IMG/VR virus record: IMGVR_UViG_3300044878_000023
Coordinates: 1 to 45,011 of that record
Length of the DNA: 45,011 bases
Source of the DNA: a virus
Lineage: Duplodnaviria > Caudoviricetes
Direction: 5' to 3' (one strand)
Shown here in pieces: positions 1 to 45,011 of the stretch (positions are counted from its first letter, which is position 1; every line of letters starts with the position of its first letter). Both the position numbers and the translations under genes were made by a program. The notes beneath the pieces were generated by a model, which saw only the letters and a list, made by a program, of their open reading frames with translations, ran no database searches and was not told the DNA's origin.

Positions 1-369
1 GGACGGCTAGGGACTGTGCTCGCTACATCGGCGGAGATTATGGGAGTGTTTACGCGTGCCTGCGGGGGGACCGTCGCTCTCATATGGGATACACATTTAG
101 GTACTACGATGAATGGTATGGAGAGAATGTTGCATAAAGCTGTTTGCGCCTGCTCAGATTCAAATTGCACTAAAGAAAAGTCACAGTCCCCTATGGGCTG
201 GGTACATACTAGGCCTAAAATCTAATGGTTCTATATCGCTTTTGCGGACAGCTGTTCCCGCATGAAGGTCATTGGATTCATAAAGGTGCGCGTAACATCG
301 CCGGAGCTGCCGACTATCAGTGTGTCGGTTGGTCTTACGAGAACGCGTTCGAAGAAGTTAGGGAACGAA

Positions 370-702
370 ATGTTTGAGACTGTACTCGATAGATGTTCTA
401 TGCATCACTATCCTCATGGTCGTCACGAATGGCGCGAAGGGTTTCTATGGTTGAGGAAACGTGTCTGTCACGGTATTCCGAAACATGGCGAGGATTTCAT
501 GGGTCGACCCATTGTTGCGCCACATAGACATTTTTATAAGGTTGGCTATAAAAACTACTTCATGATTAGTTGGGATTGTGTCGCTTGCACCAAAACAATA
601 ATCATGTCGAGATTGGACTATCAGGACGCTGTATTAAACAACATCAAGATCAAAGAAGCAGTAGGAGCCTGTGGAAAGCTAGATGCGGAGTGCACATGCT
701 AG
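370..702 (+). CDS. hypothetical Cys/His-rich protein
   Basis: ATG at 370 after a purine-rich GGGAACGAAA stretch; CxxC and His motifs; coupled to next ORF. Confidence 0.55.
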   Translation: MFETVLDRCSMHHYPHGRHEWREGFLWLRKRVCHGIPKHGEDFMGRPIVAPHRHFYKVGYKNYFMISWDCVACTKTIIMSRLDYQDAVLNNIKIKEAVGACGKLDAECTC

Positions 703-806
703 AATTAGAGAATCTCTTCTGTGGCTGGAAAATTCGCCACGATGCTCACGAAGTACATATCTTCGATCACCTCGCAGGTAAATGTGGCGGATGGGATGTC
801 AAGTAA
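696..806 (+). CDS. small hypothetical protein (36 aa)
   Basis: ATG overlaps upstream stop; stop abuts helicase start. Confidence 0.45.
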   Translation: MLELENLFCGWKIRHDAHEVHIFDHLAGKCGGWDVK

Positions 807-2036
807 TTGCCTGCAGTAGAACTATACCCACATCAATTAAAAGCAATCGAGGAGATGAAGAATGGTTGTATCCTTGACGGAGATGTCGGCACTGGTAAGT
901 CGATTACAGCAGTCGCTTATTTCGTTCTCAAAGTGTGTAAAGGCGATATACGAGTCAATGGCTTCGGCGATCACGTCCCTATGCAAGAGCCTCGAGACCT
1001 TTATATCATCACTACAGCGAAGAAGCGCGACAATCTCGATTGGGAAGAGGAGTGCGCGAAATTCAACCTCTCTACCAAATGGGAACTGGGTCATACTGGG
1101 ACACAGGTATTCGTTGACTCATGGAACAACATTGAGAAGTATAAGGACGTAGAGAATGCCTTCTTCATCTTTGATGAGCAAAGAGCTGTCGGGTTTGGAG
1201 TTTGGAGTAAGAGTCTCATCCACATCGCTAAACGAAACAAGTGGGTCATGCTTTCAGCAACCCCCGGGGACGTCTGGATGGACTACTGTCCGTTGTTCAT
1301 TGCAAATGGATTCTACAAGAACAAAACGGACTTCGCAGATCAACACGTTGTTTACAAACGGTTTAGCAAATTCCCTAAGATTGACAAATATATCAATACC
1401 GGCACACTTCTCAGGCATCGACGGAACATCACTGTCCTCATGCCTTACCCTAGGCACACCAAGCGGCATATTCAGCATGTCCCGGTACGATACGATGAAG
1501 CCGCATTCGAGAAGGTCTGGAAAAAGCGTTGGCACATCTATGAAGACCGACCACTCAAGGATGTTGGGGAACTCTTCATTGTTGCACGCAAGCTCGTCAA
1601 TTCTCACACATCGAGACTCAAAGCAATCTCTGAACTACTCGACAAGCACGATCGCCTCATCGTCTTCTACAACTTCAATTACGAACTCGATGACCTCCGT
1701 ACGCTGGCGAAACTACACGGAATAAAGTCTGCTGAGTGGAACGGACACAAGCATGAAGACGTACCCAAGACCAAGAAGTGGGTATACCTTGTACAGTACA
1801 CCGCCGGAGCTGAGGGTTGGAACTGTATCTCAACTGACGCTATGGCTTTCTTCTCGCTTAACTACAGCTACAAGATTAACCATCAGGCCAAGGGTCGGAT
1901 TGATCGTCTCAACACCAATTACGTCGATCTGTACTACTACATTCTCAAGTCCAACAGTATGATCGACAAAGCTATTCTCCGATCCATCATGGAGAAGCGG
2001 AATTTCAACGAAAAGGATTTGGTGGCATCACTATGA
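807..2036 (+). CDS. SF2 (SNF2/DEAD-like) DNA helicase
   Basis: Q-motif LYPHQ, Walker A GDVGTGKS, Walker B FIFDE, motif III SAT, motif VI QAKGRIDR. Confidence 0.92.
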   Translation: MPAVELYPHQLKAIEEMKNGCILDGDVGTGKSITAVAYFVLKVCKGDIRVNGFGDHVPMQEPRDLYIITTAKKRDNLDWEEECAKFNLSTKWELGHTGTQVFVDSWNNIEKYKDVENAFFIFDEQRAVGFGVWSKSLIHIAKRNKWVMLSATPGDVWMDYCPLFIANGFYKNKTDFADQHVVYKRFSKFPKIDKYINTGTLLRHRRNITVLMPYPRHTKRHIQHVPVRYDEAAFEKVWKKRWHIYEDRPLKDVGELFIVARKLVNSHTSRLKAISELLDKHDRLIVFYNFNYELDDLRTLAKLHGIKSAEWNGHKHEDVPKTKKWVYLVQYTAGAEGWNCISTDAMAFFSLNYSYKINHQAKGRIDRLNTNYVDLYYYILKSNSMIDKAILRSIMEKRNFNEKDLVASL

Positions 2037-2266
2037 GTGCTGTTATGAAAGCAATCAAGATCACTAAAGAGAACAAGGCTCGACTTGAGATCCAGTATAA
2101 TTTGGATACTGGTTACTTGGAGTTCTCATCAGGTCTATATTTGGTTTCCCTGTTCGGGGAAAACGCTATGTACGAGGGACTATTCACCACACTCGGCTAC
2201 AAGACGCGCTTCGAAGAGACTGGTAAGAAGCTCAAGAACGACTACGTAGAGGTAACGCCCAAGTAG
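2033..2266 (+). CDS. hypothetical protein
   Basis: ATGA overlap with helicase stop. Confidence 0.7.
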   Translation: MSAVMKAIKITKENKARLEIQYNLDTGYLEFSSGLYLVSLFGENAMYEGLFTTLGYKTRFEETGKKLKNDYVEVTPK

Positions 2267-2267
2267 T

Positions 2268-2295
2268 CGCAGTATTTACATACCCTATTATGAGA
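2268..2295 (+). promoter_or_regulatory. copy of phage-specific promoter-like motif
   Basis: CGC-agtatt-TACA-taccc-TATTAT-GAGA matches the motif repeated at 37.6-44.1 kb. Confidence 0.75.
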
Positions 2296-2335
2296 ACCAC
2301 CAGTCATCCCCCATGGCTGGTGGTTCTCTTTTTTT
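2292..2335 (+). terminator. 16-bp hairpin + T7 directly after the promoter motif (attenuator or tiny RNA)
   Basis: GAGAACCACCAGTCAT-ccccc-ATGGCTGGTGGTTCTC-TTTTTTT. Confidence 0.75.
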
Positions 2336-2351
2336 CTTGAAAGGAAAACTG

Positions 2352-2705
2352 ATGAAAAACTTTAAGCCCTCTGATCTCCCCCTCGGAACTACTATCGAAG
2401 ATAAGACCGAAGGGACGTGGACTTCAAACTCTGTAGGTATGTGGGAGCCCTCGATTTACCACTGCGTTGATTGTCTCGACGATGACAAGATCACCGACGA
2501 AGCTGCTGACGATTTGTTCAAAAACTTCGAGATTGTGTCTATTCCCTACGGCGTCGCGGTACAGCTGGCAATCATGCTTCGGGACGAATACGGTACCGTC
2601 GACGCTGAAGGTGAAGCCATCACTGTGGACGGCCTCATTGCGGATGCGATCGTCGCCGATGGCTCTGCACAGCAGCGGGAAGATGCAGAGAAGGAAGTCG
2701 AGTAA
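2352..2705 (+). CDS. hypothetical protein, paralog of 2915..3313
   Basis: RBS AAAGGA, ATG 2352; KPSDLPLGTTI vs KPSELPVNTVI. Confidence 0.75.
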   Translation: MKNFKPSDLPLGTTIEDKTEGTWTSNSVGMWEPSIYHCVDCLDDDKITDEAADDLFKNFEIVSIPYGVAVQLAIMLRDEYGTVDAEGEAITVDGLIADAIVADGSAQQREDAEKEVE

Positions 2706-2914
2706 TGCACCCTGAAGACATGATCGACCCCGGAACGTATGAGGATGCGGCCACCGGAGATATTTGGACAAAAACAACTGCGGGTAACTGGTATGTGAAT
2801 GGAATTCCTCACAAGCCTTTTCCGCATTCGCTTGTACCTGAGCAGCGACGTAGTAATACCCCGGCAGTCTCAATCGAGGATGCTATACGGATGTCTAAAG
2901 AAGAGGATAGGTAA
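2705..2914 (+). CDS. hypothetical protein
   Basis: TAATG coupling; weak similarity to N-terminus of 2352 ORF. Confidence 0.65.
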   Translation: MHPEDMIDPGTYEDAATGDIWTKTTAGNWYVNGIPHKPFPHSLVPEQRRSNTPAVSIEDAIRMSKEEDR

Positions 2915-3313
2915 ATGGAAAATCCAAAACCTTCAGAACTTCCAGTCAACACCGTTATCGGTACAATTGGGCCGCACTATCAGGAACTCTTCATTAAGAG
3001 AGCCGATGGTATCTGGGAGGATCTATTCAGTGGCTGCGGTTGCTGTGAACCACATGTACGTGTGTCGGACGAGGGATGGCCCGAAGAGAAAGAACCATCT
3101 ACATATTCATTATCTTGCCCAGTGACTAGGAACGAGACTTCAGACGAGTATTTCGGTACCGACTTTAAGCTCATTGCGCTACCAGTTTCAGTGCCTAGAT
3201 TTTTGGCTGGCGTACTCGCCTTCGGTTCCAGCAAGGGAGAGACTGTTGAGAGCGAGATGGTCGACGCCGTTAAAGCAGTTGTCCTAGAAGAAAAGTCTCA
3301 GGAGAAAACCTAG
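2915..3313 (+). CDS. hypothetical protein, paralog of 2352..2705
   Basis: Abuts previous stop; GAGGA RBS; shared motifs. Confidence 0.75.
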   Translation: MENPKPSELPVNTVIGTIGPHYQELFIKRADGIWEDLFSGCGCCEPHVRVSDEGWPEEKEPSTYSLSCPVTRNETSDEYFGTDFKLIALPVSVPRFLAGVLAFGSSKGETVESEMVDAVKAVVLEEKSQEKT

Positions 3314-3636
3314 TGCCCAAGAAGCCTGACATCTATAAGCGTGCTCGAGGCTACGGACTCTTGGAACGGCTACGTACAGAAATTGTCAATGACGAGATCT
3401 GGGTAGCCGTTCCGGGGTTTCCCGAGTATGAGGTAAACGCTAACCGGCAGGTCCGGAGAGTAACTACCAAGCACTATCAGAACCCCTTCACGTACCCTCA
3501 GCGACCTTACGAGGGCGAGTTCGTCGAGTTCTGGTGCAACAAGCAGAAGTACATCATGTCGCTGGATGCGATCATGGAGGGGGCATTTGGTAGTGGGAGT
3601 ACAGGAACAGCTGCGACTGGCACACACGATGTGTGA
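3313..3636 (+). CDS. NUMOD4-like domain protein
   Basis: WVAVPGFPEYEVNANRQVRR resembles NUMOD4 consensus WKxIPGYExYEVSxxGxVRS; AGGAG RBS. Confidence 0.7.
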   Translation: MPKKPDIYKRARGYGLLERLRTEIVNDEIWVAVPGFPEYEVNANRQVRRVTTKHYQNPFTYPQRPYEGEFVEFWCNKQKYIMSLDAIMEGAFGSGSTGTAATGTHDV

Positions 3637-3781
3637 TCGAGTCAATGTCGATAGGTTTGATGGGACTCGTTATGTTTCTATTGAACGCAAAGCGGCTAAA
3701 TACTACGGTCGTCCTGTAGACATGACGCGCGTTGCATGGGCTATCAAATTCAAATCACAAGGAAGGCCTGAACGTGGCTGA
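3629..3781 (+). CDS. small hypothetical protein
   Basis: 8-bp overlaps with both neighbours fill the operon. Confidence 0.5.
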   Translation: MCDRVNVDRFDGTRYVSIERKAAKYYGRPVDMTRVAWAIKFKSQGRPERG

Positions 3782-4184
3782 GCAAGATCCGGAACCGGGC
3801 GCTAGGATTTGGCGAGTACTCCCCGAGTTCCCTAAGTACGAAATCGACAGTGACGGACAGGTTCGTAACCGTCGCACTCAACGTCCTCTCGTAGAGACTC
3901 AGGACCCTCGTAGCGGTACTTGGTATTACTCTTTGAACACCGGTAGCAGTAACAAACATAAGGCTAAGAGAACGTACGAGAAGCTTCTCCACAGCGCATT
4001 CCCGGAACTTGATCCGGGCTGGAAGGCTATCCCAAACTTCCCTGACTACGAGGTAAATCGCGAAGGTCAAGTGCGCAGTAAGCTTCGGTTTAAGCCTATC
4101 GGTCTTACTCGAAGCGGCCACTACCGACTCTATAAGCTTATCGACGGTGTACGCACACGGCATTATTGGAAGGATGCGGCATGA
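3774..4184 (+). CDS. tandem NUMOD4-like domain protein
   Basis: WRVLPEFPKYEIDSDGQVRN and WKAIPNFPDYEVNREGQVRS; GTG start after AAGGAAGG. Confidence 0.75.
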   Translation: MAEQDPEPGARIWRVLPEFPKYEIDSDGQVRNRRTQRPLVETQDPRSGTWYYSLNTGSSNKHKAKRTYEKLLHSAFPELDPGWKAIPNFPDYEVNREGQVRSKLRFKPIGLTRSGHYRLYKLIDGVRTRHYWKDAA

Positions 4185-4372
4185 GTGAGCGAACCCCGAT
4201 CAAAGAATCAGCATGGTGGGGAGTGCTTAGTTGGCTCGTACTTCTAGGAATCGTTAGTACCAGTATTCTCCAGTTCTTTGGAGGATCTCACATTTGGCCT
4301 CCCCTGTTTCTAGCAGGACTTGTAGCCATCTTTATCCGCTACTGGGTACGAGCTTATAAGGCTCGTGATTGA
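4181..4372 (+). CDS. small two-TM membrane protein
   Basis: Two hydrophobic stretches; ATGA overlap; AAGGA RBS. Confidence 0.7.
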   Translation: MSERTPIKESAWWGVLSWLVLLGIVSTSILQFFGGSHIWPPLFLAGLVAIFIRYWVRAYKARD

Positions 4373-4467
4373 GAACTGGACAAAGAGCTTGGATTAAAGT
4401 CTTCTTGATCTACTCGATCGTGGGACTCACGTTTACTACAATTAGTCAATTCATTTAAAGGAGAACT

Positions 4468-4980
4468 ATGAAGACTGTAAGACTGCCTATTTACAATGAG
4501 CAGGGCATTATGACCGCGGAAGTTCTCGAGGTGGATATTTACTTCTTCATCACCAACACTTCGGGGCTCATCTCTTCTAAGGCTCGGATAATCCCAGCAC
4601 CTATGGCTGATTGGGAGCTGGAGCTCATGGAGGAAACTATCGCAGAGGCTAAGAAAGAAGTACAGCTGGTAGATGTTGTATCCATGCACCCGACACTCAC
4701 TTGGGAAGAGCTTGAGATGTTGAGCGCTGCGAGTGCTGAGGATTTCGACACGGCGCCAACAGATTGTGAGTGGCGTGGTCTTGGCGGCATCCCTAGTAAG
4801 AATTTCGAGATCAATCAAGATGGACTGATTCGCCACAAGGGTACAAAAAAGGTTCTCGAGGTTGAGTATGACATTGACCAGAATGCCTACCGATCGAATT
4901 TGACCATCAACGGTGGACACTTCTCCATCTATGGACCGGCACTGGCTGAGCGTATGTGGAAGGCTGTTGTAAGTGGCTGA
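4468..4980 (+). CDS. hypothetical protein with divergent C-terminal NUMOD4-like domain
   Basis: AAAGGAG RBS; EWRGLGGIPSKNFEINQDGLIR. Confidence 0.75.
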   Translation: MKTVRLPIYNEQGIMTAEVLEVDIYFFITNTSGLISSKARIIPAPMADWELELMEETIAEAKKEVQLVDVVSMHPTLTWEELEMLSAASAEDFDTAPTDCEWRGLGGIPSKNFEINQDGLIRHKGTKKVLEVEYDIDQNAYRSNLTINGGHFSIYGPALAERMWKAVVSG

Positions 4981-5170
4981 GGCGGATCTTGTAGCTGTAG
5001 GACCTGACTGGACTCTCTCATACTCGGTAGTGACTGAGGCGGGATTCCCGTATGGTCTGCAGTGCATGGCGTGTCATCGAGGACTAGACGTTGGTCAGCC
5101 TTATGCTGAGCACGTATCAGGAATGATCGATGGTATACCAATAGTCAACCTTACCTGTGTTTATTGTTAG
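4973..5170 (+). CDS. small zinc-ribbon-like protein
   Basis: CMAC...CVYC; overlaps upstream stop. Confidence 0.65.
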   Translation: MAEADLVAVGPDWTLSYSVVTEAGFPYGLQCMACHRGLDVGQPYAEHVSGMIDGIPIVNLTCVYC

Positions 5171-5178
5171 GAGATTTC

Positions 5179-5445
5179 ATGCGAGTAGTAATGTTTGGAA
5201 CAGACAGGCACGCTCACATCTGGGGATTGCGTAATGGTGTTGATCGTAAGAACATCATCCTCGCAACTCGTCTGGATGTCGTAGAGTTCATCCGTGGCGA
5301 GAAAGAACTGACAGTGGTTAGTGTGCCTCACGAGAAGTGGCTCCCGAATACCTATGCAGGCGAGCAGGCTGTCAAAGCGTCTGAGAGGGCTATCAGGCAC
5401 CGTAAGGAACAAGGCGTTACTGTCACTGAGGTGAAGCTGGAGTGA
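5179..5445 (+). CDS. hypothetical protein
   Basis: AGGAG RBS, ATG 5179; similar FG...W..xxG..xKN..LA pattern as in 6872 ORF. Confidence 0.7.
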   Translation: MRVVMFGTDRHAHIWGLRNGVDRKNIILATRLDVVEFIRGEKELTVVSVPHEKWLPNTYAGEQAVKASERAIRHRKEQGVTVTEVKLE

Positions 5446-5627
5446 CATTTTTAATTACTCAAGAAGAGTACGACGCACAACTACGTTGGTTTGATGAGAA
5501 CGATAAGCCTCTATCCAAAGAGTCATTTCTTAAAACATATGACGTTTACTACACCCCTGCTCGATTTGATTTGCTGATGAATCTCAATGAGCGTGTGAAA
5601 AACGCAACATGGACGGCGAATGTATGA
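5442..5627 (+). CDS. hypothetical protein
   Basis: GTGA overlap, GAGGTG RBS. Confidence 0.65.
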   Translation: MTFLITQEEYDAQLRWFDENDKPLSKESFLKTYDVYYTPARFDLLMNLNERVKNATWTANV

Positions 5628-6106
5628 CTGAAGAACTTTCTATCAAATTCAAATTAAATAAACAAGCTCCGATTGTTTATGAGACACAAATCGAGGGAAT
5701 GCGTCAGCTTGTAAGTCCGGAGCGATTTAAACCGATTGAAGAGTTTGTTCGCGCTCACTGCAGAATCGTCGATGATAGCGAAAAATTTGACGACGTCTAT
5801 GAGACATGGGCTCGAATAAGAGAGCAGATATACGCTTCCGAATTAAAAAGGCTGGGGAGTCTACCAATTGAACAAGGAACAAACCTCGACACCCTCAAAT
5901 CAGACGGGGTCTATCGAGTGGCGAGCAATCCGGACGTTTCCGGGGTACGAGGTCTCGGACACAGGCCGAGTTCGGTCTACATTGACGAACCGCATTATTT
6001 CGCAGCGTTCCACTGCTGGTGGGGCGATGGTGTTACTGCATCGAAATGGATGGAACACCGAGTGTTTTGTAAAAGAGCTGTACTTGCGTGCCTATCCGGA
6101 GAGTAG
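5624..6106 (+). CDS. hypothetical protein
   Basis: ATGA overlap at 5624; 3' half overlaps NUMOD4-like ORF in another frame. Confidence 0.6.
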   Translation: MTEELSIKFKLNKQAPIVYETQIEGMRQLVSPERFKPIEEFVRAHCRIVDDSEKFDDVYETWARIREQIYASELKRLGSLPIEQGTNLDTLKSDGVYRVASNPDVSGVRGLGHRPSSVYIDEPHYFAAFHCWWGDGVTASKWMEHRVFCKRAVLACLSGE

Positions 6107-6158
6107 AACTTCGGAGCACAAATTCGTAAACGTCCCGGGATTAAAGAGGGTAGCATGA
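5868..6158 (+). CDS. NUMOD4-like domain protein
   Basis: EWRAIRTFPGYEVSDTGRVRS; TTG after GGGGAG; stop coupled to next ATG. Confidence 0.65.
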   Translation: MNKEQTSTPSNQTGSIEWRAIRTFPGYEVSDTGRVRSTLTNRIISQRSTAGGAMVLLHRNGWNTECFVKELYLRAYPESRTSEHKFVNVPGLKRVA

Positions 6159-6265
6159 GTTGGGATAAATTCTGGAACTTAGTTGGAGCTACGGTATTGG
6201 TGCTGGTAGTGCTTAGTTGGGTAGTTCTTGGAGTTGTACACCTTGGGAGGATGATGTTCGGATGA
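6155..6265 (+). CDS. small membrane protein (36 aa, not in ORF track)
   Basis: MSWDKFWNLVGATVLVLVVLSWVVLGVVHLGRMMFG; ATGA overlaps at both ends. Confidence 0.65.
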   Translation: MSWDKFWNLVGATVLVLVVLSWVVLGVVHLGRMMFG

Positions 6266-6615
6266 GTAACACAGTTCGATGGCGTGAGATCCCAGATTAC
6301 GAGGACTACGAGGTTAGTAGTGACGGTCGAGTGACACATGTCGATACCGGTAATGTCGAACCTGAGAATGTGATGGGTTCGAAAGCATATTTGATCTTTC
6401 GCAAGTCTGATGGATTGCAGTTTCTTGCGAGGCCTAGTGAGCTAATGATGATTGTCTTTCCGGAGCTCTCGGCTGTGGAAGCTATTAAATACGACCACTT
6501 CCCTCGAACTCTAGAGATGGTTCTTAAAGAACGAGAAGAGCTGGATGCTTACTACTTTAAACGCAGCAATCAACTAACGGGCGAGTTCGAACGACTTTTG
6601 AAGGATCGTGAATGA
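6262..6615 (+). CDS. NUMOD4-like domain protein
   Basis: WREIPDYEDYEVSSDGRV; GGAGG RBS. Confidence 0.75.
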   Translation: MSNTVRWREIPDYEDYEVSSDGRVTHVDTGNVEPENVMGSKAYLIFRKSDGLQFLARPSELMMIVFPELSAVEAIKYDHFPRTLEMVLKEREELDAYYFKRSNQLTGEFERLLKDRE

Positions 6616-6869
6616 TGAATTGGATCTGGACGGTAGTAATCGTCGCGTATCTGGTAATCGGCTTTAAGCGGATTCCGGTCTACTACAAGCGGGTAGACGA
6701 GCACAGCGCCAACGAGTATCCACACTGGTATCGTGACGGTAGTATGCACACGACTATACTCTGGTCAACGCTAGGTCTCTGTCTGGTCTGGCCTCTCTAT
6801 GAAGTATATGTGGCGATCACAAGATTCATGACTTGGTACATCGTACGCATTCTAAAAGCTAAGGAGTAA
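6612..6869 (+). CDS. membrane protein
   Basis: Two hydrophobic segments; AAGGA RBS, ATGA overlap. Confidence 0.7.
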   Translation: MMNWIWTVVIVAYLVIGFKRIPVYYKRVDEHSANEYPHWYRDGSMHTTILWSTLGLCLVWPLYEVYVAITRFMTWYIVRILKAKE

Positions 6870-6871
6870 TA

Positions 6872-7300
6872 GTGAGTGAGCGTCAAGTAATTATCAATCG
6901 CTGGCATTGGGATGAGGTATCTGACGCATTGATCGGGTCAGTACCATCACACATTCAGGTTTGGATAGACGAGCACTTTAAGATCAGGACGATACCAAAT
7001 TGCACCTGTCGTTGCGATATCCCAGTCCTATACATCTTCTTCGGCTACAAGAAGGAACTGACTAAGTGGCGACTCAAGCATGGTATTGCTGCTAAGAACA
7101 CGTTCCTTGCAAGGGACTGGGAGAAGATGGCGGGCATTCGAGCTCGTCCCGTTCCCGTGTATGACTGGGGATGGATGAACAACAACGTCCGGCATGAGAT
7201 CGTTCTACAAGCACGGGAAGTGATCTATGAGATGGAGTCGAAGTTTGGCTCAGGACCGGAACTATACAGATCTTATGATGAGGATGTTATTAATGGGTAA
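6872..7300 (+). CDS. hypothetical protein
   Basis: AAGGAG RBS, GTG start. Confidence 0.7.
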   Translation: MSERQVIINRWHWDEVSDALIGSVPSHIQVWIDEHFKIRTIPNCTCRCDIPVLYIFFGYKKELTKWRLKHGIAAKNTFLARDWEKMAGIRARPVPVYDWGWMNNNVRHEIVLQAREVIYEMESKFGSGPELYRSYDEDVING

Positions 7301-7622
7301 GTCAAGTCCTACCAAGTTGCAGCTCAAACACATGCCGGACATAGTAGTACTGGAGACTATATTCAGCATTCAGAATCAGTGGACTGTATGGGTGGGTGCT
7401 GCCGGTGAGATATCCACATATCGCGGGCATACCAATGAGGTAATCCCCGCACGAAAACTCTCTTACAGGAAGAAGGGGATGGCTAGTTTCTATGAGATCT
7501 CTGAAGCCTTGATGCCGATCCCGGAAAAGCTTATCTGGAGGAAGCTGTGGAAGCTCGAGAATCAACGCAAGATCGAGTCATATGGCCCAGCATCTATTCG
7601 GTTTCGGGTAGTAGACACCTAA
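7293..7622 (+). CDS. hypothetical protein
   Basis: GAGGA RBS, ATG 7293 overlapping upstream stop. Confidence 0.65.
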   Translation: MGKSSPTKLQLKHMPDIVVLETIFSIQNQWTVWVGAAGEISTYRGHTNEVIPARKLSYRKKGMASFYEISEALMPIPEKLIWRKLWKLENQRKIESYGPASIRFRVVDT

Positions 7623-7990
7623 AAACTGCTGGCCACTAATGGCCACTTGGCCACTTATGGTCCCAGTTTTGTGGGCGTTACTGTCCGAACTTTTTGAAAA
7701 GTGGCCAAAAAAGTGGGCAATCTGGCCAGAAACGTAAAAATAAGTGGCCAGCTATTGTGGGCAATGTCCGAACTTTGTGGGCGCTATTTGCTTGAAAAAC
7801 GGTAATATCTTGCCGTTTTTAGGTGTTTTAGGGTCAAATAGCGCCCACACGTATTGTAAAACTGTCCAAGTTGGCCACTTGCCCACTTATTTCTTAAAAC
7901 TTTTATGGAAAGGAAAAAAGAGTATATATAAAGAGTTTTGTCCACAAAGTGGCCAAGTGGCCAAAAAAGAGGTTTTCGGACATTGCCCAC
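7623..7990. repeat. iteron-like repeat region, putative replication origin
   Basis: Many (AA)GTGGCCA/GTGGGC copies in both orientations; perfect inverted repeats 7776-7790/7835-7849 and 7757-7772/7975-7990; AT-rich core about 7887-7940. Confidence 0.6.
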
Positions 7991-8059
7991 GCATTCTATA
8001 CATGGGTTATAATAGAAGGGATGAGATGTGCGTTTTAAAACGCATACTCTAATTTTTTT
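7990..8059 (+). promoter_or_regulatory. promoter-motif copy followed by hairpin and T7
   Basis: CGC-attcta-TACA-tgggt-TATAAT-agaag; hairpin 8023-8049; T run 8053-8059. Confidence 0.6.
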
Positions 8060-8077
8060 GCAACGCACGAGGACTAT

Positions 8078-8527
8078 GTGGCCAACGGTAAAAAAAAGCT
8101 AGAAAGTGAATTTCAGGGTAATCTCAAAAAAGAGATCCGCCGAATGCTTCCCGGCTGCTTTATCATGAAACTCGACTCGAGTGAGTTTCAAGGTATTCCA
8201 GATCTTCTCATCTTATGGGAAGACCGGTGGGCCATACTCGAAGTAAAGCGAAGCGCCAACAGTCCGTTCCAGCCAAACCAAGAATGGTATCTGGAACAGT
8301 TCAATCGACTGTCTTTCGCGTCAGTCATCTTCCCGGAAAATAAAGAGGCAGTACTTCATGATCTTCAACAGGCATTCCGATCTTGCGGGGCGCCACGCTA
8401 CATTGAGCGCAAGCAAGTACCACTGGATCAGATACAGCAACGAGAAGTTGTTGACTTGGTTCCAAACGCAACTCATGGCGAGGGAAGGGACAGAGCTCCA
8501 CGAACTCGCCGCGTTTCTCATTCGTAA
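8078..8527 (+). CDS. VRR-NUC / Holliday-junction-resolvase-like PD-(D/E)XK nuclease
   Basis: LESEFQ...GIPDL...LEVK...QPNQ motifs; GAGGA RBS. Confidence 0.8.
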   Translation: MANGKKKLESEFQGNLKKEIRRMLPGCFIMKLDSSEFQGIPDLLILWEDRWAILEVKRSANSPFQPNQEWYLEQFNRLSFASVIFPENKEAVLHDLQQAFRSCGAPRYIERKQVPLDQIQQREVVDLVPNATHGEGRDRAPRTRRVSHS

Positions 8528-8933
8528 GGGTCAGAAACTTCCTCGCAATAGGAAGACTCTGAACCTCTACGTAAACGACGCAATCGGGTTTCGAATGATT
8601 CCCGAACAGATTTTGTTTTATTCACCACTAGCCTTTGGTACTGTAGACGCTATTGTCTTCCGTACAATCGACGGTAAAAAGGAACTCCGCATTCATGATC
8701 TGAAGACTGGAGTTTCGAAAGCTTCTATGGATCAGCTAATGATCTATGTCGCTTTCTTCTGTCTTGAGTATGAGATTCGACCGTTTGAGATTGATCTCAT
8801 TGAATTGAGAATCTATCAGAATGATGATTACGAAGTACACCATCCTGAAAATGACGATATCGTGTTTATCATGGATCGCATTGTCACTGGCGATAAACTG
8901 CTAAGTACAATGCTCGAAGAAGCCGTCGACTAA
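8358..8933 (+). CDS. PD-(D/E)XK exonuclease (Cas4/RecB-like fold)
   Basis: HATLSAS, GTELH, FGTVD, IHDLKTG, QLMIY motifs; GAGG RBS. Confidence 0.8.
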   Translation: MIFNRHSDLAGRHATLSASKYHWIRYSNEKLLTWFQTQLMAREGTELHELAAFLIRKGQKLPRNRKTLNLYVNDAIGFRMIPEQILFYSPLAFGTVDAIVFRTIDGKKELRIHDLKTGVSKASMDQLMIYVAFFCLEYEIRPFEIDLIELRIYQNDDYEVHHPENDDIVFIMDRIVTGDKLLSTMLEEAVD

Positions 8934-8950
8934 CGAGAGGGGTGACCTAA

Positions 8951-11719
8951 ATGAGTAAAGATGAAATGACAGATGCTAGTTTCCTTCGCCATGAAGGCGT
9001 CCTCCGTAAGTCGGGGCGCTATCCTTGGGGTAGTGGTGAGAATCCCGAACAACGGGGTCGTTCCTTCAAGGGACACATCGAAGAACTCCGCAAGAAGGGT
9101 ATGACTGATACTCAGATTGCGAAAGCATTCAGCGGAGTCGATGAAAACGGTAAAGCATACGTAATGACCACTACACAGCTTCGTGCTTTGACGTCTATTG
9201 CTAACGACGCCATTAAACGAGCTGAAGTCGGCCAAGCTATAAAGCTGAAAGAAAAGAATCTTTCGAACGTAGCTATCGGAAACATTATGGGTAAGAACGA
9301 GTCTTCTGTTCGAGCTCTACTGGCAGCTTCCGAAAAGTTTGACTCCGATGCCAACACCACCACAGCTAACATCATTCGTGATCAAGTTGAGAAGAATAAG
9401 TATGTTGACTTCGGTCAGGGGACCGAGAATCACCTAGGCGTGAGTAGTACTCGTCTGGGAACAGCGATTGCGATTCTCAAAGAAGAAGGCTACAAGGTTC
9501 ACTACATCAAAGCGGAACAGATGTCTGGTATGGGCAACTTTACCAGCGTTAAAGTCATCACTAAGGGTGATGTGATCTATTCTGACGTTCTCAAGAACAA
9601 GGATAAGATCGTTCCTCTTCGAGGCGATTCTGAGGATGGCGGTAAAACGTTCACAAACCTTGGAATGCTGCCTCCGCTCAACGTGCCGCTTAAGCGAGTT
9701 GGTGTTCGTTATGCGGAAGAAGGTGGTGCCGACAAAGACGGTGTCATCGAAATTCGTCGTGGCGTAAAAGATCTCGACATGGGGAATTCCCGCTACGCTC
9801 AGGTTCGAATCGGTGTTGATGGGACTCATTACCTAAAGGGTATGGCCATGTACAGCGATAACATTCCTGACGGTGTCGACATGGTCTTCAACACTAACAA
9901 GAGTGATACCGGCGACAAGCTCAAAGCTATGAAGCCTCAAAAAGTAAGTGATGACGACCCAAACCCATTCGGTTCGGCCGTTAAGCAGATTACGAAGAAG
10001 AATGCTGATGGATCAGAAACGGTCATTTCAGCACTCAACATCGTAAATGAGGAAGGCGATTGGACTAAGTGGTCTAACACCTTCTCATCTCAGATGCTGT
10101 CAAAACAGAGTGCGATTCTTGCAAAAGAACAGCTCAAGCAGCGTTATGATTCTAAAAAGGCTGAATACGACGAAATTACGGCTCTTACCAACCCTGTTGT
10201 GAAACAGCGTTTGCTGGAGTCGTTTGCCGACGGTGCCGATTCTGCTGCAGTCCATTTGAAAGCAGCCGGTCTTCCTAGAACTGCAAACCATGTCATTCTC
10301 CCTATTAACAGTCTTAAGGATCATGAAGTTTATGCTCCTAAATACAACGATGGTGAGAAAGTCGTTCTAGTTCGACACCCTCATGGTGGAACTTTCGAAA
10401 TTCCGGAACTCACGGTCAATAACAAGAACCGTGAGGCTAATGGCGTTATTAAGCAAGCCCGAGATGCTATTGGTATCAATTCCAAGGTTGCGGAACGTCT
10501 GTCTGGCGCAGACTTCGATGGAGACACTGTTCTTGTAATTCCTAACCCTCAATCAGGGCCTTACCGAGTAAAGAGCTCTGCTCCCTTGGAAGGACTCAAG
10601 AACTTCAATCCTCAGAAGCTATATAAGCTTCCTGATGATGCGCCTAAAATGTCGGCCAAATCTAAGGGTCAGCAGATGGGTGACGTCTCTAATCTGATTA
10701 CGGACATGACCATTAAGGGTGCTCCCTTTAATGAGATCGCTCGTGCAGTCAGACACTCTATGGTAGTTATTGATGCTGAGAAACATCATCTCGACTATAA
10801 GCAGTCTGCTAAAGACAATGGTATTGCGCAACTTAAGAAACAGTACCAGATGAAGCCTGATGGTAAAACGGGTGGCGCATCAACTATTGTCTCTCGTGCC
10901 AAGGGTGAAGTAAGGGTTGCCGAAAGGAAACTCCGATCTGCTAAAGACGGCGGACCTATTGATCCTAAGACTGGTAAGAAGGTCTATGTAGACACTGGTG
11001 AGAGCTACCGTAAATGGGATAAAGACAAGCAAGAATACGTTGGGCCTGAGATACCCAAGACTACTAATGTCAAACGTATGGACTATGTGGATGACGCACA
11101 TGCTCTAGTCTCTGATCCCGGCACTGTTATCGAACGCACCTATGCAGACCATGCTAATAGACTTAAGGTTCTGGCTAATGAGTCTAGGAAAGAAGTCTAT
11201 GCTACTAAGCCTGTTCCCTATAGCCCCTCTGCAAAGAAGGCTTACGCACAGGAAGTAACCCAGCTTAATGCAAAGCTTAATGAGGCGCTCAAAAACAAGC
11301 CCCTTGAAAGACAAGCTCAGCTGGTAGCAGGTAGTATTGTAGCCACCAAGAGGGATGCCAATCCTGACATGGATGCTGCTGAACTAAAGAAGATCAAAGG
11401 TCTTGCTCTTGCTGAAGGACGTGCTAGAACAGGTGCTAAACCACAGGCTATCAAGGTAGAGCCTCGTGAATGGGAAGCCATACAGGCTGGCGCTATTAGT
11501 ACTAACATGCTCAACAAGATCCTTGATCAGGCAGACCTTAATGTAATCAAGGAACTGGCTACACCAAGGGACAAGAAGGCTGTCACCGCAGGCACTCTAT
11601 CTAGGGCTAAGTCCATGATGGAGAAGGGATACACACAGAGTGAGATAGCATCAGCTCTTGGTGTATCAGCGAGTACTCTTGATCGAGCACTCAACCCTAC
11701 CACTACCACTGAAGACTAA
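8951..11719 (+). CDS. putative single-subunit two-barrel (YonO/RdRP-like) RNA polymerase with HTH domains
   Basis: DKDGVI, QVR..YLKG, VRHP, LSGADFDGD (DFDGD at nt 10511-10525), GDVSN, HSMVVIDAEK in canonical order; N- and C-terminal HTH-like segments. Confidence 0.75.
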   Translation: MSKDEMTDASFLRHEGVLRKSGRYPWGSGENPEQRGRSFKGHIEELRKKGMTDTQIAKAFSGVDENGKAYVMTTTQLRALTSIANDAIKRAEVGQAIKLKEKNLSNVAIGNIMGKNESSVRALLAASEKFDSDANTTTANIIRDQVEKNKYVDFGQGTENHLGVSSTRLGTAIAILKEEGYKVHYIKAEQMSGMGNFTSVKVITKGDVIYSDVLKNKDKIVPLRGDSEDGGKTFTNLGMLPPLNVPLKRVGVRYAEEGGADKDGVIEIRRGVKDLDMGNSRYAQVRIGVDGTHYLKGMAMYSDNIPDGVDMVFNTNKSDTGDKLKAMKPQKVSDDDPNPFGSAVKQITKKNADGSETVISALNIVNEEGDWTKWSNTFSSQMLSKQSAILAKEQLKQRYDSKKAEYDEITALTNPVVKQRLLESFADGADSAAVHLKAAGLPRTANHVILPINSLKDHEVYAPKYNDGEKVVLVRHPHGGTFEIPELTVNNKNREANGVIKQARDAIGINSKVAERLSGADFDGDTVLVIPNPQSGPYRVKSSAPLEGLKNFNPQKLYKLPDDAPKMSAKSKGQQMGDVSNLITDMTIKGAPFNEIARAVRHSMVVIDAEKHHLDYKQSAKDNGIAQLKKQYQMKPDGKTGGASTIVSRAKGEVRVAERKLRSAKDGGPIDPKTGKKVYVDTGESYRKWDKDKQEYVGPEIPKTTNVKRMDYVDDAHALVSDPGTVIERTYADHANRLKVLANESRKEVYATKPVPYSPSAKKAYAQEVTQLNAKLNEALKNKPLERQAQLVAGSIVATKRDANPDMDAAELKKIKGLALAEGRARTGAKPQAIKVEPREWEAIQAGAISTNMLNKILDQADLNVIKELATPRDKKAVTAGTLSRAKSMMEKGYTQSEIASALGVSASTLDRALNPTTTTED

Positions 11720-11736
11720 GAAGAAAGGAGTAGACA

Positions 11737-11985
11737 TTGGCTGCTGCTACTGAGTATCTACTATCAACAACAGACAATCCATACAATCCTTTCACTGAGT
11801 TCGATCAGTGGAATGCGTACGACATGCAAGTTGGTCATCACACACTGGCTTTGCTAGCCCGGTGCGCCATCACTAGCGATGAGTTGTCTGAACTTGATCA
11901 GAGTCAGGCGATCGATCTCGCTATTAATGAGATTGTTGATTACAATGCTTCGGGAATGCATATCAAAGTGCCTGAACCAAGCTAA
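11737..11985 (+). CDS. hypothetical protein (LxTxDNPYNPF motif)
   Basis: AAAGGAG RBS, TTG start; last gene before the predicted genome end. Confidence 0.75.
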   Translation: MAAATEYLLSTTDNPYNPFTEFDQWNAYDMQVGHHTLALLARCAITSDELSELDQSQAIDLAINEIVDYNASGMHIKVPEPS

Positions 11986-12016
11986 TAACGACATAACATT
12001 TCCATAAAAGGTGTAT

Positions 12017-12050
12017 GGGGGGAGGGGTCTCGCACACAGACCCCCCTCCC
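12017..12050. repeat. GC-rich inverted repeat next to the predicted cos site
   Basis: GGGAGGGGTCT-cgcacac-AGACCCCCCTCCC. Confidence 0.6.
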
Positions 12051-12055
12051 TGTAT

Positions 12056-12064
12056 CGCCGACCT
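12056..12064 (+). other. putative 9-nt 3' cohesive end (cos junction) CGCCGACCT
   Basis: Resembles the CGCCGnCCT overhangs I recall for this phage group; lies in non-coding gap upstream of the packaging/structural genes. Confidence 0.65.
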
Positions 12065-12135
12065 CTTAAAAAATGCCCCGGGGGTAAAATCCGGGGAACG
12101 ATTTGACCTAAAACAATCCGGCGAAAGGTTCCACC

Positions 12136-12351
12136 ATGACGAAGACCCCCGAAGCTGTTGAGACTACCCCTGTTCCGGAGTGGATCATCCCCAATCAGGA
12201 CAAGCTCGAGCAGGTAATCGACGCTCGACTCGAGAAGCTGAAGATCGCAGAGAAGTCTGCAGCCTCGCGCTCTCGTTCAACCGGCTCCTCTGCAAAGGCT
12301 GAGACCGGTCCTGCTGCAAAGGCAGATTCCAAGGAAGACGACAAGTCTTAA
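12136..12351 (+). CDS. hypothetical protein
   Basis: AAAGG RBS; C/G-ending codon bias; followed by hairpin. Confidence 0.7.
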   Translation: MTKTPEAVETTPVPEWIIPNQDKLEQVIDARLEKLKIAEKSAASRSRSTGSSAKAETGPAAKADSKEDDKS

Positions 12352-12359
12352 TTTGGAAC

Positions 12360-12395
12360 GTTGTGGGGCTATCTTACTCTAGGTAGCCCCACAAC
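12360..12395 (+). terminator. strong hairpin downstream of 12136 ORF
   Basis: GTTGTGGGGCTATCT...AGGTAGCCCCACAAC; no clear U-tract. Confidence 0.45.
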
Positions 12396-12397
12396 CC

Positions 12398-12815
12398 CCA
12401 TGTTTGTTTCGATGGGACTTTAGACCTCTATACTTTGTAGCTCCGGGAAGACTTACAAGGCTGGGTTGACACCATAGAGATCTAAAGTCCTTTCAAAGCC
12501 AACATGGCCTGACCCTTTTTGCCTTTTGATGGAATTCCAGAACTCACCGGGCTCAGATTCCTAACACACTCCGAATGTAGGATGCCGACGCGTAGAACTG
12601 GCGTTCCTTCAATAGGCAAAAACTATACCTAAAGTATCCATAGACTAGCTCCAAAGAGCACTGCTGCCATGTAGGGTCTCCGCGATAGTGTACTAGTTCT
12701 CACAACAAAGTAGGGTTCATCTCCTACACTCCTTTCAAGAGGCGACGTCTACATGCTGGGGAGCGTGATGTCGTTCGAGAACTAGTGCACTTTCATGGAG
12801 ACCCTACATGGGTTT
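12398..12815 (+). ncRNA. putative structured non-coding RNA(s): three long-stem, branched domains
   Basis: Imperfect 25-35 bp closing stems 12398-12507, 12516-12622, 12667-12811 with internal hairpins; no ORF of 60 aa or more. Confidence 0.55.
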
Positions 12816-12922
12816 TCCACTTTTGCGTAATTTCTAAAGAGATACGAACATGGACTTTTAACTTTTGCATAATCGCGCCACAACAGGCTCAATTTTAACT
12901 TAATCATCAACGAGGAGGCTAT

Positions 12923-15580
12923 ATGCTTTTGCCCGCTAACGTTTCAACAGGCCGAGTAGTTGGGCAGTTTATAGTCGGAGTTATAGACGGCGATGATCCC
13001 GATGAAGAACCAGAAGTTGTACCAGCATCTGGAACAATCACGTTCTCTGCCTCTGTTCCATATCTCCCAAATCTCGGCTCTGTACCTAATCCTAAAACTA
13101 TTCTTACTAAGAATATTGTAGGCGTCCTAGACTCCCAAGGATATTTGTCTACGCCTAAGCCGGGAACCCGAGATGCTGCTTATCCCGGAGTTCGACTTGT
13201 AGCTAATGACGATCCGGATTTGTCAGTCGAGAGCTGGACTTGGAGTGTCATCTACAAGTTCGATTCTGTAGATGGAACCACTCCCAATATTCCTCCGCAC
13301 TCCTTCGTTATGCTGTCGGATGAGACTGTGGATCTGACTACAGTCATTAAGGTTCCTTCATCTACGGGTCTAGGGACTTTGCAAGCCGAAGCACTAGTTG
13401 CGGCATCGGCCGCAGACGCTGCTGAAGCATCTGACGCCGCTCAGTCAGCAGCGAACTCCGCTCAGTCAGCAGCAGATTCCGCCGCAGAAGCAGCGAATAC
13501 GGTTGGGGCTGCTAACAGCCTGATTGATGCTAGGATCGACACCAAGCTGGTACGTACTCTGCTAGAAGACGGAACAGATCTCAATGCTATGAATACGACA
13601 GCGCATGTCGGCACATATGCAGTTGGCGGAACGTTGCTTAATGGACCTTCCGTCAACCTGCCTTCTACGGGTACATTAGAAATCGGCAAGGGTTCCGATT
13701 TTGGCGTTTATCAGAGGATCACCGCTGGAGTCACTATGTGGTTCCGAGAGGTAATCAGCGTAAGTGCGGGTACATGGTTCGAATGGACTCAAACTTCGAC
13801 CTTGGATACCAACGGTAAGGTTCCGGTGGTACAACTCCCAGCAGGTACTACCTCAGTTGCAGGAACCATGTCTGCTGAAGATAAAACAAAGTTGGATGCT
13901 GCTACCGCTGCAAATACAGACGGGACGCTTGTATTGCGGTACAACGGCGGCGAGACCAACTTTAAGGGTGTCTATCTTTCGGATGCTCCGTCCAGTATCA
14001 GCCACGCAACTCGTAAGGATTACGTGGATGCTTTGGTTTCGGGACAGGTACGGACTGCTGCAAGTAAGCCTGCTACCGACCTCCCGAGTACGTACGCTGC
14101 GGGCGTTACATATTCTCAGGCGACTGCCGATGGTACATGGCCCGTGACTGCTGCTAATGTCATAACTATTAGACACGGGTCCTCGCGAACGTTCCAAATG
14201 GTAGTCGGTAAGGTTACTGGTACGACGTGGGTAAGGTCTGAAGACACTGACACGTGGGGCGTATTTACACAACTGGCAACCACGGCTGTAGCCACAGGAT
14301 CGTTGGCTGGGCTAATGTCCGCTGCTGACAAGGCTCTGCTAGATACTGCTACTAGTGCTACCACAGCTAGCGCCCTAGTAAAGCGAAGTAGCACTGGGGA
14401 TATCAACGTAAATACACCTACATCTGGAGGCCACCCAACAACTAAGAACTATGTAGACGCTATGGTGTGGGATGGTTCGGATATCACCACTGGTACCATT
14501 TCTGATGCTCGGATCGCCAAAGTCACATCGGTTCTAGACGGTCTAATGCTAAAAGCAGATAAGATTAAGTTGGATGCCGCTACATCGTCAGCTACCGGGT
14601 CCACTCTAGTTCTGCGCGCAGCAGACGGACGATTCAACACCCCCGACCCCACCAGTGGACCGAACGCTGCCACTAAGGACTATGTGGATGCAATGGTTTG
14701 GGACGGCTCGGACATCACTACCGGCACAATTTCTGATGCTAGGATCGCTAAAGCCACGTCGCTTCTCGATGGACTCATGCTGAAAGCCGACAAAGCCAAG
14801 TTGGATGCAGCTACTGGTGGCGCTACAGGCTCCACACTTGCACTTCGATACAGTGATGGACGATTGGGTGTAGCGACTCCCACCGCCACTGGTGATGCTA
14901 CAACTAAGGCTTACGTAGACGGTAAGGTGTGGGATGGCGCAGATATTACTACCGGTACGGTGTCAGCATCGCGTCTACCAGTCGCTACTGGTAGCGTTCC
15001 GGGAACAATGTCTGCTGCAGACAAGGCGAAGTTTGACGCAGCTACTAGTGCGCCTACAGTATCTACTATTGCTATGCGTAACAGCGCCGGACGTATTCAG
15101 GTAACAGATCCTGCATCCGATACAACTGCGGCAACACCGAAGTCGTATGTGGATGGACAGATTAGTCCTCTACCGCTTGGTCTCGTGGGTTACACTAACG
15201 CGGTATCGGTGACTGGAGCTCAGAACACTACCGAAGTAATGCTGCTGGAGAAAACCATCAGTGTTGTCTCGGGACGTAACTATGATATTCGTGTTGATCT
15301 GGATTTTTATGGCGAAACAGCAGGCGATATTGCTCTGACTGTGAACGTAATTTATGGTGGTACCGGCGCTACTGGTACGATTATCGACACTAAGATCGTG
15401 TGGGGATCGCCAGTAGCTGCTGTAGGCGGGACAGCCTCGGCACAGATGGTTATTAAGTACACCGCTACGTCTACAGCCTCCCTGCGATTCGCCTATACCA
15501 CGAATAGGGCGTCAGGCTCGGGTAACTACCGAGTTAACAACCGTAAGCTCGCTATCTTGGATACCGGCTCAGCAATCTAA
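12923..15580 (+). CDS. minor tail / fibre-like protein with internal repeats
   Basis: Repeats GLMxxADKAKLDAAT, ATKxYVD, VWDGSDITTGTI; Ala/Thr/Gly rich; GAGGAGG RBS. Confidence 0.75.
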   Translation: MLLPANVSTGRVVGQFIVGVIDGDDPDEEPEVVPASGTITFSASVPYLPNLGSVPNPKTILTKNIVGVLDSQGYLSTPKPGTRDAAYPGVRLVANDDPDLSVESWTWSVIYKFDSVDGTTPNIPPHSFVMLSDETVDLTTVIKVPSSTGLGTLQAEALVAASAADAAEASDAAQSAANSAQSAADSAAEAANTVGAANSLIDARIDTKLVRTLLEDGTDLNAMNTTAHVGTYAVGGTLLNGPSVNLPSTGTLEIGKGSDFGVYQRITAGVTMWFREVISVSAGTWFEWTQTSTLDTNGKVPVVQLPAGTTSVAGTMSAEDKTKLDAATAANTDGTLVLRYNGGETNFKGVYLSDAPSSISHATRKDYVDALVSGQVRTAASKPATDLPSTYAAGVTYSQATADGTWPVTAANVITIRHGSSRTFQMVVGKVTGTTWVRSEDTDTWGVFTQLATTAVATGSLAGLMSAADKALLDTATSATTASALVKRSSTGDINVNTPTSGGHPTTKNYVDAMVWDGSDITTGTISDARIAKVTSVLDGLMLKADKIKLDAATSSATGSTLVLRAADGRFNTPDPTSGPNAATKDYVDAMVWDGSDITTGTISDARIAKATSLLDGLMLKADKAKLDAATGGATGSTLALRYSDGRLGVATPTATGDATTKAYVDGKVWDGADITTGTVSASRLPVATGSVPGTMSAADKAKFDAATSAPTVSTIAMRNSAGRIQVTDPASDTTAATPKSYVDGQISPLPLGLVGYTNAVSVTGAQNTTEVMLLEKTISVVSGRNYDIRVDLDFYGETAGDIALTVNVIYGGTGATGTIIDTKIVWGSPVAAVGGTASAQMVIKYTATSTASLRFAYTTNRASGSGNYRVNNRKLAILDTGSAI

Positions 15581-15603
15581 AACTATTAAGGAGGTGAATA
15601 CCT

Positions 15604-16011
15604 ATGGCAGGCCCGGGAAGACCTAGAAAGTCTACCGCATTAGTTCAGCAATCCAGCAAAGTCTTTGACTCTGAGATTGTTGAGGATGAGAAACCTATTA
15701 AACGACTGCCTCGAGCTAGAACTCCTGAAGCTCGAGAAAGTCAGCTAGCAGCATTAGCATATGACCTAGCAGAAAAACAGTTTCTCGATGGTTCGGCCTC
15801 GTCACAGGTAATAGTTCACTTTCTTAAAGTTGGTTCTACTCGTGAGAAGGTCGAACTTCAGAAACAGAAGCAGGAGACTCTCCTCGTCGAAGCAAAGGTC
15901 AAGGATCTTGCTAACGTCGAAGAGATGAAGAAGCTCTACGTTGAAGCTATGGATGCTATGCGCGGTTACGCCGGAAAGGAAGAGGGTCAAGATGATCCGC
16001 TCATATTCTGA
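15604..16011 (+). CDS. probable terminase small subunit
   Basis: PRARTPEARESQLAALAYDLAEKQ...ASSQVIVHFLK; position near cos, HNH and terminase; AAGGAGG RBS. Confidence 0.5.
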   Translation: MAGPGRPRKSTALVQQSSKVFDSEIVEDEKPIKRLPRARTPEARESQLAALAYDLAEKQFLDGSASSQVIVHFLKVGSTREKVELQKQKQETLLVEAKVKDLANVEEMKKLYVEAMDAMRGYAGKEEGQDDPLIF

Positions 16012-16423
16012 GCTCATAAAGCTCGAATCGTTTAAAGATCGTTTCGAATATCTCAGCCTTAAAGGTGTAGTTGGCGAATCAACGTTTGGCTTCGAACGTC
16101 ATCGGAATCAGAAATTCTATAAAAGCCGCGAATGGCGTTTAATTCGAGACGAAATTATTACTCGAGACCTAGGTTGCGATCTTGGGGCTGTAGGGTTCGA
16201 TATTCATGAACGGATTATCATCCATCACATGAATCCTATGGCCCCAGTCGATCTTGTTCGCGGTAATGCTGATATTCTGGACCCAGAGTATCTCATATCC
16301 GTCACTCACAAAACACACAACGCAATTCACTACGGCGATTCGTCACTTTTAGCACTTCCGTTTATTGAACGGCGTCCGGGTGACACTACGTTGTGGGGAA
16401 CTCAAGTAAGGAGAGCAGCATGA
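15992..16423 (+). CDS. HNH endonuclease (packaging-associated)
   Basis: EWRLIR..IITRD..C...IHHMNP...L...THNAIH. Confidence 0.85.
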   Translation: MIRSYSELIKLESFKDRFEYLSLKGVVGESTFGFERHRNQKFYKSREWRLIRDEIITRDLGCDLGAVGFDIHERIIIHHMNPMAPVDLVRGNADILDPEYLISVTHKTHNAIHYGDSSLLALPFIERRPGDTTLWGTQVRRAA

Positions 16424-17457
16424 CTCTAAAAGGCATCGATATTTCGGGCTGGCAGGCAGGAATCAATCTTGCGGCTGTCGCTTGTGATTTCGTAATCGTT
16501 AAAGCGACAGGTGGTACCGGCTTTGTTAACCCTCATTGCGATACGCAGTTTCAGGCTGCTCGTAAAGCTGGAAAGCGGACTGGCGTATATCACTTCGCTC
16601 GTGAAGTTGGTTACCGGGGATCGGCAATCGAAGAAGCAAACCACTTCGTCGACAGCATCCAAGGATATCTCGATGGCAAGACTCTTCTGGTCCTCGACTT
16701 CGAAGGTGACAACCAGACGGACGCGGGCTATGCCCTGACTTGGCTTAACCACGTTAAGTCTCGCACGGGCGTAAAGCCTATGATCTACCTGAATGGTGCA
16801 GCGCTCAATGGCGGCAACTGGTCTTCGGTATGGGCAGGCGACTACGGTCTTTGGTTTGCTCAGTACGCCGTAACAACTCCTACGATCGGGTACAAGTACT
16901 ACGATGGTCGCGACATCGAGCAGGTCGCGCCTAAGCATCCTTGTGCTATGTGGCAGTTCTCCTCCACCGCACAGCTGAATGGTTACGCAGGCAACCTCGA
17001 CGCTAACATCTTCTATGGTGATGGCGCTGCGTGGGATGCCTACTGCCGTCCTTCAGGAGCTCCTGCTCCGAAACCCGTAGTTACTCCTGCGCCAGCTGCA
17101 CCGAAGCCTGTCGTCGCCCCTAAACCGGCTACTTCGGGTAAAGTCTCACAGTGCGTCGTCGAAGCTGGGGATACCCTGTCTAAGATCGGTATTCAGTTTG
17201 GGGTTGATTGGCGACAGATCGCTCTGCTCAACAAGATCTCAGCTCCGTATACGATCCACCCGGGTCAGGTTCTTAACCTCCCGACTAAATCCACTCCGGT
17301 TGCAAAGCCGAAGCAGTGTCGTGTTGAAGCTGGAGACAGCCTCTCTTCGATCGGTATTCAGTTCGGTGTTGATTGGCGTAAGATCGCGTCTCTCAATGGT
17401 ATTTCTGCACCGTACACCATCCACCCGGGTCAGGTTCTCAACCTGCCCAGTGCTTAG
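16420..17457 (+). CDS. endolysin: GH25 muramidase, Pro/Ala linker, 2 LysM
   Basis: GIDISGWQ, VKATGG, GVYHF, LDFE, WQFSS, LDAN; two VEAGD(T/S)LSxI...IHPGQVLNLP repeats. Confidence 0.92.
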   Translation: MTLKGIDISGWQAGINLAAVACDFVIVKATGGTGFVNPHCDTQFQAARKAGKRTGVYHFAREVGYRGSAIEEANHFVDSIQGYLDGKTLLVLDFEGDNQTDAGYALTWLNHVKSRTGVKPMIYLNGAALNGGNWSSVWAGDYGLWFAQYAVTTPTIGYKYYDGRDIEQVAPKHPCAMWQFSSTAQLNGYAGNLDANIFYGDGAAWDAYCRPSGAPAPKPVVTPAPAAPKPVVAPKPATSGKVSQCVVEAGDTLSKIGIQFGVDWRQIALLNKISAPYTIHPGQVLNLPTKSTPVAKPKQCRVEAGDSLSSIGIQFGVDWRKIASLNGISAPYTIHPGQVLNLPSA

Positions 17458-17459
17458 TT

Positions 17460-17624
17460 ATGCAGCAGCGAATCGCTAACAACTTCGCCCTCGCGCTCGT
17501 TATGCTATCTGTCTGCGGACTGATGCTAGGCGTTGTGTGCGTATATCTGATCATGCTTGTAATTGCACTATGTCAATTCGCTATGGATATCTTCACACTA
17601 GTTGGGGGAGGTTATGGAGGATAA
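17460..17624 (+). CDS. small membrane protein (54 aa), possible holin-like; not in ORF track
   Basis: MQQRIANNFALALVMLSVCGLMLGVVCVYLIMLVIALCQFAMDIFTLVGGGYGG fills the gap after the lysin. Confidence 0.5.
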   Translation: MQQRIANNFALALVMLSVCGLMLGVVCVYLIMLVIALCQFAMDIFTLVGGGYGG

Positions 17625-17982
17625 CGAAAGCATCCTCGACTCTACGAAGCGTCAACTGGGTCTAGATCCGGAAGATGATTCGTTTGACTTAGAGGTTATC
17701 ATGCATATAAACTCGGTATTTTTCGTACTTACTCAATTGGGAGTCGGTCCAAAAACTGGATTCGTAATCTTGGGTAGGGGCGAAAAATGGGTAGATTTTA
17801 TGGGCGTGGACCATATTAATGCTGTTCGAACGTACATGGGTTTGAAGGTTAAACTCATATTTGATCCTCCGTCTACAGGACCTTTGGTTGCCGCGATGGA
17901 AAGTCAAGCAAATCAAATGGAATGGCGACTGAATGTATATTCTGAGGAGGTGAAATGGGTAACACAGCAGCAAACATCCTAA
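17614..17982 (+). CDS. probable head-tail connector/adaptor
   Basis: SILDSTK...FD.EVIMHINSVF..LTQLG...KVKLIFDPP; GGAGG RBS. Confidence 0.6.
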   Translation: MEDNESILDSTKRQLGLDPEDDSFDLEVIMHINSVFFVLTQLGVGPKTGFVILGRGEKWVDFMGVDHINAVRTYMGLKVKLIFDPPSTGPLVAAMESQANQMEWRLNVYSEEVKWVTQQQTS

Positions 17983-18428
17983 CCGCTCATGGTGTGGAAT
18001 TTACTGAAGATGAGCTTGCTCAATCTGGTGTAAAAGGTATGCGTTGGGGTCGACGTAAGAAGCAGTCTTCTTCGGAAGATAGCAGAGATGCTGAGCCTTC
18101 CAAACCTCGTGTTAAAGACATGAGTGACGACGACCTTAGGTCGGCAATCAATCGACTAAAAATGGAGAAAGAATTTGCGACGCTAACTACTCCTCAAGTA
18201 AATGCGGGTAAAAAGCTTGTCGGTAAAATGCTTCTCGATATTGGTCAGCAGATCGCTAAGGAATACGTTATTGCACAAGCCAATAGGAGTATCTACGGGC
18301 ATCCGGGCGGTATGAAAGCAGCTCTAGCAGCCGCTGAAGCTGCGGCTAAAAATCCAGAAAAAATAGCTAAAGCCGCTACAGCTGTCGCGCGTCCAGTAAT
18401 GCAGCTGAACAAGAACCACGGACTATAG
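17955..18428 (+). CDS. hypothetical, probable head-associated protein
   Basis: LAQSGVKGMRWGRR motif, MSDDDLR..INRL; GGAGGTG RBS. Confidence 0.7.
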   Translation: MGNTAANILTAHGVEFTEDELAQSGVKGMRWGRRKKQSSSEDSRDAEPSKPRVKDMSDDDLRSAINRLKMEKEFATLTTPQVNAGKKLVGKMLLDIGQQIAKEYVIAQANRSIYGHPGGMKAALAAAEAAAKNPEKIAKAATAVARPVMQLNKNHGL

Positions 18429-18443
18429 AAAGGAGGATTGGCG

Positions 18444-20192
18444 ATGGCCCTATCTAACACAGCAACACCCATTTATTATGGGAGATTCCGCGAGCAAGTG
18501 CTCCGTGGAGAAATCCCCGTATGTAAAGAGATCGCTGCCGAAATGTATCGGATTGATGCGCTCATCGCCAATCCTACTTACTACTATGACAACCTAGCTA
18601 TTAATGGTTTCATTAAATACTGCGAGAATGAGCTCACCCTAACAGACGGTAGTGATTTCCGTATGCTCGAAAGCTTTAAGCTTTGGGCGGAGCAGATCTT
18701 CGGATGGTACTGGTTCGAAACACTCACCGTGTACGAACCGTCTCCCGATAATCATGGCGGACGATACATTCAAAAGACTTTCAAGCGAAGACTGACGGTA
18801 AAGCAATACTTGATCGTTGCTCGTGGCGCAGCTAAGTCTATGTATGCCGAATGTATCCAGAGCTACTTTCTGAATGTGGATACGGAAACCTCGCATCAGA
18901 TCACTACTGCTCCGACTATGAAGCAGGCCGACGAAGTCATGTCGCCTTTCCGTACGGCGATCACTCGCTCGCGCGGACCTTTGTTCAAGTTCCTTACCGA
19001 AGGATCACTTCAGAACACAACGGGCAATAAGATGAATCGAGTCAAGCTTGCTTCTACGAAGAAGGGTATTGAGAACTTCCTGACGGGATCGCTTCTAGAA
19101 GTTCGCCCCATGAAGGTCGATAAGCTTCAGGGTCTCAGACCAAAAATCTCTACGGTTGACGAATGGCTTTCTGGAGACGTTCGAGAAGATGTCGTGGGCG
19201 CTATCGAGCAGGGTGCGTCTAAGCTAGAGAACTATCTGATCGTTGCGATCAGCTCTGAGGGTACTGTCCGTAACGGTAGCGGCGACACCATCAAAATGGA
19301 ACTAGCTGACATGCTCAAGGGCGACTTCTATGCGCCTCACGTTTCTATCTGGCACTATAAGCTCGATGAACTGGAGGAAGTGAATGATGCTAGCATGTGG
19401 GAAAAAGCGCAACCTAACATCGGGCAGACAGTCTCCTACGATACTTACCAGCGAGATGTTGAACGAGCTGAGAAAGCACCTGCATCTCGGAACGATATCT
19501 TGGCTAAGCGCTTCGGAATTCCCATGGAGGGATATACGTACTTCTTCAGTTACGAAGAGACGGAAATCCATAAGCGTGTACCAAACTTCTGGCAGCTACC
19601 TTGTGCTATGGGAGCTGACCTCTCACAGGGTGATGACTTCTGTGCCTTCACTTTCCTGTTTCCTTTGCGCAATGGGGACTTTGGAGTAGTAACCCGAAGC
19701 TACATCTCTGAGAACACACACCTTAAGCTTTCTAGTGGTCCTCGCCAGAAGTATGAAGAATTCATTAAAGAGGCGAGTCTTCACGTACTTCCGGGAATCG
19801 TGCTAGACATGATGGCGGTCTACGATGATCTTGACAAGTTTATCGAAGAGCAAGGTTATGACGTTCGGGCCTTTGGGTTCGACCCCTATAACGCTAAAGA
19901 GTTCGTTACTCGCTGGGAACAGGAGAATGGACCCTTTGGTATTGAGAAAGTCCCTCAGGGAGCTCGTACAGAATCTGTTCCACTCGGTGAACTAAAGCAA
20001 CTTAGTGAGCGCCGTATGCTCTTGTTCGATCAGTCTCTCATGAGCTTTGCTATGGGTAACGCCATCACAATGGAGGATACTAATGGTAACCGTAAGCTCT
20101 TGAAGAAACGTGCAGACCAGAAGATTGATAATGTGGCTGCTCTGATGGACGCATATGTAGCATACAAAGCCAACAAGGAGGCGTTTGAGTGA
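18444..20192 (+). CDS. terL: terminase large subunit
   Basis: Walker A VARGAAKS, Walker B TVDE, nuclease GADLSQGDDF, FDPYNA, KIDNVAA; AGGAGG 7 nt before ATG. Confidence 0.93.
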   Translation: MALSNTATPIYYGRFREQVLRGEIPVCKEIAAEMYRIDALIANPTYYYDNLAINGFIKYCENELTLTDGSDFRMLESFKLWAEQIFGWYWFETLTVYEPSPDNHGGRYIQKTFKRRLTVKQYLIVARGAAKSMYAECIQSYFLNVDTETSHQITTAPTMKQADEVMSPFRTAITRSRGPLFKFLTEGSLQNTTGNKMNRVKLASTKKGIENFLTGSLLEVRPMKVDKLQGLRPKISTVDEWLSGDVREDVVGAIEQGASKLENYLIVAISSEGTVRNGSGDTIKMELADMLKGDFYAPHVSIWHYKLDELEEVNDASMWEKAQPNIGQTVSYDTYQRDVERAEKAPASRNDILAKRFGIPMEGYTYFFSYEETEIHKRVPNFWQLPCAMGADLSQGDDFCAFTFLFPLRNGDFGVVTRSYISENTHLKLSSGPRQKYEEFIKEASLHVLPGIVLDMMAVYDDLDKFIEEQGYDVRAFGFDPYNAKEFVTRWEQENGPFGIEKVPQGARTESVPLGELKQLSERRMLLFDQSLMSFAMGNAITMEDTNGNRKLLKKRADQKIDNVAALMDAYVAYKANKEAFE

Positions 20193-20240
20193 GTGATATT
20201 TTAATTGCTCGAATCCTATTTCAGAGAGGAGGTAAAACTT

Positions 20241-21575
20241 ATGGGAATATTTAGTCGACTTAGAGATAGTCTAGTTCACGCTGCATACGATACTTTTGCA
20301 AAAGACCAAACCAGTCGATTCCAATCTTGGGGTGGCGGATCGGCAAATTATGGCGTAAATCCTAGTCGATTGCGTAGTGGAATGAGTGGCGATCGAACGA
20401 TTACGACTTCTATCTACAACCAGATCGCAATGGATGTTGCTGCACTAGATCTGATGCACGTTCGTCTTGACTCGAAGCGACGGTTTAAAGAACCGATGCC
20501 TAGCGGGCTTAATTACTGCCTGACTGTCGAAGCAAACTTGGATGAAGGTGCTAGGGCTTTTCGACAGAACGTCGCCATGACTCTTTTCGATAAGGGCACG
20601 GCTGCTATTTGTATTATGGAAGCGGATAAAGATCCGGCAATTTCGATGTCTTACGATATCGAGACGATTCGTGTCGGTGAAGTAGTAGGGTGGATGCCTG
20701 AACATGTTCGCGTTCTGATCTATAATCAGAAGACGGGCATCAAAGACGAGTTGACGCTTCCCAAGCGACAGGTAGCCATTGTTGAAAACCCGCTGTATGC
20801 AGTCATGAATGACGAGGTTTCGACACTAAAACGTCTAACCCGTAAGTTGAGCATCCTCGACGCGATTGATGAACAGGCCGGTTCCGGTAAGCTGGATATC
20901 ATCATTCAGCTTCCATATGTCGTTAAATCTGACTCACGTAAAGCTCAAGCTGCGGCACGTCGACAGGACATGGAAGATCAGCTGCATAATTCTAAGTATG
21001 GCGTTGCTTATGCTGACGCTACAGAAAAGATTACACAGCTTAATCGACCTGCTGAAAACAACATGCTGGCACAAGTCGAGTTCCTAACCCAGCAGCTATA
21101 TTCGCAACTCGGCATCCCAAAAATCGTCTTTGACGGTACTGCCGATGAAAAAGCTATGAAGATCTATCACAATCGAACTGTCGAGCCAATTATTACAGCA
21201 ATCGCACAGGGCATCGAACGAAAGTTCTTGTCCAAGACTGCTAGGTCTCAGGGTCAGGCAATTAGATTCTTCAGAGATCCGTTCAAGGATGTTGGTATTT
21301 CCGAACTAGGGCCTCTCATTGATGCACTTTCTAGGAACGAAGTCCTCTCACCTAATGAAATTCGAACAGGTATCGGTTTCATGCCTTCGGATGACCCTAA
21401 GTCTGACCTGTTGCTTAACTCCAACATGCCGGGCTCTGGTGACGCATCAAGCGTGGACTCTGCTGCTGTGTCTTCCGAGGATGATACTTCCGAACAGGAT
21501 AGTTTGTTTGAAGAAACGCTAGCCTCATTGGAAGCGAGTGCAGACAAAATCCTCGCGGATAGTGAGAACGTATGA
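20241..21575 (+). CDS. portal protein
   Basis: Follows terL; HK97-portal-like features (IYNQIAMDVA, YSQLGIP, LSPNEIR..IG); GGAGG RBS. Confidence 0.88.
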   Translation: MGIFSRLRDSLVHAAYDTFAKDQTSRFQSWGGGSANYGVNPSRLRSGMSGDRTITTSIYNQIAMDVAALDLMHVRLDSKRRFKEPMPSGLNYCLTVEANLDEGARAFRQNVAMTLFDKGTAAICIMEADKDPAISMSYDIETIRVGEVVGWMPEHVRVLIYNQKTGIKDELTLPKRQVAIVENPLYAVMNDEVSTLKRLTRKLSILDAIDEQAGSGKLDIIIQLPYVVKSDSRKAQAAARRQDMEDQLHNSKYGVAYADATEKITQLNRPAENNMLAQVEFLTQQLYSQLGIPKIVFDGTADEKAMKIYHNRTVEPIITAIAQGIERKFLSKTARSQGQAIRFFRDPFKDVGISELGPLIDALSRNEVLSPNEIRTGIGFMPSDDPKSDLLLNSNMPGSGDASSVDSAAVSSEDDTSEQDSLFEETLASLEASADKILADSENV

Positions 21576-22180
21576 CGGTGGATAAAACCGAAGTCAGAGC
21601 GTTTCTAGCACATGCTTCCGAGGGTTACGACCCGGCAAAAGCTCATGAGTACTATATGCAAAATAGAGAACTCAAGGATGCTAAACCAGCTTCGAGCGAA
21701 TCTAAAGGGCAGCGAAAAGTTAGAGTGCAAGCAGACAAACAGACCCGTGCTAAGAAAAGCTCTGAATCTAAAAGTCTAACTTCCGAGAAAGCTGCTCAGT
21801 TAAAACAGCTTCGTAGTAATGCTGAGGCTAGTCGAAAGCGTATCGAGGAAAATCTGAGTAAACATCTTGCGAAATTAAACCTTCAAAAGATGATTCCGCT
21901 CTATGAAATTCCAGAAAACGCCAGTGACGCGGTCAGGGAATACCTGACTAAGCAGAACTCGAAGATATCTGAGAAAAACGCACTCGAAGCCACCAACAAT
22001 AGGGTCGCTTCTAAAGTCAGGTCGGAGGCTCGTGCTGAAATGCAACGAGTCGGTACTGAGTTGAAAGCGGCAGTAGCTACAGCACGCGATTCGTATGCTA
22101 AAGCTAAAGCAGGACTCAATGGGAAGTACCCAACACCTGCCGATACAAAACCTAAGAACGACTCAGCTAACGTGAAATAG
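21572..22180 (+). CDS. hypothetical basic coiled-coil protein, probably head-associated
   Basis: FLAH...YDPAKAHEYY; ATGA overlap; lies between portal and capsid. Confidence 0.7.
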   Translation: MTVDKTEVRAFLAHASEGYDPAKAHEYYMQNRELKDAKPASSESKGQRKVRVQADKQTRAKKSSESKSLTSEKAAQLKQLRSNAEASRKRIEENLSKHLAKLNLQKMIPLYEIPENASDAVREYLTKQNSKISEKNALEATNNRVASKVRSEARAEMQRVGTELKAAVATARDSYAKAKAGLNGKYPTPADTKPKNDSANVK

Positions 22181-22201
22181 AAAGGGAGGTGAACCTTCAA
22201 A

Positions 22202-24409
22202 ATGACAGTAGTGGCTACTAAGATTCCTGACTTCACAGGATACGCAACTCGATTTGACGTCGAGTGCAGCGATGGTCGTACCATCAAGCACAGCGCATTC
22301 AAGCATCAGGATACTCAGCAGGTTCAGCTAGTATGGCAGCACCAGCACGACAGCCCCAGCAACGTCCTTGGGCACGCATTTCTTTATCAGCGTGAGGATG
22401 GCGTCTACACGGAGGCCTTCTTTAACGAGACTCAAGCGGCAAAGGATGCTAAAGAACTCGTTCGTCACGGCGATGTGAAAGCTCTTTCGATCTTTGCTAA
22501 CAAGCTTAGGCAGGAAGGCGGCGATGTTGTTCACGGCAACATCATCGAAGTAAGCCTCGTCTATAAGGGTGCTAACGATCAGGCAGTGATCATGGATGTC
22601 AATCTCCAGCACGCCGCTGACGGTACCGACACCATGATCGGTGAAGTAATCATCTACTCGGGTGAGGAATTCACGATCTCGCACGCCGACTCGGCCGATA
22701 AAGCCGACGAAGCAGACACTTCTTCTGGCGATGGCGAGAGTGTTAGCGACGTTGTCGACAGCATGACTCCTAAGCAGAAGAAGGTTCTGTACGCTCTGGT
22801 CGTTGATGCTTCCGGAGACAAAAAGTTCGCCCATGGTGATGCCGATTCTGACATCATCCTACACAGCGACGAAGATGACGAAGAGGTGAGCGTTAACGAG
22901 GTCAAAGAATCTCTTACGCCCACACAGAAGGAAGTCTTCGAAGCACTGGTCGAAGAAGCTGGAAAGTCAGATGATGAATCTGATGATTCGGACGATTCCA
23001 ACACAAACTCTGAAGAGGCTGATGAGTCTACTGACTCTACTGACTCCGATGACAATACCTCTGATGAGTCGACCGACTCTGAAGATTCTGAAAAACTCCA
23101 GCACAATCAGGAAGGCTCTGCCAACATGAGCAAGTACTCTGCATTCGAAAATGGCGCGACTGGCGGCACGGCTGTCAAGGATCGCTACACCCTTACCCAC
23201 TCCGACGTTCTTGAGCTCAACGGACTCGCCGAGTCCACGGGCTCCTACAAGAAGGCGTATGATCAGTTCTCTCTGAACCACGCTGACTACGGCATCGAGA
23301 ACATCGACATCCTCTTCCCGGATGCTCGCGTTTCTTCGCAGACGCCGGAGCTCATCTCCCGCCAGACCGAATGGGTCTCCAAGGTCCTCGGCGCAACGAA
23401 GCACGCTCCGTTCGCCAAGATCAAGACCATCCTCGCGGACCTGACGGCTGAGGAAGCTCGAGCCAAGGGTTACGTCACGGGCGCACTCAAGAAGGAAGAA
23501 GTTGTAGTCCTTCTTCAGCGCTCCACCTCTCCTGCAACCATCTACAAGAAGCAGAAGCTGGACCGTGACAACGTCATCGACATCACGGATATCGACATCA
23601 TTTCATGGCTGAAGTGGGAAATCCGCTTCATGCTGAATGAGGAAATCGCTCGCGCGATCCTCATCGGTGATGGTCGTACCGTTGGTCACGCTGACAAGAT
23701 CAAGGACCCGCAGGGACAGACCGATGGTCTCGGCATCCGCTCCGTCGCGAACGACCACGAACTGTACGCTCACAAGGTGGAGCTCGCCGCCAACGTTGCG
23801 CCCGACGTGATGATCGATGAGATCACTCGCGCGCGTACCAACTACCGCGGTTCCGGCTCCCCGACGTTCTACACCACCGACGCCGTTCTTACCGAAATGC
23901 TCCTGCTGAAGGACAAGATGGGCCGTCGTCTGTACGAGACGGAGGCTTCGCTCGCCGCGGCTATCCGCGTCAAGGAGATCGTTCCGGTCGAACCGATGGG
24001 CGAGGACCCGACTCTGCTCGGCATCATCGTCAACCTGATCGACTACACCGTTGGTACCAACAAGGGTGGCGAGATCACCTCGTTCGAGCAGTTCGACATC
24101 GACTTCAACCAGTACAAGTACCTGATGGAAACCCGTATGTCGGGTGCTCTGACCAAGCCCAAGTCGGCTCTGGTCATCACTCGTGATGCAGGTACCGTCG
24201 CTACCGCCACGGCTCCGACCTTCGTTACGGGCACTAACACCCTGACGATCCCGACCACCACGGGCGTCAACTACGTGATCGATGGTTCTGTCGTTCCTGC
24301 CGGTGACATCGTGATCGAAGAGACCACGGATGTCTACGCTGAGCCGAAGGTGGGCTTCTACCTCGCTCCGCTGTCGACTCGCCACTGGGTCTTCACCTAC
24401 ACCGCGTAG
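22202..24409 (+). CDS. prohead protease / scaffold / major capsid fusion protein
   Basis: N-term HK97-type protease (FTGYA, WQH.H...LG, LSI, EVSLV..GAN), acidic linker, capsid (EEIARAILIGDG), C-terminal Ig-like region; strong codon bias. Confidence 0.9.
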   Translation: MTVVATKIPDFTGYATRFDVECSDGRTIKHSAFKHQDTQQVQLVWQHQHDSPSNVLGHAFLYQREDGVYTEAFFNETQAAKDAKELVRHGDVKALSIFANKLRQEGGDVVHGNIIEVSLVYKGANDQAVIMDVNLQHAADGTDTMIGEVIIYSGEEFTISHADSADKADEADTSSGDGESVSDVVDSMTPKQKKVLYALVVDASGDKKFAHGDADSDIILHSDEDDEEVSVNEVKESLTPTQKEVFEALVEEAGKSDDESDDSDDSNTNSEEADESTDSTDSDDNTSDESTDSEDSEKLQHNQEGSANMSKYSAFENGATGGTAVKDRYTLTHSDVLELNGLAESTGSYKKAYDQFSLNHADYGIENIDILFPDARVSSQTPELISRQTEWVSKVLGATKHAPFAKIKTILADLTAEEARAKGYVTGALKKEEVVVLLQRSTSPATIYKKQKLDRDNVIDITDIDIISWLKWEIRFMLNEEIARAILIGDGRTVGHADKIKDPQGQTDGLGIRSVANDHELYAHKVELAANVAPDVMIDEITRARTNYRGSGSPTFYTTDAVLTEMLLLKDKMGRRLYETEASLAAAIRVKEIVPVEPMGEDPTLLGIIVNLIDYTVGTNKGGEITSFEQFDIDFNQYKYLMETRMSGALTKPKSALVITRDAGTVATATAPTFVTGTNTLTIPTTTGVNYVIDGSVVPAGDIVIEETTDVYAEPKVGFYLAPLSTRHWVFTYTA

Positions 24410-24422
24410 CTGAAACTTCAAA

Positions 24423-24764
24423 ATGGCACGATTCTACGGTGAAATCGGTTTCGGGGACATCGTGGAAACATCGCCGGGCATTACGGAGGACGTCATCACA
24501 GAGAAAAAATTCTTTGGTGACGTCCTCCGTAGTAACTTTCGAACCAATTCTAGCGACAAGATTAATACCGATACTTCTATAAACAACTCGATCAGTATTG
24601 TTGGAAACAAGTACGCATTCGAACATATTATGCGTATGCGTTACATCAAGTTTGAGAACGTTTTTTGGAAGATCGATACTGTCGAAATCCAGCGCCCCCG
24701 TCTTATTATAGGAATGGGGGACGTCTACAATGGACCGAAGGCTACAGCTCCAAGCGTTGTTTAG
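24423..24764 (+). CDS. head-closure / head-tail joining protein
   Basis: Position after capsid; MARFYGEIGF...WKI..VE..RPRL. Confidence 0.65.
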   Translation: MARFYGEIGFGDIVETSPGITEDVITEKKFFGDVLRSNFRTNSSDKINTDTSINNSISIVGNKYAFEHIMRMRYIKFENVFWKIDTVEIQRPRLIIGMGDVYNGPKATAPSVV

Positions 24765-25035
24765 TGGAATTCCCGGAGTTACGAAAGTATACTTTCAGGA
24801 ACCGTCGGCAGATTTGATGGAGTATCCATGCATTATCTATCATCTAGATAAGCGTGAATCTACTCATGCAGACAACACTCCATACCGTCATTCGAAGCGC
24901 TACCAAGTAACAGTTATAGATGGTAATGGGCTAAGTACCATTCCGGACGCAGTTGCTAACCTACCACTTTGCTCTTTTGATAGGCGCTTCGTGGTAGCCA
25001 AACTTTATCATGATGTATTCAATCTGTACTTCTGA
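24730..25035 (+). CDS. tail terminator-like protein
   Basis: VYFQEP...YPCIIY; position before major tail. Confidence 0.65.
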   Translation: MDRRLQLQALFSGIPGVTKVYFQEPSADLMEYPCIIYHLDKRESTHADNTPYRHSKRYQVTVIDGNGLSTIPDAVANLPLCSFDRRFVVAKLYHDVFNLYF

Positions 25036-25049
25036 AAGGAAGCTAATCC

Positions 25050-25715
25050 ATGGCTAAACTCAACTGGGCCACCCCCGGCGACCGGGTCTTCGAGACCGGT
25101 GTCAGCAAGGGTGTTCTCTACCGCCGTAGTGTCGATGGTGCTTACGACAAGGCTACCCCTTGGGTCGGTCTCGTCTCGATCACCGAAAGCCCCTCGGGTG
25201 CTGAATCCAACAAGCAGTACGCAGACAACGGGGTTTACGCAAACCTCATTTCTGCTGAAGAACTCAGCGCAACGCTCGAGGCCTTCGCCTATCCCGAAGA
25301 GTTCGCTACCTGCGATGGCTCTGCTGAAATCACCGCTGGTGTATTCATCGGTCAGCAGAAGCGCGAAATCTTTGGTCTGGCTTACCGGACTGAGATCGGT
25401 AATGACCTTAGCTCTGAAGCAGGCTACAAGCTCCACCTGCTCTACGGTGCTCAGGCCGCTCCGACGGAAAAGGCCTACACCACGATCAATGACTCGCCTG
25501 AAGCCAACACCTTCAGCTGGGAACTGTCGACCATTCCGGTCGATGTCCCCGGGTTCAAGCCTACTGCGCTGCTCACGATCGATTCCACCAAGGTCAGCGC
25601 TTCGGACCTCGCTGCTCTGGAAGATCTGCTTTACGGCACGACTACTGGCACTGCCGAGCTCCCTCTGCCCGCTGAAATTGTGGCTCTCTTTGAGTCCACG
25701 GCAGATGCACCGTAA
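25050..25715 (+). CDS. major tail protein
   Basis: FETGVSKGVLY, YADN..Y, FGLAYRT, GYKLHLLY, AAPTEK.Y.T; strong codon bias. Confidence 0.88.
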   Translation: MAKLNWATPGDRVFETGVSKGVLYRRSVDGAYDKATPWVGLVSITESPSGAESNKQYADNGVYANLISAEELSATLEAFAYPEEFATCDGSAEITAGVFIGQQKREIFGLAYRTEIGNDLSSEAGYKLHLLYGAQAAPTEKAYTTINDSPEANTFSWELSTIPVDVPGFKPTALLTIDSTKVSASDLAALEDLLYGTTTGTAELPLPAEIVALFESTADAP

Positions 25716-25746
25716 CAGTTATTAACAAATGAAAGGAGACCAGAGA

Positions 25747-26304
25747 ATGCTTACCTTAAACATTCCGGGTATCGAACAATGGGACGAATCTAAACAAGAA
25801 TTCGTTTACACAGAAGGCGTTACTTTGGAGTTGGAGCATTCTCTGGTCTCCCTTTCAAAATGGGAGTCTATTTGGGAAAAACCTTTTCTAAGTCCAGACC
25901 CAAAGACTACTGAGGAGACGCTTTCATACATCGAAGCTATGACCCTCACTCGCGATTTTCCAAAAGATGTATTCCAAAGACTTTCCGCTGAAGATTACCA
26001 GCGAATCAATGCCTATATCGAGTCGAAGATGACAGCTACTTGGATTACTGAAAAGAAAGACGCGCCGGGCGCCAGTAAACGTAGAGAGATCATCACTGCT
26101 GAGATCATCTATTTTTGGATGAGTTCGCATGACATCGCTAAAGAATTTGAAACATGGCACCTTAATCGTTTGATTACTCTAATTAAGGTAGCTAATGAAA
26201 AGAGTAAGCCGCCCGAGAAGAATAAGAAACTGACTAAGAATGACTTGGCTTCTCGACAAGCAGAGAATGCACGACGGCAGGCTATGCTGAATAATCAAGG
26301 CTAA
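25747..26304 (+). CDS. probable tail assembly chaperone
   Basis: Follows major tail; LEHSLVSLSKWES, WHLNRLITLI; AAAGGAG RBS. Confidence 0.6.
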   Translation: MLTLNIPGIEQWDESKQEFVYTEGVTLELEHSLVSLSKWESIWEKPFLSPDPKTTEETLSYIEAMTLTRDFPKDVFQRLSAEDYQRINAYIESKMTATWITEKKDAPGASKRREIITAEIIYFWMSSHDIAKEFETWHLNRLITLIKVANEKSKPPEKNKKLTKNDLASRQAENARRQAMLNNQG

Positions 26305-26336
26305 CGCTGATCGCCCAACTGGAAGGAGGTACCGGC

Positions 26337-27152
26337 ATGACTAAGCTAACATGGAATAACGCAGGAGATCGATTCTTTGAAACTGGAGTCGATAAAGGCG
26401 TATTTTACAAATCAAACGGCTATGGAGTTGTATGGAATGGTCTAAAGACTATAACGGAAACTCTTTCCGGTGGGGAACCTACACCTTATTACGTAGACGG
26501 TATTAAATACCTGAATGTTGCAGCTCCCGAAGAATTCGGGGGTACTATTGGAGCGTTCATGTATCCTGAAGAATTTGCTGAGTACGACGGTACTGTTGAA
26601 CTGTACGACGGATTTTCAGTAAATCTACAGCGAAGAAAAGAATTTGGATTATCGTATCGAACTTTGATCGGAAGCGATCTAAAGACCGAAGGTTATGGGT
26701 ATAAACTTCACATTATTTATAACCTGCTAGCCTCGCCTACATCGAAAGTAAATCAAACTCTTAGTGAAAATATGACTACGGTCGACTTCTCATGGGGATT
26801 TACTACTAGGCCAGCTCCCGTAAAAGTCGGAAATACACTCATTCGCACTGCGCATGTAATCTTGGATTCTACTAAGGTTAGTATCGGTATGATGCGAGCT
26901 GTCGAGGATTATCTGTATGGTTCGGACACCAGATCCTCAAAAATCATAAGTTTAGATACCTTGGTATCGTGGTTCATACTCGGAGGAGAACCTTTGGAAA
27001 TCGTAGCTAACACATCCACGGGCATTTACACCCTCAAACAAGACGGTCTTCCAGACCTCGTCACTACAGATGTCGAAGGTGTATACGCGATCCCTTCGGC
27101 GACACGTCTTGTGTCCTCTACACCTACCGGTTTCTACACATTGGGGCCTTAA
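26337..27152 (+). CDS. second major-tail-protein paralog
   Basis: Collinear with 25050 ORF (FETGVDKGVFY, FGLSYRT, GYKLHIIY, DSTKVS) plus C-terminal extension. Confidence 0.82.
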   Translation: MTKLTWNNAGDRFFETGVDKGVFYKSNGYGVVWNGLKTITETLSGGEPTPYYVDGIKYLNVAAPEEFGGTIGAFMYPEEFAEYDGTVELYDGFSVNLQRRKEFGLSYRTLIGSDLKTEGYGYKLHIIYNLLASPTSKVNQTLSENMTTVDFSWGFTTRPAPVKVGNTLIRTAHVILDSTKVSIGMMRAVEDYLYGSDTRSSKIISLDTLVSWFILGGEPLEIVANTSTGIYTLKQDGLPDLVTTDVEGVYAIPSATRLVSSTPTGFYTLGP

Positions 27153-28841
27153 ATGCCAACATATAACAAAATTGCCGCCACGGATTCGGCATATAACTTT
27201 CCTCCGGAAATTATCGATGTTCTTACTGATACTTTTGGTCCGGGCTGGGCGATTCAGAGGTATCTTCAGGCAGGACAAAACCTGAATACTCTCAGGACTC
27301 CGGGTATTCACAGGATCTCTAAAGACAACTACGCCACCATGTTCAACCTCCCTGTGGGAGTAAGCGACAACTGTATTCTGGAGAACCTTCAGACAGGTAA
27401 CGGTGTTACTTCCGACTGGTGGCTTCAGCGAATTACTCAAGCGAGTAATGACCCCCGCACATGGTGGCGTGTAACTAAGGATTACTCGGGTAACTGGACC
27501 ACATGGCAGGAAGATAAGATGACTTCCGTCCTCGTGGCAGAATATATCTCTAAAGATCCTACTGTTGTTCAGGCTGCTGCTGATATGGCTGCGGCTAACT
27601 CGAATCTACTTCCTAAGTGGAAGCCGAACACAGCCTACACCAGTGGTATGCAGGTCGTAGCCCCCTCTGGTGACATCATTACTAAGTCGGGCAATGGTAC
27701 GACCGGAGCGACATTCAGTTTGACTGGTTGGACCATTTCGACGAATGCTGCAAATATCGCATCTAATGCATCGGAGCTTTCCGCAAATTCAGCTAAGCTC
27801 GCTGCGGCTACTACTAGTGCGACTGCTCTCACGCTCGCTTACCGAAACAGCGCAGGTGTTATAGCTGTTGGCACACCAACCGGCACGAGCGATGCTACTA
27901 CTAAAGCATACGTAGACGCTAAGGTATGGGACGGCTCTGATATTACGACGGGTACCATCTCTGATGCTCGGATCGCTAACGCAACGTCCATTAAGGACGG
28001 CCTTATGCCCATGGCAGATAAGGCTAAGCTGGACGCGGCAACAGTAAATTCTACGCCAAGTACCATTGCTATGCGTAACAGTGCTGGACGTATTGATGTA
28101 GCAGCTCCGGGAACGGATACTGCAGCAGCAACGCCGAAGTCGTATGTGGATGCTCTTGTGGATTTCCGCGCCAACGATGGACGTCCCTATGAAATTATCA
28201 TGGGCGTTATTCGTAATGACGGCAGTGCTAGTGGATATTTTCAGCTTTTGGATGAAGCCTCTAATCACCGTACTATCAACATCGACAGCGTTGTAACCTA
28301 CAGTGATAAAATTCGAATTAATACTGCTGCTATGAACGCCAATACCACGGGTATGTTCATCGCTGTGCCTGACGAAACCTTGGCTCAACAGGGAATCATC
28401 ATGGGAACTAGCGTTACGCCGGATTACACAGATATTCGTATTTCACAGACGGCTAAGACGTTCTCGGATTACATCTCTTTCGATGGAACTAACTGGGTCT
28501 CGTACGATGGCGTCTTCACTGGGATTACTTTCAGTGGCGGTACCTTGACGATCAACCACGGATCGATCCCTATCGCATCTCAGTACAATATCGACGTCAC
28601 TGCTCGTGGTGGAAACTACATCTACTCAGTTAGCGGAGGTTCTTCACCTACGGGATCTACGCAGTGTAAGATTGAAGTTCGTGATATTGATACGGGAGCT
28701 ATCGTTACTACTCCGACTACCAATATGCGATTCTACCTGTCTCGTGGCGGTGGGACGCGCGATATCAACCCTCAGGAATTGGATACTGCCCTGTACTCGA
28801 ACTCGAACATTTGGTTGTTCGGAGTAATGGGTATGGACTAG
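27153..28841 (+). CDS. minor tail / fibre-like protein
   Basis: Shares VWDGSDITTGTISDARIA, ADKAKLDAAT, TPKSYVD modules with 12923 ORF; WKPNTAY module. Confidence 0.75.
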   Translation: MPTYNKIAATDSAYNFPPEIIDVLTDTFGPGWAIQRYLQAGQNLNTLRTPGIHRISKDNYATMFNLPVGVSDNCILENLQTGNGVTSDWWLQRITQASNDPRTWWRVTKDYSGNWTTWQEDKMTSVLVAEYISKDPTVVQAAADMAAANSNLLPKWKPNTAYTSGMQVVAPSGDIITKSGNGTTGATFSLTGWTISTNAANIASNASELSANSAKLAAATTSATALTLAYRNSAGVIAVGTPTGTSDATTKAYVDAKVWDGSDITTGTISDARIANATSIKDGLMPMADKAKLDAATVNSTPSTIAMRNSAGRIDVAAPGTDTAAATPKSYVDALVDFRANDGRPYEIIMGVIRNDGSASGYFQLLDEASNHRTINIDSVVTYSDKIRINTAAMNANTTGMFIAVPDETLAQQGIIMGTSVTPDYTDIRISQTAKTFSDYISFDGTNWVSYDGVFTGITFSGGTLTINHGSIPIASQYNIDVTARGGNYIYSVSGGSSPTGSTQCKIEVRDIDTGAIVTTPTTNMRFYLSRGGGTRDINPQELDTALYSNSNIWLFGVMGMD

Positions 28842-28850
28842 TAACGTCGA

Positions 28851-29177
28851 ATGGAACAATTCATACTGCCCGCCGGTGTATCTGAGCTAGGCCCATGGGG
28901 GATCACCGTTTCTTTTGGCGTATTTATCGTCATAAGCGTCGCTAAAGGGTGGTTGATTCCTAAATCGCTTCATGACTCTGCTTTGGCTAGTGCGAACGAA
29001 AGAGCTACAGCAGCTGAATCAGCAAACGAACGTCTTTCTGAACGAGCTGCAAAGCTCACTGAAACAAACTCGGTACTCGCGCAGGCTACCGCACAAAATG
29101 CGGCGGTCGGCGATACAGTTACCAAACTTGTTAATGCCATTCAATCTCCTCGGGTGACCGTAGGAGGTCCTGAATGA
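28851..29177 (+). CDS. membrane protein with coiled coil
   Basis: N-terminal TM, GWLIPK, then coiled coil. Confidence 0.7.
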   Translation: MEQFILPAGVSELGPWGITVSFGVFIVISVAKGWLIPKSLHDSALASANERATAAESANERLSERAAKLTETNSVLAQATAQNAAVGDTVTKLVNAIQSPRVTVGGPE

Positions 29178-29410
29178 AGTTTTTCAAGAGTATAAAAATG
29201 CTTCGTGAAGAGAACCGCGAAGCGACAAAGAATAGTCGAGCTCTTATGGAAGAGTTGGATAAAACCGAATCGGTTGTCGATGATCAACACAAAGAGGCTC
29301 TTGCTCGTTTAGACGAATCTAAAAAGCAGGCTAGGATTCTCAAAAGTGCAGATCAAAAAAACCACTATTCCGAAGGCTTGACACGATCATATCAGGAGAG
29401 GATGGCATGA
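29174..29410 (+). CDS. hypothetical coiled-coil protein
   Basis: AGGAGG RBS, ATGA overlap. Confidence 0.7.
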   Translation: MKFFKSIKMLREENREATKNSRALMEELDKTESVVDDQHKEALARLDESKKQARILKSADQKNHYSEGLTRSYQERMA

Positions 29411-29808
29411 TGCTCCTACCATTGAATGCTTTGTTAATTGGTTTGGTTGCAGTCACCTCGATTTCTGTAATGATTTATTGGCATGTAATTACCGGGGGAA
29501 CGTGGAAGCATGAGCCTGCCGGAAGATCTCTTATGATCTTGCTATTGGTCATCACAGTCATCACGACTAATGCTGCAGTGAACATTTTCCTACCAAGATA
29601 CATGGGTAAAGTCGAGCTTTACTTCACACTCTATTTTGTAATGCAAGCTGCTCTAGTCCATATCGGTCTTACTATTAGATCTGAGATGCGAAAAGGGAAG
29701 GCTCGATTACAAAAGAACAACTCTGCATCGACCGGGCCCGCGACAGTAACTGTCACGGCTACTAATAAAGAATCGGCCACTGTCGAGGATGTTCAACCTT
29801 CAAAATAG
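29407..29808 (+). CDS. three-TM membrane protein (holin-like)
   Basis: Three hydrophobic helices, W...PAGRSLM motif. Confidence 0.65.
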   Translation: MMLLPLNALLIGLVAVTSISVMIYWHVITGGTWKHEPAGRSLMILLLVITVITTNAAVNIFLPRYMGKVELYFTLYFVMQAALVHIGLTIRSEMRKGKARLQKNNSASTGPATVTVTATNKESATVEDVQPSK

Positions 29809-29829
29809 GACCTAATTAAAGGAGCCGTT

Positions 29830-30213
29830 ATGTCATCACTTAAACTTGAGTCTAGCGGCTCCTTTAATTCCCTAGAAAAATTCCTTAAGAAAATGTCTAG
29901 TGGAGAAATCTATAAGTCTCTAGATAATCACGCTCGAAAGGGAGTCCAAGCGCTATCGCAAGCCACACCTCTAGAGACTGGCGAAACTAGAAATTCTTGG
30001 GATTACGAAATTAAACTTGGTAAGGGTTCATGTACAATTACATGGACCAACAGTCATACCGAAGACGGTGTACCGATCGCAATCATCCTCCAATACGGTC
30101 ATGGTACAGGTACCGGAGGATACGTCCAAGGGAAAGACTACATTAATCCGGCAATGAGACCGATATTTGACAACATCGCAGACAATGTTTGGAAGGCGGT
30201 AACTTCGGCATGA
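29830..30213 (+). CDS. HK97 gp10-like neck/tail completion protein
   Basis: TPLETGETRNSW, LQYGHGT, DYINPA; AAAGGAG RBS. Confidence 0.75.
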   Translation: MSSLKLESSGSFNSLEKFLKKMSSGEIYKSLDNHARKGVQALSQATPLETGETRNSWDYEIKLGKGSCTITWTNSHTEDGVPIAIILQYGHGTGTGGYVQGKDYINPAMRPIFDNIADNVWKAVTSA

Positions 30214-33200
30214 GCGCTAGCATTGAAGAGCGTGTCGTATCTATAAAGTTTGACAATGCTAAGTTTGAAGCTAACGTCAAGACTACAATTCGATCATTGG
30301 ATTCTCTGAAAAAGTCAATCGATTTCAGCGGAGGAATCAAAGCCCTTGGAGATCTCGATGCTGCTAGTAAGAAGATCGACCTTGGGTTTGATAATAAAGC
30401 TTTCGGAACAAGCGTCCAATCTACCATCAGGGCCGCAGACAATCTTAAAAAGAATCTGAACTTTGACAGTACAGTCCACGCTCTTGGCGATCTGGATTCT
30501 GCCGGTAAAAAGGTAAATCTTCGACTCGACCCAACCGCATTCCAAATAGGCGCTAAGGGCGTCATGGATGCTGCCACCACGATCAAACAGAACCTCAACT
30601 TCGAATCTGTTCAGCGTGGCTTTGGTAATCTTAAGATGTCTGCTCAGAACTTTTCATTTCAGAACGTCGTTACTGGCGCACAGAACGTTCGTAAAAGCAT
30701 TGCTGACATGGATTTGGCTACTAAGGCTGTATCTTTTCTACCTATCACCGACGGTGCTGAACGAGCTAAGACTAGCATTAGCGCTATGTCTATCGCCGGT
30801 ATTGCAGCAATCGGTGCTCTAGGTGCTAAAGCTGCTTTGATCGGTCCTCAAATGGCGGCGAATCTGTTTCTCGATCCGGCCAAGTCGGGTCTTGCAGAAT
30901 ATGAGACAAACCTTGGATCTATCCAGACGATCATGTCTAACACGCAGTGGGAGAATAAGAGTCTTGGGGATGTCAATGGCGCGCTCGATGAACTGAACGC
31001 CTATTCTGACAAGACTATCTATAACTTTGCTCAAATGGCCGATAGTGTTGGTAAGTTTACATCAGCAGGTGTAAGTCTAGACGACTCGACAGCAGCGATT
31101 AAGGGTATCTCAAACCTTGCTGCATTGTCGGGATCTAATTCTAACCAAGCAGCTACTGCTATGCAACAGCTATCACAGGAAATGGCTGCCGGTAAAGTCG
31201 GACTTGAGGGCTGGAACTCGGTAGTTAATGCCGGTATGGGCGGTAAGGTATTCCAAGATGCGCTTATCGAAACTGCTAGAAATCAGGGCTCGAATGTCGA
31301 TGCTCTGATTAAGAAGAACGGTAGCTTCCGACAATCACTCCAAGATGGCTGGGTCACCACTAAGGTGATGAACGAGACGCTTTCTAAGATGACTGGCGAC
31401 TTGACTGATAAACAGCTTAAAGCCATGGGTTATAACGATGATCAGATTGTCGGAATTCAGAAGATGGCTAAGAACGCTCAAGACGCCGCTACCAAGATCA
31501 AGACTTTCTCTCAGCTAACCGGAACATTGTCTGAAACTACAGGCTCTGGTTGGTCGCAGACTTGGAAGCTCATCCTTGGCGACTTTGAGCAGGCTAAAGA
31601 GATGTGGACTAATGTCTATGGAGTCCTTGGTAAACTGGTTCAGGGCTCGGCAGACGCACGTAACAACCTTCTTTCCGACTGGAACAAGCTCGGTGGTCGT
31701 ACTGAAATGATCTGGGCTGTTCGATCAGCATTCATGAACTTGATGGCTGTAGTCACCCCGATCAAGGAAGCTTTCCGGGAGGTGTTCCCTCCCACAACAG
31801 GCAAGCAACTATACATAATCACTCAGAACATCCGACTCTTCATCAACGCATTGGCGCCGGGTACTGAGCAAATCAGCCTGATCAAGAACACGTTCAAGTT
31901 GCTGTTCGTAATCATCAAAATAGGACTCAGTATTATAACTGGTGCTATTGGTATTGTGGTTGCATTCTTCAAAGCATTCGCCACAGGTGGAGATTCAGTC
32001 AAGGGAAGCATGAAACCCCTTACTGATTTCTTGGGAACGGTCGCTGATAAGCTAGCGAATTCAACATTCGTCAAGGACTTCTTCGACGGTCTCGCTAAGG
32101 GGGCTACGGTCCTCGGTACTGCACTCGGTAAGGTAGTCCCTTACATCATGCAGTTCGTCGGCGTCCTAGGGACGCTGGCATACGACATATCCGGCTATGC
32201 GATGTATTTCGTATCTCGGTTTGCTCGTATCGTTGGCGGAACTCTCGTTGACGGATTCGTAATAGCCATCACCTTTATTGGTAGGCTTGCCGAAATTGTC
32301 GCGATTGCCACCAAGGCATTTATGGAGGGTGGTCTAGAGCTAGCTCTTACTCGAGTTCGCGAACGTCTAGCATCCTTTGGACGCTTGGGCGATCGAATCA
32401 GCGAGATGTGGAATTCGCTAACCGCTGGTGCTGCTAGATTCTGGGAACAGATAAAGCCTCTTCGTGAAGCTATCGCTAAAATGTTTGGCGATATCGGTAA
32501 GAACATCAGCGAAGTATTTTCGGATGTAAACTTCGACGATTCGCTCGATCTCGTGAACACAGGTCTTCTCGCAGGACTGTTCATCATATTCCGTAAAACA
32601 TTCAAGAAGCTATTGGGGATGGGTGATGGTGTAAAAGAAGGGCTCTTTGCTCGACTCGACACATCAATCGAATCGATCAATGGCGTTCTCGATAGTCTCA
32701 GTGGAACACTGCAAGCTATGCAACAAAACCTTAAAGCGGATACGCTGATGAAGATCGCGATTGCAATCGGCATCTTGACTATTTCTGTAGTGGTCCTGTC
32801 GATGATCGATTCGGGTAAGCTTACAAAGGCCCTTATCGGTATTGGCGTGATGGTAGTAATTCTTACTAAAGCTATGGAGGCACTGGACAAGATATCCATG
32901 GGGTCGGGCTTCCTTAAGATTCCATTTATTGCAGCATCGATGATTCTTTTGGCTATCGCGATTGCTATTCTGGCCATTCCAGTTCTGATGCTGTCGAAGC
33001 TTAGCTGGAGCGAATTGCTAAAGGGCTTGGCTGGCGTTGGTGTACTCATGTTCTTTCTGTCTAAAGCTGCCGAATCTATGGCTAAGAATCCGGCGAACCT
33101 TATAGCCACAGGCATCGGACTTATTGCAGTTGCTATCGCGATCAAGATCCTTGCCAGTGCAGTTGGCGACTTCGCTAAACTTAGCTGGGGCGACATGATC

Positions 33201-35246
33201 AAGGGTCTCGTAGGTGTTGGAGCGATGCTCACAGCGCTCTCGATATTCTCTAACATGACGAAGGCAAATAAGGGTGCGATCGCATCGGGTGTTGGTCTTA
33301 TTCTTCTGGGTACCGCGCTTAAGATTATGGCTAGTGCCCTCAGTGATTTCGCTGCTATGAATGTTGGTAGCCTTGTACAAGGTCTCGTAACCATGGCTCT
33401 AGTCTTGGCTATGATCTCTCGCTTTGCGGCTATAACTGGTGACAACAAGAACCTCCTTAAGACTGCCGCATCATTGGTAATCATTGGCTTCGCTTTGAAG
33501 ATCATGGCTTCTGCGATTGGCGACTTTGCAGCATTCAGTTGGGAGGAACTCGCCAAGGGTCTCGTAGGTATGACGTTTGCTCTTAGCGGTATTTCTACAG
33601 CTATGGCTGCACTGCCTAAGAATATGCTTGCTAATGCAATTGGACTGATTGCAGTTGGTCTAGCATTGAAGATCATTGCTTCGGCATTGATGGATATGGG
33701 TAATATGTCATGGGAACAGATCGCGAAGGGTCTCATAACTCTCGCGGGTGCGCTCTTGATCATATCTATAGCGGTTATAGCGATGCAGGGGTCTATTCTT
33801 GGTGCCGCAGCAATTCTTATTGTTGCAGCAGCGATCGGTATCCTCGCACCGTCACTCAAGCTGCTTGGCGACATGTCTTGGGATCAGATCCTTCATGGAC
33901 TAGCTGCTTTGGCAGGTATATTCATCATCCTCGGTCTTGCCGGTTTGGTTCTGACACCTCTGGTGCCGGTCCTATTCGCGCTAGGTATAGCATTGGGTAT
34001 GATGGGTATCGGTTTGTTCGGTGTTGGCTTGGGTACGGTATTGTTTGCGGCAGGCCTCATCGCTATCACCGCAGCTTTGACCGTGTCTGGCCCATTGCTT
34101 ATCGCATTTGTGATGTCGCTGCTAGCTCTTATACCAATGGCTATGGAAGAATTGGGCAAGGGTATTGTGGCATTCGCTGGCGTTATCGGCAATGCTATGC
34201 CAGTGTTCATTGCCGCATTCGTTAAGCTGCTATTGGGCTTGCTTACGGCTATCGACATTATATTGCCACGGCTTATGACTACATTGTGGTCGCTTATTGT
34301 TGCACTGGTGGATCTGATTGTTCGTGCTGTACCGCTATTTGTGGATGCTGCTATGAAGATTCTCATCGGCCTCGTTAAGGGTATCGCAGATAATATCGGC
34401 CTACTTATTGATGAAGTGACACGGCTTATCACCGAGTTCATAGATGGTATCACACGAGGGCTACCTAGGATTATCGATTCTGGCGTGAAACTTATAGTTG
34501 CATTCCTCAAGGGTATCGGCGACAACGTTCAAAAGGTTACCGATGCAGCAGCAGATCTGATTATTAAGTTCGTGAATGGTCTTGCTGCTACGATTGAAAC
34601 TAAGTCTCAGGAACTGCGTGATGCAGGTCTGAGGCTTGCCGGAGCGATCATTGATGGTATGACTGGTGGTCTCGCTACACGAGCTAAAGAGGTTGCTGAT
34701 GGCGCGTGGAAGATGGGTCAGGATGCTCTTGCATCTATTGCTGGCGCCATCGACTCTAACTCGCCATCTAAGGAAACTCATAAGTTGGGTACATATTTCG
34801 GTGATGGTTTCATTGGGGGTATCGCCTCAATGGTCCCGAATGTGTCTAGGAGTGCGGGTGCCATGGGTACCAATGCTGTTGACACACTTAAGAAGACCAT
34901 CTCGGATATCAATAGCGTTGTTCCCGATAACGTCGAAATGACTCCTACTATTCGTCCTGTGCTTGACTTATCTGCGGTTAAGAAAGACTCCCGTCTTATT
35001 GGCGGCATGATCAAGTCTCCATCACTCACGGTCGATACTTCATATTCGCGGGCTGCGTCGATTTCGGCGAGTGTTCGTTCTAATGGAGAGGAAGTAGTCC
35101 AGACTAAGACTGGCGCTATTCCGGAAACTGGTACTAACGTTACATTCAACCAGTACAATAATTCGCCTAAGGCACTATCCAACGCCGAGATCTACAGGCA
35201 ATCGAATAACCAAATCTCTAAGATCAAGGAGGAGATCAAGAAGTAA
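30210..35246 (+). CDS. tape measure protein
   Basis: About 1680 aa; tape-measure domain (LNAYSDKTIYNF), hydrophobic repeats with periodic W, IDSNSPSK. Confidence 0.93.
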   Translation: MSASIEERVVSIKFDNAKFEANVKTTIRSLDSLKKSIDFSGGIKALGDLDAASKKIDLGFDNKAFGTSVQSTIRAADNLKKNLNFDSTVHALGDLDSAGKKVNLRLDPTAFQIGAKGVMDAATTIKQNLNFESVQRGFGNLKMSAQNFSFQNVVTGAQNVRKSIADMDLATKAVSFLPITDGAERAKTSISAMSIAGIAAIGALGAKAALIGPQMAANLFLDPAKSGLAEYETNLGSIQTIMSNTQWENKSLGDVNGALDELNAYSDKTIYNFAQMADSVGKFTSAGVSLDDSTAAIKGISNLAALSGSNSNQAATAMQQLSQEMAAGKVGLEGWNSVVNAGMGGKVFQDALIETARNQGSNVDALIKKNGSFRQSLQDGWVTTKVMNETLSKMTGDLTDKQLKAMGYNDDQIVGIQKMAKNAQDAATKIKTFSQLTGTLSETTGSGWSQTWKLILGDFEQAKEMWTNVYGVLGKLVQGSADARNNLLSDWNKLGGRTEMIWAVRSAFMNLMAVVTPIKEAFREVFPPTTGKQLYIITQNIRLFINALAPGTEQISLIKNTFKLLFVIIKIGLSIITGAIGIVVAFFKAFATGGDSVKGSMKPLTDFLGTVADKLANSTFVKDFFDGLAKGATVLGTALGKVVPYIMQFVGVLGTLAYDISGYAMYFVSRFARIVGGTLVDGFVIAITFIGRLAEIVAIATKAFMEGGLELALTRVRERLASFGRLGDRISEMWNSLTAGAARFWEQIKPLREAIAKMFGDIGKNISEVFSDVNFDDSLDLVNTGLLAGLFIIFRKTFKKLLGMGDGVKEGLFARLDTSIESINGVLDSLSGTLQAMQQNLKADTLMKIAIAIGILTISVVVLSMIDSGKLTKALIGIGVMVVILTKAMEALDKISMGSGFLKIPFIAASMILLAIAIAILAIPVLMLSKLSWSELLKGLAGVGVLMFFLSKAAESMAKNPANLIATGIGLIAVAIAIKILASAVGDFAKLSWGDMIKGLVGVGAMLTALSIFSNMTKANKGAIASGVGLILLGTALKIMASALSDFAAMNVGSLVQGLVTMALVLAMISRFAAITGDNKNLLKTAASLVIIGFALKIMASAIGDFAAFSWEELAKGLVGMTFALSGISTAMAALPKNMLANAIGLIAVGLALKIIASALMDMGNMSWEQIAKGLITLAGALLIISIAVIAMQGSILGAAAILIVAAAIGILAPSLKLLGDMSWDQILHGLAALAGIFIILGLAGLVLTPLVPVLFALGIALGMMGIGLFGVGLGTVLFAAGLIAITAALTVSGPLLIAFVMSLLALIPMAMEELGKGIVAFAGVIGNAMPVFIAAFVKLLLGLLTAIDIILPRLMTTLWSLIVALVDLIVRAVPLFVDAAMKILIGLVKGIADNIGLLIDEVTRLITEFIDGITRGLPRIIDSGVKLIVAFLKGIGDNVQKVTDAAADLIIKFVNGLAATIETKSQELRDAGLRLAGAIIDGMTGGLATRAKEVADGAWKMGQDALASIAGAIDSNSPSKETHKLGTYFGDGFIGGIASMVPNVSRSAGAMGTNAVDTLKKTISDINSVVPDNVEMTPTIRPVLDLSAVKKDSRLIGGMIKSPSLTVDTSYSRAASISASVRSNGEEVVQTKTGAIPETGTNVTFNQYNNSPKALSNAEIYRQSNNQISKIKEEIKK

Positions 35247-36067
35247 TGTTGAATATGCTAGATGTTACAAATGAGGCAGATGCGACTTTATCACTTCCCT
35301 TAGAGGATATTGGTAACGGGTATCGAATTAAAAGTATTGATGGATTGGACCCTGTAAAGGCTACGATCGTTACCTCATCTTTCGCAAATATGGATGGCGA
35401 TAAATATCAGGCCAGCCGTAGAGAGAAACGGAATATCGTAATCAAGCTGGGATTTGATACGTCAATGGATGTCCGTAGCCTTAGAAATAATTTGTATCCG
35501 TTCTTCATGACGAAAACAAATTTGCGTTTGCGCTTCTATAGCGATGAAGCAGACATGTTCTATGTAGAGATTTATGGGCGAGTAGAATCATTCGAAAGTC
35601 CGATCTTTGCTAAAGATCCCGAAGCTACTATTTCTATAGTTTGCGCAAAGCCGGATTTCTACGAGCCCGAGCCTGTAGCTTGGCATGGCGATACGACTTC
35701 TGGTAGTACTCGAATGCCTATTACATATTCGGGTACTATTGAGACCGGAATCCGGTTTAGCATGAATGTTAATCGCACTCTTCCATCATTAGTTATACAT
35801 CACAGTACGACGGCTAGTGGTACAGAAAACGATCTGACATTCGCAGCACCCCTTATCTCCGGAGATGTTCTAGAAATCAGAACGGTTCCCGGAGATAAGG
35901 GGGCAACCCTCACTAGGTCTGGGATAACATCTTCGATTCTATATGGGATTAACCCTGCGTCGATTTGGACTACGCTTCTGTCAGGGCAAAACTATATTCG
36001 CGTTTCCTCGGGAGGAGCCCCGATCTCGTATACTGTCGAATATACCAATAAATACGGAGGACTCTAG
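35246..36067 (+). CDS. distal tail protein (Dit-like)
   Basis: Directly follows TMP; IDGLDP, DG..Y....EKRNIV. Confidence 0.78.
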   Translation: MLNMLDVTNEADATLSLPLEDIGNGYRIKSIDGLDPVKATIVTSSFANMDGDKYQASRREKRNIVIKLGFDTSMDVRSLRNNLYPFFMTKTNLRLRFYSDEADMFYVEIYGRVESFESPIFAKDPEATISIVCAKPDFYEPEPVAWHGDTTSGSTRMPITYSGTIETGIRFSMNVNRTLPSLVIHHSTTASGTENDLTFAAPLISGDVLEIRTVPGDKGATLTRSGITSSILYGINPASIWTTLLSGQNYIRVSSGGAPISYTVEYTNKYGGL

Positions 36068-37182
36068 TGGATCTTTATGTACTAGATGACCTGTTTCGTC
36101 GTGTTGAGATATTTGACGTATACGAATCGCTTATTTGGACTGACAGATGGATTGGTATGGGCGACTTCGAGCTGGTTATCGATGATACTTGGACCAATCG
36201 AAATATTCTAAAAAGAGATGCTCGGCTGGCTATTAATGACTCGGATCATATTATGGTCATCCAGACTACAGTTCGAAACCAGACTGCTGATGGTAAGAAA
36301 ATGTTGACTGTCAGCGGTAAGTCTCTGGAGCAGATTCTCGAGGATCGCGTTGCTAAACCGAACTTCACAAGTCTCGCCACGTCTCCGCGATGGGTTCTAG
36401 AAGGTACTCCCGGAACCATTATTCGATCTATGGTTGATGCTATTTGTGTCGACGGTATTCTTAGCCCGAACGACGTTATCGAATATCTGATAGTCCCATT
36501 CGTGCAGGGTGATTCTATCTGGCCTCCAGACACATTGCCTGAACCCGGTGGCTTTCTTCACATGGAGCTTGAACCTAAGTCGCTATATGACGCTGTGAAA
36601 GAGCTTTGTGTGGAATATAACCTTGGATTCGGAATCCTTAGAAATCCCGATAAGGCTGAGCTGTATTTCGAAGTATGGTCGGGTAGCGACAGGTCTGGCG
36701 GAAACGCTACGGGTCTGGCTCCCGTCATATTCAGTCCGGAACTAGACAATCTTACAGATACTACAGAACTTAGGTCTAAAGAGACCTATAAGAATGTAGC
36801 GTATGTATTGTCTGACAAGGGTTGTACGATCGTCTATGCGAATGACGATGGGTCAGATAGAACAGGGTTTAGAAGGCGTGTCCTCACCGTAGTGGTGGAG
36901 AATGTTCGAGAAAACACTAACGAATCCTATATGACTAACGAACAAATCCTTCAGCGTAGGGGTCTAGAAGCTCTAACAGAGCATCGGATGATTCATGCTC
37001 TTGACGGGGAAATCTCGAAAGATAGTAGCTATCGATACGGTATCGACTATCGTCTTGGAGATATCGTAGAGCTTAGAAGTTCTGACGACATCAACAAAGC
37101 TATGCGAGTCACCGAACAGATCTTTGTATCCGATGGAGAGGGCGATCGTGCCTATCCGACATTGGCTAGTAACGACCTTTAA
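36067..37182 (+). CDS. minor tail protein (ReqiPepy6 gp37-like hub)
   Basis: YESLIWTDRW..GDFEL, YGIDYRLGDIV motifs. Confidence 0.8.
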   Translation: MDLYVLDDLFRRVEIFDVYESLIWTDRWIGMGDFELVIDDTWTNRNILKRDARLAINDSDHIMVIQTTVRNQTADGKKMLTVSGKSLEQILEDRVAKPNFTSLATSPRWVLEGTPGTIIRSMVDAICVDGILSPNDVIEYLIVPFVQGDSIWPPDTLPEPGGFLHMELEPKSLYDAVKELCVEYNLGFGILRNPDKAELYFEVWSGSDRSGGNATGLAPVIFSPELDNLTDTTELRSKETYKNVAYVLSDKGCTIVYANDDGSDRTGFRRRVLTVVVENVRENTNESYMTNEQILQRRGLEALTEHRMIHALDGEISKDSSYRYGIDYRLGDIVELRSSDDINKAMRVTEQIFVSDGEGDRAYPTLASNDL

Positions 37183-37200
37183 TCAAAATAGGAGTAAATA

Positions 37201-37584
37201 ATGGCAGATCATGTCGTTGAAACAAATACTGGAGCTGTCCAGTTGAGCAATCAGGCGTATGACATTTTTCGAGCTCTCGTTGAGGTAGTCTTTCCGGCAG
37301 CAGGCGTATTGTACGCGTTGCTTGCTGGATACTGGCACTGGGGTTACGAGCTCGAAGTCGGCGGATCTATCGCTGGCGTAGGCGTGTTCCTAGGTGTAGT
37401 CCTCAAGGTCGCACGTAAGGGGTATGAGAAAGGCGTCATCCCGCCAAGTGGGTATGATGGTGCAGTCGTCGAGGACGTTATTGATGGACAGGCTGTCCTA
37501 CGAGTCCAGCTTGAAGGCGACGCAACTCAGAATCTCATGAATAAGAACCTTCTGGTGATCAAGGGATTCGACGCAGGCGCCTGA
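37201..37584 (+). CDS. holin (Dp-1-like)
   Basis: LSNQAYDIFR...VFPAAGVLY.LLA..W..G...FLGVVL; two TM; AGGAG RBS. Confidence 0.75.
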   Translation: MADHVVETNTGAVQLSNQAYDIFRALVEVVFPAAGVLYALLAGYWHWGYELEVGGSIAGVGVFLGVVLKVARKGYEKGVIPPSGYDGAVVEDVIDGQAVLRVQLEGDATQNLMNKNLLVIKGFDAGA

Positions 37585-37642
37585 TGAGCGCTTCGCGGTA
37601 AAAACACGCCTTATAGTGAGATAACTCTTGAAAGGAGAACTC

Positions 37643-37927
37643 ATGTTTAACAAAGACAAGAACCCCGCCGGAATCGATCTGGTGATTAAACTTGCAACTG
37701 ATGAACTGCTGAAACTTCAGCCTGACGACCCCAAGTACGTCCAGACCGTTGATATGATCGAACGGCTCAACAAGATCGCCCTTAGTAATAAGAGCGACCG
37801 CGTGAGCAAAGATGGTATTATCGCCGGTGTGGTAAACCTTGTTGGTATCGGGATGATCATTCGGCACGAACAGTTGAACGTAATCACCTCGAAAGCTCTC
37901 GGCTTCGTGTTCAAGGCCCGCGCTTAA
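37643..37927 (+). CDS. cassette gene, membrane-associated hypothetical
   Basis: Motif, AAAGGAG, ATG 37643; hairpin 37954-38009. Confidence 0.8.
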   Translation: MFNKDKNPAGIDLVIKLATDELLKLQPDDPKYVQTVDMIERLNKIALSNKSDRVSKDGIIAGVVNLVGIGMIIRHEQLNVITSKALGFVFKARA

Positions 37928-37953
37928 CATGAAGTAACTGACCCCAGTTAATC

Positions 37954-38009
37954 AAAATAGTAGCCGTGTGTAAGAACTAAACCCTCTTACACACGGCTTT
38001 CTATTTTTT
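37954..38009 (+). terminator. intrinsic terminator
   Basis: AGCCGTGTGTAAGA...TCTTACACACGGCT followed by T-rich tail. Confidence 0.8.
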
Positions 38010-38136
38010 CAAGCGCTAGATTTACAGGGCCTCCTTTATTTTAGAAATCCAAAAAATGCCCGGGAGGAAATTTTCACAAAACAATCGCAAGATTTACGAG
38101 GGCTATAGTGAGAACCCCTACTAACAAAGGAACCCC

Positions 38137-38346
38137 ATGAAAAACTTTAAGCAAACGACAATCGTCATTCAGAACCTGATGGTCGACGACTACGTCAAAG
38201 TGGCTGGAGTGTTGTACCGTGTTCACCAGATCGAAATGATCGGTGACGCCTACATCATCCAGCTCCACAACGCACGTCGTCCGAAAATCCAAGCTTTGAT
38301 GACTCTCGAGTCGAACACCTTGATGAAGATCTGGAACCAAAAGTAA
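38137..38346 (+). CDS. cassette gene, hypothetical
   Basis: Motif 38086, AAAGGA RBS, terminator 38352-38384. Confidence 0.8.
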   Translation: MKNFKQTTIVIQNLMVDDYVKVAGVLYRVHQIEMIGDAYIIQLHNARRPKIQALMTLESNTLMKIWNQK

Positions 38347-38442
38347 CACTCAGCTAGGAGAGCCTACAAGCTCTTCTAGTTTTTCCTCGCAAGAATTACA
38401 GGCCTTATAGTGAGAAAGAACCCTCTATTATAAGGAACTAAA

Positions 38443-38538
38443 ATGACTCAGTACCAGCACGATAACCGTATGCTGCACCTCGAATGGGAAACCAAATTCG
38501 CTGCAGCAATCGTTACCGCCGGAATGACCAAGAAGTAA
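38443..38538 (+). CDS. cassette gene, 31-aa peptide (not in ORF track)
   Basis: MTQYQHDNRMLHLEWETKFAAAIVTAGMTKK; motif 38388, TAAGGA RBS, terminator 38557-38589. Confidence 0.75.
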   Translation: MTQYQHDNRMLHLEWETKFAAAIVTAGMTKK

Positions 38539-38643
38539 CTACTAGAACCAAACCTCAATTAGGAGAGCCTACAAGCCCTTCTAATTTTTCGCGAGTTTTA
38601 CACGGCGTATAGTGAGAAAGTAACCCCTATGAAAGGAATTACA

Positions 38644-38868
38644 ATGACCGCTATCACCCAGCTTACCGCTGAACTGAACGAACTCAACACTGCCCTCGGC
38701 GTGGTTGAAGCTCAGACAATTGACAAAGGTTTCATGCTCCGTAAGGACGAAGAAACCCTGTACATGCATCTGATCACCAACCTCGACTCGAAGCAGCTTG
38801 AGCTCGATCAGCTCCAGCAGAACAAGCGAACGATCAAGTCGTTTATCCCCCACTTCAATAAGAAGTAA
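38644..38868 (+). CDS. cassette gene, coiled-coil hypothetical
   Basis: Motif 38590, AAAGGA RBS, terminator 38874-38907. Confidence 0.8.
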   Translation: MTAITQLTAELNELNTALGVVEAQTIDKGFMLRKDEETLYMHLITNLDSKQLELDQLQQNKRTIKSFIPHFNKK

Positions 38869-38969
38869 CACTCAAAATAGGAGACCTAACAAGGCCTTCT
38901 ATTTTTTCGCAATGTCGCAGAAAATACACGCCTTATAATGAGAAGATAACCCCTATGAAAGGAAATATC

Positions 38970-39146
38970 ATGTCCAAGCACATCAAGAACACGCCCCTCG
39001 TACGCCTTGCTGCAACCGCAAAGATGATCAAAACCGACATCTCTAAGATCCCGACAGGAATCAAAGAGAAGAAGGCCACGTTCACCGAGCGAGTTCAGCA
39101 GGAAGTCGAACAGCGTCGCCACGCGCTTAACATGCTTACCGATTAA
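38970..39146 (+). CDS. cassette gene, basic hypothetical
   Basis: Motif 38916, RBS, terminator 39156-39190. Confidence 0.8.
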   Translation: MSKHIKNTPLVRLAATAKMIKTDISKIPTGIKEKKATFTERVQQEVEQRRHALNMLTD

Positions 39147-39243
39147 GGTATCATCAAAATAGGAGACCCTAACACGGTCTTCTATTTTTTCGTAGGCTTT
39201 ACATGCCTTATAGTGAGAACTAACCCCTATTTAAGGAATAGAA

Positions 39244-39459
39244 ATGTCTGATACACAACGAGTATTGGTAAAAGGAAACGAATTCAAGACCCATGATATG
39301 GTGACCATTGGAGGCGCGCAACATTTTGTAACATCAACCGAACCTATCGGCAGAGATTACACTAAGTTGTACGTCACACACATGGACATCGATAGCAAGG
39401 TCATGACCGACTCCAACCTAACCGTAAGTAACAACTTGCATTTTTCTGTAATACGCTAG
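39244..39459 (+). CDS. cassette gene, hypothetical (beta-rich, weakly like 38137 ORF)
   Basis: Motif 39191, TAAGGA RBS, terminator 39463-39497. Confidence 0.8.
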   Translation: MSDTQRVLVKGNEFKTHDMVTIGGAQHFVTSTEPIGRDYTKLYVTHMDIDSKVMTDSNLTVSNNLHFSVIR

Positions 39460-39546
39460 TTTAATGAGAGTCCCTAACACGGACTCTTATTTTTTTTCGC
39501 AACGATTACACGTCCTATAGTGAGAACCCCTATGAAAGGAAAAGTA

Positions 39547-39738
39547 ATGACTACTCTAGTCGATACCCTCGAAAACGCCACCGACGAAGAAATCTCGGAA
39601 GCAAGCAATAAGCTAGCTAAGCGCGTCACTAAGAAATTCATTATTAGTGTCGTAATTAGCGTCGCTGCACACTTCGCTTCTGCCGCCCTCGTCCGCGTGA
39701 TCGAGAATCACAAGAATACCCGAGAACTGACCGAATAG
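39547..39738 (+). CDS. cassette gene, single-TM protein
   Basis: Motif 39498, RBS, terminator 39745-39778. Confidence 0.8.
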   Translation: MTTLVDTLENATDEEISEASNKLAKRVTKKFIISVVISVAAHFASAALVRVIENHKNTRELTE

Positions 39739-39827
39739 AACCTCAAGCTAGAAGAGCCTACAAGCCCTTCTAGTTTTTCGTAGATTCTACAAGGGCTATA
39801 ATGAGAACCCCTATGAAAGGAATTATA

Positions 39828-40076
39828 ATGAAGAAGTCTACTGTGATAACAGTCGCTACTACCCTCGCCGTGCTTTACGTAATCGGCAAAGACGCCAACA
39901 AACAGAAAGAAATCGATGATTTGAAAGCTCGACTAAATGCAGTCGGGCGATTCAACGACCTCTATTACAAAACTCTGGATACAACCGTCAGAAAGCTAGA
40001 TCGCGAAGATCGACGAGAAACAGTGCGAAAATTTAATGAAGAAGTTGATTTTATTCGTGTAACTAACCGATTCTAA
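39828..40076 (+). CDS. cassette gene, N-terminal TM plus coiled coil
   Basis: Motif 39779, RBS, terminator 40082-40114. Confidence 0.8.
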   Translation: MKKSTVITVATTLAVLYVIGKDANKQKEIDDLKARLNAVGRFNDLYYKTLDTTVRKLDREDRRETVRKFNEEVDFIRVTNRF

Positions 40077-40168
40077 CCCTCAGCTAGAAGAGCCTACAAG
40101 CCCTTCTAGTTTTTCGCAAGAATTACACGCCCTATAGTGAGAAAGTAACCCCTATGAAAGGAAAACCA

Positions 40169-40294
40169 ATGCGTAAGTATGGATTCGGAAACTTTATCCT
40201 CGATCTGATCGGAGTACTCCTAACTGGAGGCCTCTGGTTCATCTGGATATTTATCCGTGAAATGCGCCACATTGCCAATTCCCGACGGTATTAA
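40169..40294 (+). CDS. cassette gene, 41-aa membrane peptide (not in ORF track)
   Basis: MRKYGFGNFILDLIGVLLTGGLWFIWIFIREMRHIANSRRY; motif 40115, terminator 40301-40333. Confidence 0.8.
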   Translation: MRKYGFGNFILDLIGVLLTGGLWFIWIFIREMRHIANSRRY

Positions 40295-40386
40295 CCCTCG
40301 GACTAGAAGAGCCTACAAGCCCTTCTAGTTTTTCGTCAGTTTTACATGCCTTATAGTGAGAACCCCCTACTAACAAAGGAAACACT

Positions 40387-40644
40387 ATGAAGACTATATC
40401 TTACACCAAAGAACTTACCGTCTCGGAAACCCCCACCAAAGAGTCCCTCAAAGAAGCTTTTTTGGCCTACAAGCCCATATCTGTGAAAGATTTTATCGTC
40501 ACATGTATGGCGCATGTATCGGCCCTGAAAGCTCTCGAACGAGGATGGCTCGATGAGCCCGGAACCTACGAGATTACTGACATTTGGTTCAGTAAGCGAG
40601 CCCCATGGCACAAAATGATTTGTAATGTACGAAAGATCTCATAA
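40387..40644 (+). CDS. cassette gene, hypothetical
   Basis: Motif 40334, RBS, terminator 40649-40679. Confidence 0.8.
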   Translation: MKTISYTKELTVSETPTKESLKEAFLAYKPISVKDFIVTCMAHVSALKALERGWLDEPGTYEITDIWFSKRAPWHKMICNVRKIS

Positions 40645-40733
40645 CCCGATAAGGGGCCCTAACACGGCCTCTTATTTTTCGCGAAATTTACACGTCTTAT
40701 AGTGAGAAGTTAACCCCTATGAAAGGCAGTAAA

Positions 40734-40916
40734 ATGTCCCGCAATCTGAAGGTTTACACCGAAATGTCCCGCACGCAATTTGCCAAGGAGATTGGACGGA
40801 CTCTTGTAGTTGGAACTGCACAGAGCACCGCAATCTACCTCGGCATGATCGCAACCGGATACATCGTTGTAGCCGTCAATAAAGCGCTGAAGAACGCCCG
40901 CAAAAAGGAAAACTAA
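40734..40916 (+). CDS. cassette gene, single-TM protein
   Basis: Motif 40680, RBS, terminator 40921-40952. Confidence 0.8.
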   Translation: MSRNLKVYTEMSRTQFAKEIGRTLVVGTAQSTAIYLGMIATGYIVVAVNKALKNARKKEN

Positions 40917-41002
40917 CCCTAATGAGGGACCCTAACACGGTCTCTCATTTTTCGCTAGCTTTACATGCCTTATAATGAAGAACCCCTATGAAAGGAAAAG
41001 TA

Positions 41003-41218
41003 ATGTCAACTGCTAAGCAGAAATTCGAAGACGTTAAAGCTAAGACTATCCAATTCGTGAAGGATCGTCCTCTGGAATCAGCAATGATCGCCTCGGTAGC
41101 ACTGACCACAGTCGCCAAGGTACTCAATGCCATTTCCGCAGAACGAAACTCGAAGGCTTGGAGACGCGAAGTCCAGCGTCGAGAACGTAAAACTTACCAA
41201 GACTACACCCGAAGGTAA
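41003..41218 (+). CDS. cassette gene, hypothetical
   Basis: Motif 40953, RBS, terminator 41223-41258. Confidence 0.8.
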   Translation: MSTAKQKFEDVKAKTIQFVKDRPLESAMIASVALTTVAKVLNAISAERNSKAWRREVQRRERKTYQDYTRR

Positions 41219-41314
41219 CTTCAAAAGCTAGAAGAGCCTACAAGCCCTTCTAGTTTTTCGTCGCGATATTTACAAGCGTTATAGTGAGAACCACCCTCTA
41301 TGAAAGGAATCAAA

Positions 41315-41506
41315 ATGAAGAACATCACATTTTCCGACAAGAGCGTACACATTACCGGAAGGGATGCGAACATACTTGCAGGTTTTGCCATCGTTGGCAT
41401 TGCTGTATCGTCTGTCACATTCTTCCGGCTTTGCTACGCCATTGGCGAGAAAGTTGGTGGAGTCGTTTACGACCTCCGTCACAAGAAGAGTTCACAACTC
41501 CACTAA
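41315..41506 (+). CDS. cassette gene, single-TM protein
   Basis: Motif 41262, RBS, terminator 41505-41538. Confidence 0.8.
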   Translation: MKNITFSDKSVHITGRDANILAGFAIVGIAVSSVTFFRLCYAIGEKVGGVVYDLRHKKSSQLH

Positions 41507-41588
41507 ATGGGAGGGCCTAGCAAGCCCTTCTATTTTTTCGTAGGATCTACATGCCCTATAGTGAGAAGACACCCACTAAGGAGCAACT

Positions 41589-41801
41589 ATGAAAAATACA
41601 AAACCGCCACTTAATGTCATCGTAAAGAACCATCGCTACAATTGTAACGGCGTCCCCACATTCCGAAATGCCATACTAATGGCTATTTTAGGATGGACTG
41701 GAGGCGTGTCGAGCAAAGTGCCCGATGGTTGGTACGAATATAACGTTGAGTGGCGAATGATCTATTTCCAAGCATCTCTAATACCTGTAGCATCTGATTA
41801 A
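41589..41801 (+). CDS. cassette gene, hypothetical
   Basis: Motif 41539, AAGGAG RBS, terminator 41804-41835. Confidence 0.8.
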   Translation: MKNTKPPLNVIVKNHRYNCNGVPTFRNAILMAILGWTGGVSSKVPDGWYEYNVEWRMIYFQASLIPVASD

Positions 41802-41886
41802 CTAATAAGGGTCCCTAACACGGACTCTTATTTTTCGCAAAAATTACACGCCCTATAGTGAGAACCCCTACTAACAAAGGAACATC

Positions 41887-42123
41887 ATGTTTAAGAACCA
41901 CAAGCTTGAACTCCGCCTTACCAAAGACCGCAAAAGCGAAGACTTGGTCGATGCAACACCCTCGATTACCAAAGAGGACGTAATTCATATTTCGAAGAAC
42001 GTCGTCAAGTACGTAGTCGGTGGAGTGCTCATCGTCCTCGCTGCTGGCGCTGCCCTTGATACTGCGAAGTATGCAGCTATGACTGGAATCGAAAACCGAT
42101 CACCCAAAGAGTTGGAAGACTAA
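41887..42123 (+). CDS. cassette gene, single-TM protein
   Basis: Motif 41836, RBS, terminator 42128-42159. Confidence 0.8.
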   Translation: MFKNHKLELRLTKDRKSEDLVDATPSITKEDVIHISKNVVKYVVGGVLIVLAAGAALDTAKYAAMTGIENRSPKELED

Positions 42124-42208
42124 CCCTAATAAGGGGCCCTAACACGGCCTCTTATTTTTCGTCAGTATTACATGGCTTATAGTGAGAACCCCTATGAAAG
42201 GAACTACT

Positions 42209-42424
42209 ATGGAAACGAAAATCGATGCTGAAGAAATGCTAGCAGAGCTTTTGTTTGAGTGGAATGCTACGGTTCAGCCTAGAAGTATGGTGCTCGGTCT
42301 TACCGAACTCATCAAACAAGCTGAAGTAGAACCGCTAAGCCTTACACGAACAACAAAGTTGCTGAAGCTAAATCTTAAACTCACCGAGATTAAGAACCTA
42401 TACCCCAATCTTTACGTGTTCTAA
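42209..42424 (+). CDS. cassette gene, hypothetical
   Basis: Motif 42160, RBS, terminator 42423-42457. Confidence 0.8.
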   Translation: METKIDAEEMLAELLFEWNATVQPRSMVLGLTELIKQAEVEPLSLTRTTKLLKLNLKLTEIKNLYPNLYVF

Positions 42425-42484
42425 AAATAAGGGGCCCTAACACGGCCTCTTATTTTTCGTCGCAGAAATTACACATCCTATAAT

Positions 42485-42664
42485 GAGAAGAACCCCAACA
42501 ACATACTAGAATATGTTGGGCCATCACTAATGACGAAAAGTCCCTCGTCAACGTTTAGTAATGATGGTTGAGCCATTAAGGCTCTTCTCCAAGCCCAATT
42601 CAGTTTGACCCAACCTCCATGGTTGAGGTGATCCTACTGCATTGGGTCCTATTTTTTTTTTTTT
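42485..42664 (+). ncRNA. putative small RNA A (about 180 nt, multi-branch)
   Basis: Motif 42461, no RBS or ORF; GAGAAGA/TCTTCTC closing stem around several hairpins; ends in T13. Confidence 0.7.
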
Positions 42665-42726
42665 GCCCATGAAACTGATTGCCCAAAAGTCTGACCAGCC
42701 CTCGCAGAAATTACATGGCCTATAAT

Positions 42727-42788
42727 GAGAGAGTACACATAGCAATATGTCGAAGAGAGTGTAGCAATACATTCACTCTTATTTTTTT
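42727..42788 (+). ncRNA. putative small RNA B (about 60 nt, two GCAA tetraloops)
   Basis: Motif 42703; ACATA-GCAA-TATGT and AGTGTA-GCAA-TACATT; closing stem; T7. Confidence 0.7.
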
Positions 42789-42816
42789 GAGTCGCAGGTT
42801 TTACACGGCTTATAAT

Positions 42817-42895
42817 GAGAAGAAGACCACCTCACCACGAGCTACTAGCGAGTGCGATGGTCGCGTAGAGCAATCTACATCTTCTCACTTTTTTT
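42817..42895 (+). ncRNA. putative small RNA C or attenuating leader (about 75 nt three-way junction)
   Basis: Motif 42793; GAGAAGA/TCTTCTC, GACCA/TGGTC, GTAGA-GCAA-TCTAC; T7. Confidence 0.65.
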
Positions 42896-42920
42896 GTCTC
42901 TCTTGAAAGGTAACCCCCTG

Positions 42921-43694
42921 ATGATTCGACTTGCTCGCTATGCTGGGGCAGCACGAAAGCTTGTCGCTGATAACTCTCCGGCAATCTTGACAGCCGCAGC
43001 AGTAGCGGGTGTAGTAACAACTGTATATCTTGCAGTTCGAGTTACCCCGCAAGCACACACCGACATTCTGAACGAACAATCTGAGCGTAGCGATGAGGTC
43101 ACTCTTGTCGAGAAAGTCCAGCTCACCTACAAGTACTACATCCCGGCAGCCGCTACTGGCGCTGCTACGATCGCGTGCATCATTGGCGCAAATACGGTCA
43201 ATACCAAACGCAGTACTGCTCTGGCAAGTGCTGTGGGTCTTTCGGAAGCAGCTTTCAAGAACTACCGTGAAAAAGTGGTAGAACACATCGGTGTTTCTAA
43301 AGAGACTGCTGTCCACGATGATGTCATGAAAGACGTTGTGGAGAACAACCCGCCAAACGAAGGTTCGATCATCGTCACTGGTAAGGGTAGGCAACTCTTC
43401 CGTGACGACTACACGGGCGCATATTTTGAGAGCAGCATGGAAGCTGTTAAACGTGCCATTAACGACACGAATTATCAGATTCTGAACGAAGACTACGCAT
43501 CGCTTAACGATCTGCTTCGACGCCTTGGCGCACGACCAAGCACCGTAGGAAGTGAAGTTGGTTGGAACACTGAGAAGCGTCTCGAAGAGCGATATTCAGC
43601 ACAGATCATCACGGACGACAACGAAGACACTCGTGCGTGCATCGTGATCACCTACAGCAAGAACCCCATTCGCGACTACGACAGGTTTGGATAA
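42921..43694 (+). CDS. hypothetical protein (DUF6353-like, membrane-associated N-terminus)
   Basis: NSPAILT...GVVTT..LA...TP, YRE.V.E..G, SLND....LG......G..VGW; GAAAGG RBS. Confidence 0.75.
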   Translation: MIRLARYAGAARKLVADNSPAILTAAAVAGVVTTVYLAVRVTPQAHTDILNEQSERSDEVTLVEKVQLTYKYYIPAAATGAATIACIIGANTVNTKRSTALASAVGLSEAAFKNYREKVVEHIGVSKETAVHDDVMKDVVENNPPNEGSIIVTGKGRQLFRDDYTGAYFESSMEAVKRAINDTNYQILNEDYASLNDLLRRLGARPSTVGSEVGWNTEKRLEERYSAQIITDDNEDTRACIVITYSKNPIRDYDRFG

Positions 43695-43700
43695 GTAAAA

Positions 43701-44099
43701 ATGCTATCACCGGATTTTGCAGCAAATGTTGACGATCAGATCGAAGAGTCCCGTAAGGTTCTCTACGCGAAATCGAAGGCCTACAACACTGACGATCGCC
43801 TTTCGGCATTCAAGGTTGCTGGGGCATTGCAGGGCATCACCCCTCAGGCTGCTCTGGCGGGAATGATGTCGAAGCACACGGGCTCTATCTATCAGATGTG
43901 CCACAGCGAGAATACCTACACGATGGACGAGTGGACTGAGAAGATCACCGATCACATCAACTACCTTCTGAACTTGAAAGCTATCGTTGTAGAGCAGGAC
44001 AAACAAAGTCCTACTGAGTCCTACGTGTTCAGTATGCCAAAGACTGGTCCGACCTCACCCTCGCCCTTCCCGAACTCAATTCCCTGCAACTCGCAGTAA
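43701..44099 (+). CDS. all-alpha NTP-pyrophosphatase-like / nucleotide-modification-associated protein
   Basis: K.K.Y...DRL..FK...KH...W.EKI.D.INYL pattern. Confidence 0.55.
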   Translation: MLSPDFAANVDDQIEESRKVLYAKSKAYNTDDRLSAFKVAGALQGITPQAALAGMMSKHTGSIYQMCHSENTYTMDEWTEKITDHINYLLNLKAIVVEQDKQSPTESYVFSMPKTGPTSPSPFPNSIPCNSQ

Positions 44100-44117
44100 T
44101 AACACGTCCTATAATGA
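44092..44117 (+). promoter_or_regulatory. promoter-motif copy
   Basis: CGC-agtaat-AACA-cgtcc-TATAAT-GA. Confidence 0.75.
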
Positions 44118-44145
44118 CACCCTATATTATCTTGAAAGGATAATC

Positions 44146-44337
44146 ATGATCAAGAAAATCACCACCATGGTATCGACGAACCGACAGGTCATCGCTCGAA
44201 AGGCCCTGATCATCGGAGGAGTCGCCCTCGGCATTGTCGCAGGCGCCCTTCTGATCAAGCCCGAAGAAGAGACCATCGTCGTCATCGGCGAGACCGTGGA
44301 CGAAGAAACGACCACCGAAGAATCCCCGGAAAACTAG
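44146..44337 (+). CDS. cassette gene, single-TM protein with acidic tail
   Basis: Motif 44092, AAAGGA RBS, terminator downstream. Confidence 0.8.
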   Translation: MIKKITTMVSTNRQVIARKALIIGGVALGIVAGALLIKPEEETIVVIGETVDEETTTEESPEN

Positions 44338-44344
44338 GCGTCAT

Positions 44345-44390
44345 GCAGGAGTACCCGTAAGCAATTACAGGTACTCCTGCTTTCATTTTT
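44345..44390 (+). terminator. intrinsic terminator with GCAA loop
   Basis: GCAGGAGTACCCGTAA-GCAA-TTACAGGTACTCCTGC-TTTCATTTTT. Confidence 0.8.
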
Positions 44391-44412
44391 GCACACACTC
44401 ACTCAGGAGAAA

Positions 44413-44877
44413 ATGATGACCGAATCAGTAGCTGCAAACGAAGAGTCCGAACTCGACCTTCAGATGCGAGCACGCAAGCTTGTACGTAACTACTACAACA
44501 AGCAGGTGGCTCCCGTCGAGGACTACCCTCTAGTAACTACCCAGCAGGTGTACGTTGTCTGGTTCGCTAAGGTTCTCGGTAACTGGAAAGCCATGCTTGG
44601 AACCGTGAACAGCGACGGACGATACTTCGAGGTAACTCACAACGGTGAGACAAGCGAAACGTATGTCGATGACTACGAGAAGCAGGGACAGATGGTAGTT
44701 TCTACTCCGTCCATTACTCGGGAGCGTAGGGAGCGGATTGACTACGCGACTCGTGAGGCGATGACGAAGTTCAAGGCTATTCGGAATCTTCACGAGGAAG
44801 GCAAAACCAATGCCGAGATTGCTAAAACTCTCGGTATCTCGGAGTCGTCCGTACGAGTTGTCTTCGAAGACTCATGA
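44413..44877 (+). CDS. DUF6275-like protein fused to C-terminal HTH
   Basis: VYVVWF.K.L.NWKA.L.T...DG.Y.E.T.NG...E.YVD.Y.K; GKTNAEIAKTLGISESSVR; AGGAG RBS. Confidence 0.7.
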   Translation: MMTESVAANEESELDLQMRARKLVRNYYNKQVAPVEDYPLVTTQQVYVVWFAKVLGNWKAMLGTVNSDGRYFEVTHNGETSETYVDDYEKQGQMVVSTPSITRERRERIDYATREAMTKFKAIRNLHEEGKTNAEIAKTLGISESSVRVVFEDS

Positions 44878-44911
44878 GCGAGAACGAAGACTCATGAGCG
44901 AGAACGAAGAC
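44865..44911 (+). repeat. 20-bp tandem duplication
   Basis: CGAAGACTCATGAGCGAGAA twice, then CGAAGAC. Confidence 0.9.
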
Positions 44912-45011
44912 CTCCGCCCCAAGCTCTATTGCCCTGAATGTCGAGATGGTAAGACTACCAATTGTGTAGGACAAGCCCTCGACCCCATATCTGACGATTT
45001 CGTCGAATGCA
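44894..45011 (+). CDS. partial Cys-rich small protein (runs off window)
   Basis: MSENEDLRPKLYCPECRDGKTTNCVGQALD... Confidence 0.55.
   Translation, partial: MSENEDLRPKLYCPECRDGKTTNCVGQALDPISDDFVEC

Follow-up and report, generated by a model that had tools for sequence, protein, structure and literature searches.

A 22-copy three-box repeat as the probable promoter of a phage's own single-chain two-barrel RNA polymerase

The 22 copies of a three-box repeat in the phage DNA analysed here are probably promoters of the phage's own single-chain two-barrel RNA polymerase, which would probably be delivered with the virion. The window, the whole 45,011-nt stretch of IMG/VR record IMGVR_UViG_3300044878_000023, belongs to a siphophage of the 1706/ReqiPepy6/AM-AU-AW-BI-DJ-EL group. 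An earlier note made from the DNA letters had proposed a promoter read by the 922-aa polymerase or by a phage factor, and our comparison with relatives indirectly supports this proposal. Because the motif is confined to the polymerase clade and RNA appears to start right after the hexamer, we favour the polymerase over a phage activator acting with host sigma-A.

The motif reads TCGY-N7-ACA-N5-TATART-GA, and all 22 copies in the window lie on the plus strand. A pattern scan of the window for CGY-N7-ACA-N5-TATART returned 20 matches on the plus strand and none on the minus strand (21 matches with ACR in place of ACA), with a chance expectation of 0.04 on average and 1 at most in 100 third-order Markov simulations, which agrees with the fixed spacing described before as CGY-N6-(T)ACA. 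A weight matrix gave exactly 22 sites in the window at 18.7-45.8 bits, the next best reaching 4.4 bits, and these were the copies already listed, 19 with CG starts from 37594 to 42793 plus those at 44092, 2268 and 7990. Three copies deviate, with TATTAT as the hexamer at 2268, ACG instead of ACA at 38086 and AGAAG 3′ of the hexamer at 7990. The structural operon had been described as free of copies, and none was found in the window from where the polymerase gene ends to where the tape-measure gene ends; in 25 genomes, 0 of 308 sites lay in the structural block, where a uniform distribution would place 116. Because the structural block holds none of the 308 sites, there is no site ahead of the late structural operon of the kind that a YonO-type late system would have.

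The 19-copy array (T-CGY-N7-ACR-N5-TATART-GAGA; 37593..42820, plus strand), delimited by pattern scan and weight matrix, has CG starts at 37594, 38086, 38388, 38590, 38916, 39191, 39498, 39779, 40115, 40334, 40680, 40953, 41262, 41539, 41836, 42160, 42461, 42703 and 42793. Each of copies 1-16 precedes one small ORF (31-94 aa) through a leader of 25-31 nt with a ribosome-binding site, and most motif copies head a one-gene cassette bounded by terminators. Fifteen terminator-like hairpins with a T-run (38355..42460, plus strand; loops mostly CTACAA or CTAACAC) each end at most about 8 bases from the CG of the next copy, and a sixteenth stands 5′ of copy 42793; the example at 40072-40116 had a folding z of -4.3. 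Terminator and motif together give about 80-90 nt of near identity between cassette boundaries. That 16 of the 19 array copies lie directly 3′ of a hairpin and T-run had been overlooked. Outside the array, the copy at 44091..44119 (plus strand) lies 5′ of a 63-aa ORF (44146-44337).

Behind five copies, those at 2268, 7990, 42461, 42703 and 42793, comes a short structured RNA or a hairpin and no ribosome-binding site, an arrangement that had also escaped notice. At 2267..2337 (plus strand), the first base past the TATTAT hexamer opens a 16-bp hairpin with T-run (z -8.2), a likely attenuator or small RNA. The weakest copy, with its hairpin and T-run (7989..8062, plus strand), lies 5′ of the VRR-NUC, Cas4-like, polymerase and 82-aa genes, and an orthologous site recurs clade-wide. 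Three further elements on the plus strand are a predicted small RNA behind copy 42461 (42485..42590; z -5.5), whose closing stem begins at the first base past the hexamer, a weakly supported short structured leader or RNA behind copy 42703 (42727..42790; z -1.8), to which a unit in genome G048 is similar, and a predicted small RNA or attenuator behind copy 42793 (42817..42895; z -4.0), in which a 5′-3′ stem from the first base is followed by a T-run and then by the DUF6353 gene. An Rfam search of the window gave no match.

The hexamer matches a sigma-A -10 box perfectly or nearly so in the window, where 22 of 22 sites have the TAnnnT core, and in most lineages, which counts against reading by a phage enzyme. 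We nevertheless disfavour a host sigma-A -10 box because a -35 and an extended -10 are lacking, the hexamer turns over between relatives, and ribosome-binding sites and stems set in early. No site among 308 was within 1 mismatch of TTGACA, and the 26 of 308 at 2 mismatches were not above background; the TG of an extended -10 was found at 0 of 22 window sites and at 10 of 308 overall, so that the earlier remark on a geometry unlike a plain -35/-10 promoter stands. A sigma70 consensus scan hit 1 motif copy among 12 sites, with 8.1 expected. In relatives, whole arrays carry CTTTAT, CTTAAT or TTAGAT in the TATAAT slot, and the TAnnnT core is kept at 0 of 15 sites in FP_oengus, 0 of 12 in genome G065 and 4 of 21 in genome G058 (0 of 5, 0 of 12 and 3 of 17, respectively, when sites were picked without the hexamer columns); a quick tree puts these three lineages in different places.

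Transcription by sigma70/sigma-A starts 6-8 nt 3′ of the -10 box. Ribosome-binding sites set in 0-3 nt past the hexamer at 21 of 264 sites and 4-8 nt past it at 4; these 21 short-leader sites all belong to relatives, the window having none, and for 20 of them the start call is our own; the other one agrees with the annotated start of 1706 orf29. Of 74 terminator-capped closing helices, 47 begin between -3 and +3 relative to the hexamer end, against 1.9 in shuffles, and a single one begins between -8 and -4. With ribosome-binding sites and stems setting in from the very first base past the hexamer, we place the start at the hexamer end, and this indirect evidence suggests an RNA start right after the hexamer, unlike sigma-A start spacing. 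The hairpins at +1 could also act on read-through RNA. A sigma54 -24/-12 promoter, TGGCA-N6-TTGCW, was rejected, as the TCGCA-N4-TTACA of the motif is two bases shorter and differs in key bases.

The predicted single-chain two-barrel RNA polymerase of 922 aa (PHROG 4291; 8951..11719, plus strand) has GADFDGD at 519-525, HTH-like units at about 50-88, 102-126 and 890-915, and an N-terminal HxG..SGRY tag. GADFDGD is invariant in 75 aligned polymerase sequences, a set picked for DFDGD. The predicted structure (pLDDT 83.9) matched QDE-1 (E 1e-9) and the P23-45/P74-26 phage polymerases (E 9e-7), and its fold matches also include RDR2, gp64 and gp62, although low whole-chain TM-scores of 0.24-0.31 against solved polymerases count against it. 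The partner gene of the motif has the two-barrel catalytic motif and, as modelled, the fold. Its family comprises 250 records among cultured and assembled phages, to which the window's protein is 38-56% identical, and is mostly annotated as HTH protein. The phage 1706 homolog, orf75, is labelled 'structural protein' in its record. Of 89 polymerases, 87 have a tag at the N terminus that is similar to the DUF7211 motif found in head-module genes. In 1706, the structural label also stands on orf62 and orf71, two small proteins coded outside the structural block, so that it may include carry-over. Directly 3′ of the polymerase gene, at 11737..11985 (plus strand), lies the gene of an 82-aa acidic protein (PHROG 4303) that is the next gene after the polymerase in 62 of 62 loci and is possibly a polymerase subunit or regulator.

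We searched 46 motif-bearing virus records of at least 40 kb, and 42 of them encode the polymerase, as do all 25 that are at least 90% complete; the 4 without it are 69-88% complete. Conversely, 29 of 31 polymerase-encoding records bear the motif (11 of 12 among complete ones), and the co-occurrence with the DFDGD gene that the earlier note had proposed to check is seen in both directions. The motif scan of the window and relatives, likewise foreseen there, confined the motif to the polymerase clade. Strict pattern matches were found in 10 of 12 named polymerase phages, with variants in FP_oengus, P078 and 1706, and in 2 of 120 bacterial genomes, one match each (control, 1); in IMG/VR, of an estimated 4,700 or so pattern matches, 600 were checked and 519 proved to be relatives. 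Motif and enzyme are co-distributed as a promoter and its phage-encoded polymerase should be, except in G053, which has the polymerase and one clear site but none 5′ of the polymerase operon. Because about 20 core genes share this ancestry, co-occurrence cannot alone single out the polymerase among them. In 28 genomes, no polymerase residue tracked the motif variants cleanly, a comparison that is confounded with the tree. Among the genes common to all 23 compared genomes, no other HTH or sigma-like protein was recognised by tblastn, which small, fast-evolving activators could escape.

If the polymerase reads the motif, its fused HTH units would bind the CG and ACA boxes, and RNA would start at the purine right after TATART, or within about 2 bases. 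With this purine as +1, CGY would occupy -24..-22, ACA -14..-12 and the AT-rich hexamer -6..-1, the stretch expected to melt, as in T7-type promoters. The enzyme would probably enter with the virion and transcribe early one-gene cassettes in the order promoter, ribosome-binding site, ORF and terminator; at the copies 5′ of replication and polymerase genes, the hairpin and T-run straight past +1 would lead to attenuation, and transcription of the structural genes would lie outside what the motif explains. Only tentatively do we join all parts into one sigma-free, one-chain system, in which a head-packaged polymerase reads a three-box promoter with its HTH units and starts right behind a -10 lookalike. 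FP_oengus, a temperate phage, must switch on without virion enzyme, which counts against the preferred explanation, and host polymerase may also use the sites through the TATAAT kept in most lineages.

Such host use could supply the trigger: a weak first round by sigma-A at TATAAT after infection or induction would suffice for making polymerase, the newly made enzyme would then take over, and none need be in the virion. The reader is shared with the preferred explanation and the bootstrapping differs. The copy 5′ of the polymerase operon is mostly TATAAT (38 of 58), in G058 even though the array there is TTAGAT, and temperate members need a trigger independent of the virion. However, the polymerase-operon copies are TTTTAT in FP_oengus and TTTATT in G065, and 1706 orf75 is annotated as structural, and we regard this two-stage use as unlikely.

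We consider it improbable that host sigma-A holoenzyme binds TATART as -10 while a phage protein on the CG and ACA boxes replaces the -35, in the style of T4 middle promoters. That protein would be the polymerase's HTH units or a small activator, and the additional HTH gene of the window (44389-44877), the possible escape of activators from tblastn, the fixed upstream boxes without a -35 and the prevalent TAnnnT core are compatible with it. Yet whole arrays have lost the -10 hexamer, ribosome-binding sites and RNA stems start inside the 6-8 nt that a sigma-A start would omit, the ACA box occupies the place of the sigma spacer, and the invariant catalytic motif of the polymerase would need another target.

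Many actinobacterial promoters lack a -35. Ordinary strong host promoters of this kind, proposed in print for cluster DJ, with the upstream boxes as relics of repeated duplication of one cassette boundary, would fit the sigma70 -10 TATAAT described for the motif in passages of PMC9671010 and PMC10868162, but are very improbable given that CG and ACA keep their spacing in phages of both Actinomycetota and Bacillota despite the divergence of terminators, leaders and genes, that several lineages vary more in the hexamer than in these boxes, and that closing stems start at the hexamer end. A recombination boundary that mainly shuffles small genes and has no transcriptional role, for which the near-identical terminator-motif stretches and the repeats tied to rearranged cassettes in passages of bioRxiv 2020.01.10.891226 and PMC11008172 would speak, is scarcely credible in view of the strict strand bias, the constant place 5′ of ribosome-binding sites, the freely varying N7 and N5 spacers and the lone copies outside the array. 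Gene shuffling is likely a by-product of the repeat and not its function.

T7/SP6-type promoters and the early promoters of the N4 virion polymerase are phage-specific and of fixed length, with a TATA-like melting box directly before a purine-rich start. As a promoter, the window's motif would share the fixed length and melting-box layout, but the polymerase fold is unrelated, and the motif is no hairpin promoter like that of N4. T4 middle promoters combine a MotA box in place of the -35 with a sigma70 -10, and T4-type PeSL cassettes bound small swappable genes with terminator-promoter units. These resemble the window in upstream box and cassette layout, but their geometry is still that of sigma70, and RNA starts about 7 nt past the -10; for the motif, the start would be at the hexamer end, and some relatives have lost TAnnnT from the hexamer. 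Thermus phage P23-45 (gp96 virion polymerase, AT-rich pre-early promoter motif, gp64; PMC10770324) is alike in its single-chain two-barrel polymerase, in a motif co-distributed with the enzyme and in the repetition of this AT-rich motif 5′ of the earliest genes, including a polymerase gene; however, gp96 is fused to the tape-measure protein and that phage has two polymerases, whereas in the window phage a single enzyme carries fused HTH units and the predicted promoter has three boxes over about 25 bp. SPbeta YonO, a single-chain two-barrel DNA-dependent polymerase of about 100 kDa with which the 1706 protein is grouped in a passage of PMC2919709, transcribes late genes in one operon from one start and its promoter is undefined (PMC5467207), whereas the window's motif is absent from the late block and stands 5′ of many early-type cassettes.

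Repeat and polymerase have each been published, separately, in the passages cited here (PMC9671010, PMC10868162, bioRxiv 842583). An intergenic 50-bp or 43-bp motif is described in parts of reports on the cluster DJ Gordonia phages Vardy, Conley, Mossy, Pherobrine and Burley (PMC9671010, PMC10868162, PMC11008172, PMC9753669), and a 32-bp repeat in part of that on cluster AU Giantsbane (bioRxiv 2020.01.10.891226). These are phages of the same group, the region is 3′ of the tail genes, TATAAT precedes ATG starts, and we counted 10 copies of the window's motif in Mossy and 12 in Giantsbane. The passages interpret the repeats as sigma70 -10 box, translational start motif or recombination boundary and name no upstream boxes, clade-wide conservation or polymerase link. 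The 922-aa protein is a member of the 1706-type 'HTH DNA-binding domain protein' or putative RNA polymerase (PHROG 4291), whose DxDGD and terminal HTHs are described in passages of bioRxiv 842583 and PMC2919709 that contain no promoter or activity. In the literature searched, we found no paper joining repeat to polymerase and no experimental test of this polymerase family.

At stake is how minimal two-barrel polymerases find promoters without sigma. If the sigma-free, one-chain system is real, the motif would be the first promoter to be defined for a YonO-like enzyme, early expression independent of host polymerase could explain how a single lineage has hosts in both Actinomycetota and Bacillota, and orthogonal expression in Streptomyces, Gordonia or Lactococcus would gain a tool. 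Proof that the polymerase reads the motif would also correct the sigma70 interpretation that is in print. The family is thousands of stretches strong in IMG/VR, and a precise promoter, a predicted +1, phages in culture on laboratory hosts and natural variants (CTTTAT, TTAGAT and CG-less Lactococcus sites) make the proposal directly testable.

The natural left genome end, as judged from the termini of relatives, is at 12057..12094 (plus strand), where a cos-like CGCCGACCT adjoins an A-tract/CCCCGGGG/T-tract element; the termini of named relatives carry the same cos-like sequence, and the cos overhang is annotated in the Pepy6 record. An internal copy of the cos-adjacent element, CCCGGG, follows a half motif copy (CGC-N7-ACA, without hexamer) at 38014..38077 (plus strand), 53 nt 5′ of the second array hexamer.

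The plus strand of the window carries 20 matches to the pattern CGY-N7-ACA-N5-TATART, which consists of a CG box, an ACA box and a hexamer; the minus strand carries none. When ACR was allowed in the second box, a scan returned 21 matches, where 100 Markov simulations averaged 0.04. A weight matrix isolated 22 sites scoring 18.7–45.8 bits, with the next-best site in the window at 4.4 bits. These are the same 22 sites that the earlier note had listed, 19 of them in an array at 37594–42820 and the others at 2268, 7990 and 44092. The fixed spacing described there was borne out, as N7 and N5 are constant in length and vary freely in sequence. The motif is a real, clade-wide promoter-type element, and its most likely reader is the predicted polymerase of the phage itself, acting with an unusual start geometry.

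Sixteen array copies each precede a single ORF of 31–94 aa through a 25–31 nt leader with a ribosome-binding site. Because a hairpin and T-run lie immediately 5′ of 16 copies, the repeat unit consists of terminator, motif, ribosome-binding site and gene. The terminator loops (38355–42460) are C/A-rich, and CTAACAC, CTACAA and CACAA recur in them across clusters although the stems differ, which may reflect descent or a recognised loop. Folding z-scores placed structured RNAs behind five copies, at 2292–2337 (z −8.2), 8014–8062 (z −3.6), 42485–42590 (z −5.5), 42727–42790 (z −1.8, weak) and 42817–42895 (z −4.0); none of the five matched Rfam. Where a copy precedes the polymerase operon, a terminator-like hairpin follows it in 25 of 58 non-redundant loci versus 2.3 in shuffles, suggesting attenuation.

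The alternative, a sigma-A promoter, draws support from the hexamer, which fits TAnnnT in 22/22 window sites and likewise in most lineages. However, the poor fit to −35/−10 geometry pointed out previously extends to the relatives: across 308 sites, no −35 element comes within one mismatch of TTGACA at 16–18 nt, and a TG extension is present at 10. According to genome-tuned matrices, the hexamer is lineage-specific, being CTTTAT in phage FP_oengus (TAnnnT in 0/15 sites), CTTAAT in relative G065 (0/12) and TTAGAT in relative G058 (4/21). This turnover spares the CG, the C of ACA, the final T and the purine that follows the hexamer. When the hexamer columns were left out of site selection, 280 plus-strand and 4 minus-strand sites were obtained and the hexamer picture was unchanged. 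Lactococcus phages retain ACA-N5-TATART and have mostly lost the CG box (P078, 0/10; 1706, 1/12). Overall, the motif's behaviour is not that of a sigma-A promoter, with the TAnnnT of the window and most lineages counting against this conclusion.

A sigma70-type enzyme starts RNA about 6–8 nt past the −10 box. In a leader survey with a callable downstream start at 264 of 349 sites, the ribosome-binding site begins 0–3 nt past the hexamer in 21 of the callable sites, all in relatives and none in the window, and 4–8 nt past it in only 4. Among these short leaders is AGGAGGTGA at offset 0; one short-leader start coincides with that annotated for 1706 orf29, and the others are our own calls. We also folded 391 non-redundant leaders from 20 nt upstream, 74 of which end in a T-run-capped helix. 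The helix starts at −3 to +3 of the hexamer end in 47 of the 74 (16 exactly at 0) versus 1.9 in shuffles, although the leaders are partly homologous and the 47 are not independent events; starts at −8 to −4 (1) and +4 to +9 (9) are rarer. On the simplest reading of these sequences, RNA would start at the purine that follows the hexamer, or at most 2 nt earlier at the purine within it. tRNA-like RNAs, some without a clear anticodon, begin 1–4 nt from the hexamer end in FP_oengus (2934–3006), phage Mossy (34662–34734) and relative G060 (19310–19385, joined coordinates).

The co-occurrence of motif and polymerase gene, which the earlier note had proposed to check, held in both directions. A strict-pattern scan of 14 of the 64 IMG/VR parts yielded at least 163 stretches; among the motif-bearing matches listed, 42 of 46 contigs of at least 40 kb encode the polymerase, including 25/25 at ≥90% completeness, and the four without it are 69–88% complete. 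Conversely, from about 93 polymerase-selected loci, 31 of the longer contigs were scanned with a relaxed pattern, which was found in 29, nearly always on one strand (control, 0–1 matches each). With the window-only matrix at ≥10 bits, a site lies upstream of the polymerase operon in 44/82 loci versus 1, 5 and 0 in three controls. Among 120 bacterial genomes from the family of the bin G001, two had one match each and the control had one. The reported absence of copies from the structural operon recurred across 25 genomes, where 0/308 sites fall between the ends of the polymerase and tape-measure genes (116 expected if uniform). An exception is relative G053, which encodes the polymerase and has a single clear site and none ahead of the polymerase operon; because neither a tape-measure nor a DUF6353 match turned up within the 60 kb examined, its cassette region may be absent. 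Rare minus-strand copies occur in relatives G050 (6200) and G055 (55966, joined coordinates), the latter facing the polymerase-operon copy. Eight contigs with this polymerase (C13, C19, C21–C24, C56, C87) lie in the G001 bin, which seems to gather phages from this family.

The predicted 922-aa polymerase (8951–11719, plus strand) matched 250 phage records at 38–56% identity, from Arthrobacter, Gordonia, Streptomyces, Curtobacterium, Microbacterium, Rhodococcus, Lactococcus and Faecalibacterium phages. A model built on an alignment of 75 sequences (pLDDT 83.9, pTM 0.68) has fold matches to QDE-1 (E 1e-9) and RDR2 as well as to two Thermus phage polymerases, gp62 and gp64 (E 9e-7), at low whole-chain TM-scores. 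Three HTH-like units are conserved, two of them N-terminal and one C-terminal. Across 28 genomes, no polymerase residue followed the motif variants cleanly, and this comparison is confounded with the tree. The only genes recognised among those shared by 23/23 genomes are structural, packaging, nuclease, helicase, primase-polymerase, DUF6353-like, the polymerase and its 82-aa neighbour. The gene for this acidic protein (11737–11985) follows the polymerase gene in 62/62 loci, and an Atlas search returned no named family for it. The 1706 homolog orf75 is labelled "structural protein" in GenBank, as in the Pepy6 record; the orf75 label reportedly rests on virion mass spectrometry by Garneau and colleagues in 2008, and two small 1706 proteins from outside the structural block also carry it. 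In 87/89 polymerases the N-terminus, in a region left unfolded by the model, bears a tag similar to the DUF7211 motif found in head-module genes; the tag is a candidate head-loading signal. In the window it occurs at 8990–9030 and also at 17955–18428; relatives carry it on one to eight genes between head-tail connector and portal.

We consider it probable that the polymerase contacts DNA at the CG and ACA boxes, which lie about one helical turn apart, melts the AT-rich hexamer and initiates at the purine that follows; its delivery in the phage head is favoured more modestly. The cassettes would be early units bounded by terminators, and hairpins at +1 would turn down the replication and polymerase operons. 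Late transcription might rely on transcripts that start at the 7990 copy and run through cos, on the host polymerase or on another specificity.

The repeat is already in print. The Vardy paper, and the Conley paper in its accessible part, describe a motif with a sigma70 −10; repeats ahead of starts are noted for Mossy and, in partial text, Pherobrine/Burley, and recombination is proposed in the available Giantsbane text. The accessible portions of PMC7302621, PMC13313380 and bioRxiv 2022.11.23.517428 add nothing further. Searches of article text found no paper tying the motif to the polymerase. The closest worked-out system in the available text is P23-45, in which a two-barrel polymerase carried in the virion is linked to an AT-rich motif preceding the pre-early genes (PMC10770324). 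YonO transcribes late genes from a promoter left undefined in the part of PMC5467207 available. The 1706 protein is among five YonO-like families in the accessible text of PMC2919709, and the window's phage group is that of Koert et al. (bioRxiv 842583), whose available text notes its polymerase's DxDGD motif and the HTH domains at the protein's ends.

The cos-like CGCCGACCT at ~12057 is also found at the termini of named relatives, which makes the window a permuted, incomplete genome; the primase-polymerase gene, present in 23/23 compared relatives, is absent from it. A G-run/C-run hairpin 5′ of cos (12015–12066), found in nearly all relatives, has TCGCA in its loop, which is also the motif's first box. 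A near-palindromic A-tract/CCCGGG/T-tract element, possibly a packaging-protein site, lies just right of cos (12068–12094) and inside the array (38051–38077). In 10/28 genomes an internal copy lies no more than 90 nt upstream of a motif copy, often at 52–54 nt and behind a hexamer-less half motif. A 590-nt non-coding stretch before the structural genes (12330–12920) contains several long inverted repeats, has no Rfam match and could harbour elements of late control. In the region 7630–7975, 5′ of the 7990 copy, AAGTGGCCA-like units repeated in both orientations surround an AT-rich stretch, and the region is likely a replication origin.
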